Assembly: GCA_031549725.1 (NCBI GenBank)
Contig: JAVBPH010000017.1
Span: 236 to 64,235, forward strand
Direction: 5' to 3'
DNA length: 64,000 nt
From: Treponemataceae bacterium
GTDB taxonomy: Bacteria > Spirochaetota > Spirochaetia > Treponematales > Breznakiellaceae
A model generated the notes under the pieces. That model was not told the DNA's origin. It did not search any database and saw nothing but the letters and a program-made list of their open reading frames with translations. The translations under genes were made by a program, and so were the position numbers. Every line of letters starts with the position of its first letter. The first letter of the stretch is position 1. Below are positions 1 through 64,000 of the stretch, piece by piece.

Positions 1-371
1 GGCATAATGTTTGCCGCATTTCTCCGGCCTCCCGGAAACTAATCCAGGAAAAAGCACGGATCAGCATTAATAAGAATTTATTCACTTTTCAATAATATGA
101 TTTTTATATGGATATTTATGGAATATTTCAACAAAATTGCGAATATATGACATAAAACAAAAATTATTTACTTTCAATTCATTCATTTCTATGAATGTAA
201 TTTTTTTAAATCATTACATGATAAATCATCTTTTTCCCTGGCTTTTTTCGAATTTGTTTCATACATTTAAAAGAGGGAAAGGGAAAAATGCTTTACAAAT
301 ATGAAAACATGACTTATTCTTAACTCTGACAACGTTTTCATATAGTTAAATATTTCATTTGGAGGCATAAT

Positions 372-1394
372 ATGGCAAAGAGGGTACGGATAGGGGTAAT
401 CGGCGCCGGTAGGATTGGAAAAATCCATATCGACAATATCGTTTCCATTCCGGAAGCGGAACTTGTGGCGGTGGCGGATATCAACATGAATTCCGAAATG
501 GAAAAATGGATTAAATCAAAGGGTGTAAAAATAGTCACCAATAAACCTATGGACCTGATCAACTCCAAGGAAATTGATGCGGTGGTCATCTGCAGTTCCA
601 CCGACACCCATGCGGATTTTACGATTGCTGCAGCCAAAGCAAAAAAACATATTTTCTGCGAAAAACCCGTGGATACTTCGGTAGCCAAGGTGAAAAAAGC
701 CCTGGATGAAGTCAAAAAGGCCGGGGTGAAACTTCAGGTCGGGTTCAACCGCCGCTTTGACCATAACTTCAAGCGGATCCGGGAATACACCCTTTCCAGG
801 GAAATCGGGGATGTGCATGTGGTGAAAATCACCTCCCGGGACCCCGCCCCTCCTCCCGCCTCCTACGTTAAAGTATCCGGCGGCATATTCCTGGATATGA
901 TGATCCATGATTTTGATATGGCCCGTTTCCAGGCCGGCAGTGAAGTCACCGAAGTGTATGCCAGCGGCGCAGTCCTGGTGGACCCGGAAATCGGCCAGGC
1001 AGGTGATGTGGATACCGCTATCGTAACCCTCAAATTTGCCAACGGCGCCATCGGGGTAATTGATAATTCCCGGAAGGCGGTTTACGGCTACGACCAGCGG
1101 GTGGAAGTATTCGGCTCCAAGGGAAGCGCCTCCGCGGAGAACGATTTGTCCAACACGGTGCGGTTTTCCAATGCCAAGGGCGTGATTGGAGAAAAACCCC
1201 TTTACTTCTTCCTGGAACGCTACAAGGGAGCATTCCTGGAAGAAATGATCGCTTTTATCGAAGCGGTACAGAAAAACAAACCCGTGCCGGTTACCGGCGA
1301 AGATGGCCTGGAAGATATGTATGTCGCCCTGGCCGCCGCAAAATCCTTAAAGACAAACAAGCCGGTAAAGATTTCGGAAGTTAAGAAGGGATAA
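372..1394 (+). CDS. iolG: inositol 2-dehydrogenase (Gfo/Idh/MocA family)
   Basis: 340-aa ORF. N-terminal Rossmann motif IGVIGAGRIG. Length and layout fit Gfo/Idh/MocA. A ggagg RBS lies just upstream. Clustered with iolB/D/E. Confidence 0.85.
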   Translation: MAKRVRIGVIGAGRIGKIHIDNIVSIPEAELVAVADINMNSEMEKWIKSKGVKIVTNKPMDLINSKEIDAVVICSSTDTHADFTIAAAKAKKHIFCEKPVDTSVAKVKKALDEVKKAGVKLQVGFNRRFDHNFKRIREYTLSREIGDVHVVKITSRDPAPPPASYVKVSGGIFLDMMIHDFDMARFQAGSEVTEVYASGAVLVDPEIGQAGDVDTAIVTLKFANGAIGVIDNSRKAVYGYDQRVEVFGSKGSASAENDLSNTVRFSNAKGVIGEKPLYFFLERYKGAFLEEMIAFIEAVQKNKPVPVTGEDGLEDMYVALAAAKSLKTNKPVKISEVKKG

Positions 1395-1398
1395 AAAA

Positions 1399-2193
1399 AT
1401 GCAGTTACACCATAGAGCCCCCTTTAACCGGGGCTTTACCATGCTGGTACCCCGGAGCGGAGCCACGGCGGATATGCTCCAGGATCTGGGGGTTCTGGTT
1501 TTGAACCCGGGGGATTCCTATGAGTATGATTCTCCCGGGGATGAACAGTGCTGGCTCCTTTCCCACGGAACAGTCACCATAAGCTGGGATGGAAAAAGCC
1601 AGGAAATTTCCCGGCCAAATCTTTTTGATTATTCCCCCTGGTGCCTTTCGGTGCCCGCGGGAACAAAGGTAGTAATTAAGGCTAAGGAAAAATCCGAACT
1701 TTATTTCAGCGCCACCGATAACCCGAAGAAGTTCGCCCCCAAAATGTACACCCCGGAGGAATGCCGCAGCGAGTTCCGCGGGGAAGGTACCATGCGGGAA
1801 ACCTCCACCCGGATTGTCAGAACCATCTTTGACGACACCAACCGGCCCGAATCAAACCTGGTAATCGGCGAAGTGATCGGTGTCCCGGGAAAGTGGTCCA
1901 GCTATCCCCCGCATCACCATCCCCAGCCGGAGATTTACCATTACCGGTTCCTGCCGGAACAGGGTTTTGGTCTGACCGCCATTGGGGACCAGGCCTATAT
2001 CCTCCATGACAAGGATACAGTTCTGATCAGAGACGGAGAGGATCATCCCCAGGTAACCGCTCCGGGTTATGCCATGTGGTACCTTTGGGTTATCCGTCAT
2101 ATCGACGGAAACCATTATGGAACTCCCACCTTTACGGAAAAGCATACATGGGTTACCGGGCCGCAAGACAAGATCTGGCAGCCGAAGAGATAA
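1399..2193 (+). CDS. iolB: 5-deoxy-glucuronate isomerase
   Basis: 264-aa ORF with the KduI/IolB cupin signature (GKWSSYPPHHHPQPEIYHYRF). Starts 5 nt after the iolG stop. An alternative Met is at 1441. Confidence 0.85.
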   Translation: MQLHHRAPFNRGFTMLVPRSGATADMLQDLGVLVLNPGDSYEYDSPGDEQCWLLSHGTVTISWDGKSQEISRPNLFDYSPWCLSVPAGTKVVIKAKEKSELYFSATDNPKKFAPKMYTPEECRSEFRGEGTMRETSTRIVRTIFDDTNRPESNLVIGEVIGVPGKWSSYPPHHHPQPEIYHYRFLPEQGFGLTAIGDQAYILHDKDTVLIRDGEDHPQVTAPGYAMWYLWVIRHIDGNHYGTPTFTEKHTWVTGPQDKIWQPKR

Positions 2194-2200
2194 GTTAGGT

Positions 2201-2227
2201 TATCCCAAAGGTCTATCCTTTGGGATG
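2201..2227 (+). other. stem-loop in the iolB-iolD spacer (tatcccaaagg / cctttggga)
   Basis: A 10-bp perfect inverted repeat with a 4-5 nt loop, 8 nt after the iolB stop. No clear T-tract follows, so it may be an attenuator or RNA-stability hairpin rather than a strong terminator. Confidence 0.3.
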
Positions 2228-2374
2228 AATCTGAAAATAATACTTCGAATGGGCACTAATAAACATGAAATAGAAATCGGAATTTCATAAAAATGATCGA
2301 CCATATTTTCTTTGATAATTTTTATGAGTATTCATTAATAGTATTTTCCAAGTATACAAAATAAAGGAGATCTA

Positions 2375-4234
2375 ATGAGCACAGTAAAATTAACCGTAGG
2401 ACAGGCCCTGGTCCGGTTCCTGGATAATCAATACATAAACGTCGACGGCGAAGAAATTAAATTCGTCACCGGTGTGTTCGGCATTTTTGGTCACGGTGTG
2501 GTGGTTGGTTTCGGGGAAGCCCTGGCAGCTAAGGATCACAGCTTAACCTTTTACCAGGCAAAAAACGAACAGGGCGGCGCCCATGCAGCCATGGGCTATG
2601 CAAAACAGAACAACCGCCGGAGGATGATGGCGGTAACCAGCTCCATCGGTCCCGGTGCCCTTAACATGGTTACCGCCGCAGGAACCGCCACGGTGAACCG
2701 TATTCCCGTGCTTTTCCTTCCCGGCGATGCCTTTGCCTGCCGCCAGCCCGATCCGGTGCTGCAGCAGGTGGAGACTCCCCAGGATTATACCTCCACGGCC
2801 AGTGATGCCTTCCGGGCGGTGAGCCGTTACTGGGACCGGGTAAACCGTCCGGAACAGCTTATGACCGCCATGATCAATGCCTTCCGGGTCCTGACCGATC
2901 CTGCGGAAACCGGGGCGGTTACCGTCTCCCTGCCCCAGGATGTTCAGGGAGAAGTATACGATTACCCCGAGGAATTCCTTGCCAAGAGGGTTCACTATAT
3001 AGAAAGAAGACCCCCCACAAAATCCCAGATTGAACGGGCGACTGCCATGCTTAAGGCTGCAAAAAAACCTATGGTGATCTGCGGCGGCGGAATCCGTTAT
3101 TCCGGCGCCGGGATAGCCCTGGAAAAATTCTGTAAAGCATACCATATTCCCTTCGGGGAAACCCAGGCCGGCAAGGGAACCATCCTCTGGGATAATCCCT
3201 ACAATCTTTCGGGTATCGGGAACACCGGGGCCGAGGGGGCCAACAAACTGGCCAAGGAAGCGGACCTGATTATTGCCGCAGGAACCAGACTGGGGGATTT
3301 TACCACCTGCTCCAAGTGGCTTTTCCAGAATCCCGACGTGAAAATCATGGGTATCAATATTGCACCCTTTGATGCATACAAGATGAACGGACTCCCTTTT
3401 ATTGTTGATGCAAAACTGATGCTCGAAGCCCTTAATAAAAGCGCATCAGGTTACAAAAGCAAATGGGGTGAGGAAATAAAAAAAACAAAGGAAGCATGGA
3501 ACAAGGAAGTAGACAGTCTCTACACCCAGGAGGACCCCGCGGGGCTTTCCCAGGTCCGGGTGTTGGGGGAACTCAACGACCGGCTTCTGCCGAAAAATGC
3601 TATTGCCGTCTCCGGGTCCGGGTCCATTCCCAGCGACATGCAGCGGGTATGGCGGACCAGGGTGAAAGATACTTATCATATGGAATACGGTTTTTCCTGC
3701 ATGGGGTATGAAATCGCCGCGGCCCTGGGAACAAAAATTGCCAGACCGGACCAGGAAGCAGTGGCCATCGTGGGGGATGGAGCTTATACCATGCTCCACA
3801 CCGAGCTTCTTACCGCAGTACAGGAAGGGAAAAAAATTATTGTGGTGGTTCTGGATAATGCGGGGTTCCAGTGCATCGACAACCTCCAGGGCAGCCAGGG
3901 AATTGGCCATTTCGGCAACGAATGGAAAAAGCGGAATGCAAAATCAGGCAGACTTGACGGGGCTCCGGTCCAGGTGGACTACGCCAAAAATGCCGAAAGC
4001 TGGGGAGCCCGGGGACTCAGAGCCAAGACGCCTGAAGAATTAAAAAAGGCCGTCAGAGCAGCCCTGAAGGAAACAGGATCGGTGGTAATCGATGTGAAGG
4101 TCACCCCCAAATCCATGACCCATGGATATGATGCATGGTGGCGGGTAGGAACGGCCCAGGTATCTGCCAATCCGAAGGTTACCAAGGCAGCCAAGGAAAT
4201 GCAGGCGGAAGCCGCAAAGGCAAGAAAATTCTAA
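2375..4234 (+). CDS. iolD: 3D-(3,5/4)-trihydroxycyclohexane-1,2-dione acylhydrolase (ThDP-dependent)
   Basis: 619-aa ORF with the architecture of a ThDP enzyme, including the GDG...N motif (IVGDGAYTML...VLDNAGF). RBS aaaggag. iol gene context. Confidence 0.9.
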   Translation: MSTVKLTVGQALVRFLDNQYINVDGEEIKFVTGVFGIFGHGVVVGFGEALAAKDHSLTFYQAKNEQGGAHAAMGYAKQNNRRRMMAVTSSIGPGALNMVTAAGTATVNRIPVLFLPGDAFACRQPDPVLQQVETPQDYTSTASDAFRAVSRYWDRVNRPEQLMTAMINAFRVLTDPAETGAVTVSLPQDVQGEVYDYPEEFLAKRVHYIERRPPTKSQIERATAMLKAAKKPMVICGGGIRYSGAGIALEKFCKAYHIPFGETQAGKGTILWDNPYNLSGIGNTGAEGANKLAKEADLIIAAGTRLGDFTTCSKWLFQNPDVKIMGINIAPFDAYKMNGLPFIVDAKLMLEALNKSASGYKSKWGEEIKKTKEAWNKEVDSLYTQEDPAGLSQVRVLGELNDRLLPKNAIAVSGSGSIPSDMQRVWRTRVKDTYHMEYGFSCMGYEIAAALGTKIARPDQEAVAIVGDGAYTMLHTELLTAVQEGKKIIVVVLDNAGFQCIDNLQGSQGIGHFGNEWKKRNAKSGRLDGAPVQVDYAKNAESWGARGLRAKTPEELKKAVRAALKETGSVVIDVKVTPKSMTHGYDAWWRVGTAQVSANPKVTKAAKEMQAEAAKARKF

Positions 4235-4260
4235 GCTGTAATATTGGATGAAGACTTGAA

Positions 4261-4631
4261 GTGAACCCTTCAAGTCTTCAGGGACCGGAGTTATCCCGGT
4301 GGTTGAGGTTCTCGAAACCATCGGCGAAAGAAAACTTGTTCGTCACGGGGCCCTTCGAGAGCCTCAGGGACCGGAGTTTTCCGGTGGTTGAGGTTCCCGA
4401 AACCCACCAGCGAATGAAAGCTTGTTCGTCACGGGGCCCTTCGAGAGCCTCAGGGACCGGGGTTGTCCCGGTGGTTGAGGTTCTCGAAACCACCAGCGAA
4501 AGAAAGCTTGTTCGTCACGGGGCCCTTCGAGAGCCTCAGGGGCCGGAGTTTTCCGGTGGTTGAGGTTCCCGAAACCACCAGTGAATGAAAGCTTGTTCGT
4601 CACGGGGCCCTTCGAGAGCCTCAGGGACCGG
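4261..4631 (+). repeat. family A tandem array: about 4.4 copies of an 85-86 bp structured unit
   Basis: The anchor cccttcgagagcctcaggg recurs at 4266 (degenerate), 4351, 4437, 4523 and 4608. Each unit carries ccgg-N6-ccgg, ggtggtt...aaccacc and ttcgagagcctc...gaggttc(t/c)cgaa inverted repeats. Track ORFs on both strands here are repeat artefacts. Confidence 0.9.
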
Positions 4632-4701
4632 CATTTGGGATTTGTTCTGATGCCTCCGCGGAATGCGGGGACATCCTCGAAATAAGAAAGGAGTAAATTG
4701 T

Positions 4702-5595
4702 ATGGCAGAAAGCAAAATTAAACTGGCTATAGCCCCTATCGGCTGGACGAATGATGATCTTCCTGAACTGGGAGGCGGAATTCCCTTTGAGCAGTGTGTC
4801 AGTGAAATGGCCCTGGCGGGATTCCAGGGCAGTGAAGTAGGAAATAAATATCCCAAGGACCCAAAGGTTCTTAATCAGGCCCTGAAACTCCGGGGACTCA
4901 CTATCTGTAACGCCTGGTTCAGTTCTTTCCTGACCACAAAACCCTACAAGGAAGTGGAAAAGGAATTTATCAAGCACCGGGATTTTCTGTATGCCGTGGG
5001 TGCCAGGGTAATTGGGGCGGCTGAACAGGGCCATTCCATCCAGGGAGATCAAACCAAATCCGTTTTTAATGATAAACCCACATTCACCGATGAGGAATGG
5101 AAACTGCTCTGTGAAGGCCTGAACAAACTTGGCAAAAAAGCCGCTGAAAAAGGGATGAAGCTGACCTATCATCACCACATGGGAACCGGGGTCCAGACCG
5201 CCGCAGAAATAGATAGATTGATGGAAAACACCGATCCCGAGCTCCTGGGATTGTTGTACGATACGGGTCACCTGGTGTTCTCCGGGGAAGACCATCTGGC
5301 GGTGCTTACAAAATGGATGAAACGGATCCGGCATGTCCATCTGAAGGACATGCGGCCGGCTGTCCGCAATAAGGCAAAAAACGGAAAATGGTCCTTCCTG
5401 CGGGCGGTCAAGGAAGGGGTCTTCACGGTCCCCGGGGACGGGGCAGTTGATTTTGCACCCATTTTCGATGCCCTGAAAAAGGCAAAATACGAAGGCTGGT
5501 GGGTGGTAGAAGCCGAACAGGACCCGGCTAAAGCGAATCCCCTGGAATATGCCATGAAAGCCAGAGCATATATTAAGGAAAAGGCAAAGATTTAA
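4702..5595 (+). CDS. iolE: inosose (2-keto-myo-inositol) dehydratase
   Basis: TIM-barrel sugar-phosphate isomerase/epimerase-like protein with an IolE-type N-terminus ([24 protein letters not shown]). Start set at ATG 4702, behind aggag. The track start 4663 has no RBS. Confidence 0.85.
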
Positions 5596-5792
5596 TGTTT
5601 TTAGAAGTTCCCTTTATTTACTTCGGGGCTGGGAAGATTTATTTTGAATGTATTAAAGGGGAAACATGGAGCTGAAATCCTATCCGGAGACTGCTTAATA
5701 AAAGAAGATACGGAAAATGTTCGGCCCCGGGTTTACTCACCAAGCCCCGTATACAGGGAATAATATCTTAATTTATTTTCAAGGAGACAAAA

Positions 5793-6830
5793 ATGGGAAA
5801 GGTGAAAGTAGGAGTAGCCGGGTACGGAGTAATAGGGCAGCGGCTGGCCGACGGAGTGGCGCTGCAGCAGGATATGGAACTGGTGGGAGTGGCGGATGTG
5901 GCGCCGACGCTTTCGGTGAGGGCGCTTAAGGAAAAAGGGATGCCCTATAGACTGTACACGGCCCTTCCTGAAAAACGGGAAGAACTGGACAAGGCGGGAA
6001 TTCCCATATCCGGCACTTTGGAAGACCTGGTAAAACAGGTGGATGTGATGCTCGATGCCACCAACGCGGGAGTGGGAGCCAAGAACAAGGAACTTTACGC
6101 CAAATACAGCAAGAAGGGAATTTTCCAGGGAGGAGAAAAAAATAATGTGGCGGATGTTTTTTTCCACGGATATGCCAATTATGAAAAGGGAATCGGGGCG
6201 CAGTTCCTGAAATTGACCTCCTGCAATACCACCGGCCTTATCCGGGCGGTGGATTGTATGGACCGCAAGGTGGGGGTTGAAAAGGTGGCGATCACCATAA
6301 TCCGGCGGGTGGCGGATCCCGGGGATTACCACCGGGGGTTAACCAATGCCCTCCAGGTGGACCATGCCCCGAGCCACCAGGCACTGGACCTGATGACCAT
6401 CATGCCCCATGTGGATGCCACGGGGATCCTGGTGCATACGCCGGTGACCCACGGCCATATCATCTCCATCGTCATGACCACTAAAAAGGAAGTGTCTCCG
6501 GAGGAGGCGCTTAAATACTTTGACGAACACCCCCGGATCCGGCTGGTGTCCCTGGATGAGGGATTCCTGGGGAATGCGAGCCTGTTCCGGTATGCCCGGG
6601 ACCTGGGTAATCCCCGGGGGGATATGTATGAAATCGCCCTTTGGCGGGACACGGTGGTGAAGAGCGGGAAGGACCTGATGTTTGCCATCAATATTCCCCA
6701 GGAATCGGTAACTATTCCGGAAACCATGGATGCCATCCGGGCAAGTATGGGCATGCAGAAAGACCGGATTGAAGCAACGAATACCACCAACAAATATTTA
6801 GGGATAGGAAAATGGAAGGACCTCGGCTGA
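5793..6830 (+). CDS. gap: type II (archaeal-type) glyceraldehyde-3-phosphate dehydrogenase
   Basis: 345-aa ORF that matches archaeal GAPDH by eye along its whole length: GYGVIGQR N-terminus, FQGGEK, active-site SCNTTGL, IRRVADP, PSHQ. RBS aaggaga. Confidence 0.85.
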   Translation: MGKVKVGVAGYGVIGQRLADGVALQQDMELVGVADVAPTLSVRALKEKGMPYRLYTALPEKREELDKAGIPISGTLEDLVKQVDVMLDATNAGVGAKNKELYAKYSKKGIFQGGEKNNVADVFFHGYANYEKGIGAQFLKLTSCNTTGLIRAVDCMDRKVGVEKVAITIIRRVADPGDYHRGLTNALQVDHAPSHQALDLMTIMPHVDATGILVHTPVTHGHIISIVMTTKKEVSPEEALKYFDEHPRIRLVSLDEGFLGNASLFRYARDLGNPRGDMYEIALWRDTVVKSGKDLMFAINIPQESVTIPETMDAIRASMGMQKDRIEATNTTNKYLGIGKWKDLG

Positions 6831-8101
6831 AAATAAAAAGCCTTAAGGATTACAGCTTTAAGGGGAAGACCGTTATCTTCCGGCCCGACATCAATTCACC
6901 GGTTGATGGGAAGACAAAAAAGATCGTCAACACCAACCGGATTGAAAAGACGGTCCCCACCTTAAAGTACCTCCTGGACCAGGGGGCTAAGGTGGCGCTG
7001 ATAGCCCACCAGGGGGATACCCTGGATTATGAGAACCTGATACCCCTGGCGGAACACGCGGAAAAGCTTTCGGCATTGATGGGGAGGAAGATCGGATATA
7101 TTGATGATGTGTGCGGCCCCGCGGCTCAGGAGGCGGTGAAGCAGCTGAAGGACGGGGAATGCATCATCCTGGGGAACCTCCGGTACCTTACGGAGGAAGT
7201 ATCCGGGTTTGAAAAGGAAGTAAAACTGAAGCCGGAGGAGATGCTGGAAACCTGGCTCGTCCGGAGTTTAGCACCATTGGGGGACATCTATGTGAACGAT
7301 GCGTTTGCGGCGGCCCACCGGAATGCCCCGTCCATGGTGGCCTTCCAGGAGCTGCTTCCGAGTGCGGGGGGGCTCCAGCTGATGGAGGAATACACCGCCC
7401 TCAAATCGGTGATGGATAATCCCAAGCGTCCCTGTATCTTTGTGCTGGGGGGAGCAAAAATTTCCGATGCCTTCGGGATGATGCGGAAAGCCCTGGAAGA
7501 TAAAACCGCGGACCTGATTCTGACCGGGGGTGTCACGGGCTTACTGATGCTTATGGCCAAAGGGATTGACCTGGGAACCAAGACAAAACAGTTTATGGCG
7601 GACCGGGACCTCCTGGTGTTTCTGCCGGAAGCCCAGGACCTTCTGGACAAATGGGGGGACCGGTATGTACTACCGGTGGACCTGGCTTACGAAAAGGACG
7701 GGAAGCGGATGGAACTGGATGTCAGGGATATACCCGCACCATTCTCAAATGATATCCTGTATCCTGATCTGGGACAGAAAACCATCAGCCTGTTCAAGGA
7801 ACAGATCGCAAAGGCCGGAGCTATTTTTGTTAACGGCCCTGCGGGCATGTACGAAAACTCCCTCTTCGCTGACGGAACCAGGGAAATCTGGCGGGCCATA
7901 GCGGATGCCCCGGGTTATACCGTGGTGGGCGGCGGGGATACCATCAGTGCAGCCGCGGAGTTCACGGACCTTTCGAAATACTCGTATGTGTGCACCGCCG
8001 GGGGAGCCATGGTGAGGTTCCTGGGCGGGAAAAAGCTGCCGTTGATTGAGGCTATGGAAAAGGCCTATGACCGTAATATAACATCTCCCATAAGGAAGTA
8101 A
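6812..8101 (+). CDS. pgk: phosphoglycerate kinase, archaeal-type
   Basis: 429-aa ORF with FKGKTVIFRPDINSPVD...RIEKTVPTLKYLLDQGAKVALIAHQGD, the archaeal PGK N-terminal pattern rather than the bacterial NVP/SHLGRP pattern. C-terminal GGGDT motif. Overlaps gap by 19 nt. Confidence 0.85.
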   Translation: MEGPRLKIKSLKDYSFKGKTVIFRPDINSPVDGKTKKIVNTNRIEKTVPTLKYLLDQGAKVALIAHQGDTLDYENLIPLAEHAEKLSALMGRKIGYIDDVCGPAAQEAVKQLKDGECIILGNLRYLTEEVSGFEKEVKLKPEEMLETWLVRSLAPLGDIYVNDAFAAAHRNAPSMVAFQELLPSAGGLQLMEEYTALKSVMDNPKRPCIFVLGGAKISDAFGMMRKALEDKTADLILTGGVTGLLMLMAKGIDLGTKTKQFMADRDLLVFLPEAQDLLDKWGDRYVLPVDLAYEKDGKRMELDVRDIPAPFSNDILYPDLGQKTISLFKEQIAKAGAIFVNGPAGMYENSLFADGTREIWRAIADAPGYTVVGGGDTISAAAEFTDLSKYSYVCTAGGAMVRFLGGKKLPLIEAMEKAYDRNITSPIRK

Positions 8102-8103
8102 CC

Positions 8104-9558
8104 ATGAAGATTGATCCAACCTTACAAAACCTGGGTTCCCTGTTCCCCGCGGATTTTACCGATGACCAGAAGGCCCAGGCGCAGACACTGTTTCTGAAAA
8201 ACCTTTCCCTGGAAGCCCACCGTTTTTACGGGGGCAAGATGCAGACATTGCCAAAATGCGGTATCTATGGGCTGAACTGGTTTAATGTGTGGTATACCCC
8301 GGGGGTATCCAAGATATCAACCACGATCCGTGATGACAACGATGCATCCTTTGCCCTTTCCAACCGGGGGAACCTGGTGGCGGTGGTATCCGACTCCACC
8401 CGGGTCCTGGGGGATGGGGACTGTACGCCTCCGGGGGGCTTGGGGGTGATGGAAGGGAAAGCCATGATCATGAAGTACCTGGGCGGGGTGGATGCGGTGG
8501 CCCTGTGTGTGGATTCGAGGGGCAAAGACGGGAAGAACGATCCTGAGAAAATCATTGAGTTGGTGAAGATGGTCCAGCATTCCTTTGGGGCAATCAACCT
8601 GGAGGATATCAGCCAGCCGAACTGCTTCAAGGTGCTGGATGATCTGCGGGAAGCCTGTGATATACCGGTGTGGCATGACGATGCCCAGGGGACAGCCTGT
8701 GTGACCCTGGCGGGACTTATCAACGCATTGAAGATTACCGGGAAAAAACTGGAGGATGTGAAGATTGTCCTCCTCGGTGCGGGGGCATCCAACACGACCA
8801 TTGCCCGGCTGATTCTGACCGACGGGGGAGATCCCAAAAAGATGATCATGTTTGATTCGAAGGGATCGCTCCACACCGGGCGGGAGGATATTAAGAAGGA
8901 TCCCCGGAATTACCGGAAGTGGGAACTGTGTGAACAGACGAACCCGGATAAGGTAATGGCTATGGAAGAAGCCATGCAGGGAGCGGATGTGCTCATTGCC
9001 CTTTCTACACCCGGCCCTGATACGGTAAAGCGGGAATGGGTCAGGGCCATGGCGGATAAATCGATCGTGTTTGCCTGCGCCAATCCGGTACCGGAGATCT
9101 GGCCCTATGCGGCCAAGGAAGAGGGGGCGTTCATAGTGGCCACGGGGCGGGGGGATTTTCCTAATCAGGTGAACAATTCGGTGTGCTTCCCGGGGATACT
9201 GAAGGGAGCCCTCCTGGTCCGGGCAAAAAAGATTACCGACGGTATGGCGATCCGGGCGGCGCATTCGATTGCGGACTTTTCCGAAAAACGGGGCATCACT
9301 GCGGACAATATTATTGCCACCATGGAAGAAACCGATGTCTTTGCCCAGGAGGCGGCGGATGTGGCCATGGAGGCGATCAAGGAAGGGGTTGCCCGGGTCA
9401 GCTTGACCAGGGATGAGGTGTATCAGCAGGCCAAGGCGGATATCGCGGAAGCCCGGGCATTGGTGGAGGACATGAAGAAACTGGGACATATTAAGGAGCC
9501 CCCTGCGGAAATGCTCGAAGCGGCTTTGAAAAAAGCCATTGAAGCGGTAAGAAAATAA
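8104..9558 (+). CDS. NAD(P)-dependent malic enzyme (short form)
   Basis: 484-aa ORF with YTPGV, VVSDSTRVLGDGD, GVMEGKAMIMKYLGGVDA and a LLGAGAS Rossmann motif. Starts 2 nt after the pgk stop. Confidence 0.85.
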   Translation: MKIDPTLQNLGSLFPADFTDDQKAQAQTLFLKNLSLEAHRFYGGKMQTLPKCGIYGLNWFNVWYTPGVSKISTTIRDDNDASFALSNRGNLVAVVSDSTRVLGDGDCTPPGGLGVMEGKAMIMKYLGGVDAVALCVDSRGKDGKNDPEKIIELVKMVQHSFGAINLEDISQPNCFKVLDDLREACDIPVWHDDAQGTACVTLAGLINALKITGKKLEDVKIVLLGAGASNTTIARLILTDGGDPKKMIMFDSKGSLHTGREDIKKDPRNYRKWELCEQTNPDKVMAMEEAMQGADVLIALSTPGPDTVKREWVRAMADKSIVFACANPVPEIWPYAAKEEGAFIVATGRGDFPNQVNNSVCFPGILKGALLVRAKKITDGMAIRAAHSIADFSEKRGITADNIIATMEETDVFAQEAADVAMEAIKEGVARVSLTRDEVYQQAKADIAEARALVEDMKKLGHIKEPPAEMLEAALKKAIEAVRK

Positions 9559-9570
9559 ATATTCTCTGAG

Positions 9571-9754
9571 GGAACCAAAAACCTTCTGCACGCTTTCGCG
9601 TGCGAGGCAGAGCAGCGAGGTTTTTGGTTCTGTAAGGTATGGATGTTATGTGGGTTTAATACCCATACAATGTTCATTTACGAGATTTTAAGAACGCCCC
9701 GGAGCCTCGCACCCGGGAGCGTGCAGAAGATATTAAACCCACTTGCAAATAAAA
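9571..9754 (+). repeat. family B element, copy B1 (about 185-bp imperfect palindrome)
   Basis: Nearly identical to 56458-56638 and 63892-64000, and in reverse to 12446-12770. Internal inverted repeats: gaaccaaaaacct/aggtttttggttc, gcacgc-tttc-gcgtgc, gtgggtttaatacc...ggtattaaacccac, ttctgcacgc...gcgtgcagaa. Confidence 0.85.
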
Positions 9755-9787
9755 GAAAAGGGCTGTTTAAACAACCCCTTTTCTTTT
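9755..9787. terminator. bidirectional intrinsic terminator between the malic enzyme and PEGA genes
   Basis: gaaaaggg-N13-cccttttc stem flanked by an A-run upstream and a T-run downstream, between convergent genes. Confidence 0.55.
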
Positions 9788-9799
9788 AACATTCTTTTA

Positions 9800-11158
9800 T
9801 TACTGAACAATAACCTGCAGCATCGGCTGAATAAGGTAATTCCTTCCGGCCTGTACATCGATGGTCTGGTCAATTGCAAAATTGCCCGAAAGAATACGAA
9901 TAGTGTGTGTTCCTGAACGGACCTGGAAGCTGCTCGACGACTGCTGAATTCCATCAACATAAATATCAACCCGGTCTTTGGAGGTTGAACTTCCCTGGCC
10001 TACCACAATTCCCTTGGGAAGAATAAAGGATACCGTGGCGAACCGTTCCTGCTGCAGCGCAATTTTTAATACCGTGGGACCATTTACAGCAACCCGTTCG
10101 GAATATGTTTCATACCCCGAAGCCGTAACGGTGATGGTATATATTCCGGGAGAAAGGGACGTAACATAGGGGGTTATACCAACCAAATTGCCGTCAATCT
10201 GAACCTGGGCTCCCCGGATATTTGAAACATCCACCGAAAGTGAATGCTGAAGGGCAGTAAGATTGACCGGGACGGTGATATTTCCGTTTACCTCCACCTG
10301 GGCGGAATAACTCTGATACCCATTGGCTTCAACCCGGATAGTATGGATTCCCGTATTCACCGTTGCGGCGTTTCCCAGAATTTTTGTTCCATCCACATAA
10401 ATCGATGCATTTGAAACATTGGTTGTTACTGTCAGCCGGTAACTCAGGGGCGCCATGGAAATGGGAAATGTCATATTCTGCTGAAGGTTTATGGTTACCG
10501 AATAATCCGAATACCCCTGGGCTTTGGCGGTAACCACATGCTGCCCCTGGTTCAGCCGGATGCTGGTCCCGCTTACCCGGTTTCCGTCCACGTATACCAT
10601 AGCGTTGGAAGGGGAAACCTGGAAACTTAAGGTGTACTGGTTTAGTACGGTTGATGCGGCCTTCATATCAATTGAATAGGTCATGTTCTGCAGAACATTT
10701 ACCGATGCGGAAAAATTAGTGTACCCGTTGGCCTGGGCTGTGATGGAATGGGTTCCCCGGGTAACACTTAGGCTGTTTCCTGAAACCCGGTTCCCGTCAA
10801 CATACACAATTGCGTTCGAAGGGGAGACCCGGAAACTTAATGTATACAGGGTACTCCCGCTGGAGGTGGAATTCATGTTTATCGTAATATTCATGTTCTG
10901 CTGAACATTTACCGAGGTTGAATAATCGTTGTATCCCGCAGCTTGGGCGGACACCGTATGTACGCCGGGAGTCACCCGTATGCTGTTTCCGGAGACCCGG
11001 TTCCCGTCAACATACACCACCGCATTTGACGGACTGGACTGGATATTCAGGGTGTAGGTGGTCCCGGTATTACTTCCCGGCTGGGACGTTGTTGTCTGGG
11101 CCATAATCACAGAGGAAAAAGAGAGTAATGATAAAAGAACCACAAGCCATCTTTTCAT
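9800..11158 (-). CDS. secreted protein with six tandem PEGA-like domains
   Basis: Signal peptide MKRWLVVLLSLLSFSSVIMA. A roughly 70-aa unit (Y.L...SPSNA.VYVDGNRVSG.S......G.H...A.A.GY.......V...NM) recurs six times. The first three copies are most similar. Confidence 0.75.
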   Translation of the reverse strand: MKRWLVVLLSLLSFSSVIMAQTTTSQPGSNTGTTYTLNIQSSPSNAVVYVDGNRVSGNSIRVTPGVHTVSAQAAGYNDYSTSVNVQQNMNITINMNSTSSGSTLYTLSFRVSPSNAIVYVDGNRVSGNSLSVTRGTHSITAQANGYTNFSASVNVLQNMTYSIDMKAASTVLNQYTLSFQVSPSNAMVYVDGNRVSGTSIRLNQGQHVVTAKAQGYSDYSVTINLQQNMTFPISMAPLSYRLTVTTNVSNASIYVDGTKILGNAATVNTGIHTIRVEANGYQSYSAQVEVNGNITVPVNLTALQHSLSVDVSNIRGAQVQIDGNLVGITPYVTSLSPGIYTITVTASGYETYSERVAVNGPTVLKIALQQERFATVSFILPKGIVVGQGSSTSKDRVDIYVDGIQQSSSSFQVRSGTHTIRILSGNFAIDQTIDVQAGRNYLIQPMLQVIVQ

Positions 11159-11230
11159 ATAAAAAATATCTCCTTAAAAAATACCGTACATTCATCACCC
11201 TTAGATTCAGTATCCGGATATATAGCTATA

Positions 11231-12151
11231 TCACTGCTGTTCTACTGTAACATATCCCGGAGTCCGGATGGAACGGATCTGATCAGTTTCATTTGGATTA
11301 CCGCTGATCCATCCACCGCCGCTGGAACCGACTTTCCAAAAGCCCGGAGGATCCTTTAAAAGGGTTACCACCGATAAAACCCGCTCGTTGGTCCCGAACG
11401 CCACCGGATACGTTCCAAGATTCTCTTCGCCTTTCATAACATAAACCGTTGCCCTGGCGGAACTTTTACCGCTTCCGCCGGTGATAGATTCATTGGAAGT
11501 TTTCATGTGGATATAATAGCGGAGCTCCTCGTATGTATCGTCGCTCTGCTTGATAATTTTGATCGTTTCCACCAAGGGCTTGCCGGCATAGCGCAGGTCC
11601 TCATCGTATAGGTAGATAACCTTTCCAATGGGATCGGTAGATCCAGGGCCGGCTATTTTATCCCCGTCGGTACGTATATTGTTATTAGTATAATCCCGGA
11701 CCATATAGGCATCTATATTAACAGCTTTGTTTACCCAGTTCACCATAACATAGATATCATTTTTGGTTAAAGCATCATTTGGGTCATAGGGGAATGCCAG
11801 CATGTCCGGTAACGTGGTATCATCCTGGACAATACTGATATATTGAGGAACAAAGGAAAAGCCCGGTTTGTAACCTTCAATCAGGTAATTACCGGGTTTG
11901 ATTAAATAGAACGCATATTCCCCGGAACTGTTGACCACAGCATTACTGACACTCCCGGATTTCTGGTTGGTCAGTCTGATAGAAGCGTTGATCAGTCCAT
12001 CCCAATACCTTGAGCCGGAAATAGTAACATTTATTGCTTTCCCTCCAATACTATTGATATAATCGTCCGAATAATTGGGAAAATTCCCGTCAATAATACA
12101 TGAAGAAAAAATACATCCAGATATAATAAGAAACAGTATCCACCTCTTCAC
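11231..12151 (-). CDS. lipoprotein, N-terminal carboxypeptidase-regulatory-like beta-sandwich (hypothetical)
   Basis: Lipobox IISGC / FSSC in the signal peptide. The segment GEYAFYLIKPGNYLIEGYKPGFSF resembles a CarboxypepD_reg fold. No further recognisable motif. Confidence 0.55.
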   Translation of the reverse strand: MKRWILFLIISGCIFSSCIIDGNFPNYSDDYINSIGGKAINVTISGSRYWDGLINASIRLTNQKSGSVSNAVVNSSGEYAFYLIKPGNYLIEGYKPGFSFVPQYISIVQDDTTLPDMLAFPYDPNDALTKNDIYVMVNWVNKAVNIDAYMVRDYTNNNIRTDGDKIAGPGSTDPIGKVIYLYDEDLRYAGKPLVETIKIIKQSDDTYEELRYYIHMKTSNESITGGSGKSSARATVYVMKGEENLGTYPVAFGTNERVLSVVTLLKDPPGFWKVGSSGGGWISGNPNETDQIRSIRTPGYVTVEQQ

Positions 12152-12445
12152 AACGAACTCCTTACCCCTTATTTATCTAAGGAACAAACAATGATTGGCA
12201 TCCCTACGTTACAGGATGTCGTAGAATTTTTATCTATACTATTATTAAAATAATTTCGATAAAATCCGTATAATGTTATTAAACCCCGCAGGGACCGAAA
12301 AAAGCTCCTGGTTTCGAATAATTTATACTGCATTATTCTTTAATATATCCCGGAAAATCGTTTTATCCATTTTTTCAAATTACTTTAAAACAACCACCTT
12401 TCCGGCTGACATGCCTTTTTCAAGACAAGTAACCATATGGGATGT

Positions 12446-12770
12446 TTTATTCGCAAGTGGGTTTAATACCTTCTGCACGCTCCCGGGTGGGAGGTTCCGG
12501 GGCGTTCTAAGGAAACACTGATTAATGCCCATAGTGCATTAATCAGTGTATTCTTTAATGCAGGCAATTCTTTGTGCAACAAAGAATTGCGGAGGGAACC
12601 GCTGATTGTCCGCATATTGCGGCCGGTTTAATCAGCGGTTTCCTAAAAATCTTGTAAATGAACATTGTATGGGTATTAAACCCACATAACATCCATACCT
12701 TACAGAACCAACAAACCTCGCCGCCCCGCGCGCTCTGCCTCGCACGCGAAAGCGTGCAGAAGGTTTTTGA
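12446..12770 (-). repeat. family B element, copy B2 (reverse orientation), interrupted by C1
   Basis: Reverse complement of the B consensus. The two halves (12446-12509 and 12644-12770) are contiguous in copy B3. Carries a 9-nt in-frame-length indel relative to B3. Confidence 0.85.
12510..12643 (+). mobile_element. family C MITE-like element, copy C1, nested in B2 with TA target-site duplication
   Basis: 134 bp. Terminal inverted repeats GGAAACACTGATTAA / TTAATCAGCGGTTTCC and three long hairpins. Filled site ttcTA[C1]TAaaaatc versus empty site ttcTAaaaatc in B3 (reverse complement of 56566-56576). Confidence 0.8.
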
Positions 12771-12899
12771 TTAACCGCATAATTTTAATATATTAGAAAT
12801 AGGATTCTGCGGATTATCCGGCGGGCTTTCCGGTTCTATTATTTTTATATGATCCGGTATATACTTTTTAAAATCCCTGGAACAGCATAGGTAGCACCC

Positions 12900-14192
12900 A
12901 TGAAAATTGAATTACCCTATCTTGATAAAAAATATCCTCTGGAATTTCCCGATGAACAGCTGCTTGCCGTGGTAGAACCTAACGAATTTTCTGCCCCGGG
13001 GGATGCCATGGGTATATTAAAAAATGCCCTGGAACATCCGGTTGATAAAGATGGAAATGAAGGAAAATCCCTAAAGGAATTCCTGGAGGGCGGCAAAAAA
13101 CTTCTTATCATTATAAATGATGCCACCCGGCCAACACCGACAGAAAAAATTCTGACAAGTTTGGTTCCGTATATTGAAAGTTCCGGAATTGAAAAAAACC
13201 GGATATGCATTCTTGTTGCAACCGGGGCGCACCGGCCGGCCACGGAAGAGGAATACCATCAGATCATGGGGTCGCAGTATGATGTTTTCCGGAACTGCTG
13301 CGTGTGCCATGAATCAAAAAAGGAAGAAGACCTGGTCGATGTGGGAACCACCCGGAACGGAACCCCCATTGTTTTGAATAAACGGCTTTTTGAAGCGGAC
13401 CGGATTATTGCTACCGGTTCTGTGGAACCCCATTACTTTGCGGGTTTCACCGGAGGACGCAAGGCCTTTCTGCCGGGAATCGCCGCATTTAAAACCATCG
13501 AAACAAACCACAAGCAGGCCCTTTCGCCCAAAGCCAGAAGCCTTGCCCTGGAAGGAAACCCTGTTCATGAAGACATGATGGACGCCCTGCCCCTGATAAA
13601 GGCTCCGGTTTTTTCCTTCATGACTGTCCTGGACAAAAAACATGGTGTGGCCGCGGCCAGCGCAGGGGATCTGCAGAGTTCCTTTTTTAAATGCATTGAA
13701 ACCGCCAGAAAAATTTTCTGCGTATCCGTACCGGCCCGGGCGGATATTGTGATTTCCGTGGCAAAGTTTCCCATGGATATTGATTTATACCAGTCCCAGA
13801 AAGCAATTGATAACGGAGCCCTGGTCCTAAAGGATGGTGGCTGTCTTATCCTTATTTCAGCCTGCCGGGACGGCATTGGGGATGAGGCCTATGCAAATCT
13901 CCTGGCCTCATCAAACAGCCCGGAGGATGCCATTGAACGTATCCGGCGGGGGTACAAACTTGGTTACCACAAGGCGGCGAAAATGGCGGAGGTTTCTGCC
14001 AGGGCATCGGTAATGGCCGTCAGCGGTTTGTCCAAGGAACGGTTAGAATCCATGTTTATCGAAAAAACCCAAAGTCCCCAGGATGCCCTGGACAAGGCTG
14101 TGTTAAAAGTAAAGAATACAGGAATTGAACGGCCGTCAATTATTATTTTAACCGACGGCTGCGTTACCATACCGGAACCAGAAAGGAAATAA
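12900..14192 (+). CDS. larA: LarA-family nickel-pincer-cofactor-dependent 2-hydroxyacid racemase/epimerase homologue
   Basis: 430-aa ORF with DUF2088/LarA layout: IIINDATRPTP, ATGAHR, EPHYFAGFTGGRKAFLPGIA. Length fits LarA (about 425 aa). Confidence 0.8.
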   Translation: MKIELPYLDKKYPLEFPDEQLLAVVEPNEFSAPGDAMGILKNALEHPVDKDGNEGKSLKEFLEGGKKLLIIINDATRPTPTEKILTSLVPYIESSGIEKNRICILVATGAHRPATEEEYHQIMGSQYDVFRNCCVCHESKKEEDLVDVGTTRNGTPIVLNKRLFEADRIIATGSVEPHYFAGFTGGRKAFLPGIAAFKTIETNHKQALSPKARSLALEGNPVHEDMMDALPLIKAPVFSFMTVLDKKHGVAAASAGDLQSSFFKCIETARKIFCVSVPARADIVISVAKFPMDIDLYQSQKAIDNGALVLKDGGCLILISACRDGIGDEAYANLLASSNSPEDAIERIRRGYKLGYHKAAKMAEVSARASVMAVSGLSKERLESMFIEKTQSPQDALDKAVLKVKNTGIERPSIIILTDGCVTIPEPERK

Positions 14193-14197
14193 ACACC

Positions 14198-14872
14198 ATG
14201 ACCCGGGGAATTTTAATTGCAGGAAACGAATCTGCCCTTTCTGCGGCAGTCACCGCAGAAGCCGCCAAGCGGGTAACCACCGTATCCACTGCCCTTATCC
14301 AAAACCGGTTCAGCGAAGCCCGGCAGGCGGCAGCTCCGGTTCCTGAGGGCACCACCATCATCCCCATAACCTGGAATCCGGGAAGTCCTATTTCCGCCCG
14401 GTCACTGCTCCTGGCAGCGGAAAACCATCTGGAACATGTGGATGATGCCCTATTAATCTGCGATCCCCCGGCAATCAGGAAAAAACCGGAAGAATTAACC
14501 CCCTCGGAAATTGATTATGTAGTAAACGACCATATTAAGGGCTGGTTCTTCCTGGTCAGGGAACTGATTCTGACCTTCCGGGCCCGGGGAAAAGGGACCC
14601 TTTGCCTGATCACCACCGACATCAGTTCCGGCGGAAAGGATGATATCCCGGATATGGTTGGGCCTTCGGTATCTGCTTCATTTAGGGCCTTTGCCCAGGG
14701 GGTGCTTGCTTCGGCAGCAAACGAACCCTTCCGGGCTCTGGGGTTTTCATCATCAGAACCGGGCAGCGAAGGCGAGTTTGCGGCTTTCATTTATAAAATA
14801 ATTGATGAAGAAAACAAACGCGATTCAGGGAAGTGGTACAAATTCGGGAAGCTTAATTTCTTTGGGAGATAA
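14198..14872 (+). CDS. SDR-like Rossmann-fold protein with degenerate cofactor and catalytic motifs (hypothetical)
   Basis: 224-aa ORF starting 5 nt after larA. Its overall pattern resembles short-chain dehydrogenases by eye. TGxxxGIG is replaced by IAGNESALS, and YxxxK by SASFRAF. Confidence 0.5.
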   Translation: MTRGILIAGNESALSAAVTAEAAKRVTTVSTALIQNRFSEARQAAAPVPEGTTIIPITWNPGSPISARSLLLAAENHLEHVDDALLICDPPAIRKKPEELTPSEIDYVVNDHIKGWFFLVRELILTFRARGKGTLCLITTDISSGGKDDIPDMVGPSVSASFRAFAQGVLASAANEPFRALGFSSSEPGSEGEFAAFIYKIIDEENKRDSGKWYKFGKLNFFGR

Positions 14873-14982
14873 CGAAAACCAGATGAAACAGAAAAGCTGA
14901 GTTTAATTATTAAAATACGGTATTAAACATGGTATCATCAGGTTAAGAGCAGAAGGATTAAAAAAGAACCTTCCCGGGTGAG

Positions 14983-15014
14983 CCCCGGGGTATTAAAACA
15001 GACGTCCGAATAAA
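14983..15014 (+). repeat. family F module, copy F1
   Basis: ccccggggtattaaaacagacgtccgaataaa. Related to 55425-55456, 60754-60776 and the right end of family B (ggtattaaacccacttgcgaataaa). Confidence 0.5.
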
Positions 15015-15040
15015 ATATTCCAACATAGAAGCAGGAATAT

Positions 15041-15559
15041 ATGCATATGAAAAAAGTAAAAAATGATATGTCTATTACTAATCCTATAGCTGTTATGTTC
15101 ATCTTCTGTTTTGTTCTGGCTTTCCAAAGTTGTTACACCTCTGAAAAAGAAGGAGCCAGAGAAATTGAAAAAGATACAGATGGGAAATACATAATTTATA
15201 AATATCGTCCTAAAGAAAATATGGGGTATAATTTTTCCTTAAATCATGATTATGCGGTAAGGATTACAGAAAATACCGGATTATCTGTCGGCCATAAATA
15301 TTATTATCATTTCTTTGATGGTACAAATGGGATAGAATATATTACTAAAGATCAAAGCAAGTTTATAGAATTATTGAAAGAACATACCCCTGAAAACGAA
15401 CAGATATACTATTACAGAACTTGTACATATACAGTACTTGATGGAGAAAAAATATTTGAAGAGATATATGAGAGAGCGGAACGAGAAAATATAAGAATAT
15501 TTGACCCAAATGAAACGATAATGGATATCTGTGGTTCAGATGGGTGGATACCGTTTTAA
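15041..15559 (+). CDS. hypothetical lipoprotein (AT-rich island)
   Basis: 172-aa ORF. Signal peptide ends in the lipobox LAFQSC. Markedly AT-rich codon usage compared with neighbours. An alternative start is at 15047. Confidence 0.55.
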   Translation: MHMKKVKNDMSITNPIAVMFIFCFVLAFQSCYTSEKEGAREIEKDTDGKYIIYKYRPKENMGYNFSLNHDYAVRITENTGLSVGHKYYYHFFDGTNGIEYITKDQSKFIELLKEHTPENEQIYYYRTCTYTVLDGEKIFEEIYERAERENIRIFDPNETIMDICGSDGWIPF

Positions 15560-15679
15560 AATTACAATTAGTAATAATAATGTCCGCCCGGAACCATGAA
15601 GCCGGCTTCATGAAGCTGTTCTACTTCATTGAACAAAAATGCATACGCTGATGTTTGATGAATTTTAATTACAAATTAA

Positions 15680-16816
15680 ATGCATATGCGAGGATTTATG
15701 AAGAAATACTTAGTAATATTATTTATTGCTTTTTTATTTATTGCATGTAACAACAAAGAAAAAATCACCGGAGAAGCCAAGACATTACAATACGGCTTAG
15801 TAATTGATAACAATTTAAGAATAAGAAATAATCCGGATATAAATTCTGAGATAATTGGGATATTAAATTTTGGTGATTTTATAGAAATTTATCAAACATC
15901 AGAAAACATTGATTCAATTGACGGCATGGAAAATTATTGGTATAAGATAGATCCTGCAAATTCAGATCATTCCGGATGGGTTTACGGAGGGTATGTTTAT
16001 GCAGCAAATACCATCGAGGAATTAATAGCTTATAAAGAGACAAACACTTTACAAAATGAAGAAGAAAAAACCGCTGCCTTAATAGATTTTGAAAAATATA
16101 TATTACTTACGAATTGTACAATAACTAAAAATTTCCTAGTCCCTTCAATGGATAATAGGATTATTGGCATCAACGATGATGAAGCTCCCTGGGAATTAAT
16201 TAAGAAAAATGAGATAAGATATATTTTTGATGGAATACAAATACAATTAACTCCGGAAAATGGTACACATAAAAAAATATTTCTTCATATAAAGAATAGC
16301 AAGAATGAATTCTATAAAGAGTTAAATCTTTTGCCTGTAAAAAACTTTGACAACGAAAATATTTTTGGATACTATGAAAACATAAAAATAGAAAATAAAT
16401 TTTGGCTGGATGATGGAAATCCCTGGATATTTCAAATTAAATCTGGAGAAAATAAAATCTTTGAAACAGAATTGAAACTGGGTCTTATAAATTCATTATT
16501 ATTTAAAGAAATTCACGACACACCTTTTAGTGAAGATAATTTAACATATGTTTCTTTAAACGAGGAATATACATTCAGATGCCAAAGAGAAAACACAGAT
16601 TTAATTGTTATATACTTTAGCCCTGATTATGGGGAGTATAAACCAGTACTTTATCTTCTTCCGGAAAACATTGATGAAAATGGTGTTATTGATATTAAAA
16701 TAACCTGGAGTAACAGTATTTTAAAAGGAATATATTGTTTTGGAACATACAAGTTTGATAATCTCCCAAAAGAGAGAAAAACTCATGTAATTTTTGATTT
16801 TATTGGAGTCAGATAA
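15680..16816 (+). CDS. lipoprotein with N-terminal bacterial SH3-like domain (AT-rich island)
   Basis: Lipobox FLFIAC. The segment LRIRNNPDINSEIIGILNFGDFIEIY...YWYKI...GWVYGGYV fits SH3b. The likely true start is Met at 15698 (MKKYLVILF). Confidence 0.6.
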   Translation: MHMRGFMKKYLVILFIAFLFIACNNKEKITGEAKTLQYGLVIDNNLRIRNNPDINSEIIGILNFGDFIEIYQTSENIDSIDGMENYWYKIDPANSDHSGWVYGGYVYAANTIEELIAYKETNTLQNEEEKTAALIDFEKYILLTNCTITKNFLVPSMDNRIIGINDDEAPWELIKKNEIRYIFDGIQIQLTPENGTHKKIFLHIKNSKNEFYKELNLLPVKNFDNENIFGYYENIKIENKFWLDDGNPWIFQIKSGENKIFETELKLGLINSLLFKEIHDTPFSEDNLTYVSLNEEYTFRCQRENTDLIVIYFSPDYGEYKPVLYLLPENIDENGVIDIKITWSNSILKGIYCFGTYKFDNLPKERKTHVIFDFIGVR

Positions 16817-17079
16817 TTAAAACTGTGCCTAACAAAGTTTACTTGTATTGTCGCTCTGCTCCTCATCTTTTTTTGCCAGATCATTACATTTTCAACTAAA
16901 AACTCTAGTACATGTCCCCACCAAACTTCGTGTAACCCGGATATTAGATGCAATACCCCTGAAGTTTTTATAATTGTTTACTTATCAAAACTTCCGGTCG
17001 GCGGAAACAATTTTCAACATAGAAAACAATTGATACAACTGGATAATTAATTTAATATAAAACTATAAGGAGTTTTATA

Positions 17080-18231
17080 ATGAAAAAATGCATATATTTT
17101 TTTGTGTTATTTAAAATATTCTTTATTATTACATCTTGTTCAAATAAATCGGAAAAAATGTCTATTATAGATAATAAAAATTTTTATATCCAGCAACTCG
17201 AATCACAATCTGTGAGTATAGAATGGGATATTGCAGATGACAATAAATCATATTATGCATTACTTTGGGATAGTGAATTATATTATAGCTTACTAAAAAA
17301 GTATACCGAAAAACCTTTTCCTAAAAACGCGGCAATAGATTCAATATTGACAGAATTTACTCTTTTTTCTCAAATAACAGATTCTAACATTGCAAAGTTC
17401 GAGAACTTAGAACCACAAAAAAAGTATTATTTTACTGTTGTATCTGAAACCCCTGATAAACATATATTTGGGATTTATTCAAAGTTACTTTTAATAGAGA
17501 CTCCGCCGCTTCCCGAAAAAGACCCGATAAATATTGTTAGCAAGAGAGGAACACTAGTCCTTGTAGGAGATAACGAAGAAAATCCTGTAATAAAAACTAG
17601 AATCTATTGGTCTCCGAGAATAGGAGTTGTTGGCTGGACAAAGAACGGATTGTTTGCATATAGAAAAATAGATAATTATCAACAAGAAAACGGTGTCAAG
17701 CTTGTGATTATCAATGCCATAGAAGATAAAATAATTGAAGAAGAGAAAATAATTACAAGCTGGGAGGGCTGGAAAGAAAATTCAAAAGAGGAAATAGAAG
17801 ACGGATTAAAAAAGTGGAATGAATTATTAAAAATATATGGATTTCAGGAAGAAATAAAAGAAGTTTTTAGTCAAACTAATTTTGTAAAACCTATGCAGTT
17901 TCCAATGTCAGAAAATGATAAAACTTATGATTGTTGGATTGATTCAGTTATAGAAGAACGAGATGATTATTGGACTACAAAATGGAATTTGATAGTCAGC
18001 AATGAAGAAATGAAAAAAGTAATAGCCTCTGGAGAAGAGAAAACATATGGATTTGATCATGAAAACAGTTACCTGGGAAGTGCTGTAATTGGTTATTTCC
18101 TCAGTCCATACGAAAATAGGATAATAGTGTTAATAATGCATTTTGATGCAGGAAAACCTGACATGATTGGCTGGGAAATAAATACTCGAATAAATTATTA
18201 TGGATGTCATCTCAATATTGGTTTTAGATAA
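17080..18231 (+). CDS. hypothetical lipoprotein, possible FN3-like N-terminal domain (AT-rich island)
   Basis: Strong RBS taaggag. Lipobox IITSC. SVSIEWD...KYYFTVVS resembles an FN3 strand pattern. The rest is unrecognised. Confidence 0.55.
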   Translation: MKKCIYFFVLFKIFFIITSCSNKSEKMSIIDNKNFYIQQLESQSVSIEWDIADDNKSYYALLWDSELYYSLLKKYTEKPFPKNAAIDSILTEFTLFSQITDSNIAKFENLEPQKKYYFTVVSETPDKHIFGIYSKLLLIETPPLPEKDPINIVSKRGTLVLVGDNEENPVIKTRIYWSPRIGVVGWTKNGLFAYRKIDNYQQENGVKLVIINAIEDKIIEEEKIITSWEGWKENSKEEIEDGLKKWNELLKIYGFQEEIKEVFSQTNFVKPMQFPMSENDKTYDCWIDSVIEERDDYWTTKWNLIVSNEEMKKVIASGEEKTYGFDHENSYLGSAVIGYFLSPYENRIIVLIMHFDAGKPDMIGWEINTRINYYGCHLNIGFR

Positions 18232-18536
18232 GATAATGGTCGATTCTCGGATTGAATTAAGGGACTTACAACAAAAGTTGTGGGAATAGAATCACTTCCG
18301 CCCACCGGTTCTCCGCCAGGACTTGGCGGACATCGGATATTTTCCGCCCAGGGCTGCAGCAGGGAGTTCCTCAAATGGGGCCGTGGTAGTTCTTCAGGAT
18401 TTCATCCGGAACTTCTTTTGAAAAGACTATACTTTCTCCTTCTCCCAGTATAGTTTCTTACACGATTTTTTTCAGGTTTACAGAATAGGCTTTCCATTCT
18501 GTCGCCTTGTTTTGTACTTTTGATTAATAATATTTT

Positions 18537-19430
18537 CTAAATGATGGCGGCCATACTCTTTTCAGATGCCCGCTTGATGGAATGAACAAATATAAGAATT
18601 ACTATGCAGTACATGGCGATTGCTATCAAGGATGATTCTACTCCAAAATTTCCACCTGTCAGCAATTTGGAATTACTGGCAAACTGATAGGTAACCAAAC
18701 TATCTTCACTTACTTTATCGCCCAGATATAAAAAAGTTGACCTCAAATTCCACAAACCATGTACAAGTATACCGGCCCAAATTGAATTATTCTGATAGGC
18801 AATCAGTGAAAACATGGAACCAACACAGGTTCCAGCTATCAGCAAAAGTAAGGTATCAATCAACCCCATGTTATTGCCCATCGCTATATGAGCAGCACCA
18901 AAGAAAAAAGATGGTATCAATATACCTGCGACTATCCCCAGCTTCTTTTCAATGAACCGCATACATAAACCCCGGAATATCATTTCTTCTGTAATTGCAG
19001 CGGTTAAACACGAACCGAATAACCCAATGAACACTATCAAAAACTTTTCATATGAAGTATGTTCAACCGTCTGAAAATTTCCCGGGACAGCAACTATATA
19101 GAACATTGAAAACAGAAGTGGGAGAAGTATGGCAATGAAAATAGACATGGGACTAATCTTGAATATGGCAATCCGGATATCCCTCAAGGATAAATGAAAA
19201 ATGAACCTGCAAATCAGGAAAACCACGATGAATACTAAAATAATTTGCGTCAATCCGTTTAGTATAATTTGCATTGGCTGCTCAAGGGCAACATATAATA
19301 GCGCCGGAACCTGTGAACCTATCCATATCGCAAATGCGGTTATCATAATACCAATGACAGAAAAGACAGTTTTACATCCTTCTTTCGCGGTGAGTTTTAA
19401 TTTAAAAGGATGATAGGGTTCATTTTTCAT
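18537..19430 (-). CDS. CPBP family intramembrane glutamic endopeptidase (CAAX protease / Abi-like)
   Basis: Polytopic 297-aa ORF with the three CPBP motifs: AITEEMIFRGL (EExxxR), FFGAAH (FxxxH), HGLWN (HxxxN). Confidence 0.8.
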   Translation of the reverse strand: MKNEPYHPFKLKLTAKEGCKTVFSVIGIMITAFAIWIGSQVPALLYVALEQPMQIILNGLTQIILVFIVVFLICRFIFHLSLRDIRIAIFKISPMSIFIAILLPLLFSMFYIVAVPGNFQTVEHTSYEKFLIVFIGLFGSCLTAAITEEMIFRGLCMRFIEKKLGIVAGILIPSFFFGAAHIAMGNNMGLIDTLLLLIAGTCVGSMFSLIAYQNNSIWAGILVHGLWNLRSTFLYLGDKVSEDSLVTYQFASNSKLLTGGNFGVESSLIAIAMYCIVILIFVHSIKRASEKSMAAII

Positions 19431-19691
19431 ATAAAATTCCTTGCTTCCTTAATACCAAAAATCGACTATCTCTGTATTGTATTATTATAACATGTAAATT
19501 ATTTCACCGCTATAATTATGTAGATTATCAATAATATCCCAGTGCAGGATACACAATGCGATACTGCACTGGCCGTAAAAAACATCCCTGACAATAATCC
19601 ATTTCAATATAGGAAAATTTGAACATTTAAAATTATTAATTTAAAAAACATGATACGTAATACATTTTTCCACTAAGATATTTATAAGAAT

Positions 19692-19854
19692 GAAGAACCC
19701 CGTGGCAGAGCCTCGGGGTTCTTCATTGTAGAGGAAATTATTATACAGGCTGAGGGTTCATACCACATACAAACGTTTCAACCTTCTTCCAGGGCGTTAA
19801 AAAATCAACCGATGCAAGCATCCCGGCATGAACTCCAACAGCCTTCCAATCAAA
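19692..19854 (+). repeat. family D element, copy D1 (about 165 bp)
   Basis: Near-identical to 39875-40039 and 53542-53705. Starts with the hairpin gaagaaccccg-N11-cggggttcttc. The core attgtagaggaaattattatacaggctgagggttcataccacatacaaacgtttcaacctt is conserved. Confidence 0.8.
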
Positions 19855-19916
19855 GTGGTAATATATGAGATGTATTTTCGCTTCCGGTTTTTCAACCATG
19901 TCCATGTGCGACCATT

Positions 19917-22900
19917 TTACACGAAGTACTCTACCCCGGCTTCAAATATATGCTGCACCTTATTGCCCGGGATATTGATGTGGACGTACCGGCCGCACCG
20001 CTCCGAATGACCCATCTTTCCCAATATGCGGCCGTCGGGACTTAGGAGACCCTCCACCGCATAGGCTGAACCATTGGGATTATGGGGTTCTGCCATAACC
20101 GGACGGCCTTCTTCATCGGTATAACAGAATGCGACCTGGCCTTTCCGGAAAAGATCTTCCGCCTGGGCATCATCAATAGCAAGACGGCCCTCACCATGGC
20201 TGATAGGAATAAGATGCATGGAGTCGATTGGGTCTTTTGCAAGCCAGGAAGACTGGCTAGACATAACCCTGGTTCTTACCATTCTGGAAATATGCCTGCC
20301 GATGGTATTGAAGGTTAAAGTGGGCATGGTATCGTCCGCATCACGGTAGCTGCCGTAGGGGATCAGGCCCAGTTTAATCAGCGCCTGGAAACCGTTGCAG
20401 ATGCCTATCATGAGTCCGCCCCGGCGGTCCATTAAGTCAGTTACCGCTTCCACGATGGGTCCTGCCCGGAATGCGTTGGCCACAAACTTGCCCGAACCGT
20501 CGGGTTCATCTCCGGCACTGAAACCGCCCGACAGGGCAACGATCTGGGCTTCCCGGATAACCCTGGCCAGTTCCGCGGTGGACTCCGCCACATCCTGCCT
20601 GTCCCGGTTGCGGAAAACCACCATCTTGGTTTCCGCTCCGGCATTTCTGAAGGCCCGTTCCATATCGTATTCACAGTTGGTACCGGGAAACACCGGAATC
20701 ACCACCAGCGGTTTCACACCTTTTAATTGAACCGGGGAATGTTTATTCTCCGGTGCGGTTTTCGTATTTGAAAACAGGCGGCTGTCCACCAGTTGAACAT
20801 TATTATCTTCCTCGGCCATGGTAGCCCCGGAAGCTGTCTGGGGATAGACCCCGGCCAGGGGATATTCATAGGCCCGCCGTAAAACATTGAGGGGAACCTC
20901 CGCAGCCTGGGTTTCGGGGGCTTCATCCTCCGCCAGTGACTGGAGGGATCTTTGATCGACCATTCTGAAAACCGGTTCGGGAATGGTAATCCCCGCCGGT
21001 GCCCATGATGCATCGGAAGAAATAATATCCTCCAGGCTTTGGGATTTTTTATCCAAAACCGGCTGATCAATTTCAACCAGGACAGAACCTGACGGGTCCG
21101 CCGGATCAATAAGATCAAAATTCTGAATCACCGTTTCAATACCGGCCATATTTCCAAAACCCATAAGAGCCAGGGATGCGGCGACACCGCCGGCCGCCAC
21201 GGGATAGGCCGCTTTCACATACCCGCCCTTCTGCAGTGATGATAAAGCTTCCATGTTGGTCCTGAAGGTTTTCCATTCATCCTGCTCGGGGTTATTCTGA
21301 TAAAAAAGGACAATGGGATTGCCCGCAACACCGCTGAGAGCCCCGGAGCAAACCCGGGCTGCATCGGTACTGCCCGCGGCAAAAGCCACCAGGGTAGGAG
21401 GCACTGTCAGATTAATATTCCGCTCATCATCTTTATAAGTACCGGACATGGAATCCTTGCCGCCGATGGCGGGGACACCCAAAGCAAGCTGGGCTTCCAA
21501 TGCCCCCAGCAAGGCCGAGAAGGGTTTTCCCCATGCGGCGGGGGATTCCAGCCGTTCAAAATATTCCTGCAGAGATAACCGGGCTGTTCCCAGGTCTCCC
21601 CCAAGGCAGACAAACTTTGTCAGGGCTTCCCGGACCGCGGCTTTTGCTCCCCGGTAGGGACTGGCCGCTGCCAATTCCGGATTGTACCCGAAACTCATAA
21701 TACTGGATGTCCGGGGGTGTTTCCCCAATGAAGGAAACAAGGCCGCCATGCCGCATTCGGGGGTTCCCTGCTCCCGGCCTCCCCAGGGAAAGAGCACCGA
21801 CCCGGCACCGATGGAACCGTCAAACCGTTCCTGGAGTCCCCTCCGGCTTCCGGTACGCAGGGAAATAAGTTCCCGTTCCAGTTTGTCCAGCAGTACCGAC
21901 GGGGAAGCTCCGGACTTTTCAGGCTCCCCAATACGGTGATCCTGAGATGACACGCAGACCCGGGCTGACCGGGAAGCTCCGTGGGAATCCAAAAAACTCC
22001 GGGCAAGATCGATAATGGGTTTTCCCCGCCAGAACATTTTGAGCCTGGCGTGGCTTTCATCATCCCCGGCGGTAACCTCCGCAATAACCACCACGGTCAG
22101 GTTTTCCTCCGCGGCAAATTTGATAAGGGTTTCCGCATCTTCCCTGGAGGTTACCACGGCCATCCGTTCCTGGGACTCGGAGATGGCCAGGGCGATACCG
22201 TCCAGGCCCTCGTACTTCCTGGGAACCGCATCCAGGTTGATATCCAATCCTGCGGCGAGTTCCCCCACCGCCACACTTACTCCTCCGGCACCGAAATCGT
22301 TGCATCGTTTTATCAGCCTGGTTACCCGGGGATTCCTGAAAAGCCGCTGGAGTTTCCGTTCCTCCACGGCGTTGCCCTTCTGCACCTCCGCACCGGCGGT
22401 GTCCACCGACTCCTGGGTATGAACCTTCGACGACCCGGTGGCCCCGCCGATTCCGTCCCGGCCGGTTTTCCCGCCGATCAGCAGAACCAGGTCTCCCGGA
22501 AGGGGTTCCTCCCGCCGGACATGGGCTGCCGGAACCGCCCCGATAACCGCACCCAGTTCCATCCGTTTTGCCACAAAGCCCGGATGGTAAAATTCAATGA
22601 CCTGTCCTGCGGCCAGACCGATCTGGTTTCCGTAGGATGCATACCCCCCGGAGGACTCCCTGGCAATTTTAAGCTGGGGCAGTTTGCCCGGAATGGTTTC
22701 TCCCAGGGACGCCCGGGGATCACCGCTGCCGGTGATCCTCATGGACTGGTAAACGTAGGCCCTTCCTGAAAGGGGATCCCGGATTGCACCGCCCAGACAG
22801 GTGGCCGCCCCGCCGAAGGGTTCTATTTCGGTGGGATGATTATGGGTTTCATTTTTAAACAAAAGCAGCCAGGGTTCACTGCTGCCGTCATCAAATTTTG

Positions 22901-23870
22901 CATCCACCTTGATGGAGCAGGCATTGATTTCCTTTGACTCATCCAGGTCAGGTATCCGGCCCCGTTTTTTCAGAACCCTGGTCCCAATGGTGGCCAGGTC
23001 CATGAGGGTCCGTTTCCTGGCAGCTCCTTCGTCATCCCCGTAGGCTTCCCTGCGGGAATCGCTGTACAGTTCCAATGCCTTCTTCATGGAAGGCGCCAGG
23101 GGCCCGTCTTCAATATCGATTTTTTCAAGAACCGTGGTGAACGTGGTATGCCGGCAGTGGTCGCTCCAGTAGGTATCCAGAACTTTGAGCTCCGCCAGGC
23201 CCGGGTCCCGGCCTTCGGTATTAAAATAATCCCGGCAGCACCGGAGATCATCCAGGGACATGGCAAAACCGTGTTCCTTGGCAAAACCCGCCAGGGCAGA
23301 ATCATCTGCGGAGATAAATCCTTTGAGTATAGGCACATCGGGTACTTCGGATACGGCGGTTTCCAGGGAAAGAGGTTTTTCCGGGGAAGCCTCCCGGGAA
23401 TCCACCGGGTTAATGAGATAGGCCTTAACAGCCGAAAGGGCTTCATCCGTCAAGGGGCCGGAACCTCCGGAAAAAATATAGATCCGGGCATTCCTGACCA
23501 GGGGTTTCACCCCCACCACCAGCTCACCGCACTGTTCCGCAGAATCCGCCCGCTGGTCGTATTGGCCGGGCAGGTATTCTATACCGAAAAACCGCTCGTC
23601 CGGGGATGCGGGGGTTTCATCATCATAATATACCTGATCACACTGGGGCTCCGACAGGACAAGGTCCGTAAACCGCTGGAACTGGTCTTCATCCAGATTG
23701 GCGGTATCGTAGCGGTTAAGGAACCTTACCTGCTTAAGCGCGGCTAATTCGGGGAACTGCGCCCCAAGAAAACCGGAAATATCCGCCTTAAGATGCAGAG
23801 CTTCAATATCAAAACTAGCTTTTTTCTCCACAAACACCCGTCTGATCCCAGACCCTTTCATCGCCGACAT
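19917..23870 (-). CDS. purL: phosphoribosylformylglycinamidine synthase, single-chain large form
   Basis: 1317-aa ORF with the N-terminal PurS-like region, a duplicated AIR-synthase-like core (NHPTEIEPFGGAATCLGG) and a C-terminal glutamine amidotransferase (ICNGFQAL). RBS aaggag. Confidence 0.95.
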   Translation of the reverse strand: MSAMKGSGIRRVFVEKKASFDIEALHLKADISGFLGAQFPELAALKQVRFLNRYDTANLDEDQFQRFTDLVLSEPQCDQVYYDDETPASPDERFFGIEYLPGQYDQRADSAEQCGELVVGVKPLVRNARIYIFSGGSGPLTDEALSAVKAYLINPVDSREASPEKPLSLETAVSEVPDVPILKGFISADDSALAGFAKEHGFAMSLDDLRCCRDYFNTEGRDPGLAELKVLDTYWSDHCRHTTFTTVLEKIDIEDGPLAPSMKKALELYSDSRREAYGDDEGAARKRTLMDLATIGTRVLKKRGRIPDLDESKEINACSIKVDAKFDDGSSEPWLLLFKNETHNHPTEIEPFGGAATCLGGAIRDPLSGRAYVYQSMRITGSGDPRASLGETIPGKLPQLKIARESSGGYASYGNQIGLAAGQVIEFYHPGFVAKRMELGAVIGAVPAAHVRREEPLPGDLVLLIGGKTGRDGIGGATGSSKVHTQESVDTAGAEVQKGNAVEERKLQRLFRNPRVTRLIKRCNDFGAGGVSVAVGELAAGLDINLDAVPRKYEGLDGIALAISESQERMAVVTSREDAETLIKFAAEENLTVVVIAEVTAGDDESHARLKMFWRGKPIIDLARSFLDSHGASRSARVCVSSQDHRIGEPEKSGASPSVLLDKLERELISLRTGSRRGLQERFDGSIGAGSVLFPWGGREQGTPECGMAALFPSLGKHPRTSSIMSFGYNPELAAASPYRGAKAAVREALTKFVCLGGDLGTARLSLQEYFERLESPAAWGKPFSALLGALEAQLALGVPAIGGKDSMSGTYKDDERNINLTVPPTLVAFAAGSTDAARVCSGALSGVAGNPIVLFYQNNPEQDEWKTFRTNMEALSSLQKGGYVKAAYPVAAGGVAASLALMGFGNMAGIETVIQNFDLIDPADPSGSVLVEIDQPVLDKKSQSLEDIISSDASWAPAGITIPEPVFRMVDQRSLQSLAEDEAPETQAAEVPLNVLRRAYEYPLAGVYPQTASGATMAEEDNNVQLVDSRLFSNTKTAPENKHSPVQLKGVKPLVVIPVFPGTNCEYDMERAFRNAGAETKMVVFRNRDRQDVAESTAELARVIREAQIVALSGGFSAGDEPDGSGKFVANAFRAGPIVEAVTDLMDRRGGLMIGICNGFQALIKLGLIPYGSYRDADDTMPTLTFNTIGRHISRMVRTRVMSSQSSWLAKDPIDSMHLIPISHGEGRLAIDDAQAEDLFRKGQVAFCYTDEEGRPVMAEPHNPNGSAYAVEGLLSPDGRILGKMGHSERCGRYVHINIPGNKVQHIFEAGVEYFV

Positions 23871-23946
23871 GGAGGCTCCTTATGTGTGAACTTTATATGG
23901 AGTGATTTTACTTATAATAAAGGGATAAAACAAGCAGGCCCGAAGA

Positions 23947-23976
23947 TTGACACTCACCTCAAATTACCTGTATATA
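23947..23976 (+). promoter_or_regulatory. sigma-70-type promoter for tRNA-Arg
   Basis: TTGACA (23947-23952), 18-nt spacer, TATATA (23971-23976), about 17 nt before the mature tRNA 5' end. Confidence 0.45.
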
Positions 23977-23992
23977 TATAGAATATTCTTCT

Positions 23993-24065
23993 GGTCCAGT
24001 AGCTCAGGGGATAGAGCAACTGCCTCCTAAGCAGTAGGTCGGCCGTTCGATTCGGCCCTGGATCA
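23993..24065 (+). tRNA. tRNA-Arg (anticodon CCT)
   Basis: Folded by hand into a 73-nt cloverleaf: 7-bp acceptor stem (one G-U), D arm gctc/gagc, anticodon stem actgc/gcagt with loop ctCCTaa, T arm ggccg-ttcgatt-cggcc. CCA is not encoded. Confidence 0.9.
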
Positions 24066-24170
24066 ATAGTTAATTCCGGATTTTGTGTTTGTCCTTAAAA
24101 AATAAATTTCCAAATAATTCCTGGGATTGGTTCCGGCTTTTCATATAAGCTTCAAGGTCAAGGAAAATAT

Positions 24171-24629
24171 ATGAATATTGGACGAATGTTATATCTTGCT
24201 GCACTGCTCACCATCATTATCACCGGGAGAATTTTCGGAAATCTCTGTATTGATTTTTATAATAGTCCGGAGTTTGCGGAAGCCTACCCGGGCAATTGGA
24301 CTCCGGTGGAAAATGATATGTTCATTTCCGTCAGTTTTTATATTTTTATTCCCGTGGCGCTGATAAGCCTTTTCAGAACAAAGACCCGTTTTAATGGAAT
24401 TGAATTCCTGTTAGGGGTCTTATCCGTTCTTGTTCAGGGTTTTGCGCTGTTTCTGGTAACCCTGGATACCATTGAATTCTCACCGGTAAAACACAGGGAT
24501 TTGCTCCTGACCATCTGGTTTGTTTCATTTTTTGCTATCATTATTTTATTGCATATTAATTTTTTCCTGGGCAGAAGGGAAAAACGGCTGGGAAAAATTC
24601 CATTTCCGGGAAAACGGAAAAAAGCCTGA
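24171..24629 (+). CDS. hypothetical integral membrane protein
   Basis: 152-aa ORF with four predicted hydrophobic helices and a basic C-terminal tail. RBS aagga. Confidence 0.5.
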   Translation: MNIGRMLYLAALLTIIITGRIFGNLCIDFYNSPEFAEAYPGNWTPVENDMFISVSFYIFIPVALISLFRTKTRFNGIEFLLGVLSVLVQGFALFLVTLDTIEFSPVKHRDLLLTIWFVSFFAIIILLHINFFLGRREKRLGKIPFPGKRKKA

Positions 24630-24727
24630 ATTACATTTTATTTCTGAATTTCTCCGGCGGATACTATATCCGCCTTCTGAAACTTGCCCCGGGATTCCCA
24701 GCAAATCCCGGGGCAAGCCCTATCTAA

Positions 24728-24858
24728 GGAAACACTGATTAATGCCCACAGAGCATTAATCAGTGTTTCCTTAATATAGGCAATTCTTTGTGCAACAAAG
24801 AATTGCGGAGGGAACCGCTGATTGGTCGCATATTGCGGCCGGTTTAATCAGTGGTTCC
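24728..24858 (+). mobile_element. family C MITE-like element, copy C2
   Basis: 131 bp, with the same three hairpins as C1 and C3. The first is a perfect 16-bp stem (aaacactgattaatgc / gcattaatcagtgttt). Lies between convergent genes. Confidence 0.85.
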
Positions 24859-24869
24859 GAAAAAATCCG

Positions 24870-27767
24870 TTAATTTTTCGGCGCCCTGCTTTCAGGGTAT
24901 AGGATCATCTTCAAAGGACCGCCGGTTTGAAGTACACCGGTTAATCTCTGCAGATCTCCGGGCTGCACATTGCCGTAGAGTTCCGGCCTGGCATACAGCC
25001 TGGACAGGGGCAGCTGAAAAATCTGGTTGTAGTTGGCAAAACTTCTTGCCATGTAACCGTTGCTCTGCATGGACTGCTCAAAGGTTTTTTTCAGGGCTTC
25101 CCTGGCTTTTACCAGGGTATCATTGCTGATGTTTCCTCTGCCGATCAAACCCAGTTCAGTGCTCACCGCTGCGGCCAGTTCCTCCGCCCGGCCGGGATCA
25201 CAGTAGAACGTAACTATCAAATACAGCTCTCCGCTGGGCATGGGGGTTAAACTGATGCTGGGAGATATGGAATAAACCCCGCCCAGCTTTTCCCGGATTT
25301 CTTCGGTGAGCCGGATATCCAGGTATTCATTCAGCACCAAGGCGCTGCTGAAATCCTTTTCGGAATAGGCCATGGGAATAAACCATCCCATAAAAACGAT
25401 GCCCTTATCTTCTTTTCCTTTGTACAGGATTTTCTCCTGTTTTCCCGGAAGGGGAATATGCATATCGGTCCAGTTATTGAACCGGGTATTTCCTTCCCCA
25501 TAGGCAGGGACCGAAGCCAGGTATTTTTCGGTAAGTTTTTTCAGCACCGCTTCGTCCGCATTTCCTGTAAACACAAACACATAGTCCGCCGGGTTCAGGG
25601 ATTTCTTAAGAAAAAGCTCCGCGGGTTTTACGGAGATTTTATCCAGATCCGCCAGAACCATAGGCCTGGTTTTGGGATAATTGCCGTACATGATCCGCTG
25701 CACCTCATCAAAAAACCATGATTCGGGGTTTTCCTGCCTTTGTGTCAGGGTTGTCCGGTACTGGTCCATGAGGACCGCCGCGGCATCCGCATCAATTCTG
25801 GGCTGGGTGAAGCCCAGGTAAAGCAGTTCAAAAAGTGTTTCCAGATCACCCGTGGCGGCGGTTCCCTGGAACCCCCGGAGATAAGAGGAAAGCCAAAAAC
25901 TCAGGGAGACCTGTTTGTCCGCCAGTTTTTTCAGGAGTTCGGTCCGGGTAAAATCCCCGGCTCCGGAATTGTTGAACATATCCGCCGCGGAGTACACCGA
26001 ATAATAATCCTCATCATCTGCGCTGGAGGTTCCCCCCTTTGCCAGCGCATAAAAAGAAACTTCGTTATTTTTATTTGCGGTGGTTTTGAATAAAACCGTT
26101 GCACCGTTGCCCAGGGTCCACTCAATAACCCCAGTGGCCTGGTCGGTTTTTTCATCGAGAATTGTTCCCGGCAGGGGATCGTTCTGAATCAAGTCGCCGC
26201 TGTAGGTTTCTTCTTTTGGTTTTTCAATTTTTGCTATTGCTGCCGCAGCAACCATAGCTTTTATGGCAGCCTGGTCCGGAAGGGAAGATGCATCGGTACT
26301 GGGGGCGGTGACAAAAACCGTCAGGTCATCATCCTTAAAAAAATCCTTAACCGCCGCGGCAAGTTCTTTCTGGCCGATCCCCGGAAGCAGCTTCTTTACC
26401 GCATTGAGTTCCCAGCTGATATCCGGCAGGCTGCTTCCGTCCAGGTAGTGCCGGGTAAGCTGCTGTATATAAGATGATGATTCCTGCCGGTCCTGTTCGG
26501 CGGTCATCTGTTCCATATCGGAAATCAACGATCGTTTGGCCATATCGATTTCTCCCTGGGTAAACCCGTAGCGTTCCATGGATTCCTTTTCCAGCAGAAC
26601 CGCATTCATTGTTTCCTTAGCCAAACCGGGCTTGGCAATTCCGGACACCACATAAAAACGGGAAGAATAGGCATAACGGGTTGTCCAGGCACCGGCGGCC
26701 ACATAGGGGGTTTCCGGTTTAGCCGCGGCTTCATCAAACCGGAGGTACATCATCCTGGAGATCAGGTTTTCAATCACGTCCTGCCGGTAGGATGATAAAT
26801 CCGCGGCGAGTACGCTGGGCTGCCGTTTGAAATAAAAATCCGCCCTGGTGTAGGTTAATTCGGGATCGGTAATAATCTCCGCCCGGAACTTTCCTTTTAC
26901 CGGCGCAGGCAAATCGTAATGGGGTTTATCCAGGGGTGTTGATAGAGGATCAGCCTGGAAATATTTTACCAATTCCGCTTCCAGGGCAGCGCCGTCAAAA
27001 TCACCCACAAAAATAACTGCCATGTTGTCCGGACGGTACCATCTTTTATAAAAACCCACCAGCCTCTCCGCAGGGGCATGTTCAATAATCTCGGGCAGCC
27101 CGATGGGAAGCCGGACCGCATAGGGGGATCCCTCAAAGAGGATGGGCAGCATTTTCCGCTGCACCCGTTCCCCTGCTCCCAGCCGGGACCGGTATTCTTC
27201 CATAATTACCCGGCGTTCCGCATCCACATCCTCAGGGATAAAACTGATGCGGCTGGTCCAATCGCTGATTACCTCCAGGGCTTTGTCGGGAATCATTTTT
27301 TTACCCGAATCCAGGGTTTCCACCGGGACTTCGATGCCGTAAACGGTTTCATCAAAATTGGTGTAGGCATTTACCTCCGGACCAAACCGCATGCCCAGGG
27401 ACCGGAGATAATTCACCAGTTCGGACTTGGGAAAATGTTCCGTGCCGTTGAAAGCCATGTGCTCCACAAAATGGGCAAGCCCCTGTTCATCATCCTTTTC
27501 CAGAACCGATCCGGCAGCCACCGCCATGGTTAAATATGCCCGGTTTTCGGGTTTTTTATTTTCCAGAATAAAATAGGTCAGTCCATTGGGGAGTTTCCCC
27601 GTCCGGGCGGATTCCATAAAGGGCACCGGGTCCATGGGTTTTCCCAGACCGGCATAGGATTCAACTTTTTCCGAAGGATTGCTTGAACATGCAGCGGTGT
27701 ACAGGATAAAAAAAACCACCGCAGCAGCCCGGATGCATTTTTTAATAGAGAAAAAATTCGTAGTCAT
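24870..27767 (-). CDS. M16 family zinc metallopeptidase (pitrilysin-like), lipoprotein
   Basis: 965-aa ORF with the inverted zinc motif HFVEHMAFNGT, duplicated M16 halves, and a signal peptide with lipobox TAAC. Confidence 0.9.
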   Translation of the reverse strand: MTTNFFSIKKCIRAAAVVFFILYTAACSSNPSEKVESYAGLGKPMDPVPFMESARTGKLPNGLTYFILENKKPENRAYLTMAVAAGSVLEKDDEQGLAHFVEHMAFNGTEHFPKSELVNYLRSLGMRFGPEVNAYTNFDETVYGIEVPVETLDSGKKMIPDKALEVISDWTSRISFIPEDVDAERRVIMEEYRSRLGAGERVQRKMLPILFEGSPYAVRLPIGLPEIIEHAPAERLVGFYKRWYRPDNMAVIFVGDFDGAALEAELVKYFQADPLSTPLDKPHYDLPAPVKGKFRAEIITDPELTYTRADFYFKRQPSVLAADLSSYRQDVIENLISRMMYLRFDEAAAKPETPYVAAGAWTTRYAYSSRFYVVSGIAKPGLAKETMNAVLLEKESMERYGFTQGEIDMAKRSLISDMEQMTAEQDRQESSSYIQQLTRHYLDGSSLPDISWELNAVKKLLPGIGQKELAAAVKDFFKDDDLTVFVTAPSTDASSLPDQAAIKAMVAAAAIAKIEKPKEETYSGDLIQNDPLPGTILDEKTDQATGVIEWTLGNGATVLFKTTANKNNEVSFYALAKGGTSSADDEDYYSVYSAADMFNNSGAGDFTRTELLKKLADKQVSLSFWLSSYLRGFQGTAATGDLETLFELLYLGFTQPRIDADAAAVLMDQYRTTLTQRQENPESWFFDEVQRIMYGNYPKTRPMVLADLDKISVKPAELFLKKSLNPADYVFVFTGNADEAVLKKLTEKYLASVPAYGEGNTRFNNWTDMHIPLPGKQEKILYKGKEDKGIVFMGWFIPMAYSEKDFSSALVLNEYLDIRLTEEIREKLGGVYSISPSISLTPMPSGELYLIVTFYCDPGRAEELAAAVSTELGLIGRGNISNDTLVKAREALKKTFEQSMQSNGYMARSFANYNQIFQLPLSRLYARPELYGNVQPGDLQRLTGVLQTGGPLKMILYPESRAPKN

Positions 27768-27850
27768 ATATTAAGTATACGGTTTTTTACGATCCTGGGA
27801 AACACCCGGACTATCTCGCCTTATTATTAAAAATGTATTATGCTGGAACT

Positions 27851-29260
27851 ATGGCAATTACATTTTATTCCCTCGGTGCAGCCGAGGAAGTCACCGGGTC
27901 CAAACACGTGATCGAAGTTGATGGAAGAAGCTATCTTATTGACTGCGGAGCCTTCCAGGGTTCCCGGGCAGAGGCCGACCGGAAAAACCGGAATTTCGGC
28001 ATAGATCCGGACAAAATAGAGGCATGTATATTAACCCATGGTCACTATGACCACTGCGGTCTGCTGCCCCTGCTTTCCAAACGGGGATTTAACCGCAATA
28101 TCTATTCCACCCCGGCTACCCGGGATATCGCCAATCTTATCATGATGGATTCCGCGAATATCCAGGCCAGGGATGCCATTTATTTAAAGAAGCAGGCAAG
28201 TAAAAAGGGAGAGAAATTTGACTGGACACCCCTTTTTGAAGAAAAGGATGTGATTAAAACCACCAACCAGTTTGTGGGTGTTTCCTACCACCGGCCAATG
28301 AGAATCGGCGATGGGGTGGAGGTAGAATTTTATGATGCCGGCCACATCCTTGGTTCCGCCATCGCCATGGTAACCATAGACAGAAACGGCAGGAAAACCC
28401 GGATTGCCTGTACCGGCGACCTGGGCCGGAAAAAGAAACCCATCATCCGGGACCCGGAAATTGTCCCTGCCCCGGATTATATTATCCTGGAAAGTACCTA
28501 CGGCGACCGTCGCCATGAATCCACCACCAACGCCATGAACGAGCTGGCGGAGATTGCCAAACGGGCGGTGGAAACAAAAGGAAAAATTATTATCCCGGCG
28601 TTTGCCATTGAGCGGACCCAGGAACTGGTGTATTACTTCCATCTTTTGGTGGATGACGGCATCATTCCGGAAATTCCTATTTATGTGGATTCTCCCATGG
28701 CAACCAACGCCACCACCATTTTCCAGCTGCACCCCGAATGCTATGATGAAGATATCCATGAGGCGTTTACCAAACACCACAAAAATCCCTTCGGCTTTAA
28801 CTCCCTCCACTTTACCACCAGTGTGCTGGAATCCAAAGCCCTGAACGATCACCCGGGCCCGCTGATTATTATATCCGCTGACGGTATGTGTGAAGCAGGC
28901 CGCATCCAGCATCATCTGATCCACAACATTGAAGATCCCAACACAACGATCCTGCTGGTCGGGTATATGGCGGAAAACACCTTGGGACGGCGCCTGCGCA
29001 ACCGGGAACAGGAAGTAAAAATCCATGGCCAGTGGTTTAAACGGAAGGCAAATGTGCAGGAAATCAACGCTTTCAGTGCCCATGCGGATTATGAAGAAAT
29101 GGGCGCCTGGCTCGATGCGGTGGATACTTCCAACTTAAAGAAAATTTTTATGGTCCATGGGGAACCAAAGGTCCAGGCAATATTCAAGGATTACCTGATT
29201 AAAAAAGGGTATCCTAACGTGGATATTATCCAATACGGAAAAACCTATGAGGCTGATTAG
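27851..29260 (+). CDS. MBL-fold / beta-CASP RNA-metabolising hydrolase
   Basis: HGHYDHCG (HxHxDH) motif, then beta-CASP-like ESTYGDR and a C-terminal VHGE. The homologue-like N-terminus MAITFYSLGAAEEVTGS sets the start at 27851. The track start is 27833. Confidence 0.8.
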   Translation: MAITFYSLGAAEEVTGSKHVIEVDGRSYLIDCGAFQGSRAEADRKNRNFGIDPDKIEACILTHGHYDHCGLLPLLSKRGFNRNIYSTPATRDIANLIMMDSANIQARDAIYLKKQASKKGEKFDWTPLFEEKDVIKTTNQFVGVSYHRPMRIGDGVEVEFYDAGHILGSAIAMVTIDRNGRKTRIACTGDLGRKKKPIIRDPEIVPAPDYIILESTYGDRRHESTTNAMNELAEIAKRAVETKGKIIIPAFAIERTQELVYYFHLLVDDGIIPEIPIYVDSPMATNATTIFQLHPECYDEDIHEAFTKHHKNPFGFNSLHFTTSVLESKALNDHPGPLIIISADGMCEAGRIQHHLIHNIEDPNTTILLVGYMAENTLGRRLRNREQEVKIHGQWFKRKANVQEINAFSAHADYEEMGAWLDAVDTSNLKKIFMVHGEPKVQAIFKDYLIKKGYPNVDIIQYGKTYEAD

Positions 29261-29986
29261 ATGACCTATCTGACGGGTTTTCATGCAATAGAAGAAAAAA
29301 TAAAATCCGGGAATGCCGAGGGTCCTCTCCTGGTGGCCAAATCAGGCCCCAGGGCAAAGGTTATTATTTCCATGGCCATGGATGCAAAGATCCGGATTGA
29401 CCGGGTCGGCACCCATGAACTTGACCGGATTTCCCCGGACCACCGGGGCATTGCGTTGGCGGTGGAAGACAAACGTCCGTCCAGCGATATTTCTATAGAA
29501 AACTTTGTGGCCGGATTAGGTGAAAAAACCGATTCCCTGGTGGTAATCCTCGATGAGATCACCGATCCCCACAACTACGGTGCCATTCTCCGTTCCTGCG
29601 ACCAGTTCGGGGTTGATCTTGTGGTAACCCGCAACAGAAGAACCGCCAGGCATGCCGATGTGGTTTCCAAAACCTCCGCCGGCGCATCCGCCTGGATACC
29701 CTCGGCGGAAACCGCCAATCTCCCCCGGGCCGTGGAAGATTTAAAGAAGGCAGGTTTCTGGATCTACGGCGCCGACATGGAAGGGGAACCGGTGTATACA
29801 ACCAAACTGGGAGGCCGGGTTGCCATTATCATGGGAAGCGAAGGAACCGGGATCAGCCGTCTTTTAAGGGAATCCTGCGATGGTATTGTAGCTATCCCTA
29901 GTTACGGAAAAGTTGATTCTTTGAATGTATCGGTGGCGGCGGGAATACTTCTTTATGAGGTAAGGCGTCAGAGGGATTCCAGGTAA
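29261..29986 (+). CDS. rlmB: TrmH/SpoU-family 23S rRNA 2'-O-methyltransferase (RlmB-like)
   Basis: 241-aa ORF with SpoU motifs (DPHNYGAILRS, IMGSEGTGIS, SLNVSVAAGILLYE). The ATG directly follows the upstream stop. Confidence 0.8.
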   Translation: MTYLTGFHAIEEKIKSGNAEGPLLVAKSGPRAKVIISMAMDAKIRIDRVGTHELDRISPDHRGIALAVEDKRPSSDISIENFVAGLGEKTDSLVVILDEITDPHNYGAILRSCDQFGVDLVVTRNRRTARHADVVSKTSAGASAWIPSAETANLPRAVEDLKKAGFWIYGADMEGEPVYTTKLGGRVAIIMGSEGTGISRLLRESCDGIVAIPSYGKVDSLNVSVAAGILLYEVRRQRDSR

Positions 29987-30011
29987 ATTTGCCAACACTG
30001 TACAACCAGTT

Positions 30012-30482
30012 TTAGATTTCTTTCGTATTTTCTTCTTTCCCAATGTGTTTGTCTAATTTTTGAATCTCATTTTTCAGTACTTTTATTATTTCCTTCTTAA
30101 ATGTCAGCTTGTTGATTTCTGACCCTAATGGTATCTTTCGATACCCGGAGAATCCTCCGGCACTACGTTTATTTAATATAAGCAGATACCCTTCATCATC
30201 AGACCATTGAAACTCTAATACACTTAAATCCTTAATAGCCCTCTCCCATTTTTTTATTCCGGTTATTACTTCTATAGGGGTTGGATTTGGTTGTACCCCA
30301 ATTGTATTATTGGTTGCTTCATATGCTTTCATTGTTTTTGTATATATATCATCCTCATCAGTAATTGATGAAATAAACCAAGGATCGGATTCCACCATAC
30401 CTGGTCCAGGACAGGGTCTAGTTGGAATAATATATAAATTCCCTTTATTATCAAAATAAATACCAGCACTTCTCCATTGCAT
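30012..30482 (-). CDS. hypothetical protein (AT-rich two-gene cassette)
   Basis: Start moved to MQWRSAGIYF (ATG 30482) behind aaggaga. The track ORF extends to 30527. No recognisable catalytic motif. AT-rich. Confidence 0.5.
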   Translation of the reverse strand: MQWRSAGIYFDNKGNLYIIPTRPCPGPGMVESDPWFISSITDEDDIYTKTMKAYEATNNTIGVQPNPTPIEVITGIKKWERAIKDLSVLEFQWSDDEGYLLILNKRSAGGFSGYRKIPLGSEINKLTFKKEIIKVLKNEIQKLDKHIGKEENTKEI

Positions 30483-30527
30483 CGTTCTCTCCTTAATTTT
30501 TTCAAAGCAAGAGTTTAGTAACAGCAA

Positions 30528-31049
30528 TTACATTGTCTTTGGCAATACTTCCCTTTCAAGAAGGAAATGGCCGCCTTTATTTTCAAAGAAATACAAACGG
30601 CATAAAAATGGGTTGTATACATAAACCCCATCATCTCCTTTATAAAAACATACTGCATAACTGGGATCAAATTCATCAGACATATAGTCCCGGGCGAAAT
30701 TATAAACACCAACAGAAATTACTTCATCTTGTTCATATATTAATACAAGTATTCCATAACATAAAATATCATCCAAAGTAAATGAAAAACCTGTTATTCT
30801 TCCATTTTTATCTACATATCTTTTTTCCAGATTATCAAATACTGCTCCTAATATGGGATACTGATTTTCCCAATCACCGTATTCTGCAATCGAATCTGAA
30901 AAAAAGTGATCTATTATTTTTCCAGCATCTATTGGAACCATACTTATTGAATCAAAAGCTTTTTCAAGCATAAAAAATGAATAGATACCAAAAATAATAA
31001 AAACATTAATAAGCAACAATAGGACTCCCTGCAGAACCTTCTTTTTCAT
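30528..31049 (-). CDS. hypothetical membrane-anchored protein (AT-rich two-gene cassette)
   Basis: 173-aa ORF with a single N-terminal TM helix (VLQGVLLLLINVFIIFGIYSFF). The stop abuts the downstream ORF. Confidence 0.5.
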   Translation of the reverse strand: MKKKVLQGVLLLLINVFIIFGIYSFFMLEKAFDSISMVPIDAGKIIDHFFSDSIAEYGDWENQYPILGAVFDNLEKRYVDKNGRITGFSFTLDDILCYGILVLIYEQDEVISVGVYNFARDYMSDEFDPSYAVCFYKGDDGVYVYNPFLCRLYFFENKGGHFLLEREVLPKTM

Positions 31050-31182
31050 AAAGCACTCCTATATGTATCTGACAATGTATATATTAAATGCTACTTAAAT
31101 GATTTATGTTTGAAATCGGCGAGGAATTCTCCAAGGGCATAACCAATATTCAACTACCAATTTGTCTTCAACTCCAACCATC

Positions 31183-31860
31183 TCAATCCCAACTATCCCT
31201 GCCGTCTCCGGTAATGGGAACCGGGTCTCCCAGATATTTAGGTTTCACATGAAATCCCAGGGATATCCATGCTTTGACCCTGGCCAGGGATTCCCTGGCA
31301 TACCAGCGGTTTTTGACCGTCCTGGCATACCGGGTTTCCGGAAGGGCATAGCCCACCGCATTCAGGCCAAGGCTCCTGGCAATGTACACCGACCGGGCGA
31401 TATGAAAATCCTGGGTAACAATGATTACATCATCCACCTGAAAAACGTCCCTTGCCCGGTACATGGATTCGTAGGTGGTAAACCCCGCATGGTCCATAAA
31501 AATATCACTCTCCGGAATTGACGGGGCATATTTCAGCACATATAAACGCATAGCATTTACTTCATCATCGTATTTATCCCTGCCATGGTCCCCGGAGAGC
31601 AGGAGTTTTGATCCCTTTCCGGATTTGACAACGGCGATTCCTCCCCGGACCCGGTCTTCCAGTACATGGGACAAAGTATCAGGTCCCCAAACCTGGGCAC
31701 CAAGTACCAGAACTGCGGCCGCATTGGGAAGTTCCTGGAGGTCACGGTATATATAGGGTTTTGTGCTTTTTGTTATATATAGATTAATAATCAGGCATCC
31801 CAGAAAAGCCCCGGCACCGGCAAAGAAAATGACCAGACATATTTTCTTAAACATCTTCAT
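31183..31860 (-). CDS. sanA: SanA/YdcF (DUF218) family envelope protein
   Basis: 225-aa ORF with an N-terminal TM helix, VLVLGAQVW, LLLSGDHG..YDEVNAM, DHAGFTTYESMYRA and IIVTQDFHIARSVYIAR. This is the typical SanA pattern. Confidence 0.8.
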   Translation of the reverse strand: MKMFKKICLVIFFAGAGAFLGCLIINLYITKSTKPYIYRDLQELPNAAAVLVLGAQVWGPDTLSHVLEDRVRGGIAVVKSGKGSKLLLSGDHGRDKYDDEVNAMRLYVLKYAPSIPESDIFMDHAGFTTYESMYRARDVFQVDDVIIVTQDFHIARSVYIARSLGLNAVGYALPETRYARTVKNRWYARESLARVKAWISLGFHVKPKYLGDPVPITGDGRDSWD

Positions 31861-31892
31861 AAATTGCTATGTCCTTTCTAAAAACAAGGTTA

Positions 31893-34800
31893 TTATTTGT
31901 CTAAATAGGATGACAATATTTTCCGCAGTTCTTCTATTTCAATTGGTTTGGCAATATGGCCGTTCATACCCGCATTAAGACAATTCTGCACATCCTCACT
32001 GAAAGCATTGGCGGTCATGGCAATGATGGGAACTTCCTGGGCGTAGGGGGCAGCCATCTCCCTGATCCTTCTGCTGGCCGAAAGTCCATCCAACTCGGGC
32101 ATTTGAACATCCATCAGGATGACATCATATTTATCGGTATTCTTTTCAAAAGCCTTCACCGCCACCAGACCGTTTTCTGCACAGTCAACCGATACGCAGG
32201 TATCTTCGAGGATGCCTAAAATGATCTCCCGGTTTATTTCAATATCTTCAACCACCAAAACACATTTATCCTTCCAGTTATAAACCGCTAACGGTTTATC
32301 CGGGGTTTTGCTGACCAGATTTTTCCGGGTAAGGGACATGATTGTATTCAACAAGGTCGATGGCAGGATAGGCTTGGGAAGAAAATGCTGAATCCCAATC
32401 GATTTTAACTGCGGCTCTATTTCAACCAGATCAAATCCGGAAATCATCACCACGATAATCTGGTCATTCATGAGCTGTTTTATTTTTTTGCCTGTTTCCA
32501 GGCCGCTCATTTCCGGCATATTCCAATCGAGGAATACTAAATCATAGGGGGTTCCCTGGTCCCGGTTTTTCTCAACCGCAGCCACCGCAGCCTTTCCGTT
32601 CAGGACCGTGTCGCAGTTAAGAGAAAACCCCGAAAGGATATTCCTGAAATATTCCAGCATATCCGGATCATCGTCCACCACAAGAATACGTAGATCCTTC
32701 AGCATAACCTCATTCATGGGGGTTACCGCTTTGGTTTCTCCCCACCGGACATTCACTTCAAATATAAACCGGGACCCCCTGCCGCTCTCACTCACAACGG
32801 TGATATCCCCGCCCATGAGGTTAACTATTTTTTTGCAGATTGCCAGGCCCAGACCGGTACCGCCGAACCTCCGGGTAATTCCCGCATCGGCCTGTTCGAA
32901 AGAATTAAAAAGACGTTTCTGCTGCTCCCCGGAAATTCCAATACCGTCATCCTCCACCTCGATATGGAGGACCGACATATCCTCATTTATTTTCCGTTCC
33001 TCCGCCTTGAGGATAATATTTCCTTTTTCCGGGGTAAACTTAATTGCATTATTCAGCAGATTAATAAGCACCTGGGAAAGACGAAGTTCATCGCTGATAA
33101 TATACCTGGTAAACAGCGATTTAAAATCGCAGTGAAAATTCTGGTACTTCTCATCAATTTTAACCTGAACCACCTTAAACACATTCTGCATCATTTTTTC
33201 AAGGTCGAATTCCTGGTCAACAATATCAAATTTATTGGCTTCGATTTTTGACATATCCAGGACATCATTGATAATACTCAGCAGCTGCCGGGATGACACA
33301 TCAATCTGATCCAGGCATCTTTCAATCTTTTTCATGTCACCGCTTTTTTTGGCCAGAGCGGTCATGCCAATAATTGCATTCATGGGTGTCCGGATTTCGT
33401 GGCTCATCCGGGAAAGGAACTCGCTTTTTGCATTCGTACTCGCCTGGGCGGTTTCCTTTGCCTGAATCAGATTTTCAATCATATCGATTCTTTCAATAGC
33501 CGATGCAATGAGGGTTCCTCCGGATTTCAGAAGCTCTTCCTCTGCTTCGGCAAATTGTTTGTCATACCTGGTATCGTCAAACCCTACAAAACCCCAGAAC
33601 TCACCATTCAGCACGACCGGGATTACCAGCAGCGACCGGACATCCCCTATCCCAGGAAAAGCTTCGAGGGCAAGATTGTTCATATCCTTCACCGCACCGT
33701 TCAGGCAGCCCCGGGTTCTTACAAGCTCCCTCCAATAGGGAACAATACTGTCATAGGGGAACAGCCTTCCGTCAGTGCCCGGATGGTCCGATGGTTTATC
33801 CTTTGCCCATTCCGCATACTGGAAACAGCAAAGGACACCTTCATGAAGACTGTTTTTCCATATATACGCCCGGTCCGCATTGACGCTTTCTCCAAGTACT
33901 TTCAGGGCATTAAGAATTCCCGCCCCGGAATCGCCGTGATCGTTGGCAATTAATATTGATGCGGCTTTGTTCAACGCCTGGAGAAGCCGGTCCTTCCGGA
34001 TGAGTTCATCCGTGGCGGTCTTCAGGGGGCCAAGATCAACCAGGTATGCAATCACCGCAAAGGAATTTCCGTAGGGAATCCGCCGGAGAAAAACGTTGGT
34101 CGGTTTCAGGACACCATCAATGATAAATCCCGTTTCAAAGGAATGGTCTCCGGAGACAAAGGCTTTTTTCAGCCGTTCTTCCACCTTGCTGATATATGTT
34201 TCTTCCATCCCGTTCTGGGGATCCACTTCTTTTAAATTCTTAATAAATTGTAATAAAAAATCTTCCTTGGATTTATACTTGAACATGGTGAACGCCGCGG
34301 GGTTGCAGTCCAGTGCTTCATACTTGTCGTTAAAAATAATATTCGCATGGGGGCTGCTTTCAAACATGGCAATGCTGAGCCTCTGGGTTTTATCCAGTTC
34401 CTCCACGGTCTTTACCATGGCTTCCTTAAAATGCATATTATAAGCTTCAGCGCCACTGAGTCCGGTGTCACTTTTTTTTCCGGAACGGACCACATCATCA
34501 ATACTCAGGATTCCGCCTTTTAATTTTACGGGCGATCCCTGCTTATCCCTTTCGGCAACAGTTACATATCCAAGCAGCCAGATGTAATTCCCGTTTTTAT
34601 GCCGCATTCTGATTTCATTGGTAAACATTCCGGAATTTCTTCCAAGGAAATATTCAAGCCCCGATTTAAATTTGGAAATATCATCGGGATGCATGTATAT
34701 AAAAAGATTCTCCAAAGGACCATTCAGTTCTTCCGGACTGTACCCCAGGAACATTTTATAATCGTTGCTGAAAACCAGGTCATCCCTGACCATATCATAA

Positions 34801-35258
34801 CTGTAAGCGCCAAGCCCTTTCAGCGGAGTAATTTCCCGGGCTTCATATATTTCGGTAACATCCTGGGTAATCCCCGTCAGTACCAGGGGATTCCCGTCAG
34901 CATCCTTACCGGTGATAATTCCCCGTTCCTGAACCCATGCGATATCCCCATGCTTACACATAATTCGATATTCGGTTTCATAATAAGGGACCGTCCCGTT
35001 CAGGTAATTCTTAAGGGCGCTATCCACCCTTTCCCGGTCTTCCGCATGCATACGGCTTTTCCGTATCTCATCTGAAAATTCCAGTTCCCCGTCTTCATAA
35101 CCATAAAGAAAAGACATTTGTTTGTCGGTATTTCTTTTGCCCGTCTTAAGATTCCAATCCCAAAGGGCCATATGCGTAGTATTAAAGAGGGCACGGATTG
35201 ATTCCTCATTGCACATCTTACCTTCAAAGGCATCCGGAGCATTCAAATTTTTTGGCAT
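31893..35258 (-). CDS. hybrid sensor histidine kinase with PAS and GAF domains and two receiver domains
   Basis: 1121-aa ORF with several PAS-like segments and a GAF-like segment. H-box [14 protein letters not shown], HATPase G-boxes ([16 protein letters not shown]), and two REC domains ([26 protein letters not shown]). Confidence 0.9.
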
Positions 35259-35349
35259 AATATTTTTCCCTTAATATTATGGTACAATGTAGATATCCTA
35301 AAGTCAATTAAAAGCAGGATGGAGCAAACGCTGTTACTTTATCTCCGGT

Positions 35350-35372
35350 AAAAAACAGGATGCATCCTGCGG
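35350..35372 (-). terminator. intrinsic terminator downstream of the hydrolase pseudogene
   Basis: On the minus strand, the palindrome caggatgcatcctg is followed by tttttt. Confidence 0.55.
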
Positions 35373-35426
35373 GTTTAAACGTGTTCAATCAAATAGGGTT
35401 ATTTCATTCCCCTGGATTTTCTCAGC

Positions 35427-36229
35427 TTAAGACCGCAGTTCATCCTTCAGCATCCGAAAAAAATTATCCTTAGCATATTTCTCTATCCAGGGTGTATGTC
35501 CGCATTTTTCCAGACGGACCATGTTAAAAATCTTCACATGCTTCGACAGGGACTTCTCTACCCCGTCGGCGGATTGGGAATCATACTCCCCCTGGAATGA
35601 TATTACAGGGCATTTAATTTTTCCGGCTTCCAGAACGAGCGCCCCCGAATCCCTCAGTGCAGATGCTTCCCGCCAAACGGTCCGGTATATTTCCAAATCC
35701 AAATGTACATGATCAGGATTGTCAGACTGATAACAATATGCATCTGCCCGGGCCATTAATTCCCCAAAGCGTTTCAGCAGTCCCGCACCGGCATGCCGGA
35801 ATTAATCCCGGGCAGTATGTTTTCAACCTCTTTCCGGTCAGATCCGGAAAGCCTGTCCATTCTTATCTTCATCAGATCCTGGTTATATTTATTTTCCAGG
35901 ACTCCGGAACTGATCAGAATAAGTTTCCTGATATATTTGGGATACCTGGCGGCAAACAACATACCCAGCCAGACTCCCCAGGAATACCCAACCAGAATCA
36001 CCGGAAGTTCCGCCGCAGCGGTCAGCTGGTTATACAGTTCCTGAATTTGTCCTTCCAGGGATTTTTCCGTCTGCAGCAATTCCAGGATGCCGAATTCTTC
36101 CGCCAATATTTCTGCGACAGGTTTCATCTCCCCCGAAGCTCCCGGGCCTCCGTGCAGAAGCCCTATTCTCCAGGGAGGGTTTCCATAAACCCTGATACTT
36201 TGTTCTATACCTTCCTTTTGTCCTTTCAC
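35427..36229 (-). pseudogene. alpha/beta hydrolase, split by a frameshift
   Basis: The upstream ORF (35774-36229) carries HGGPG and the nucleophile elbow GYSWG. The downstream ORF (35427-35756) carries the C-terminal CGHTPW histidine. The two are in different frames and join near 35775-35800. Confidence 0.7.
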
Positions 36230-36250
36230 AATATTTTACCAAATACAGGA

Positions 36251-36715
36251 TTAATCAAAATCTTTTTTCAGATACACCATATCAACCAGCTGTATACCGT
36301 TATCAAAAATCGGATGATCATAATGATCGGTAAAAAAATTCTTCACCCTATGGGATACTTTAAATCCGCAGTGTTCATAAAAAGAAATTATGCCGGGACT
36401 TTCCCCGGTACCAACCAGCATGGAGGAAAATCTGTCTTTGTAATAATCAAAAAGAAATCTGACTAGCGTACTGCCGTACCCCTGTCCCTGGTATTCCGGA
36501 TTGGTGGCCAGGTTTTTTAATTCACAAACCGATTCATCAATTTTTGCCACCACGCAAATACTTTTAACATCATCATCAAACAGGGCAAACATATCTCCCT
36601 GTTCCAGATACCGGTCAATCATGCTTTCCTGTTCATCCGCCAGCAGGAGCAAATCGAGGAACTGTTTTTTGTTGCGGGTAATTTTTTCTATCCGCATGGA
36701 ATCTGTATTTTTCAA
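36251..36715 (-). CDS. GNAT family N-acetyltransferase
   Basis: 154-aa ORF with an acetyl-CoA binding motif ([10 protein letters not shown]) and the typical GNAT length. Confidence 0.8.
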
Positions 36716-36730
36716 AATGAAATCCTCCTA

Positions 36731-36863
36731 GGCAAACACTGATTAATGCCCACAGAGCATTAATCAGTATATTCTTTAATGCAGGCAATTCTTTGTGCAA
36801 CAAAGAATTGCGAAGGGAACCGCTGATTGGCTGCATATTGCGGCCGGTTTAATCAGCGGTTCC
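36731..36863 (+). mobile_element. family C MITE-like element, copy C3
   Basis: 133 bp, same three-hairpin architecture as C1 and C2. Its right end overlaps the last codons and the stop of the VOC ORF. Confidence 0.85.
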
Positions 36864-37209
36864 CCAGATAACCGGATGCTCGGCTCCTCCGGTTTGGTTT
36901 ATCCTGGTATATTTCCAGCCAGTGTCCGTCGGGATCTTCCAGGGTAAGCAGGCTGCCGTATTCTTCTTCCCGGATTCCCCCGATGCAAACAATTCCCAAT
37001 GCAAGTGCCCGGGTGTAAAATGCCTGAATATTCTCCGTCTCAAACATGATCCGGGTTTTTACCGGAACCACCTTCCTCTTTTCTTCCGGCCTTGTCAAGA
37101 GTGCAAACGAAGTTGTTCCCAGATCAAATTCAACCCATCCGTCATTCCGGAATTTCAGTTTCAATCCGATTTTGTTTTGATAAAAATCAACATGCCCCGC
37201 CGCAAGCAA
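36853..37209 (-). CDS. VOC (glyoxalase/bleomycin-resistance) family protein, probably truncated at both ends
   Basis: 118-aa ORF with a VOC-like core (DFYQNKIGL...LEDPDGHWLEIYQ). The TTG start lies inside repeat E1. The final codons and the TGA stop lie inside repeat C3. The N-terminal strand usual for VOC proteins is missing. Confidence 0.55.
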   Translation of the reverse strand: MLAAGHVDFYQNKIGLKLKFRNDGWVEFDLGTTSFALLTRPEEKRKVVPVKTRIMFETENIQAFYTRALALGIVCIGGIREEEYGSLLTLEDPDGHWLEIYQDKPNRRSRASGYLGNR

Positions 37210-37338
37210 CGGGGCATGTTGGTTCTGTAAGGTATGGATTATATGCGGGTTTCATACCCCGCAAAACAATTTCTTTGTTGCTTCAAAGAATCGACCTAAA
37301 AAGCGGGGTATGAAACCCACCTGCGAATCAATTGACCG
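37195..37338 (+). repeat. family E element, copy E1
   Basis: Matches 40043-40173: ccccgccgca..cggggcatgttggttctgtaaggtatggatt.tatgcgggttt.ataccccgca.aacaatttctttgtt.cttcaaagaatcg.cctaaa.agcggggt.t.aaaccc.cctgcgaat. Confidence 0.75.
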
Positions 37339-37461
37339 TTCTAAATGGCCCGAGTAAACCCACACCGCATCGATGCGTTTAATTTCCGAATTATGATGCA
37401 TGACTAACATCATACAGTTATTATGATTTCCGGGCAATGAATATTTTTAGGTTCTGTTTGT

Positions 37462-37610
37462 TCCTTCGACAAACCCAGGGCCTTACACCCCCCGGTGATT
37501 GAGGTTCTCGAAATCACCTGTGAAAGAAAAGCTTACTTTCTCACGGGCCCTTCGAGAGCCTCAGGGACCGGGATCCCCCGGTGATTGAGGCTCTCGAAAT
37601 CACCTGCGGA
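37462..37610 (+). repeat. family A, dispersed copy A2 (about 1.5 units, variant stem)
   Basis: Contains cccttcgagagcctcagggaccgg flanked by two ggtgattgagg(t/c)tctcgaaatcacc hairpins. The stem is ggtgatt/aatcacc instead of ggtggtt/aaccacc. Confidence 0.75.
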
Positions 37611-37631
37611 GGAAATGTTTATGTATTAATT

Positions 37632-38066
37632 TTACAATGAAAAACTTTCCGTTTTTAAATCACAATAGTACCGGCCTTCCTGGGCTGTAAATTTTAAAAT
37701 ACAATAATCAGGGTCCTGAACACCCTGGGGATAAAACATTTTATCACCTATTCTCCACATTTCCCTTTTTACGGATTCATCCTCCAGGACTTCCATGGTT
37801 CCCTTCAGCATTACCCCCTCGTAACGTATCAGGCCTTTATGGTAGAAATAAATGCAGGCGCGGGGATTATCCCTGTACTGGGTTACCCTCCGGGAAGATG
37901 TGTTGGTACTGAAATAAAATACCCGGACTCCTTCCCTTTTCCGGGGAGGCAGCATGGCTTTTATATTGGGGAAACCTCCGCTGTCAATTGATCCAATCAG
38001 GGCGGCCCTTTGCCTTGCAATAAATGATTCAATTTTTTTCAAATTTATTATAGGTTTTTCTTTCAT
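37632..38066 (-). CDS. pyridoxamine 5'-phosphate oxidase-like FMN-binding protein
   Basis: PNPOx/general-stress-protein-26-like pattern (GFPNIKAML....VFYFSTNTSSRRVTQYRDNPRACIYFY). Start placed at MKEKPII behind ggagg. The track ORF extends to 38111. Confidence 0.7.
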   Translation of the reverse strand: MKEKPIINLKKIESFIARQRAALIGSIDSGGFPNIKAMLPPRKREGVRVFYFSTNTSSRRVTQYRDNPRACIYFYHKGLIRYEGVMLKGTMEVLEDESVKREMWRIGDKMFYPQGVQDPDYCILKFTAQEGRYYCDLKTESFSL

Positions 38067-38201
38067 GGGGTTGTCCTCCAAATAATTAATGCATGAAAAT
38101 TCACATATCATACACCAGGGTTATAAACAGAAAATTATATCACTGTCAGGGGGAAAATAGAATCGATCTATTACTATTGCATGTGATATTAATATAATCA
38201 A

Positions 38202-38849
38202 TCAGGACCGGGTTTTATTGACCAGCTTATACGTATACAGAACCCTCCGGTCCGATAAGTCCCAGGAGGCGGTCTCCTGTTCAACCAGGCCGGGATGTTT
38301 TTTCGAAATATCCCGCAGGGAATTGCCCACGGATTTTCTCAGGTATTCACTCTCACTGTTTTTATTCCGGCTGATCAGCCCTATGGCAGCGCCCGGGTTA
38401 TCCCTAAAGTAATCACGGCCGGTCCATATCCGGAGCCCCTCGGTAACCGCCCGGCAGACATTGGGATTTTTATCGTCAAGCCATTCCTTAATAACCGGAA
38501 GAGCTTTTTTATATCCCCGGTCCTTACAGAATTGATCAAATGATTTGGCCAGGATTTCCTGAACCTGCCAGCTTGGATCGAGGCTCACCTCATTTTTTAA
38601 AACCGGCAGGGCTTGGTCATTTTCCGAAGCCATATATCCCAGGATAAACACCCCCACGCTGCGGATCTGGTAATGATCATTTTTTAGAAGATCCCTGGCC
38701 AGGGACATATTCTTTGCATCAGAGCCGGGTTTGAACAGGTCCCGGGCTGCCATCTCGATAGGTTTGAATCCGTGCTCGACCTTCAAAAGTCCCTTTAATA
38801 TTTCTTCCATGAAATCCGGTTCCCCCTGATATGCGGTTCCCAGAAACAT
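38202..38849 (-). CDS. DNA alkylation repair (HEAT-like repeat) family protein
   Basis: 215-aa ORF with the helical-repeat pattern and conserved segments (SWQVQEILAKSFDQF, WLDDKNPNVCRAVTEGLR, YLRKSVGNSLRDISKKHP) typical of the AlkD-like family. Confidence 0.6.
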   Translation of the reverse strand: MFLGTAYQGEPDFMEEILKGLLKVEHGFKPIEMAARDLFKPGSDAKNMSLARDLLKNDHYQIRSVGVFILGYMASENDQALPVLKNEVSLDPSWQVQEILAKSFDQFCKDRGYKKALPVIKEWLDDKNPNVCRAVTEGLRIWTGRDYFRDNPGAAIGLISRNKNSESEYLRKSVGNSLRDISKKHPGLVEQETASWDLSDRRVLYTYKLVNKTRS

Positions 38850-38891
38850 ACCGGCGCATCATTTACGCAGCACCGCCTTCCCGGTTATGAT

Positions 38892-39740
38892 TTAAGGATT
38901 CCAGGGATGTCCCACCGGAGTTTGATAGGTTCCCAATGACCCCGGATCAACCTTTCCCATTAATATTTTATCATCAATAAGCAGGATCTTGCCACTGGCA
39001 TCAAAGGGATAAAAATAATCACAGTCTTCGGGAACAGCCGAACCAAGCAGATAAACACCCTTGGCTGTTTTAGGATTTCCTTCGACATAAAAATAAATTA
39101 CCGGGAAGGTCTTATCCAATAATTCCGCCAGTTTTTCCTTCCGGGTAATGTGTATTTTTAAGGTATCATAAGAATTTTCAATACCATATTCATTTTCAGA
39201 CAGCACAATTTCATGATCAGTCTCATACTCATCAACCAGGGGGATCAAAACAATATTGACGGACTGGTTAATCGACGGATCGTAATAATTATCAATGTAA
39301 AAAACTTTTCTGCCGTCCTTGATCCATAATTCCATCTGATCACAATCCGTAAAAAACAAATAATCAAACAACAGGCGGTCCTTTACCGTTATGTCAGCTT
39401 TTTCAAAATACGTTTCCAATACTCCGTACAAAAGGGAATCCCCGCTGTTTTCTTCAAAGACCTGGTAGGAGTTAAACATGGGTTCAATGTAAAGGGTTGT
39501 TTTGCCTATTTTTGCTTTGGAAATCAGGAAGCTGGCATATTCCGCTGCGTAGGAAAATTTTGCGGGATGGAACCCCAATTTTTCATAATTCAATTTTTTG
39601 AAATGTTCCAACTGGTCGGTGCTGATGTCCAGCAACGCCATTACCTGGTCACTGGGCGGACAGTTTTGACATGCTGTAAAAAATACTGTGACTGCGGACA
39701 CCAGCAAAAGCACTGTTCCGGGGGATGTTCTCTTTTTCAT
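38892..39740 (-). CDS. hypothetical lipoprotein
   Basis: 282-aa ORF. Signal peptide with lipobox FFTAC. No recognisable domain. Confidence 0.55.
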   Translation of the reverse strand: MKKRTSPGTVLLLVSAVTVFFTACQNCPPSDQVMALLDISTDQLEHFKKLNYEKLGFHPAKFSYAAEYASFLISKAKIGKTTLYIEPMFNSYQVFEENSGDSLLYGVLETYFEKADITVKDRLLFDYLFFTDCDQMELWIKDGRKVFYIDNYYDPSINQSVNIVLIPLVDEYETDHEIVLSENEYGIENSYDTLKIHITRKEKLAELLDKTFPVIYFYVEGNPKTAKGVYLLGSAVPEDCDYFYPFDASGKILLIDDKILMGKVDPGSLGTYQTPVGHPWNP

Positions 39741-39874
39741 TTTTTACCTGTTATTATTCAGTATAGTACAAACGCCCTTATAATACCTGGACGATTATGT
39801 ATACCTACCGGTAGGTATACACTTTCCCATTCAACATGTTCATCACCAAAATGATCTTCAGCATTCCCCAAAAT

Positions 39875-40039
39875 GAAGATACCCCGGGGCAGAGTCTCGG
39901 GTTATCTTCATTGTAGAGGAAATTATTATACAGGCTGAGGGTTCATACCACATACAAACGTTTCAACCTTCATCCAGGGCGTTAAAAAATCAACCGATGC
40001 AAGCCTCGGGGTATGAACCCCAACAGCCTTCCACTCAAC
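39875..40039 (+). repeat. family D element, copy D2
   Basis: Second copy of the 165-bp element. Carries the internal inverted repeat gggttcatacc...ggtatgaaccc intact. Confidence 0.8.
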
Positions 40040-40042
40040 AAC

Positions 40043-40173
40043 CCCGCCGCATCGGGGCATGTTGGTTCTGTAGGGTCAGGATTTTATGCGGGTTTAATAC
40101 CCCGCACAACAATTTCTTTGTTACTTCAAAGAATCGCCCTAAAGAGCGGGGTCTTAAACCCGCCTGCGAATAA
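40043..40173 (+). repeat. family E element, copy E2 (abuts D2)
   Basis: See E1. Starts 3 nt after D2. Confidence 0.75.
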
Positions 40174-40303
40174 CAGCATCCGTCGCACCGGACGGGAACC
40201 GGCGGGTTTATATAAAATCCCTTGACAACCCTTACCTATTCAGAAACTATGCATTATACTATGGATATGATTTTCAGATCACATTTATCAATTTTCAGAG
40301 CCC

Positions 40304-40333
40304 TTGACACAAGGCCTGTCTCCGGGATATATT
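40304..40333 (+). promoter_or_regulatory. sigma-70-type promoter for tRNA-Ala
   Basis: TTGACA (40304-40309), 18-nt spacer, TATATT (40328-40333), about 12 nt before the tRNA. A second TTGACA is at 40222. Confidence 0.45.
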
Positions 40334-40344
40334 CCTTTCATTCC

Positions 40345-40418
40345 GGGGGTGTAGCTCAGTTGGCTAGAGCGTTTGAATGGCATTCAAAAGGCCAGGGGTT
40401 CAATTCCCCTCACCTCCA
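40345..40418 (+). tRNA. tRNA-Ala (anticodon GGC)
   Basis: Folded by hand into a 74-nt cloverleaf. The acceptor stem gggggtg/cacctcc has the G3:U70 alanine identity pair. Anticodon stem tttga/tcaaa with loop atGGCat. T arm agggg-ttcaatt-cccct. Confidence 0.9.
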
Positions 40419-40454
40419 GAATTTTCCATCTTTTTTCCAATATTTTATTTTGCC

Positions 40455-42104
40455 ATGAGTGAAAACGATATGTTCCAGGGCGACATGGATCCTGAAATTG
40501 CTGAACTCCTGGGTGCTTCCACCGGATCAAATCAAACCTCACAGAAAGACATTCCTCCGGATTACTCAAGCCTTTTTAATGATGATGAAAGAGAAGAGGT
40601 GGATGCGCCGGAAATAGATCTTACCGAAACTTCCTTTCCCCAGATTACAAAACGTTTTTCAGATACGCCCATTACCATTTTTAACGATCCCAATTATTAT
40701 AAATCCGTCCTTTCCAGTGAGGGTGATATATCCCAGCGGGTGCATAATATCCTGCAAAAATATATCAATGCCAAAGACCCAAAGGACAGGAGCGTCTTCC
40801 GCCAGCAGTTTATCACCGCATACTGGGATTTCCTTATTAATATTGCCAGAAAAACCCCGGGGAGAATTCCCGAAGCAAAAAGAAACCTGCTCCGGTTCGG
40901 CATTCTCCACCCCAATTTTATTGAAGCCGGTGACCGGGAATTTTTTTCCAAAGTCATTGTAGAAAACGACATGAACCAGCCCATTTATTATCTTGATGAA
41001 TGGATTAAGGCTGTGGGAACCGGCGCCATAAGAAATTCCAGTACCGATGAGGTCCGGATTGCCAAGTCCAATTCCCAGATGAAACTGATGCAGCTCCTGG
41101 AAAAAGCTGCGGGAAAAAGGGATGGAGCCAAGAATCTTTTAAAGGCAAAAAGCGAAGAGCGGATACACTTTGAAAACACCCTTAAGCATAAGATGGATTT
41201 TATAATGGAACATTATCCCATAGAGGGTATGTCCGATATTTACTCGAATTATACGGAAACCCAGAAAAAGGAATTTTCGGAAATTCAGGAAATCCTGAAA
41301 ACCATGCTCCGGTCCGACCGGGAGCTGGAACTATTTATCCGGGATTTCCGTCAGGCCGAAGCGGATGTAAGAACCATAGAGCAGAAAATTGAAGAGGAAG
41401 GGGTGGTTGTTGAAGTTGACATGAGGGCAATAGATACGGAATTTGAAACTGTCCGGCAGATGACTAAAATGACCATTGGCCGGCAGGGAAACCATTTCCC
41501 TATCCTCACCAAGGAATACTTCCGCTGCAGCCCCAACGATATAGCATACCGGGAAAATGTAATTCTCATCCTTACCTGGCTGGAAAGTATTGATCCGGAA
41601 GTGTTCTGCCGGTCCTACAAAAACCGCCTGAACCGGATTGTTCCTTACATTGTATTACTGCCTTCTTATGGGGATATGGGGATCTGCTGGGAACCCTTTG
41701 ACCGGTTCAACCGGGCCACCAGCCGGGGCCGGATTGCATTGCCCATGTACCCAAAAAACCTGAACCTGGCAATCCTTTCCGCCGCGGCGGACCTGCGCTG
41801 GCAGGTTGCAAAGGAAAAGGCTTCCTATTACTGGATGGAGGAAGGCATCACGGGTAATTATTACCAGTGGTTTACCTCCAGGAAACTGAAGGGCGACGTG
41901 AAGGAATACTTTATACAGGATTACATCATCTGGATTACCAAGGAAAGCGAAGGCATCCAGAAACTTGATAAGGAAATCCGGGGGTTTTTCTGGCGTTACC
42001 TGCCCTTCTCCCAGGCGGTTAAGGATAAACTGAAAGGCCGGAGCTATGTGTACCAGGAACTGTACCAGCGGGATATAAACCGGTCCATGTCCGACGGGTA
42101 TTGA
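40455..42104 (+). CDS. conserved hypothetical protein
   Basis: 549 aa from ATG 40455 (MSENDMFQGD). The track start 40377 lies inside the tRNA-Ala gene and is rejected. No recognisable motif. Confidence 0.6.
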   Translation: MSENDMFQGDMDPEIAELLGASTGSNQTSQKDIPPDYSSLFNDDEREEVDAPEIDLTETSFPQITKRFSDTPITIFNDPNYYKSVLSSEGDISQRVHNILQKYINAKDPKDRSVFRQQFITAYWDFLINIARKTPGRIPEAKRNLLRFGILHPNFIEAGDREFFSKVIVENDMNQPIYYLDEWIKAVGTGAIRNSSTDEVRIAKSNSQMKLMQLLEKAAGKRDGAKNLLKAKSEERIHFENTLKHKMDFIMEHYPIEGMSDIYSNYTETQKKEFSEIQEILKTMLRSDRELELFIRDFRQAEADVRTIEQKIEEEGVVVEVDMRAIDTEFETVRQMTKMTIGRQGNHFPILTKEYFRCSPNDIAYRENVILILTWLESIDPEVFCRSYKNRLNRIVPYIVLLPSYGDMGICWEPFDRFNRATSRGRIALPMYPKNLNLAILSAAADLRWQVAKEKASYYWMEEGITGNYYQWFTSRKLKGDVKEYFIQDYIIWITKESEGIQKLDKEIRGFFWRYLPFSQAVKDKLKGRSYVYQELYQRDINRSMSDGY

Positions 42105-42206
42105 TCCGGCAGCCTCAATGCAGGCGGACCCGCGAAACAACCGTTAACATTACCCTAAAAATAAGTCTCCTTATTCAACAGTCCATTAAAGAACTAAGAA
42201 CGGATT

Positions 42207-42500
42207 TTATTCCTTATCCTTTTTAGGCGGCTGCTTCCGGCCGAACAGGGGATCGAAGTTTTTTTCCACATCCACCTTTTTGGTAAAAATCTTTATCACC
42301 GCCCGGTAAATAATAAATGATAGTACGATGGATAAAATAAAAACCACGGGGATTCCCCAGGCTGCCGATTCTGCAGGCAGCAGGGGCATGATCAAATACC
42401 CATATACAGCCAGAAGCAGTCCAATGCACAGCAGCGTAACCAGGATATTAAATGCTGTTGCCCCGAGGATAAATAAAATTGAATTTGATTTCTTGCTCAT
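42207..42500 (-). CDS. small membrane protein (two TM helices)
   Basis: 97-aa ORF overlapping the lspA stop by 4 nt. Two hydrophobic helices and a basic C-terminal tail. Confidence 0.5.
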   Translation of the reverse strand: MSKKSNSILFILGATAFNILVTLLCIGLLLAVYGYLIMPLLPAESAAWGIPVVFILSIVLSFIIYRAVIKIFTKKVDVEKNFDPLFGRKQPPKKDKE

Positions 42501-43018
42501 TTCACTTCCTTCCTTTTATCAGGTAAAAACATGGTGACCACCAGGAGGATACCGCACACAACCACACTGGCATCTGCTACATTGAATGTGGGCCAACGGT
42601 CCAATCCAAAGATGCCAAAAAATTTTACACTGATAAAATCCACCACCCCGTCGGGACGGAAAATTCTGTCTATCAGATTGCCCAATCCTCCGCCGACAAT
42701 TCCCGCTACGGCCCACCGCTGGAGATTGGTAAAATCATTGGATTTAAAATAATACCAGACCAGCAAAGCCAAAACAACCAGGGGAAATACCACAAACACC
42801 AGGGGTTTGATAATATCCGGGATGCCATGGCCTAAACTAAAGGCAATTGCCTTGTTCCTGACATGGGTAATCCATAGCAAATCTCCGCCGAACACGCTTT
42901 TTATGACGGTTCCGTCACCCGGCCAATTGGCGGCAATAATTGCTTTTGTAATCTGATCAACCAAAATAATAGCTGCGGTCAGGATAAAGGGTTTTACCTT
43001 TGCAGATTCAATGTTCAT
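42497..43018 (-). CDS. lspA: lipoprotein signal peptidase (signal peptidase II)
   Basis: 173-aa polytopic ORF with LspA motifs (NKAIAFSLG, GGGLGNLIDR, FNVADASV). Confidence 0.85.
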   Translation of the reverse strand: MNIESAKVKPFILTAAIILVDQITKAIIAANWPGDGTVIKSVFGGDLLWITHVRNKAIAFSLGHGIPDIIKPLVFVVFPLVVLALLVWYYFKSNDFTNLQRWAVAGIVGGGLGNLIDRIFRPDGVVDFISVKFFGIFGLDRWPTFNVADASVVVCGILLVVTMFLPDKRKEVK

Positions 43019-43035
43019 TGATTACTCCCATATTT

Positions 43036-43797
43036 TTATAAACCGGTGGGTACATCTATAAATTCGACTTCCGTTCCCAGATCGGCCGCGGTACGTTCCA
43101 TAACCCGCCGGACTCCCCATACTTCGGTGGAATAATGGCCGCCGGCGATCATATTCAATCCGCTTTCCAGGACCTGGTGATACACATCATGGGACATTTC
43201 CCCGGTCACATACAGATCTATCCCATCCCGGATTGCATCCAGCGCATCATGGGCGCCGCCGCCGGAAACAACCGCACAGGTGGTATTTTCCTTTTTGCCG
43301 AAGGGATATATCCCCAGGGGCGGCCGGCCCATAAACGTTATTTTCTTTACCGCCTCATCAACCGTCAGCGGCGCCGAAAGGGTTCCCTGGTATCCGACCA
43401 TTTTCCCATGGTAAAGACCAAAGGGGCTGGGCTCCTTTACACCCAGCATTTCAACCAGCGCCGCATTATTTCCCAGTTCAGGATGCTGGTCCAGGGGAAG
43501 GTGCACCGCATACAAGGCAATATTGTTTTCCAGAAGCAGCTGAAGCCGTTTCCTGTGGCTTCCGGCTACGGCCAGGGGCTGTCCCCAAAACAGGCCGTGG
43601 TGAACAAAAAGCATTCCCGCGCCGCTGGTTATGGTCCGTTCAAAGGTTTCCAGGCTGGCGTCCACGGCAAAGGCAATTTTCCCGATTTCCCGGCTATCAT
43701 TGTCCACCTGCAGACCGTTTAGTGAAGCATCGGCGGCACCGAACCCGTCGATATCAAAAAGCGATCTGAAATATGCGTCCCATTTCCGGCTGGTCAT
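43036..43797 (-). CDS. Nif3-like dinuclear metal centre protein
   Basis: NIF3 pattern (FVHHGLFW, AVHLPLD, GGHYSTE). Start set at Met 43797, which forms an ATGA overlap with the upstream stop. The track start is 43833. Confidence 0.85.
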   Translation of the reverse strand: MTSRKWDAYFRSLFDIDGFGAADASLNGLQVDNDSREIGKIAFAVDASLETFERTITSGAGMLFVHHGLFWGQPLAVAGSHRKRLQLLLENNIALYAVHLPLDQHPELGNNAALVEMLGVKEPSPFGLYHGKMVGYQGTLSAPLTVDEAVKKITFMGRPPLGIYPFGKKENTTCAVVSGGGAHDALDAIRDGIDLYVTGEMSHDVYHQVLESGLNMIAGGHYSTEVWGVRRVMERTAADLGTEVEFIDVPTGL

Positions 43798-45269
43798 GGG
43801 TCCAGTATATACCCGGTATCCATCAAATTCCAAGTACCCCCGGTTTCCAAATAAATATCCCCCGGGATATTTTCCCGGATGAGTATAGAGGGGTCATCCC
43901 AGTAAACATAAGCCCCGGAGTTCCTCATAACCATGGCCATCGAAGAAAAATTGATAATCAATGCCGCGGCGGTATCCGGGTAAAAATCCGGCGGTTCATA
44001 ACTGTCTGTTTCTCCGAATAACACATTCATAACCGGGTAAATGGAGGACATCCCCGCATAGTCCAGAAGGCCAGCCCCGAGGACTGCGGCTAACATCGCC
44101 GGAGCCCCGGACCCGTGAAGAAGTTTAACGATGCTGGCGTAACGGTTGTCCCGGAAGGAAACATCACTGATCTTATCCGATACAATATAAAGGCCGGGAA
44201 TTTGGGGAAAGGATTTTATTTCGGTTCCGGCTATTTTTCCCGGTTTCAGGCGGGCTGAAAAATTCTTCCATTTTACCAGCAACCCCGCCCAGAGCGCGGT
44301 ATCCCCGTCATCCGTGTGGTATACGGGTACTTCCTCCAGCACCACGGAAGATGCCAGGGGGCTTTCGATACCAACAAACCCGATAACCTCCGGAAATGCC
44401 TGCTTAAATCCCGGCTCCGAGGCCAGTTGTGTGATGGCCGCACCACCCATGAAATGCCCAACGGCAATGATCGTTCCCGGATCACCCAAAACCAGGGGGG
44501 ACCCGGATTTTCCCGCATTTTGCCTGATATACGATAAAAGGAAACGGATATCCCGGACACGTTCCTCTTCCAGGGATATGGCTGAAGAATTTGCCCAAAC
44601 AGATTCAAATCCCCGGCCGTAGGTCCAAAAAATCCGCATATATCTGAAAATTGAAGAATAACCGCGGCTCCCGCCGGGCCCAACCGCCGGGGCATCCAGG
44701 CCCTTCCTGCTGAAGGTCAGGACAACAAACCCATCAGCAGCTAAATTCCTGCACATCCTGTCCGGGGATGAAACGGGGCCGGCCACGGGGGGAACAAAAA
44801 GAATAATCGGCTGTTTTTCAGCGGCCTGCTGCTCAGGGGGATTGTAGATCCTTAAAAAGTATTCCCCGGAATCATCTTTTAAAGAGACCTGGGTTATCCC
44901 CTCCATGGAAATATCATCCGGAACAGCGGGCAGGAACCGGAAGGCTGCCCACATGGATCCCGCCAAAAAGATAATCCCCACCAGGGTTATGATGATGTTT
45001 CTATCCTTGAAGCTGTCGTTTTTTAACTGCCTCATCAGGGAAAAAGCCGCAGGAATATGGCAAATACAAAGTACCGCATTAAAAAACAGCAGGGGAATAC
45101 ATTCCGGTCTGAACCCGTATGCCGCAAATATACCCAGACACATTATCAGGCAAAACAGGGGCAAAAAAACGATCCCATCGATTGGCCAGAATCCCCTGAT
45201 ATAAGGACGGAACAGGACCACCAGGAGTAAGAGAGTTATGATTATTTCCAGAATAATTAAATCCCACAT
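43794..45269 (-). CDS. membrane-anchored alpha/beta-hydrolase-fold protein with a non-canonical nucleophile elbow
   Basis: 491-aa ORF with an N-terminal block of about 4 TM helices, then a hydrolase-like domain. The expected GHSMGG elbow reads GHFMGG. Confidence 0.6.
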   Translation of the reverse strand: MWDLIILEIIITLLLLVVLFRPYIRGFWPIDGIVFLPLFCLIMCLGIFAAYGFRPECIPLLFFNAVLCICHIPAAFSLMRQLKNDSFKDRNIIITLVGIIFLAGSMWAAFRFLPAVPDDISMEGITQVSLKDDSGEYFLRIYNPPEQQAAEKQPIILFVPPVAGPVSSPDRMCRNLAADGFVVLTFSRKGLDAPAVGPGGSRGYSSIFRYMRIFWTYGRGFESVWANSSAISLEEERVRDIRFLLSYIRQNAGKSGSPLVLGDPGTIIAVGHFMGGAAITQLASEPGFKQAFPEVIGFVGIESPLASSVVLEEVPVYHTDDGDTALWAGLLVKWKNFSARLKPGKIAGTEIKSFPQIPGLYIVSDKISDVSFRDNRYASIVKLLHGSGAPAMLAAVLGAGLLDYAGMSSIYPVMNVLFGETDSYEPPDFYPDTAAALIINFSSMAMVMRNSGAYVYWDDPSILIRENIPGDIYLETGGTWNLMDTGYILDP

Positions 45270-45474
45270 CTATAACTCCGTTTTGAATTTGAGAAAAATC
45301 CCTTTTCTGGTTTACTCTTTTTTTTTATTTTTATTATTATATATATAGTAATATAAACCCCATTACCAAACCTTACATTGAGGTTCTTGAATGATAGGTG
45401 ATATTATAATATAGTAAATTATACATTATGATCTAGTTACCTTAAAACTATTTTAAAACAGGAAGGGAGTCCCT

Positions 45475-46971
45475 ATGGCCGCACAGGAATTGGTTGTTGA
45501 TGAAGGAAAAATTAAAAAAGCTGTACAATCAGGTATACCTCTCACAATTACGACCTATACCCTGCCCCACGAAATAGAAATGTACATTGAACAGGTCCTG
45601 GAGTCTTTTTTACGAAACGCCGGTCAGGAAACACTAAAAGATTATATTGTGTATTGTGTTCAGGAACTGGCGGTTAATGCAAAAAAAGCCAATACCAAGC
45701 GGGTTTATTTTATTGAACGGGGTTTGGACCTGAACAATCCCGAAGACTATAAACTCGGCATGGATAATTTCAAGGAAGATACCCTGAACAATATTGGCCA
45801 TTATCTTATGCTGCAGAAGGAAAAAGGGCTTTATATCAAGCTGATTTTCCAGATCAAAAAGAATATTATCCATATTGAAGTCCGGAATAACGTGGCGGTT
45901 ACCAAAACGGAACTTATCCGTATCCATGATAAACTTGCCAGATCCCGGCAGTACAATAATCTGGAAGATGCCCTGGCCCAGGTTCTGGATGATACCGAAG
46001 GGGCCGGTCTGGGTCTTGTTATCCTGGTGCTGATGCTGAAAAAAATAGGTCTGGACGAAGATTGTTTTGATATTGTTGGTACCGATATGGAAACCATCGC
46101 CCGGATTATCATTCCCCTGGATCAGACGAACGTGGAAAACCTGAGCATCCTGGCCAACGCGATTGTGGAAAATGTCCACTCCCTTCCCCAGTTCCCGGAA
46201 AACATCCTCATGGTGCAGAAACTGATCAACGACCCGAAATCGGAAATGACCGATATAGCCCGGCAGATATCCATGGACCCCGCCCTGACCGCGGATTTAC
46301 TGAAGATCGTCAACTCCGCCCAGTATATGCTTGCCAAAAAAGTGGACAGTATTTCCGAAGCGGTAAAAATGGTTGGTATCCGGGGTATCAAAAACCTGCT
46401 GTACTCCTACGGAGCTGAAAAAGTTCTGGGCGGCGATACGGCGGATAAAAAAGCCCTCTGGGACCATTCCTACCGGACCGCCTTCTATGCATTTAACCTT
46501 ATCAAGAATTTCCGGAAGGACCCCAGTATTCTGGATGATGCCTACGTGGGGGGTATTCTCCACGATATGGGAAAAATTGTCTTTGCCAATGTGCATCCGG
46601 ATTTGTTAAGCAAAATAAAACAGTTCTCCCTGGACAAAAACCTGCCCGCTTCCCTCTTTGAGGACCTTTCCGCCGGGATGAACCATGCGGAAATCGGGGC
46701 ATTGATTGCGGAAAAATGGAATTTCCCGGAAAACCTGGTGACCGCCATACGGTATCATCATGACCCGGAATCTGCCCCGGCGGAACTGCGGGACCTGGTG
46801 GATACGGTTTACCTGGCGAATATGTTCTGTGAATATGAAGCGGGAAATGTTGCATTTGACCAGTTTGATGAATCTGCCCTGAAAAATTACGGCATTACTT
46901 CAAAGAAGCAGATTGATACCCTGTTGGCCCGGTTCTCCACGGGCTTTAAGAAGGAAAGCAGCGTCCGTTAA
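45475..46971 (+). CDS. HDOD domain signalling protein with N-terminal histidine-kinase-like ATPase segment
   Basis: HDOD signature (LPQFPENI...INDPKSEMTDIARQISMDPALTADLLKIVNSAQY, HDMGKIVF). The N-terminal part has EGAGLGLV, resembling a GHKL G-box. RBS ggaaggga. Confidence 0.8.
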   Translation: MAAQELVVDEGKIKKAVQSGIPLTITTYTLPHEIEMYIEQVLESFLRNAGQETLKDYIVYCVQELAVNAKKANTKRVYFIERGLDLNNPEDYKLGMDNFKEDTLNNIGHYLMLQKEKGLYIKLIFQIKKNIIHIEVRNNVAVTKTELIRIHDKLARSRQYNNLEDALAQVLDDTEGAGLGLVILVLMLKKIGLDEDCFDIVGTDMETIARIIIPLDQTNVENLSILANAIVENVHSLPQFPENILMVQKLINDPKSEMTDIARQISMDPALTADLLKIVNSAQYMLAKKVDSISEAVKMVGIRGIKNLLYSYGAEKVLGGDTADKKALWDHSYRTAFYAFNLIKNFRKDPSILDDAYVGGILHDMGKIVFANVHPDLLSKIKQFSLDKNLPASLFEDLSAGMNHAEIGALIAEKWNFPENLVTAIRYHHDPESAPAELRDLVDTVYLANMFCEYEAGNVAFDQFDESALKNYGITSKKQIDTLLARFSTGFKKESSVR

Positions 46972-47764
46972 GCTGGTCAGCCCAGGCCTGCAGGGCAATT
47001 CCAAAGGCCACACCGGCATTCAAAGACCCCTTGGCGCCATAGGTTTGAATGGATACCCTTCCAAGGGATTGTTCCGCCCGTTCCAGGGCCTGCGGACTGG
47101 CTCCAAGTTCCTCGGATCCCACAATCATGGTTCCCTGGTCAGGAAAAATAAAATCCCTTAAATCCGTCCCTCCCGTTTCCAGTACAAAAAGAGGGCCTTC
47201 CGCATCCTCAAGATTGATCCTGCGCCAGGGTACGGCAGATACGCATCCCATGGCCGTCCTTTGAGCCCTGGGATGGTCCGGATCAGCACAGAGCGGAGAC
47301 AGCAGTACCGTTTCCACCCCAAAGGATTCGGCGGTTCTGAACATGGAACCCACGTTAAAGGGAGACCGGATATCCTCAAGGTACACGTTCATCCCGGGAA
47401 AAACCTTTCTTTTCAGGGAATCCAGATTTCCCAGGTGATCAATAAAGTCCCAATCCGCGGTCTGCTGCCCTGTTTCGGCCAACAGAACATGCCGGATGGT
47501 ATTACACGCACGGATCAGGGGAAGATTGATATTTCCGGCGGATATTGTACCGATATTTTCCCTGGCAGCCAGCAATTCCCGGGCAGCGGCCCCGGAAAAT
47601 CCGGGATCCCGGACCAGAAGCCCCGCGGCTTCCCTCAGGTAGTCCAGGGGGAATCCCGGTTCCCCGGAAACCGACAGCCCCTGTTCTGCCTGGGTAAAAA
47701 TCTTGCAGATCTTACGCAGTGCCTGATGCCTGGGGAGCCGTTCCAGCTTGTGGATAGGAATCAT
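46946..47764 (-). CDS. TrmH/SpoU family RNA methyltransferase
   Basis: 272-aa ORF with SpoU motifs (SPFNVGSMFRTAESFGV, MIVGSEELGAS, GSLNAGVAFGIAL). Its 3' end overlaps the convergent HDOD gene by 26 nt. Confidence 0.8.
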   Translation of the reverse strand: MIPIHKLERLPRHQALRKICKIFTQAEQGLSVSGEPGFPLDYLREAAGLLVRDPGFSGAAARELLAARENIGTISAGNINLPLIRACNTIRHVLLAETGQQTADWDFIDHLGNLDSLKRKVFPGMNVYLEDIRSPFNVGSMFRTAESFGVETVLLSPLCADPDHPRAQRTAMGCVSAVPWRRINLEDAEGPLFVLETGGTDLRDFIFPDQGTMIVGSEELGASPQALERAEQSLGRVSIQTYGAKGSLNAGVAFGIALQAWADQLNGRCFPS

Positions 47765-47773
47765 GGGAAATAA

Positions 47774-48919
47774 TCAGAATGCCTGTTTCAGCATATCGTA
47801 GGCATCCTCCGCGGATACCGTCCGGGGAGAAAAGGATACGAATTCCAGATTCCTGGCGGACTGGGCAATGGGAACCAGCCGGTCCAGGGATAAATCAAAT
47901 TCCTTAAGCCGGGCGGGAACCTTTAAAAGGCCCATCCACCTCCGGATGCTGTTCACCACCATGGCTGCCGCATCCGCCACGGAGGCCCCTTCCACGGGTT
48001 CCCCCATGAGGGCCGCCACCCGGGCCATTTTTTCGGGCCGGGCGCTGACAAACCATTCCAGAACATACGGGAGCAGCACCGTGGAACACCAGGATTTTGC
48101 CACGGGAAACCGGGCATTCAGGGAATACGCCAGGGCCGTCCCGATACCGGGGGCGCTCATCGCGGATCCCATGGCCATGAGAAGCCCCGCATTGGTGGCG
48201 CCGCTTACCAGGTCAAAATTCATGTTTTCCGCATAGGAATTCATCATTTTTGTATACAGGATGATGGCCTGCTCCAGCATGGCGTCCGACAGGAACTGGG
48301 CCTTGGTGGAACAGTAGGATTCCACCGCCACACAGAACCCGTCAAATGCCGTGGTGGATGCGAATTTCCCGGAAAGGGATTCCGAAAGCGCACCATCAAC
48401 TATGGCTGCAGCACAAAGCCCCCTGGGGGATTTTACTGATTTGGCGGACCTGTCCCTGGGATCAACGGAAATAAAATAATCGGAAAAAAGAAAAGGGTCC
48501 CGGCCGGTGGTGGGAATAGCTATGTAGGGAAGGAAATTATCCTCCTGTTTTTGTCCGTCCAGGAGATCAAACACCGAAATATTACTTTTTACCAGCATAG
48601 CCGCCATCCGGGCAATGGACTGGGTTTTCAAACCCCCAATTCCGATTACCATGGAACACCGGGCTCCCCTGGCCAGGATTGCCGCGGATTCCGCAATATC
48701 CGCGGTGGCCTGGGCAGGAACTTCATCAAAAACGATGGACTCCACATTGGAATCCTCCAGGACTGTGTTCAGCCTGTCGATGATGCGGTTTTCATACAGG
48801 ACCTGCTCTGTAATAACCAGGGCTCTTTCACCGTGTTGGGTAGCAAAAGCCCCAGCCCGGTTAATCGTATCAACCCCAACAACAATTTCAGGATCCAATT
48901 TAAACGAAAAATCTGTCAT
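47774..48919 (-). CDS. iron-containing (group III) alcohol dehydrogenase
   Basis: Fe-ADH fold pattern (VIGIGGLKTQSIAR, AIPTTGRDPF). Start set at MTDFSF, 9 nt behind aaggag. The track start is 48937. Confidence 0.85.
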   Translation of the reverse strand: MTDFSFKLDPEIVVGVDTINRAGAFATQHGERALVITEQVLYENRIIDRLNTVLEDSNVESIVFDEVPAQATADIAESAAILARGARCSMVIGIGGLKTQSIARMAAMLVKSNISVFDLLDGQKQEDNFLPYIAIPTTGRDPFLFSDYFISVDPRDRSAKSVKSPRGLCAAAIVDGALSESLSGKFASTTAFDGFCVAVESYCSTKAQFLSDAMLEQAIILYTKMMNSYAENMNFDLVSGATNAGLLMAMGSAMSAPGIGTALAYSLNARFPVAKSWCSTVLLPYVLEWFVSARPEKMARVAALMGEPVEGASVADAAAMVVNSIRRWMGLLKVPARLKEFDLSLDRLVPIAQSARNLEFVSFSPRTVSAEDAYDMLKQAF

Positions 48920-49039
48920 CTGTTCCCACTCCTTCAAAGAGCTTTACCCGTTTATTATTCCGGAACCCGGGATACGGTTTTTCTGCAGGAAAAATCAGCT
49001 GCTGAACAACCTGGTTTATCAATTTCACCGGCAATGAAG

Positions 49040-49068
49040 AAAAAAAAGGCGGAACCCCCGGTTCCGCC
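49040..49068 (-). terminator. intrinsic terminator after flgM
   Basis: On the minus strand, ggcggaacc-ggg-ggttccgcc is followed by tttttttt, about 20 nt after the flgM stop. Confidence 0.7.
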
Positions 49069-49088
49069 CATATATTACATACAAAATA

Positions 49089-49373
49089 TTATAAGCCAAA
49101 GGCATCCATTATTTTTTCAGCCGTGGCGTTCAGTACAGTGTCATTAATATATGACGGATCGTTAATTTTTTCTTTTAATTCAGCAATCCGGTCAGCCCTT
49201 ATATCCGATGCGGAGGAGACAATTTCCATGGCCTTATACAATCCTCCCTTTTCCATTGCTTCTGCGGACAAAGAAATAGAATCTGCCTTGTTCTGGGATG
49301 TGACCCTGTTATTTTGTCCCGTTTTCTTGCCGGGCTGAATGGGATCTATGGAACCTATCCTGTCGATCGTCAT
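49089..49373 (-). CDS. flgM: anti-sigma-28 factor FlgM
   Basis: About 94 aa from MTIDRIG. C-terminal FlgM pattern (IRADRIAELKEKINDPSYINDTVLNATAEKIMD). The track ORF extends to 49406. Confidence 0.75.
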   Translation of the reverse strand: MTIDRIGSIDPIQPGKKTGQNNRVTSQNKADSISLSAEAMEKGGLYKAMEIVSSASDIRADRIAELKEKINDPSYINDTVLNATAEKIMDAFGL

Positions 49374-49377
49374 ATTG

Positions 49378-50100
49378 CTAACCTGCCTTATTACCATTAT
49401 CGGCACTTTTGCCTAGATATTTAGTTTTTTCTTTTCCGGACACAAAAACCGAAAATTCCCCCAGCTGCTTATCGCGGCCGGCCAATTCCGACAAAACCTC
49501 CCCGGCGGAACCCCGGATATACTCTTCGTATAGTTTTGTCATTTCCCTTCCCACACAAACATACCGTTCATTATCAAGATCGGCAAGTTCTTCCAATAAT
49601 TTAACAATCCGGAAGGGAGATTCATATAAAACAAAGGCTGCTTCCAGGGCTAAAAGCTCCTTTAACCTGGAACGCCTCCGGCCTGGTTTGGGGGACAAAA
49701 ATCCCTCAAAAACCACGGTTTTATCCATTCCCCCGGCGACACTTACCAAAGAAGCAAACGCGGAAGGCCCGGGAATGGGAACCACATCATGGCCGGCTTC
49801 AGCTGCCAATCTTACCAGGACCGCCCCGGGATCACTTATTCCGGGTGTCCCCGCATCACTAGTATATGCCACATTTTTCCCGTCATCAAGGGCATTTATT
49901 ACCTTTTCTGCGGCGGTGCCTTCATTATGGGATCTTACGGAAATCAGCTTAGCCCTTACCCCAAGATGGTTGAGCAGTTTCAGTGTATGCCGGGTATCCT
50001 CACAGGCTATCAGGTCCACCGATTTGAGGGTTTCCGCTGCCCGGAGGCTAATATCCCCCAGATTGCCAATAGGGGTACCAACAATGTATAAAATAGCCAC
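49378..50100 (-). CDS. rsmI: 16S rRNA (cytidine1402-2'-O)-methyltransferase
   Basis: N-terminus LYIVGTPIGNLGDISLRAAETLKSVDLIACEDTRHT and SDAGTPGISDPG are diagnostic of RsmI. Confidence 0.9.
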   Translation of the reverse strand: MAILYIVGTPIGNLGDISLRAAETLKSVDLIACEDTRHTLKLLNHLGVRAKLISVRSHNEGTAAEKVINALDDGKNVAYTSDAGTPGISDPGAVLVRLAAEAGHDVVPIPGPSAFASLVSVAGGMDKTVVFEGFLSPKPGRRRSRLKELLALEAAFVLYESPFRIVKLLEELADLDNERYVCVGREMTKLYEEYIRGSAGEVLSELAGRDKQLGEFSVFVSGKEKTKYLGKSADNGNKAG

Positions 50101-50278
50101 AAATTAAGTATACTGGGTCATTGAAAATACGCCAAGCATCCGATATTAAAATACAACGGCGGTGATAAGGATGTTTTGTGCGGTTCCGGAAATAGGAGAC
50201 AGCCTGATCCGGGTTCACCGGCCTTAAAAGGGTATCCCCCAGGGAAATCCCTCTGTAAGGCATATATTGGGGTAGTTG

Positions 50279-50713
50279 ATGGGTTCGTATGTTCAAAGCC
50301 TGGTCCTGGTTATCATGGGAGTGCTTCTTCTCTGGTTTGGTTATTCTCTTTTCTCCAACCTTTCAAAAAACACCTCCTCCCGGGGCGGCAAAAAAAGGAG
50401 AAAACACGTTAAAGAGGGTGTTCCCGGAGCCCCCAGAACCTGTCCTGTATGCTCGGCATTGCTGGACCGGGGCGAACGGGTAAAATCCTCCGCCTTTCCT
50501 TCCATGGGAGGAGCCGACAGGCTGATGCACATCAGCGGCTGTCCCCATTGTCTTACCGGAGGAAGGCCCCGGAAATGCCCTGTCTGCGGGGTGATGCTGA
50601 AATCTGAAGAAATACTTATTGCCCGGATGTTTGAGAAACCAGGCCGTTCCCATGTGCATGTGCTGGGATGTACCCGCTGCCGGGGTCCCCGGTCCCAGCG
50701 TCCCAAAAGATAA
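50279..50713 (+). CDS. membrane-anchored protein with paired CxxC zinc-ribbon motifs (hypothetical)
   Basis: N-terminal TM helix, then CPVC...CPHC and CPVC...CTRC. ATG at 50279. The track uses TTG at 50276. Confidence 0.5.
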   Translation: MGSYVQSLVLVIMGVLLLWFGYSLFSNLSKNTSSRGGKKRRKHVKEGVPGAPRTCPVCSALLDRGERVKSSAFPSMGGADRLMHISGCPHCLTGGRPRKCPVCGVMLKSEEILIARMFEKPGRSHVHVLGCTRCRGPRSQRPKR

Positions 50714-50954
50714 AAGTTGCCTTTTGTATGTCCGCGGTAGTAAATTTATCTTGAGCTCCAGGGAGCATGGATGCCTTGCAGAATGTCAGACAGCCCTTGT
50801 TGATCAGCCTGTGGCCCTCCGGTTTCCTGGGGTTCCTTTTTGTTCTGATAATCAGAAGGGTAAAATACCGAAGTTTTTGAAAAAATCCACCATATTGATT
50901 TTATATTAGGTTCCCTAATCAGGTCTGGGCTGGTATATTCCAATTGAGGAATTT

Positions 50955-51497
50955 ATGGAAAATGTGCCGGTAAAACCCCGGTTAAGGGAATTATTTATTG
51001 TATTTTTCTCCATTTCCGCCCTAACCGTGGGCGGAGGTTATGCCATGATCCCGGTTTTTGCGGACCGGCTTGGCAGGAAAAAATGGATGGACGAGAAGGA
51101 ATTCTATGGTTTGTTTGCCCTGGGCCAGGCCGTACCAGGACCAATGGCCCTGAATACGGCAGTCCTGGTGGGACACCGCCTGGCGGGCCTGCCGGGGGCT
51201 ATTGTTTCCTTTTTGGGAATTATCCTTCCGCCTTTTATAACGATTATCCTGGTAAGCCTGGTTTTTTCCTGGGTCAGTGAATTCAAATTTGTTGCCGGTT
51301 TTCTCAAAGGATCCTATGGTGTGGTAATCGGGTTGGTGGCGGCCATGGTGGTGAAGATGCTGAAAACCCGGAAGTGGTCCATCCCGGAACTTTTCATTGC
51401 CGCCCTGGGGGCAACGGCGCTGTTCTTTTTTATCGAACATGCCCTGCTGATTTTTATTGGTATTGCCCTGCTTTGTTATGGAGTAAACCGGAAATGA
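50955..51497 (+). CDS. chrA: chromate transporter family protein (half-size, first of a pair)
   Basis: 180-aa polytopic ORF with the CHR motif (LTVGGGYAMIP...GQAVPGPMALN). Confidence 0.8.
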   Translation: MENVPVKPRLRELFIVFFSISALTVGGGYAMIPVFADRLGRKKWMDEKEFYGLFALGQAVPGPMALNTAVLVGHRLAGLPGAIVSFLGIILPPFITIILVSLVFSWVSEFKFVAGFLKGSYGVVIGLVAAMVVKMLKTRKWSIPELFIAALGATALFFFIEHALLIFIGIALLCYGVNRK

Positions 51498-52018
51498 ACC
51501 TTTTAGATCTGATTTTTATGTTTTTTAAAATCGGGGTTCTTTCTTTCGGGGGCGGATGGACCGTGGTAGGTCTGATCCAGCATGAAACGGTCCAGGGCGG
51601 ATGGCTCACGGATGTCCAGTTCAGCCAGATTGTGTCCATCGCCCAGGTAACCCCCGGCCCGGTGGCTTTGAATACCGCCACCATGGTGGGTTTTATGAGT
51701 TTCGGCTATTTGGGGGCAGTTCTGGCAACCCTGGCGGTGGTGGCCTTCCCCATGATGGGAATTGCCCTGGCGGTCTTTATTTCTTCCCGGCTGGAAGCCC
51801 GCCGGGAACGGATTATCCGGGCCCTCCAGGGGGCGACCCTGGCCATGATTGCCATGACCGTGGTAAATCTTTCCGTATCCTCCGCGGTAAACCCCATCAC
51901 ATTCATAATAGCCGCCTTAGCCCTGGGTTTCTCGATTTTTACCAAGGTAAATCCGCTGATACTGATTTTTGCATCGGGTATTTTTGGCGGTGTTATGGAG
52001 ATGCTCGGCCTTTTTTAA
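51494..52018 (+). CDS. chrA: chromate transporter family protein (half-size, second of a pair)
   Basis: 174 aa from ATG 51494 (ATGA overlap with the upstream stop). CHR motif (LSFGGGWTVVG...AQVTPGPVALN). The track ORF starts at 51374. Confidence 0.8.
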   Translation: MNLLDLIFMFFKIGVLSFGGGWTVVGLIQHETVQGGWLTDVQFSQIVSIAQVTPGPVALNTATMVGFMSFGYLGAVLATLAVVAFPMMGIALAVFISSRLEARRERIIRALQGATLAMIAMTVVNLSVSSAVNPITFIIAALALGFSIFTKVNPLILIFASGIFGGVMEMLGLF

Positions 52019-52020
52019 AG

Positions 52021-52085
52021 TTCCGGTGGTTGAGGCTTCTTGTCCTGAGCCTGTCGAAGGGTCGAAACCTCCTGTAAACGAGAAC
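52021..52085 (+). repeat. family A, degenerate fragment A3
   Basis: ttccggtggttgaggcttcttgtcctgagcctgtcgaagggtcgaaacctcc is recognisably related to the A unit but diverged. Confidence 0.45.
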
Positions 52086-52345
52086 TTTCCTAGGAATGAA
52101 TAATTCTTTTTTACCATCAATTTAATAAACCATAGAGGCTTTTTCAAAATGTCAAATTTTGAAAAAGCAACCTTAGATGTAAGTGCAGAAAGAATACTAT
52201 TTTATGTATGGGTATGGAAATAGCATTCTTTCTGCAAAAGCCTTTTTCAAAACTAACCGAGTTTTGAAAAAGGCTCCATATACAAATAATTTTCATACTA
52301 TTTTTCCGGGAATCCCGGAAAACCCCATTTTTAATCCGAATCCCC

Positions 52346-52373
52346 TAAAGCAGTTGATAAAAAAACCGATATT
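52346..52373 (+). promoter_or_regulatory. sigma-28 (FliA)-type promoter upstream of flaB
   Basis: TAAA (52346-52349), 15-nt spacer, aCCGATAT (52365-52372), compared with the consensus TAAA-N15-GCCGATAA. Lies about 195 nt upstream of the flaB ATG. Confidence 0.5.
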
Positions 52374-52565
52374 CAAATTGAACTGGAAAACTTCTATGCG
52401 CCCGTTGGGTCTCCATAGCTGCAATTCCAGATATCCTCACCCTTCCGGGAACGGGTGGGTCGAGGGTTCAAGGCACGTTTTTTTAAAAACACAGCATGGA
52501 TGCTGCAGTGCCGAATGCCGTCATGGGACGGCAGTGTGCTGAAAATGCCAAAGGAGTGAATATTT

Positions 52566-53426
52566 ATGATTATTAATCACAACTTAAGTGCAATGTTTGC
52601 CGACAGGTCCCTCAAGGTCACCCAGAATTATCTGGAAAAGAACATGGAAAAACTGTCGAGCGGCATGCGCATCAACCGCGCCGGTGATGATGCTTCTGGA
52701 CTCGCTGTTTCCGAAAAGATGCGAAGCCAGATTCGGGGTTTGAATCAGGCATCTACCAATGCCCAGAATGGTATTTCATTCATTCAGACAGCGGAAGGGT
52801 ATCTCCAGGAAACCCAGGACATCATGCAGAGAATGCGTGAACTGGCTGTGCAGTCTTCGAACGGTATTTATTCCGCAGAAGACCGGATGCAGATTCAGGT
52901 CGAAGTCTCCCAGCTTATCGACGAAGTAGACCGCATTGCATCCCACGCCCAGTTCAATGGTATGAACTTACTTACCGGCCGCTTTGGCCGTGAAGTCGGC
53001 GAAAACGTAATTACCGCTTCTATGTGGTTCCACATTGGTGCCAACATGGATCAGCGGGAAAGAGCTTTTATCGGCACCATGACCGCCAAGGGCCTCGGGG
53101 TCCGCAACGTGGGTGACGATTCCATCCTTTCACTGTCCTCTCCGGACAGTGCCAACCGTGCCATTGGAACCCTTGACGAAGCGCTTAAGAAAGTCAGCAA
53201 ACAGCGGGCTGATCTTGGCGCCTACCAGAACCGCCTGGAACACGCTATCCGCGGCCTCGATATTGGGGCCGAAAATCTGCAAGCCGCAGAGTCCCGCATC
53301 CGCGACACCAATATGGCTAACGAGATGGTCTGGTATACCAAAAACCAGATCCTCAACCAGTCAGGTACCGCTATGCTCGCTCAGGCAAACAAGAGGGGAC
53401 AAAGCGTACTCCAGCTCCTGCAGTAA
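52566..53426 (+). CDS. flaB: flagellar filament core protein (spirochaete FlaB flagellin)
   Basis: 286-aa [15 protein letters not shown]...[35 protein letters not shown]...C-terminal QAN...VLQLLQ is near-canonical spirochaete FlaB. RBS aaaggag. Confidence 0.95.
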
Positions 53427-53468
53427 ACCTCAACCGAGGTCTCTCCAGCAGGAGACGTACCGGGAAGG

Positions 53469-53505
53469 CGCCGTTCCGGCTTAGGCCGGAACGGCTTCTT
53501 TTTTA
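53469..53505 (+). terminator. intrinsic terminator after flaB
   Basis: gccgttccggc-ttag-gccggaacggc followed by ttcttttttat. Confidence 0.8.
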
Positions 53506-53541
53506 TCTGAACATCATAAAAACGGAAACCCTGTCATTAAT

Positions 53542-53705
53542 GAAGAACCCCGACGCAGAGCCTCGGTGCATCTTCGTTGTAGAGGAAATTATTATACAGG
53601 CTGAAGGGTTCATACCACATACAAACGTTTCAACCTTCATCCAGGGCGATAAAAAATCAACCGAGGCAAGCATCGTGTATGAACCCCAACAGCCTTCCAA
53701 TCAAA
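53542..53705 (+). repeat. family D element, copy D3
   Basis: Third copy of the 165-bp element. The first hairpin is degenerate here. Confidence 0.8.
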
Positions 53706-53923
53706 TTTGAATATCATTCACTTTTTTATATACTTAAAGTTATTATAGAATAAAATTATGTATAAATAACTATCAAGAATTCATCCCTGCCTCATCCTAA
53801 ATTGCCGCTTTGAATTTGTTTTGATCACATGCATAACCTTATTATTTTATAAAATGAGGCTTTTTTAAAAATAATCAAGTTTTGAAAAATGCTCAAACAT
53901 CAATTTAAAATTGGAGAAACGCT

Positions 53924-55420
53924 ATGAAACAAAAATGGAAATTTCTTTCAGCAACGGCACTTATTACTGCATTACTGGTATTTTTGACTGTAAGCTGCAG
54001 CAGTGTCGGTTCATCTTCGGACAGTACCGGAACAACTAAAACCGCAGGTTACCAGTTTACCAACGGCTATCCGGACGCAGCATCAATCCAGGGTTTATAC
54101 AATGATGCGGATTTGAACAGGGCGGTCACCGCATACCGGTTTTTCTACCCCACTGTTTCAGGAGAAGCTATTCTGAGGGGCAACACAGCAATCGGCGTGG
54201 TTCCGAATAAGGTATTCGGAACCCTCGACACAAAACCAATCCATTTGGGTTTTACACTGAATTCGGATACTCCCTATGCGCCTGTCCTGCTGGACCTGAG
54301 TTCCGGGCCTTTTGTGGTGGAACTGCCTCCGGGTTCATTAATTGTGGTAGCCCTTGATGTAAACCAGCGGTGGGTAGCCGACATGGGAATCCCCGGGCCG
54401 GATGCGGGTAAAGGGGGTAAACACCTGATTCTTCCTCCGGAGTACAAGGGTACTATCCCCACGGGTTACCATGTATGGAATTCAACATCAAATAATCTAC
54501 TAGTGGGCGTCCGGGCTTTACCCATGGACGGCGATGTTAAGAAAGCCATGGATTTAATTACCACCATCAAGGTGCACCCCCTCAATCCGGGAAGCGACTG
54601 GAAAGATCCCACCTGGGTGGATCTTACAGCCAAACCCCAGGATACCACCCCGCTGAAATGGGAAAATAACTTCCAGTTCTGGCAGATGCTATATGAAGTA
54701 ATTAACCGGGAACCGGCCTATCCGGGATATTTTACTCATTATGGTGAATTAGCTGCCCTGGGAATTGAAAAGGGCAAGCCCTTTAATCCCGATGCCAGGA
54801 TGAAGGGTATTCTGGAACAGGCGGCTATAATCGGGAACCAGCAGATGAGGGTCCAGTCCTTTGCGGACCGCAGGCCCGACAGGGTGGTCTGGCAGGACCG
54901 CCAATGGGAATGGGTAGGACTCCGGCCTGAAAATGGTGACTTTGCGACTCCTAATTATTCCGACCTTACTGCGAGGGAAGTGTGGTTTTATCAGGCCATA
55001 GGTGCTTCTCCTGCCATGTTCCGCAGACAGGCCGGATCAGGATCGGTGTACTGGCTGGGACTCCGGGATAAAAACGGTGTGTATGTGGACGGCGCCAAAA
55101 CCTACAAACTTACCATCCCCCAGCCGGTTCCGGCGCAGCTTTTCTGGTCGGTAACCGTATACGATTCGGATACCCGGAGCCAGATTAATTCAGGCCAGGG
55201 TTATGCCGCACTGCGTTCCATGTTTGAACTGAAGGACCTTGCAGGGGGCAATGCTCCGATCGAATTGTATTTTGGTCCAAAAGCACCCGCGGGCAAGGAA
55301 AAACAATGGATACAAACTATTCCCGGCAAGGGATGGTTTGTGTATTTCCGGGTATACGGACCCCAGGCACCTGCATTTGACGGAACCTGGAAACCCGGCG
55401 ATTTTGAGGACGTAAAATGA
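53924..55420 (+). CDS. DUF1254/DUF1214-type secreted lipoprotein (hypothetical)
   Basis: 498-aa ORF with lipobox LTVSC. The N-terminal DLNRAVTAYRFFYPTVS and the overall length resemble the DUF1254+DUF1214 family, from memory only. Confidence 0.55.
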   Translation: MKQKWKFLSATALITALLVFLTVSCSSVGSSSDSTGTTKTAGYQFTNGYPDAASIQGLYNDADLNRAVTAYRFFYPTVSGEAILRGNTAIGVVPNKVFGTLDTKPIHLGFTLNSDTPYAPVLLDLSSGPFVVELPPGSLIVVALDVNQRWVADMGIPGPDAGKGGKHLILPPEYKGTIPTGYHVWNSTSNNLLVGVRALPMDGDVKKAMDLITTIKVHPLNPGSDWKDPTWVDLTAKPQDTTPLKWENNFQFWQMLYEVINREPAYPGYFTHYGELAALGIEKGKPFNPDARMKGILEQAAIIGNQQMRVQSFADRRPDRVVWQDRQWEWVGLRPENGDFATPNYSDLTAREVWFYQAIGASPAMFRRQAGSGSVYWLGLRDKNGVYVDGAKTYKLTIPQPVPAQLFWSVTVYDSDTRSQINSGQGYAALRSMFELKDLAGGNAPIELYFGPKAPAGKEKQWIQTIPGKGWFVYFRVYGPQAPAFDGTWKPGDFEDVK

Positions 55421-55424
55421 ACCT

Positions 55425-55456
55425 CCGCGGGGTATTAAACCAGACTTCCGAATAAA
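55425..55456 (+). repeat. family F module, copy F2
   Basis: ccgcggggtattaaaccagacttccgaataaa, located between the stop codon and the terminator. Confidence 0.5.
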
Positions 55457-55469
55457 CCGGCCTAACAAT

Positions 55470-55510
55470 AAAAAACCCGCTGCAGCTTTGAAGCCGCAGC
55501 GGGTTTTTTA
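55470..55510. terminator. bidirectional intrinsic terminator
   Basis: aaaaaacccgctgcagc-tttgaa-gccgcagcgggtttttt between convergent genes. Confidence 0.75.
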
Positions 55511-55596
55511 TGAAAATAGGGGTTTTATCAAAACTCAGGTAGTTTTGATAAAACCCAATATATAATCCTTCAACCAGAATATTTTTCTTTCCAGGA

Positions 55597-55776
55597 TTAT
55601 ACCGTTTCATCCACCGTATTCCCTTCATAATCCGGAAGAGGAGCTTCCTCCGGGGCCTGTTCTGCAGGCTGTTCCGGGGGCGGCGGAGACTGAGTTTCAG
55701 GTTCCGGGGGAATCGGATCAAATTCCGGAGCAGGAACGGTAATCCCCAGGATTCCTTCGGCACTATCCGAGGCCAT
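55597..55776 (-). CDS. small acidic proline-rich protein (59 aa, hypothetical)
   Basis: ATG 55776 lies behind a strong RBS (taaggaggg). Sequence: MASDSAEGILGITVPAPEFDPIPPEPETQSPPPPEQPAEQAPEEAPLPDYEGNTVDETV. Low complexity, so coding status is uncertain. Confidence 0.4.
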   Translation of the reverse strand: MASDSAEGILGITVPAPEFDPIPPEPETQSPPPPEQPAEQAPEEAPLPDYEGNTVDETV

Positions 55777-55887
55777 ATTATCCCTCCTTATCAAAAATAT
55801 AAAAACCAGTTTTTCATACTGATTTATCCCTTTAAATTTAATAAGCTTTCCTAATTTGTGCAAATTAATGTACATTATTGGATTACC

Positions 55888-56337
55888 ATGATTATTATTA
55901 GCGCCTGCCTGGCGGGAACCCCCTGCAGATACAATGGAAAGGATTATCCCGTTCCGGGACTGTCCGAATTCGCCAAATCCGGTAAAACCATCACCCTATG
56001 CCCGGAAATTCTGGGCGGACTGGCGGTACCCAGGGAGCCCTGTGAAATAAGGGTATCCGGAACCGGATTATCCGTAATAGGAAAGGACGGAAAAGACCAT
56101 ACCCGGGCCTTTCACCTGGGAGCGGAAAAAGTCCTGGAAATCTGCCGGAAACACCACATTAAATCGGCCATTTTGAAGTCAAAAAGCCCTTCCTGCGGCT
56201 GCGGCATCATCTATGACGGCTCTTTTTCGGGCACCCTGACCAGCGGAAACGGCATTTGTGCGGACCTGCTCCTGAAAAACGGCATTTCGGTTTACACAGA
56301 GGAAAACTGGGAACAAATCCCAGCGGAATTACGCTGA
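55888..56337 (+). CDS. DUF523 family protein (2-thiouracil desulfurase-like)
   Basis: N-terminus MIIISACLAGTPCRYNGKDY and the later SPSCG are typical of DUF523. The track start is 55858. Confidence 0.75.
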   Translation: MIIISACLAGTPCRYNGKDYPVPGLSEFAKSGKTITLCPEILGGLAVPREPCEIRVSGTGLSVIGKDGKDHTRAFHLGAEKVLEICRKHHIKSAILKSKSPSCGCGIIYDGSFSGTLTSGNGICADLLLKNGISVYTEENWEQIPAELR

Positions 56338-56371
56338 AGGTCATTTCATAAAACCTTATTTCCTGCAGATC

Positions 56372-56456
56372 CCCTTCATGATTCGAGAGCCTCAGCACAA
56401 GTAACCCCAGGGCCCGGAGACTCCCGGTGGTTGAGGCTCCCGAAACCACCTGTGCA
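56372..56456 (+). repeat. family A, dispersed unit A4
   Basis: attcgagagcctcag...cccggtggttgaggctcccgaaaccacctgtgc, immediately left of B3. Confidence 0.7.
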
Positions 56457-56457
56457 A

Positions 56458-56638
56458 TCAAAAACCTTCTGCACGCTTTCGCGTGCGAGGCAGAGCAGCG
56501 AGGTTTGTTGGTTCTGTAAGGTATGGATTTTATGTGGGTTTAATACCCATACAATTTTCATTTACAAGATTTTTAGAACGCCCCAGAGCCTCGCACGCGG
56601 GAGCGTGCAGAAGGTATTAAACCCACTTGCGAATAAAA
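56458..56638 (+). repeat. family B element, copy B3 (uninterrupted)
   Basis: Full-length B copy. Provides the empty-site sequence for the C1 insertion. Confidence 0.85.
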
Positions 56639-56644
56639 ACTTTT

Positions 56645-56722
56645 TTATCACAAGGCCCTTCGAGAGCCTCAGGGCCCGGATGGAATCTCCCGGTAGTTGG
56701 AACTCTCGAAACCACCAGCGAA
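56645..56722 (+). repeat. family A, dispersed unit A5
   Basis: cacaaggcccttcgagagcctcagggcccgga...cccggtagttggaactctcgaaaccaccagcgaag, immediately right of B3. Confidence 0.7.
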
Positions 56723-56858
56723 GAAGATATTCTTTGATAAACTATGAAAAAACGGTATTTCCATCTACACAGAGGAGAACCGGCACCACGCCGGACAAAA
56801 CCCCATCCCGGCCCCAGCGGCCAGGACCGGGTAATTCTGGTACTGCGTATCCCAATGC

Positions 56859-56940
56859 CTGGGGAGGTGAACCCTGCCCGGGCGCATCCGCAGTGCCCGC
56901 AGGGCCGAGGACCGCGCCCGGCCAGGGTTTGCCTCCCCAG
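56859..56940 (+). other. long GC-rich stem-loop inside a GC-rich island
   Basis: ctggggaggtgaaccctg pairs with cagggtttgcctccccag (18 bp, two G-U wobbles on the plus strand only). ccgggcgc pairs with gcgcccgg. The loop is about 28 nt. It lies about 50 nt upstream of the rpmH promoter. Confidence 0.6.
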
Positions 56941-56992
56941 CGCGACGGTAAACCTCCATACCAGCCCATTACCCGCCCCTGACCGCACTTAC

Positions 56993-57021
56993 TTGACCAA
57001 GCTATTCAAATTCCCTATACT
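56993..57021 (+). promoter_or_regulatory. sigma-70-type promoter for rpmH
   Basis: TTGACC (56993-56998), 17-nt spacer, TATACT (57016-57021). Predicts a leader of about 105 nt. Confidence 0.5.
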
Positions 57022-57132
57022 CATACGTCTAGAATGCTTACAACTGTTTTGTCTATGTTGTTTTAGTTTTCGTGCCTTCCGGCACAGCGGAATGAAACAA
57101 GAACCTTTATATAGATGCAAGGAGATTCTCCC

Positions 57133-57288
57133 ATGAAGCGTACTTATCAGCCTAGTAAAGTTAAACGCAACCGTAAATTTGGATTCCGGGCCAGAATGAA
57201 GACCCGGGGCGGCCGCCTGGTTCTAAAACGGCGGAGAGCCAAGGGCCGGATCAAACTCAGCGTTTCTGACGAAAAGAAACCCTATTAA
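57133..57288 (+). CDS. rpmH: 50S ribosomal protein L34
   Basis: Not in the ORF track (51 aa). [39 protein letters not shown] is canonical L34. RBS aaggaga. Confidence 0.95.
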
Positions 57289-57300
57289 ACGGAGCTGAAT

Positions 57301-57651
57301 CTGTCTTTCCGGTTTAGGCGGACAGAGAGATTAAAGGGAAGGGATCAGATTAAGGCAGTATTTGCCGGAGGCAGGGGTGTTTCATGTCCCGGTGCAAAAC
57401 TGTTTATTCTGAAAAATGAACTGCCGGTTAACCGCATTGCCTTTGCATTAAGTAAAAAATACGGCAATGCGGTGCAAAGAAACCATTCCCGCCGGATCAG
57501 CCGTGAAGTTTACCGGCAAATCCGGGATCGGCTTTGTACCGGTTATGATTTGGTTTTACTGGTTTATCCCGGAAGGGATTCATTTTCACTCCGGGTTGAG
57601 CAGTTGAATGTGCTTTTTTCTAAAGTCAATGTATTACTGGAAACAAAGTGA
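57301..57651 (+). CDS. rnpA: ribonuclease P protein component, non-AUG start
   Basis: The frame after the rpmH stop reads ...[24 protein letters not shown]...[13 protein letters not shown]... (RnpA pattern incl. the RNR-like motif). No ATG/GTG/TTG lies upstream of the conserved part. CTG at 57301 is 6 nt after GGAG, and another CTG is at 57295. Confidence 0.7.
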
Positions 57652-57869
57652 TATCACCTTTAAAGAGCCTTATGCTGTTGCTTATTCGGTTCTATCAAAA
57701 AGCTGTATCGCCTCATTTTCCCCCAAGTTGCAGATATGTACCAACCTGTTCCGTATATGCATATGAAGCAATCCAGAAATATGGCATCATAAAAGGTTTT
57801 TATCTTGCAATAAGAAGGATCCTGCGGTGTCACCCGTTCCATCCGGGCGGATACGACCCCGTACCATGA
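57648..57869 (+). CDS. yidD: membrane protein insertion efficiency factor YidD
   Basis: 73-aa ORF with RFYQKAVSP....[21 protein letters not shown] start overlaps the rnpA stop (GTGA). Confidence 0.9.
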
Positions 57870-57885
57870 ATTGTTGAGGAGTCGC

Positions 57886-59676
57886 ATGGAAAAGAATACC
57901 ATTTTGGCCGTGGTTTTTTCGGTCGTTATTATAATAGGATGGACCTTTGTCCAGGGCAAATTTTTTCCCTCTCAAACACCACCTGTTACCCCTGCCCCTG
58001 TTACGGCGGACCAGCCCTTAATCCAGGATGTTGCCCCCGGAACAAGTACCATTTCAGACAATACGGACCTGCCGGTCATGGAAACCGTTACCGAAACACC
58101 GGTGGCTGAACCGGAAAACCTGGTAAATGAGTGGATAACCATGGATACCAACCTGGTAACGGTTATCTTTTCCAATAAAGGCGGGGACATAGTCTCCTAC
58201 AAATTAAAGGAACACTCCGATCAGGAAAACCTGGTGGAGATGGTTCTTCCCGGTACCGCGGAGCCCCATGCATTTTCCATGGCCTTCGGGGATTACAACG
58301 CCCAGCCGGTTGAAAAGCTGTTTAATGTAAGGCAAGTTTCTCCCACCATTATTGAGTTTTTCAAGGATTTCTATGTTTCCGCTAATAATACAGAAACCCA
58401 GCTGATCCGTTTGACCAAACGCTACGAATTTATCCCCGATGAATACATGTTCCAGCTTTCCATCATCATTGACGGCGGGACCCATATTCCCCGGCTTACA
58501 TCAACCAATATTGCCTATACCTTATATTTTGGTCCCCAAATCGGACCTGTTTTTGAAAAGCTTGACGGGCGCTATGAATTCCGCAACTACGTAACATTCC
58601 AAAACAACAAGCAGAAAAATGAAAAGGTAAGCGGCACCAAGGTCATCGATTATGATACCAAATGGGCGGCGATAGCAGGAAAATATTTTACCTTCATAGC
58701 CCTGCCGGACAGTGTTCCCGTCACATACACCTTTTCAACCAAGGAAGAACCCGGCCTGCCCGCAGCATCAAGGCTTTATATGACCAGGCCGGCCCTGACG
58801 GGGTCAAAAACAATAGACACCTACCGCTTCTACATTGGCCCCAAAAACCAGAAAAATCTGGCCATCTATGATACCGCGGCTAACCACTTTAAACTGAAGG
58901 ATACCCGGATAAATGCGGTGGCTGCCACCAGCGGTTTCTGGGCTCCCCTGGAGGGCGCCCTCAAATGGCTCCTCCAGCTTTTCTATAATTTGATCCCCAA
59001 CTGGGGTGTGGCAATTATTCTTTTAACCCTGCTGGTTAAAATTCTTTTCTTCCCACTAACGAAAAAAAGTTCTGAAACTACCCTGAGGATGCAGGCTATG
59101 AGTCCAAAAATTCAGGAACTTCAGACTAAATACAAGGATAACCCCCAGAAACTGAACACCGAAATGGCGGAACTGTACAAAAAAGAAGGGGCCAATCCTC
59201 TTACGGGTTGTCTGCCCATGCTGCTGCAGCTGCCTATTTTCCTGGCGATGTATAACCTTTTCAACACCCATTTTGACCTGCGGGGGGCCATGTTTATTCC
59301 CGGCTGGATTCCCGACCTTTCCCGTCCCGAATCGGTCTGGAATTTTGCACCCTTTAAGATTCCTATTTTGGGATGGAGCGATTTAAGACTGCTGCCCTTT
59401 ATCTATGTAGGTTCCCAGCTGCTCTACGGCAAGGTGACCCAGACCCCCGACCAGCAGGGAAATGCCCAGATGAAGATGATGTTGTACGTTATGCCCATCG
59501 TGTTTTTCTTCATCCTTTACGACGTACCATCGGGACTTCTGGTATATTGGATCATGTCCAACTTACTTACCATGGTTCAGCAGCTTACTATTAACAAATA
59601 CCTGGCCAAGCGGAAGGCGGCCATGGCAAGTGAAGATAAGGGGCCGGTGATTGCCCCTAGGAAAAAGAAGAAGTAA
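57886..59676 (+). CDS. yidC: membrane protein insertase YidC
   Basis: Large periplasmic domain, then the conserved core (NWGVAIILLTLLVKILFFPLT, NPLTGCLPMLLQLPIF). ATG 57886 lies behind gagga. The track start is TTG 57871. Confidence 0.9.
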   Translation: MEKNTILAVVFSVVIIIGWTFVQGKFFPSQTPPVTPAPVTADQPLIQDVAPGTSTISDNTDLPVMETVTETPVAEPENLVNEWITMDTNLVTVIFSNKGGDIVSYKLKEHSDQENLVEMVLPGTAEPHAFSMAFGDYNAQPVEKLFNVRQVSPTIIEFFKDFYVSANNTETQLIRLTKRYEFIPDEYMFQLSIIIDGGTHIPRLTSTNIAYTLYFGPQIGPVFEKLDGRYEFRNYVTFQNNKQKNEKVSGTKVIDYDTKWAAIAGKYFTFIALPDSVPVTYTFSTKEEPGLPAASRLYMTRPALTGSKTIDTYRFYIGPKNQKNLAIYDTAANHFKLKDTRINAVAATSGFWAPLEGALKWLLQLFYNLIPNWGVAIILLTLLVKILFFPLTKKSSETTLRMQAMSPKIQELQTKYKDNPQKLNTEMAELYKKEGANPLTGCLPMLLQLPIFLAMYNLFNTHFDLRGAMFIPGWIPDLSRPESVWNFAPFKIPILGWSDLRLLPFIYVGSQLLYGKVTQTPDQQGNAQMKMMLYVMPIVFFFILYDVPSGLLVYWIMSNLLTMVQQLTINKYLAKRKAAMASEDKGPVIAPRKKKK

Positions 59677-59900
59677 ATTTGATACCTCCGGGATATAATT
59701 GTTTTCCGGGGGTATGCTTTGAATGTTTTTGATAAATTGAAAAAATTTTGATGTTTTGAGAATATCCGCCGGTTTTAATTACGGTTGTTTTTAAAACCGG
59801 CTGCGGAACTGGATTTTCCGCAGAATCCCGGGATTTGTTCCAAGAGTATTGTGTTAATAACCCGGAGGAATATGCAATTTCTTTCGCTAGGAGCGAGTAT

Positions 59901-60632
59901 ATGATATATGAATTTGAAGGTCGTACCGAAAAAGAAGCCATTGACCGGGCGGCTGAGGAACTGGGCCTGGACAGGGACAATTTTGATGTTGAAATCCTGG
60001 AAACCCAGAAATCAGGTTTATTCAAAAAGGGATTTGTAAAAATCCAGGTGCACACCAGCAAGCCCGTAACGCTGAATCCCAGGAAAAAAGCAACGGAAGA
60101 TTCATTCAATGAAGAACCTTTCCCGCAGGAACGTTACAGCCAGCCCGTGTTTGGTGATCCTGAACCAAAAAACGAATTTGAAAAAAATCTGATTGTTTTT
60201 ATGGAAGGACTGCTTCAGTACATGAATTATCCCGGAAAAGTATCGGTCCAGTTCAGGGAAGAAAGAAAAATCGGGCTCAAGATTGATTCGGAATATTCTT
60301 CAATCCTGATAGGGAAAAAAGGCAAAAACCTGGATGCCCTCCAGCTGCTGGCAAATATTTATGCCGGAAAGGCCGGGGAAGAAAATATCCGGGTAATTCT
60401 TGACAGTGAAAACTACCGGATCCGCCGGGAGGAATCCCTGGTCCGGCTGGCCTACACCGTGGCGGACAAAGTCCGGGAAACCCGGGGTTCAATCCTGTTG
60501 GAACCCATGAACCCCTTTGACCGCCGTTTAATCCACACCACCCTTAACGACATTTCCGATATTGAAACTAAGAGCGAGGGTGAAGGGCTCTACAAACAAG
60601 TCAGGGTTTTTTACCGGGGCGGCGGGCGCTGA
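59901..60632 (+). CDS. jag: Jag/KhpB RNA-binding protein (Jag_N, KH, R3H)
   Basis: MIYEFEGRTEKEAIDRAAEELG N-terminus, KH-like GKKGKNLDALQ, and R3H (MNPFDRRLIHTTL). ATG 59901 lies behind aggag. The track start is 59835. Confidence 0.85.
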   Translation: MIYEFEGRTEKEAIDRAAEELGLDRDNFDVEILETQKSGLFKKGFVKIQVHTSKPVTLNPRKKATEDSFNEEPFPQERYSQPVFGDPEPKNEFEKNLIVFMEGLLQYMNYPGKVSVQFREERKIGLKIDSEYSSILIGKKGKNLDALQLLANIYAGKAGEENIRVILDSENYRIRREESLVRLAYTVADKVRETRGSILLEPMNPFDRRLIHTTLNDISDIETKSEGEGLYKQVRVFYRGGGR

Positions 60633-60718
60633 TCCGTAAAAAATGACATCTTATTTTCTTTAGCCGTCCATTATAAAAAGGGCTGCCCGGAATCGTTGAT
60701 TCCAGAGGCTGCCCCTTT

Positions 60719-60776
60719 TTATTCGGAAGTCTGGTTTGCTACTCCGCGGCAAGCCCCGGGGTATTAATCCAGACGG
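60719..60776. repeat. family F modules in inverted (palindromic) arrangement, F3
   Basis: tttattcggaagtctggttt is the reverse complement of the F module. About 16 nt later comes ccccggggtattaatccagacgg in forward orientation. Confidence 0.5.
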
Positions 60777-60795
60777 TATTATGCGGACTTCATCC

Positions 60796-60848
60796 GTGTT
60801 CTGTAAGGAAAAGATAATATGCGGGGTATTCACCCCGCATGCGAATAC
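60796..60848 (+). repeat. degenerate family E-like fragment
   Basis: gtgttctgtaagg...atatgcggggtattcaccccgcatgcgaat retains the gttctgtaagg head, a gcgggg/ccccgc hairpin and the tgcgaat tail. Confidence 0.35.
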
Positions 60849-61089
60849 ATTTCCTCTCGAACGAATCTCCCTGCGACGTAATTAAACGGTTCTAAGGATA
60901 CTCTGCAACCCGCCGCAGGGAGGTGCATTTTCAGGCAGGAATATTTATCCCTTCATTAAAAAATACCTGTTTTCTGAGGAAACTAAAATGCCGGTCCGGG
61001 TGTTTTACTATACAAGGATACTTTTGATTTTAAATATCGATATTAATGTATGCCGGATGATAATGTTATATATTATTTAGGAAGGTACT

Positions 61090-61896
61090 ATGAAAAAAAT
61101 CATTTTGTTATTTATTGCTGTATTTTCCGGAATAGGCCTGTATGCGGAGGAACTGGAATCCCTGGTCGGGGCGGACCGGGCGGCGATTCTTTTGCAGGGT
61201 GACACCATCACCGAACTGCAATCGAAAAAACCCGAACCGGCTCTCATTCCCGATATGCCCGGGGTACAGAATATTATTCAAACTGTCCGGAACAGTTTCA
61301 GCCCGAATATCATGGTGGAAAGCTTATATATCTACAAAAAACCCGCCGAAGCGAACCAGGGAACCTGGACAACCGATGAACGGACCGCGGTTTATAATAA
61401 CGCTTTGGCGTTAAGTTCCCTGGCGGGTATACAGTATTATTCAACCAGCAGAAAAACTATGAGAACCTTCTATGAAACCTCCGCAGTTATAGACAACCCG
61501 GAAACGAAAACTCCCCGGAAGGACCCCACTTATTTTATTCCCCCTCGGGAACTGATCATTTACGCCAGACAAAAGGATGGGACCTTCGGGGACAACATCT
61601 ACAAATATACATACCATACGGAAGACAAATACCTGGTTTTCATTCAGGAAAACCTCACCACCATGACCGCAGGGATTATTCCGGTAATAGGAAAAAACAA
61701 ACTCCATTCGGTGGTGGCGGTCATTGATGCAGGGGAACATCTTCTGATCTATGTGGTTTCCATGGCCGATGCAGCATCGGTTCCGGGTATGGGCCAGCGG
61801 GTGGGTGAATCATTTTCAACCAGAGCGGAGGCTATTCTTAACTGGTTCACCGGTCAGGCTGACCAGGGTTTTAAATCCGCAGGGAAAAACCGGTAG
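61090..61896 (+). CDS. secreted hypothetical protein
   Basis: 268-aa ORF with a signal peptide (MKKIILLFIAVFSGIGLYA). No recognisable motif. Confidence 0.55.
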   Translation: MKKIILLFIAVFSGIGLYAEELESLVGADRAAILLQGDTITELQSKKPEPALIPDMPGVQNIIQTVRNSFSPNIMVESLYIYKKPAEANQGTWTTDERTAVYNNALALSSLAGIQYYSTSRKTMRTFYETSAVIDNPETKTPRKDPTYFIPPRELIIYARQKDGTFGDNIYKYTYHTEDKYLVFIQENLTTMTAGIIPVIGKNKLHSVVAVIDAGEHLLIYVVSMADAASVPGMGQRVGESFSTRAEAILNWFTGQADQGFKSAGKNR

Positions 61897-61994
61897 GATA
61901 AAGACCCGGGAATCCGGATTATTCCGGACAGGCCGGGCGTTTTTATTTACCCTTTTATTCATGGTATGATATAATTTCTTACTTTGGAGGCCAT

Positions 61995-62558
61995 ATGTAT
62001 TTTCCCAAAATGATAGGAGATAAATGTTACCTGTCCCCCATCAATCCTGATGATGCAGCCCAGTTTACTCGTTGGATTAATGATTTGGAAGTAATACAAA
62101 ACTGTACCCTGGCGACCGCAAATATCAATGTACCCAACGAAGTGGAATCTTTGGGCAACCTTGCCAGGGACCATCATTACTCAATAATTGATAAATCAAA
62201 GGACCAGCTTATTGGGTCCTGCGGGTTAATGGATATGGATTACTGCAACAGAACCGCTGAAATTGGTATTTTCATTGGGGACAAAAATTACTGGAATGCG
62301 GGCTACGGGTCCGAAGCCCTGAGCCTTTTGATCGATTATGCGTTTCAGTATCTCAATCTGGATAATATTATGCTCCGGGTTTATGATTTCAACAAACGGG
62401 GTTTGGGCAGTTATGAAAAGGTGGGGTTCAAATTAATTGGAAAAAGAAGAAACGCCCTGAAACGGTTCATGAAAACGTTTGATATTATCTATATGGATAT
62501 TGTCCCCAGGGATTTTTACAAAAAACATCCATCAAGATCTGAATTAATAGAGCAATAA
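61995..62558 (+). CDS. GNAT family N-acetyltransferase (RimJ/RimL-like)
   Basis: 187-aa ORF with the typical RimL-like pattern (L.PI...DA.....W..D, IGIFIGDKNYWNAGYGSEAL). RBS ggagg. Confidence 0.8.
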   Translation: MYFPKMIGDKCYLSPINPDDAAQFTRWINDLEVIQNCTLATANINVPNEVESLGNLARDHHYSIIDKSKDQLIGSCGLMDMDYCNRTAEIGIFIGDKNYWNAGYGSEALSLLIDYAFQYLNLDNIMLRVYDFNKRGLGSYEKVGFKLIGKRRNALKRFMKTFDIIYMDIVPRDFYKKHPSRSELIEQ

Positions 62559-63292
62559 TGAAGGAAAACAAGTACGATGATCAAATATTTTTTGATAAGT
62601 ACCAAGAGATGCCCCGGTCCAGGTATGGACTGGAGGCAGCGGGGGAATGGCATGCCCTGAGGGCCATGCTTCCTCCTTTAGCCGGCCAGCGGGTCCTTGA
62701 CCTGGGATGCGGTTTTGGCTGGCATTGCCGGTATGCCTCCGGCGAGGGAGCGTCCTCCGTAACCGGTGTGGATATTTCCGGAAACATGCTGGAAGCGGCA
62801 AAACAAAAAACCAGCCAGAAAAACATTACCTATATCCAAAGCGCCATTGAGGATCTGGATTTTCAGCCCGGAAGTTTTGATGTGATTTTAAGCAGCCTGA
62901 CCTTTCATTATATTGATGACTTTGGTCAGACAGTCAAAAACATCCGGTCCTGGCTGGTTACCGGGGGACATTTTATTTTTTCCGTGGAACATCCTGTTTT
63001 TACTGCCCAGGGAAAACAGGACTGGGTATATTATGACGACGGTACCATAAGCCATTGGCCGGTGGATAATTATTTTTATCCGGGGAAGCGGGAAGCGGTC
63101 TTCCTGGGAGAACGGGTTATCAAATACCACAGGTCCCTGGACAACTATATCAAAGCCTTACTATACGGCGGTTTTACCATTGCCGATTTAACGGAACCGG
63201 AACCGCCCACGGAGATGCTTGAAAGCATCCCCGGCATGGCGGATGAACTCCGAAGGCCCATGATGCTGATTATTTCCGCCTTAAAACAATAA
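62558..63292 (+). CDS. class I SAM-dependent methyltransferase
   Basis: Motif I VLDLGCGFGWH, and motif post-II FDVILSSLTFHYI. The start overlaps the upstream stop. Confidence 0.85.
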   Translation: MKENKYDDQIFFDKYQEMPRSRYGLEAAGEWHALRAMLPPLAGQRVLDLGCGFGWHCRYASGEGASSVTGVDISGNMLEAAKQKTSQKNITYIQSAIEDLDFQPGSFDVILSSLTFHYIDDFGQTVKNIRSWLVTGGHFIFSVEHPVFTAQGKQDWVYYDDGTISHWPVDNYFYPGKREAVFLGERVIKYHRSLDNYIKALLYGGFTIADLTEPEPPTEMLESIPGMADELRRPMMLIISALKQ

Positions 63293-63313
63293 CCACCGGG
63301 GGTACAGTAAAGT

Positions 63314-63856
63314 ATGATTCTTTCCCTGAAAATTGCAGAAAACACCGGAACAATCCTCAGACTGGGCCGTTCAAAAATCTGGCGTTATGTTTTTATAGGC
63401 ATGGCCCTTTCCCTGATCCTGGGAATCATTCTTATCAGGGAGGCGCCGCTGCTTTTCCTGGTTATTATCGGCATCTGTCTTTTTGCAGGATTCTATGATG
63501 ACCGGTGGCTTTTTGACCGGGAGAAAAATATCCTTTTTCAGAGCAGCGGTATTGGACCGCTTCGAAAACGGAGGGAATTCCGGATTGATACATTCAACCG
63601 GATTTCCCTGAAAAGTGCCGTATCCTCCGGATTTACTTCGGAAACAATCGGAGCTTCCAAAGTACCAGCCTTCCCTGAACTTTTCCGCCGGGGCCGCTCT
63701 TCCCTCTGGCTGGAATTCAAAAATGATACCCCAAAATTCCTAATTGACGAAGGAACCCACTGGGACAGGTCATCCCTGGAAAACATGGGGACCGCTATTG
63801 CTGCCTGGTGTCATGTTCCTTTCGAGGGTTTTGATTCTTCAGCTAAAGAGAGTTAG
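63314..63856 (+). CDS. hypothetical membrane protein
   Basis: 180-aa ORF with two N-terminal hydrophobic helices. No recognisable motif. Confidence 0.45.
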   Translation: MILSLKIAENTGTILRLGRSKIWRYVFIGMALSLILGIILIREAPLLFLVIIGICLFAGFYDDRWLFDREKNILFQSSGIGPLRKRREFRIDTFNRISLKSAVSSGFTSETIGASKVPAFPELFRRGRSSLWLEFKNDTPKFLIDEGTHWDRSSLENMGTAIAAWCHVPFEGFDSSAKES

Positions 63857-63891
63857 GCGGAATATGGGCTAACTTGGTTAGAAAGCTTATA

Positions 63892-64000
63892 ATCAAAAAC
63901 CTTCTGCACGCTTTCGCGTGCGAGGCAGAGCGCGCGGGGCGGCGAGGTTTGTTGGTTCTGTAAGGTATGGATTTTATGTGGGTTTAATACCCATACAATT
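63892..64000 (+). repeat. family B element, copy B4 (cut by the window end)
   Basis: Identical architecture to the left half of B3. Carries the same 9-nt longer variant as B2. Confidence 0.85.

Follow-up and report, generated by a model that had tools for sequence, protein, structure and literature searches.

A superfamily of small structured intergenic repeats with a common end module in a termite-gut treponeme

Several families of short intergenic repeats that end in variants of one terminal module are scattered over a 64,000-nucleotide stretch of DNA (the window), which is a contig from an uncultured termite-gut treponeme, and they raise the question of what these repeats are and how they came to lie between the genes. 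Small non-autonomous repeats break assemblies, split operons, seed rearrangements and can become regulatory RNA structures, and the clade of termite-gut treponemes is known mostly from metagenomes. The malic enzyme encoded at 8104-9558 of the window shares 89% identity with its counterpart in Breznakiella homolactica, 85% with that in Treponema primitia ZAS-2 and 84% with that in Leadbettera azotonutricia. An initial annotation, made from the letters alone, had grouped the repeats into four related families (A, B, E and F) and suggested that their common terminal module could be a protein or RNase recognition site. Its modular picture of the families is correct; the evidence described below points to insertion elements with a precise junction rather than to mere protein or RNase sites. 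That these elements are non-autonomous mobile repeats, of a family new to Rfam, to plasmid and phage collections and to the searchable literature, is well supported.

Inventory and architecture of the repeats

Self-comparison, direct reading, Tandem Repeats Finder and family HMMs together gave about 23 units in the 64 kb: nine of family A spread over three loci, four of B, three of E (one of them degenerate), four of F and three of a 134-nt family (D6). These units occupy 14 loci with unrelated flanks and are 70-99% identical among themselves. The copies of A, B, E and F stated in the initial annotation are all present, with a further possible F at 12276-12325 amounting to a faint resemblance only, and its estimate of at least about 20 elements, all intergenic, agrees with our count, every unit lying between long ORFs or overlapping gene ends by a few bases (the first E copy, for instance, overlaps the putative TTG start of the ORF at 36853-37209). 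The common terminal module stands out against chance as well: the tail pattern AAACC-N3-8-SCGAA has 16 matches in the window compared to 2.95 +/- 1.79 in shuffled sequence (none of 100 shuffles reached 16), and the longer form of the tail carried by B and E occurs six times where none is expected.

Alignment of the window copies with homologues of other organisms showed that B and E are one family, 145-185 nt in length. Family B is represented by copy 1 (9574-9758, + strand, 109 bits), copy 2 (12441-12771, - strand, 91 bits), which is split at 12507-12643 by an unrelated 137-nt MITE with terminal inverted repeats (TIRs), copy 3 (56457-56638, + strand, 124 bits) and copy 4 (63892-64000, + strand), which ends at the window edge and matches copy 2 with 99% identity across 110 nt. 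Family E comprises E1 (37186-37332, 122.6 bits) and E2 (40034-40175, 115 bits), both on the + strand, and a degenerate minimal copy that had been placed near 60796 and is real (60781-60850, + strand, 42 bits, E = 1e-6 with the covariance model), consisting of a small P1 hairpin, an GTTCTGTAAGG linker, one hairpin and the tail ATGCGAAT. The 5' part of the common B/E plan is made up of the left junction AAT^CAAC (a caret marks the insertion point throughout), the hairpin P1, which reads ATCAACAACCYCGCC-loop-GGCGRGGTATGTTGGT, and a conserved unpaired linker, TTCTGTAAGGTATGGATTTTAT; in the 3' part a stem, P2, closes around a variable segment and another hairpin, P3, ahead of the tail YTGCGAAT^AAA. 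P2 is a 15-bp long-range stem in which GYGGGTTTAATACCC is paired with GGGTATTAAACCCRC. In light of this aligned plan, the gggttt.atacc hairpin described next to the head shared by B and E takes on another meaning: the motif is there, but it is mainly the 5' arm of P2, and the terminal module is the 3' arm together with the right junction. P1 and P3 are themselves homologous (both CGCC-loop-GGCGGGGTAT), and within most elements the two have the same type of loop, either GCAGAGC or CCTGAAG.

Support for the fold came from comparison with shuffled sequence, which gave folding z-scores of -7.4 for one strand and -8.05 for the other, and from paired substitutions. Compensatory changes were found in 11 of 35 pairs, a number reached in two of 500 shuffles, while slid controls gave one to six; examples are TTTCATACC/GGTATGAAA in E1 and GTGTGTTTGATACC/GGTATCAAACACAC in the related locus L023 (related loci outside the window are cited by such L numbers). 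Within the stems, G-U and A-C cells are about equally frequent (18 and 22), with no asymmetry between them, and strand-specific RNA folding is unsupported on this count.

The difference between B and E lies in P1. As judged from the alignment, B is an element of the E type with an additional 23-nt palindromic module inside P1 (TCTGCACGC TTTC GCGTGCGAG), which is absent in the E-type relatives. This module is complementary to a long variant of P3 (found also in L012, in L035 and in a solo tail in L042), giving rise to an apparent inverted repeat of 31 nt, or to what had been described as a 185-bp palindrome.

The 134-nt family, absent from the families listed initially, has the architecture of B and E: it is a paralogue built on an identical P1-linker-P2-tail plan but from different sequence. 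Its three copies, all on the + strand, lie at 19690-19859 (E = 0.026 with the covariance model; AAT^GAAGAACCCCG...GGTATGAACCCCAACAGCCTTCCAAT^CAA), at 39877-40038 and at 53540-53710 (E = 0.0024 with the covariance model), and the covariance model R1 detects the family weakly. Family F is a solo 3' module, that is, hairpin and tail alone. It occurs at 14969-15015 (+ strand, a GC hairpin followed by GGTATTAAAACAGACGTCCGAATAAA; E = 3e-11), at 55419-55456 (+ strand, E = 9e-10), where it begins at the stop codon of a DUF1214 gene, and as two inverted modules at 60717-60785, one on the - strand (60717-60759) and a degenerate, weak one on the + strand (60752-60785), which together form a palindrome. 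A match resembling the terminal module at position 10027 of L037 was rejected, being located inside an ORF and without a hairpin. Family A is built of 86-nt hairpin units in tandem, which have a related tail and end in GGTGGTT-loop-AAACCACCAGCGAAT. It forms an array of three full and two partial units at 4266-4636 (+ strand; 4.1 copies with 91% matches by Tandem Repeats Finder), a pair of units at 37463-37610 (+ strand) and two single units, both on the + strand, at 56351-56455 and 56636-56722. The units at 37463-37610 carry the compensatory pair GGTGATT/AATCACC in place of the GGTGGTT/AACCACC found elsewhere in A, implying that the A tail, too, is the 3' arm of a stem; it resembles the B/E tail over a short stretch only (some 12 of 16 nt).

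The conservation of the linker across species has to be read with caution, being partly a matter of ascertainment because the homologues were found via that 20-mer. Variants of the linker that came to light by other routes are GTTCTGTAAGGAAA... (in the copy at 60781 and in L015) and TTGTAGAGGAAATT (in the 134-nt family). A reading of the linker as a mini-ORF or a Shine-Dalgarno sequence was discarded, as it is not conserved among E1, E2 and B.

Insertion just after (A)AT and formation of head-to-tail mosaics

Comparison with relatives revealed filled and empty versions of three loci, showing that the elements were inserted. Two of these loci lie in the window and were compared to the relatives L045-47, whose malic enzyme is 87% identical to that of the window and whose gene order is the same (GFO_IDH, KduI, TPP enzyme, AP endonuclease, GAPDH, PGK, malic enzyme, LarA). 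At the site of the A array at 4266-4636, the spacer in L045-47 is about 20 nt long. At the second site, where these relatives have a spacer of about 26 nt, the window holds a 3.3-kb insert that is absent from them and is bordered on the left by B copy 1 (+) and on the right by B copy 2 (-), with two minus-strand genes of lower GC for surface proteins (PEGA, CarboxypepD_reg) in between. The third locus is L023/L052, where an E-type element lies between an AP-endonuclease-like gene and a GFO_IDH gene, which are operon genes, and where the relatives L053-55 (83% identical protein) have a spacer of 5-6 nt (...GGCTGAAAACGGATG...). When the segment CAAC...GCGAAT was removed in silico from L023, the flanks joined as ...CCAAGAT^GAAAAAAC, restoring an overlapping stop and start (ATGA) in which the ATG aligns with the start codon of L053-55; such an overlap of a TGA stop with an ATG start is characteristic of coupled genes. 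With the element present, six codons are added to the upstream protein, whose frame ends inside the P1 loop, and the downstream ATG is rebuilt from the terminal AT of the element. Two genes coupled in translation are separated by the L023 copy, and the Shine-Dalgarno sequence of the pair is lost. As the empty-site relatives share just 83-87% protein identity, the boundaries are fixed to about 2 nt at this one locus only; the reconstructed empty site is consistent with insertion 3' of a short fixed sequence, and a 2-bp duplication fits as well.

The insertion point is fixed, just after (A)AT. In about 11 of 15 copies the triplet on the left flank reads AAT, in the rest GAT, AAC or ACT; almost every copy has a constant AT or AAT on either side, with no variable duplication seen, a pattern that also fits a duplication of a preferred 2-3 bp site. 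The true termini, CAAC... and ...GCGAAT, do not form inverted repeats. No complementarity exists between the outermost ends CAACAACC... and ...TTGCGAAT, and E, the 134-nt family, F and A are without inverted repeats at their termini. The inverted repeat of B (31 nt, 84-90%) is subterminal and stems from the added module.

The GCGAAT of a resident unit is a preferred landing site, giving head-to-tail mosaics and tandem arrays. B copy 3 lies exactly between two A units in an A-B-A mosaic at 56351-56722: the tail ...GTGCAAT of the first A unit adjoins the head of the B copy (...GTGCAAT^CAAAAACC), and the second A unit follows directly on its GCGAAT (...GCGAAT^AAAAACTTTTTTATCAC). A second mosaic, at 39877-40175, is a head-to-tail fusion of the second 134-nt copy with E2, which begins at the A(A/C)TCAA common to the tail of the former. 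The element in L012 follows directly after a solo tail (GCGAAT^CAAC), and A units abut one another by the identical tail-junction rule. The orientation of the elements is also biased, 15 of 17 independent insertions (arrays counted once; one contig) being on the + strand (binomial p ~0.002), five of these at places where the genes run on the - strand; in L015, an inverted pair within one contig shows mixed orientation, and the 137-nt TIR MITE of the window, though unrelated, likewise has all three of its copies on the + strand.

Distribution and database searches

The initial annotation had set a dispersed family against the possibility of a few local duplications, and the copies are indeed dispersed, with unrelated flanks and homologues in other genomes. 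Homologues were found in Breznakiella homolactica, in a Treponema metagenome-assembled genome (MAG) and in at least eight further metagenome contigs, some from termite-gut samples. When 185,579 species genomes were scanned for the 20-mer head, eight matches emerged, a number that by estimate is about what chance would give. BLAST showed the matches in Breznakiella and in the Treponema MAG to be real and two in Marinifilum to be coincidences in coding sequence; chance matches apart, the 20-mer is present in two of the 185,579 genomes, once in each. It is not found in T. primitia or L. azotonutricia, provided that both are among these species representatives.

The modules had not been matched to any described family, and the searches bear this out. 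With Rfam 15 at the gathering threshold, the window yielded no relevant family, the matches being two tRNAs and a spurious one to Histone3; at the E-value threshold, the best match was MIR856, with 20.5 bits compared to a threshold of 297. Neither blastn against plasmid and phage collections nor two scans of viral contigs gave a match to the elements, and no description of such a family emerged when the full text of the literature was searched for the motif sequences and for termite-treponeme repeats. Among about 55 window ORFs and 20 ORFs near homologous elements, Pfam and NCBIfam revealed no transposase or integrase. As no such family is present in any of the scanned ORFs of the window, we consider the elements to be non-autonomous. 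A gene of the RAYT/TnpA(REP) or IS630 type, for which a search had been advised, was not found in the DNA covered, namely the 64 kb of this genome and about 0.45 Mb of related loci, nor was any HUH/Y1 gene or an autonomous relative with tnpA or tnpB and matching ends; here, tblastn with approximate IS608, IS200 and RAYT queries returned nothing.

Short-read assemblies of an apparently identical organism (SRR23967709) break off within copies of family B (L001, L050), as expected for a high-copy repeat. The repeat family explains contig breaks in treponeme assemblies, and the covariance model of B/E can be used to annotate the genomes of termite-gut treponemes.

Proposed movement in trans, competing readings and known systems

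We favour, with moderate confidence, the view that the elements form a superfamily particular to this lineage, whose small mobile repeats are non-coding and non-autonomous and are moved in trans. Their mover would most likely be an HUH/Y1 enzyme of the IS200/IS605 or RAYT type, with its gene at some other place in the genome, and the DNA would probably travel in single-stranded form. The P1 and P3 hairpins are putative binding sites of this enzyme, and GCGAAT would be the point at which it cleaves the right end as well as its preferred target; any influence on the stability or termination of transcripts would be a by-product. The likeness to IS200/IS605 'peel and paste' and RAYT-REP systems is greater than that to a DDE-transposase MITE, because TIRs are lacking, two hairpins lie on the same strand, the sequence at the insertion point is short and fixed, the right end matches the target, arrays run head-to-tail and a strand bias is seen. 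The superfamily is also a tractable case of several families with one end module that doubles as insertion target, and should the mover be a single-strand HUH transposase or something new, the AAT^CAAC...GCGAAT^ junction makes its chemistry testable. The system would gain in interest if a new enzyme turned out to act on the end module, or if pairs of elements flanking genes were mobile.

Movement by a DDE transposase that duplicates a preferred target of 2-3 bp (AT or AAT), as in IS630- or IS5-derived MITEs, is in our view unlikely. Such an origin agrees with the AT or AAT that flanks almost all copies on either side, with the inverted repeat in B, with a size and intergenic position typical of MITEs and with the coexistence of the genuine 137-nt TIR MITE in the same genome, but the outermost ends of E, F, A and the 134-nt family are not inverted repeats, the one in B is subterminal and comes from a module missing in relatives, and the strong strand bias and the head-to-tail fusion at one fixed point also count against it.

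We are equally doubtful that the elements are primarily functional RNA or DNA signals (an sRNA, a 3'-UTR stabiliser or terminator, or a site for an RNase or nucleoid protein) multiplied for that function. The conserved and very stable fold with its covariation is what such a signal would show, as is the unpaired linker, invariant across species albeit in copies found by that very 20-mer; moreover, about nine of 12 copies directly follow a gene of the same orientation, and in some copies P1 followed by a T-run reads on the opposite strand as an intrinsic terminator. Against a primary signalling role are the lack of G-U over A-C asymmetry, the absence of an Rfam match and of a recurrent promoter, the patchy distribution among species genomes, the polymorphism of the insertions between relatives, and the damage done by the L023 copy to a coupled gene pair and its Shine-Dalgarno sequence.

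The same terminal module might be the cleavage site and landing pad of an undescribed recombinase or HUH system that builds head-to-tail mosaics and possibly moves flanked host genes, a proposal we hold to be improbable; if true, cassettes would be assembled here by a system unlike integrons, BIMEs or any known IS family. Pairs that flank genes do occur, namely the B copies around the PEGA genes at 9574-12771 and two direct E copies around hydrolase and SocA antitoxin genes in L026. The notion of the B-PEGA-B segment as a travelling composite is unsupported, a PEGA gene pair being present in Brucepastera without the elements.

These gene-flanking arrangements also bear on a reading to which we give little credence, namely that the elements are site-specific recombination sites or cassette boundaries (attC-like, or belonging to another tyrosine or serine recombinase) with AATMAA as crossover core and able to flank and move genes. 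Integron attC sites are defined by the boxes R'' (RYYYAAC) and R' (GTTRRRY), by L boxes in which one base is extrahelical and by a variable loop, and cross over at G^TT. The elements here share with attC repeats such as those of Vibrio cholerae the character of imperfect palindromes with an AAC...GTT stem base and one core between neighbours: in P1, AATCAAC and GTTGGTT are each one position off the attC consensus, a bulged A and a variable loop are present, and adjacent units have a single AATCAA core in common. Besides the inverted B copies around a two-gene insert of lower GC and the direct copies in L026, the location of E1 within a run of small GNAT, glyoxalase and PNPOx genes can be cited in its favour. 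However, no integrase (intI) was found in the window, and there is no cassette array, the elements being scattered among housekeeping genes; P1 is only about 38 nt long, lacks the unpaired central spacer of attC and never occurs apart from the other 110 nt, which make up a large and constant additional domain; the boundary falls at AAT^CAAC and not inside GTT; and the Brucepastera PEGA gene pair has no such flanks. In addition, intI and attC have been reported absent from termite-gut treponemes (PMC3607928).

Local segmental duplication or an assembly artefact is hardly credible, for beyond the origin of the contig in a metagenome-type assembly nothing speaks for it, whereas the flanks are unrelated, the copies only 70-99% identical, homologues are present in independent assemblies from other samples, and element edges are reproduced by short-read assemblies of the same organism.

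Set beside known repeats, the superfamily lies outside classical MITEs, REP/BIME, BOX and integron attC arrays as these are defined; it resembles BIME/REPIN and BOX in its logic and PATEs (palindrome-associated transposable elements) in its mechanics. Like PATEs and other IS200/IS605-derived elements, the repeats are small, have no TIRs and carry near either end, on the same strand, two hairpins that resemble each other (P1 and P3). They also show a strand bias, seem to lack variable target duplications and probably insert next to a short fixed sequence. They differ in that no parent IS or tnpA is known for them, that P1 begins directly at the left junction, that a 15-bp long-range stem and a conserved linker are present and that several families share only the right-end module.

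The likeness to pneumococcal BOX and enterobacterial BIME drawn initially holds for the logic of mosaics built from hairpin modules, but not for their arrangement, which is direct rather than alternating in orientation and does not follow an A-Bn-C order. Like REP/BIME and REPIN-RAYT elements, the modules are intergenic, are found singly (F), as an inverted pair (60717-60785) or in mosaics, and are presumed to be mobilised by an HUH enzyme; unlike them, they form head-to-tail arrays, the F/F pair being the sole inverted one, and the elements are much longer. A REP is an imperfect palindrome of 20-40 nt with a conserved GTAG at its 5' foot; the hairpins here are preceded by AACC or CAAC, GTAA or GTAG being found only in the linker, 15-20 nt before P2. 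With BOX they have in common a few sequence blocks, strong folding, intergenic position and a mobilising function that is not known, and they are set apart by module order (P1-linker-P2[variable+P3]-tail instead of boxA-boxB(n)-boxC), by apparently unrelated sequences in a different phylum and by the precise insertion junction and empty sites described here.

For family A only, the mycobacterial interspersed repetitive units (MIRU) offer a parallel. MIRU units are 46-101 nt long and, like the 86-nt A units, occur in tandem in the intergenic spacers of operons; the A units differ in having a hairpin and a common tail module and in interleaving with other families. MITEs of the Correia, ERIC and RUP type resemble the elements here in being 100-200 nt long, structured, intergenic and often co-transcribed with their neighbours. 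Such MITEs have true TIRs and TA (or similar) duplications; the A/B/E/F superfamily is without outermost TIRs, and the description fits instead the 137-nt element, which has true inverted ends, is unrelated to the superfamily and is present in three copies in the window.

The PEGA-domain gene pair and its flanking repeats

A 3.3-kb insert (9559-12899) that is missing from syntenic relatives carries two genes, one for a PEGA-domain protein and one for a CarboxypepD_reg protein, between inverted copies of family B (one of the structured non-coding repeats), the B heads pointing outward, and its GC content is 0.47 vs 0.53 in the neighbouring sequence. The same gene pair is present in Brucepastera parasyntrophica at 67% identity, there without B elements and with a phage-type integrase nearby. 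In short-read (Logan) contigs apparently from the same organism as the window, contig ends (2568-2602 in L001; 1-28 and 2713-2773 in L050) fall within B copies, on both sides of the pair and 3' of the malic enzyme gene. Because these contigs terminate inside B copies, we conclude that the family B repeat breaks assemblies.

A further repeat is nested within the right-hand B copy (12441-12771, minus strand). This 137-nt element is of the classical MITE type: its terminal inverted repeats read AGGAAAC(A/C)(C/G)CTGATTAA, it contains internal hairpins, and the sequence flanking it is TA-like. It occurs three times in one shared orientation (12507-12643, the nested copy; 24723-24859; 36728-36864) and is unrelated to the A/B/E/F superfamily.

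E-type elements at gene boundaries, and a low-GC island

Outside the window, an element built on the plan of the family E copies lies within an operon in contig L023 (4563-4750), and likewise in L052. The upstream ORF extends six codons into the element and ends at a stop codon in the loop of hairpin P1, and the terminal AT of the element rebuilds the start codon of the downstream gene; the original Shine-Dalgarno sequence, visible in relatives, is displaced. In contig L026 (2223-4455), the genes between two E-type copies in direct orientation encode an alpha/beta-hydrolase and a SocA/Panacea antitoxin. A HicB antitoxin lies close by, and this gene content marks the locus as an accessory, toxin-antitoxin-rich region.

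Within the window, a low-GC island (15000-19500; GC 0.29-0.40 vs ~0.5 elsewhere) is bordered by an F module, a solo 3' module, at 14969 and by a copy of the 134-nt D6 family at 19690. It encodes an SH3_3 protein and an Rce1-like protease, together with further proteins without any family match.

Terminator-like hairpins, tRNAs and an Rfam match

The third small repeat type comprises AT-rich palindromes of ~38 nt (52239-52276; 53857-53894; 55520-55557) with the pattern ...TTTTCAAAACT-loop-AGTTTTGAAAA..., which lie 3' of genes and resemble long terminator hairpins. A similar motif, TTGCAAAACT...AGTTTTGCAA, is found in contig L042 (14470-14590). Some element copies have an A-rich left flank that gives them a terminator-like appearance on the reverse strand: at 37186-37223 (minus strand), P1 of the first family E copy followed by ATTTTTAT reads as a predicted 15-bp intrinsic terminator 3' of the PNPOx gene.

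Two tRNA genes were located, tRNA-Arg(CCT) at 23992-24066 and tRNA-Ala(GGC) at 40345-40418, the latter 170 nt downstream of a mosaic of D6 and the second family E copy. A mechanically called ORF (40377-42104) overlaps tRNA-Ala, and its true start must therefore be further downstream. The Rfam match to 'Histone 3' UTR stem-loop' at 26057-26102, barely above threshold (34.7 vs 34 bits) and within the M16 peptidase gene, is almost certainly spurious.

Follow-up and report, generated by a model that had tools for sequence, protein, structure and literature searches.

A 132-bp non-coding mobile element, probably an IS5-family derivative, nested in another intergenic repeat with duplication of its CTAA target

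Correia and RUP are MITEs that duplicate TA. Family C, the repeat family described here, resembles such elements, which are about 100-160 bp long, lie between genes, have inverted ends and contain TA within their target; they duplicate TA only, whereas C and its sister elements show 4-bp duplications and carry IS5-family ends. IS5 of E. coli (IS5A/InsH) has ends that begin with GGAA, as do those of C, and makes a 4-bp duplication at 5'-YTAR-3', a target established in E. coli by reconstructing 220 duplications made by IS5 (PMC5009759). C differs from IS5 in being 132 bp long and without a gene, in its end sequence (GGAAACACTGATTAAT against GGAAGGTGCGAATAAG in IS5, 9 of 16 positions matching) and in that each C end lies inside a hairpin that holds a second, inward-facing copy of the end. 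Like C, BrickBuilt, MITE293 and MITE700 of Porphyromonas gingivalis and ATR/ISNme1 of Neisseria are short, non-coding and bounded by IS5-family inverted ends, and the P. gingivalis ISPg elements with matching ends are reported to insert often into other mobile elements (PMC4596501). The end sequences of these MITEs (GAGACCTT...) differ from those of C and their reported duplications are variable; moreover, a cognate insertion sequence for C was not found within the 64-kb window. Chunjie of Geobacter uraniireducens is a MITE found in the intergenic spacers of operons (PMC3184786), and one copy of C, C3, also lies between two co-oriented genes, but Chunjie is 178-235 bp long with 21-bp ends and 9-bp duplications. 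IS5-derived MITEs and their nesting are already known, and C adds no new mechanism.

The 64-kb stretch of DNA that we analysed (the window) probably comes from a termite-gut spirochaete that has no close relative among GTDB representatives, JGI metagenomes or the protein collection. Matches of its histidine kinase had first suggested Clostridia, a placement that was given up; exact L34 matches and the rpmH-rnpA-yidD-yidC-jag-DUF6675 synteny lead to MAGs with accessions in the WQ/WR series, to which termite-gut MAGs also belong, and to JGI/ENA metagenome contigs. The window carries housekeeping genes of a chromosome, among them purL, pgk, rpmH-rnpA-yidD-yidC-jag and flagellin, and Pfam and NCBIfam searches of about 45 open reading frames found no transposase of any kind in it. 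The window holds four copies of an intergenic repeat, family B, of which one, B2, is interrupted by a copy of family C (C1), together with two diverged B-like copies (37201-37328 and 40044-40171). The features of the nested locus and of the B copies compared with it are as follows.

9573-9754, plus strand: B1, uninterrupted; site TTAAG (reverse complement CTTAA), one base off B3
12445-12506, minus strand (relative to B1, B3 and B4): first part of B2, colinear with the reverse complement of B3 (94% in the repeat search)
12507-12510, plus strand: first copy of the target-site duplication, CTAA, B sequence; at this position CTAA occurs just once in the B3 reverse complement
12511-12642, plus strand: C1, 132 bp, a probable IS5-type MITE, from end motif, repeat search and fold
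12511-12525, plus strand: left end of C1, GGAAACACTGATTAA
12511-12553, 12564-12590 and 12595-12642: hairpins 1, 2 and 3 of C1
12628-12642: right end of C1, reverse complement GAAACCGCTGATTAA
12643-12646, plus strand: second copy of the target-site duplication, CTAA, from the alignment
12647-12773, minus strand: second part of B2, 99% identical to B4 and 90% to B3, with a 41-nt stretch 100% identical to B3
56456-56638, plus strand: B3, uninterrupted; empty site TTAG (reverse complement CTAA) at 56573-56576
63890-64000, plus strand: B4, partial, ended by the window edge before the insertion site; 99% identical to B2

The initial annotation of this DNA had described B2 as split by C1, with B3 as an exact empty site, and had proposed aligning the two. 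Our MAFFT alignment of 12430-12790 with the reverse complement of 56440-56660 bears this out and confirms B3 as uninterrupted: B2 (12445-12773) corresponds to the reverse complement of B3 (56456-56638) apart from one gap of exactly 136 nt, and the two are colinear and about 93% identical on either side of this single 136-column gap. The reverse complement of B3 across the empty site, ggcgttCTAAaaatcttg, agrees with the sequence first quoted; B2 across the insertion reads ggcgttCTAA[GGAAACACTGATTAA...TTAATCAGCGGTTTC]CTAAaaatcttg, and the empty junction reconstructed in the B2 context is ggcgttCTAAaaatc. C1 has thus inserted into B2, and B3 preserves the exact empty site. The 136 nt of inserted DNA consist of the 132-bp element (12511-12642) and 4 bp, and CTAA is the junction repeat (12507-12510 and 12643-12646), with TA as no more than its core. 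The insertion and its target duplication therefore stand as first described, but the length of 134 bp (12510-12643) and the duplication of TA are replaced by 132 bp and CTAA. By themselves, the junction letters of B2 and B3 are compatible with a 2-, 3- or 4-bp duplication. C1 is a non-coding mobile element inserted in another intergenic repeat, with its CTAA target duplicated, and this copy moved after B2 was already in place; the earlier claim that C has been mobile and moved after B is supported by the target duplication in a pre-existing B copy.

A filled and an empty site alone give no direction, and since a 4-nt direct repeat can mediate deletion, the ancestral B could have carried C, which B1 and B3 would then have lost, either excised precisely or removed by a deletion between the CTAA repeats. 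We regard this reversed polarity as very unlikely, because C stands alone at two other loci without surrounding B sequence, because B1, B3 and both B-like copies (37201-37328 and 40044-40171) all lack C, and because elements with the same ends and 4-bp duplications occur in unrelated contexts in other metagenomes; even if it were true, C would still be a mobile unit. Nor is the nesting of C1 in B2, in any obvious way, an assembly artefact. Exact-protein look-ups located this organism in one other assembly only, built independently from short reads (Logan SRR23967709). Its contigs match the sequence flanking the repeats at 100% identity and stop within B2 (12745) and C2 (24752), which is how real repeats would behave, and a chimeric join of B2 and C1 would give no clean 4-bp duplication. 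The locus is a clean, internally controlled record that a MITE was once mobile in this uncultured gut bacterium, with filled and empty sites in one genome.

Three copies of C were found in the window by repeat search and nhmmer, all on the plus strand (12507-12643, 24723-24859 and 36728-36864, at about 12.5, 24.7 and 36.7 kb). The two copies outside B2 are these.

24728-24858, plus strand: C2, 131 bp, flanked by CTAA (24724-24727) and GAAA (24859-24862)
24728-24770: hairpin 1 of C2, a perfect 18-bp inverted repeat, followed by TTAA
36732-36863, plus strand: C3, 132 bp, flanked by CTAG (36728-36731) and CCAG (36864-36867)

The element is 131-132 bp long and non-coding, with no open reading frame beyond spurious short ones. 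An Rfam search of C gave no family, and that of the window gave only tRNAs and chance sub-threshold matches. As the initial annotation had recognised, the element is bounded by terminal inverted repeats; they are 15 nt long, GGAAAC[A/G]CTGATTAA, and the two ends are inverted repeats of each other at 12-14 of 15 positions. When the end pattern GGAAACNCTGATTAA was searched for with at most 2 mismatches, the window gave 9 matches against 0.8 expected, 8 of them within the three C copies. These copies are 90-93% identical to each other, and differences of 7-10% suggest that the family is not very young. The duplication around C1 is perfect, in a B2 copy that is 99% identical to B4. Those of C2 (CTAA/GAAA, 2 of 4 positions) and C3 (CTAG/CCAG, 3 of 4) are imperfect, with a perfect YTAR only in the left flanks; these target duplications are decayed, that of C2 more so. 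A similarity between the flanks of C2 and B2 (CCGGGGC..., AAAAATC) was also seen, and a larger mobile unit was considered on this basis and rejected: the left flank of C2 is an unrelated 14-bp hairpin. C3 lies between two minus-strand genes (in the region 36728-37209). A 118-aa VOC/glyoxalase-like ORF (36853-37209) enters C3, its TGA stop being supplied by the right inverted repeat, and the CTAG flank on the left of C3 overlaps the Shine-Dalgarno sequence, AGGAGG, of an acetyltransferase gene that lies downstream and starts with TTG (36251-36715).

Relatives of C were sought in public metagenomes with the 18-nt left end of C, GGAAACACTGATTAATGC, which matched 85 stretches. About 60 of the 85 were discarded because they were the start of purH (...RALISVSDK in the reverse complement); as this case illustrates, conserved coding 18-mers swamp 18-nt end scans. 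Ten short, gene-less elements on unrelated contigs have the left end of C together with a recognisable inverted right end. These sister elements are listed with their lengths and their left and right flanks.

L113: 113 bp, CTAA / CTAA
L165: 96 bp, CTAA / CTAA
L146: 110 bp, CTAG / CTAG
L134: 41 bp, CTAG / CTAG
L166: 41 bp, CTAA / CTAA
L106: 140 bp, TTAA / TTAA
L151: 67 bp, TTAG / TAAG (near-match)
L170: 68 bp, TTAA / TTTA (near-match)
L124: 112 bp, TTCG / TCGG (no YTAR duplication)
L111: 41 bp, TCAG / TTAT (no YTAR duplication)

Perfectly matching 4-bp flanks (CTAA, CTAG or TTAA) are present in 6 of the 10. At flank positions 1 and 4 the left and right sides agree in 20 of 22 comparisons (counting L114, a complete insertion sequence described below), while these positions differ between elements. 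Because they co-vary between the two sides and vary among elements, positions 1 and 4 belong to the duplicated target and not to the element; a duplication of TA only would leave them constant inside and unrelated outside, contrary to what the sister elements show. The same co-variation is seen at position 4 in the window (A/A in C1, A/A in C2, G/G in C3), where the left flanks of C1, C2 and C3 are all YTAR (CTAA, CTAA and CTAG). The flank set CTAA, CTAG, TTAA and TTAG corresponds to the YTAR motif of IS5. If 4 bp are duplicated, the lengths come out at 132 bp for C1 and C3 and 131 bp for C2 without any indel at the ends; at the right end of C, a C-to-T substitution is enough.

These observations bear directly on the initial reading of C as an IS630/Tc1-mariner MITE that duplicates TA only, with NTAN or something like CTAG as its possible site. 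IS630 duplicates TA on entering CTAG-like sites, TA is the core of the junction repeat, and the three left flanks contain TA. However, the bases beside TA are duplicated too, being repeated at the C1 junctions and co-varying in the sister elements (CTAA/CTAA, CTAG/CTAG, TTAA/TTAA) and in C3 (..G/..G), and the claim of a TA duplication is not upheld. A TA-only model also makes the ends of C1 unequal (AGGAAAC... against ...GTTTCC) and introduces an indel relative to C2 and C3. C copies lacking TA flanks had been named as evidence that would count against the TA reading, and TA is absent to the right of both C2 (GAAA) and C3 (CCAG).

The autonomous elements that carry the ends of C point to the same family as the flanks. 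The metagenomic contig Ga0209170_1036116 (L114) contains a complete insertion sequence of 1186 bp, CTAA|GGAAACACTGATTTATTCC...CATTAATCAGTGTTTCC|CTAG, comparable with the 1195 bp and 326 aa of E. coli IS5A, whose ends start with GGAAGG. Its open reading frame of 327 aa matches the NCBIfam IS5-family model NF033581 at 334 bits (cut-off 140) as well as Pfam DDE_Tnp_1 and DUF772, and the encoded transposase is 49% identical to InsH1 of E. coli K-12 IS5 over 318 aa (E = 5e-112). One end of L114, GGAAACACTGATTAATGC, matches C at 18 of 18 positions, a match that is partly by construction as this was the searched pattern; the other end, GGAAACACTGATTTATTCC, was not searched for and matches at 16 of 19. 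A truncated second copy of this insertion sequence, with TTAA alongside, is present in L118. An IS5-family element on plasmid pTH1 of Hydrogenophilus thermoluteolus TH-1 (WP_119336222.1) reads TTAG|GGACACACTGATTTAT...GCGTGTCC|TTAG; its transposase is 69% identical in amino acids to that of L114, and its end GGACACACTGATTTAT matches that of C at 14 of 16 positions. The pTH1 element and L114 share with C the terminal sequence GGA(A/C)ACACTGATT(T/A)AT and have flanks of TTAG/TTAG and CTAA/CTAG, respectively. Unlike C, both are autonomous and have proteobacterial hosts, and their similarity to C does not extend past about 18 nt; the L114 transposase itself looks proteobacterial (about 72% identity to that of an Aromatoleum insertion sequence). 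With no more than these 18 nt or so in common with C, L114 is related to it at the level of the family but is not its parent, and the interior of C is not derived from L114 by deletion, which leaves the family assignment of C unaffected. An Aminobacter insertion sequence (L180) has related ends, that copy being without a duplication.

Among the 85 stretches and pTH1, the autonomous elements found with the ends of C were of the IS5 family only, and no IS630-type gene was seen among them. An autonomous element with related ends, which the initial annotation had proposed to search for as an IS630-type one, thus exists as an IS5-type one; C remains a non-autonomous MITE with inverted ends, reassigned from IS630/Tc1-mariner to IS5 by its ends and 4-bp YTAR duplications, and we consider the IS630 reading extremely unlikely. 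At the level of sequence comparison, C has ends identical to those of a complete IS5-family insertion sequence, and its sisters carry 4-bp YTAR duplications. We are therefore confident, though short of certain, that C is an IS5-family-derived MITE and that C1 entered B2 at CTAA, duplicating this target. In the mechanism that we propose, a transposase would bind the terminal inverted repeats of about 15-18 bp (GGAAAC[A/G]CTGATTAA) and make a 4-bp staggered cut at YTAR, here the CTAA in the unpaired AT-rich interior of the B2 foldback; the 132-bp element would be joined at the cut, and gap repair would yield CTAA...CTAA. Mobilisation would presumably occur in trans, with the cognate transposase encoded elsewhere in, or formerly in, this genome, and could follow either cut-and-paste or copy-out chemistry. 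For annotators, the IS5 assignment indicates which transposase to seek and which target motif (YTAR) to expect.

C folds into three consecutive hairpins (z of about -11 as DNA and -12 as RNA; C1 as DNA, -44.6 kcal/mol and z = -11.2). In hairpins 1 and 3 alike, an end that faces outward is paired with a second copy of its motif that faces inward, and CTGATT(A)A is present four times per element. Three strong hairpins, one of them at each end, would also suit a single-stranded hairpin moved by a Y1 enzyme (IS200/IS605 or RAYT/REPIN-like) or by a site-specific recombinase beside CTAR, without true duplication; that all three copies lie on one strand and that the left flank is CTAR in 3 of 3, with a perfect right match only in C1, would fit as well. 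Such a route is highly improbable, in our judgement, because the ends of C are true inverted repeats, which is not an IS200/IS605 feature, because the right-hand 4 nt differ among the C copies and so represent flank and not a cleavage motif, because the sister elements show perfect 4-bp direct duplications, and because these ends are also those of a DDE element of the IS5 family; that all three copies share a strand has a chance probability of 0.25.

Within the IS5-type reading, the construction of C is of further interest. Hairpin 1 is 43 bp long and comprises the end, a 7-nt loop and the inverted end; in C2 it is flanked by CTAA and TTAA. Three of the sister elements, of 41 bp (L134, about 3924-3964; L166, 151-191; L111, 10237-10277), are made up entirely of two inverted ends with a 6-nt loop between them (GGAAACACTGATTAATGC-CTCAAG-TATTAATCA.CGAACCC) and are built like hairpin 1 of C (window 12511-12553 and 24728-24770). 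Two of the three (L134 and L166) have a perfect CTAG or CTAA duplication. The 41-bp units could be minimal IS5-type MITEs, and their structure suggests that two bare ends may suffice for mobility. A tentative idea, which we think unlikely, is that C is a modular composite with a minimal IS5-type substrate as its basis. If units of 41-43 bp that have nothing but two ends do transpose, they would rank with the shortest mobile DNAs known from bacteria; C would then be a "composite transposon" on the MITE scale, with its outermost ends responsible for its movement, and the stacked A, B, C and D repeats between the genes of this genome (see below) would record repeated nesting of such units.

Further searches added no copy of C to the three in the window. 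No match was found to a 29-mer of the C core in GTDB species genomes or to a 23-mer of the C core in JGI metagenomes, and viral contigs matched neither the pattern of hairpin 1 nor a B core. Spurious open reading frames on further copies, sought by means of a pseudo-peptide translated from C, gave no candidate among 5.8 billion proteins. Neither nhmmer, run with profiles for B and for C, nor a fuzzy search for paired inverted ends found a copy in 80 GTDB loci holding homologues (23-56% amino acid identity) of the histidine kinase in the window, nor in ten 20-kb loci of termite-gut relatives; the only profile matches outside the window were in the Logan contigs of the same organism. Relatives among MAGs and JGI/ENA contigs with the same L34 and the same rpmH-rnpA-yidD-yidC-jag-DUF6675 synteny are 65-75% identical in DNA and are without B or C, and orthologous empty sites for C2 and C3 were not found in the closest genomes (65-75% identical coding DNA).

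The surrounding repeat, B, is itself structured. B3 forms a foldback with subterminal inverted repeats of about 27 bp (z = -7.3), and the CTAA struck by C1 is located in the unpaired AT-rich interior. In the two B-like copies (37201-37328 and 40044-40171), the long-range stem GTGGGTTTAATACC / GGTATTAAACCCAC of B is preserved because changes on one side are matched on the other (TATTAAA to TATGAAA alongside TTTAAT to TTTCAT, and GTGGG/CCCAC to GCGGG/CCCGC), which suggests that the foldback structure has been maintained. B4 and the corresponding arm of B2 are 99% identical, and both contain 9 nt, GCGCGCGGGG, that B1 and B3 lack; in B4 some 10 nt separate the end of the window from the C insertion site, and the comparison covers the arm before the site only. 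The sequence AAAATCTTGTAAAT, found in the MITE interiors of L124 (14 of 14) and L113 (13 of 14), is the B sequence at 12647-12660, immediately to the right of C1; 0 of 2000 shuffles reached the score of the 14-nt identity between L124 and B, which was spotted by eye and may be due to chance.

Two other repeat families accompany B and C. Family A consists of 85-86-bp units in tandem arrays (4263-4661, 37459-37615, 56391-56461 and 56619-56722), and B3 has A units on both sides. Where two A units join, the sequence (GAAACCACCAGCGAATGAAAG...) shows homology to B at its right end (AAACCCACTTGCGAATAAAA...), and A and B therefore share a module. Family D, of about 134 nt, has a GC-rich hairpin before each copy (19720-19853, 39905-40038 and 53572-53705); the copy at 39905 directly abuts the B-like copy at 40044-40171, upstream of tRNA-Ala. 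The intergenic regions of this genome are mosaics of at least four stacked repeat families, which explains why short-read assemblies fragment at exactly these points. Elsewhere in the window, the Rfam "Histone3" stem-loop was matched at 26057-26102 (34.7 bits against a gathering score of 34) inside an M16 peptidase gene, a match that is almost certainly spurious in a bacterium. A 575-aa open reading frame (40377-42104), without a Pfam match, begins inside tRNA-Ala(GGC) (40345-40418), and its true start is probably further downstream.
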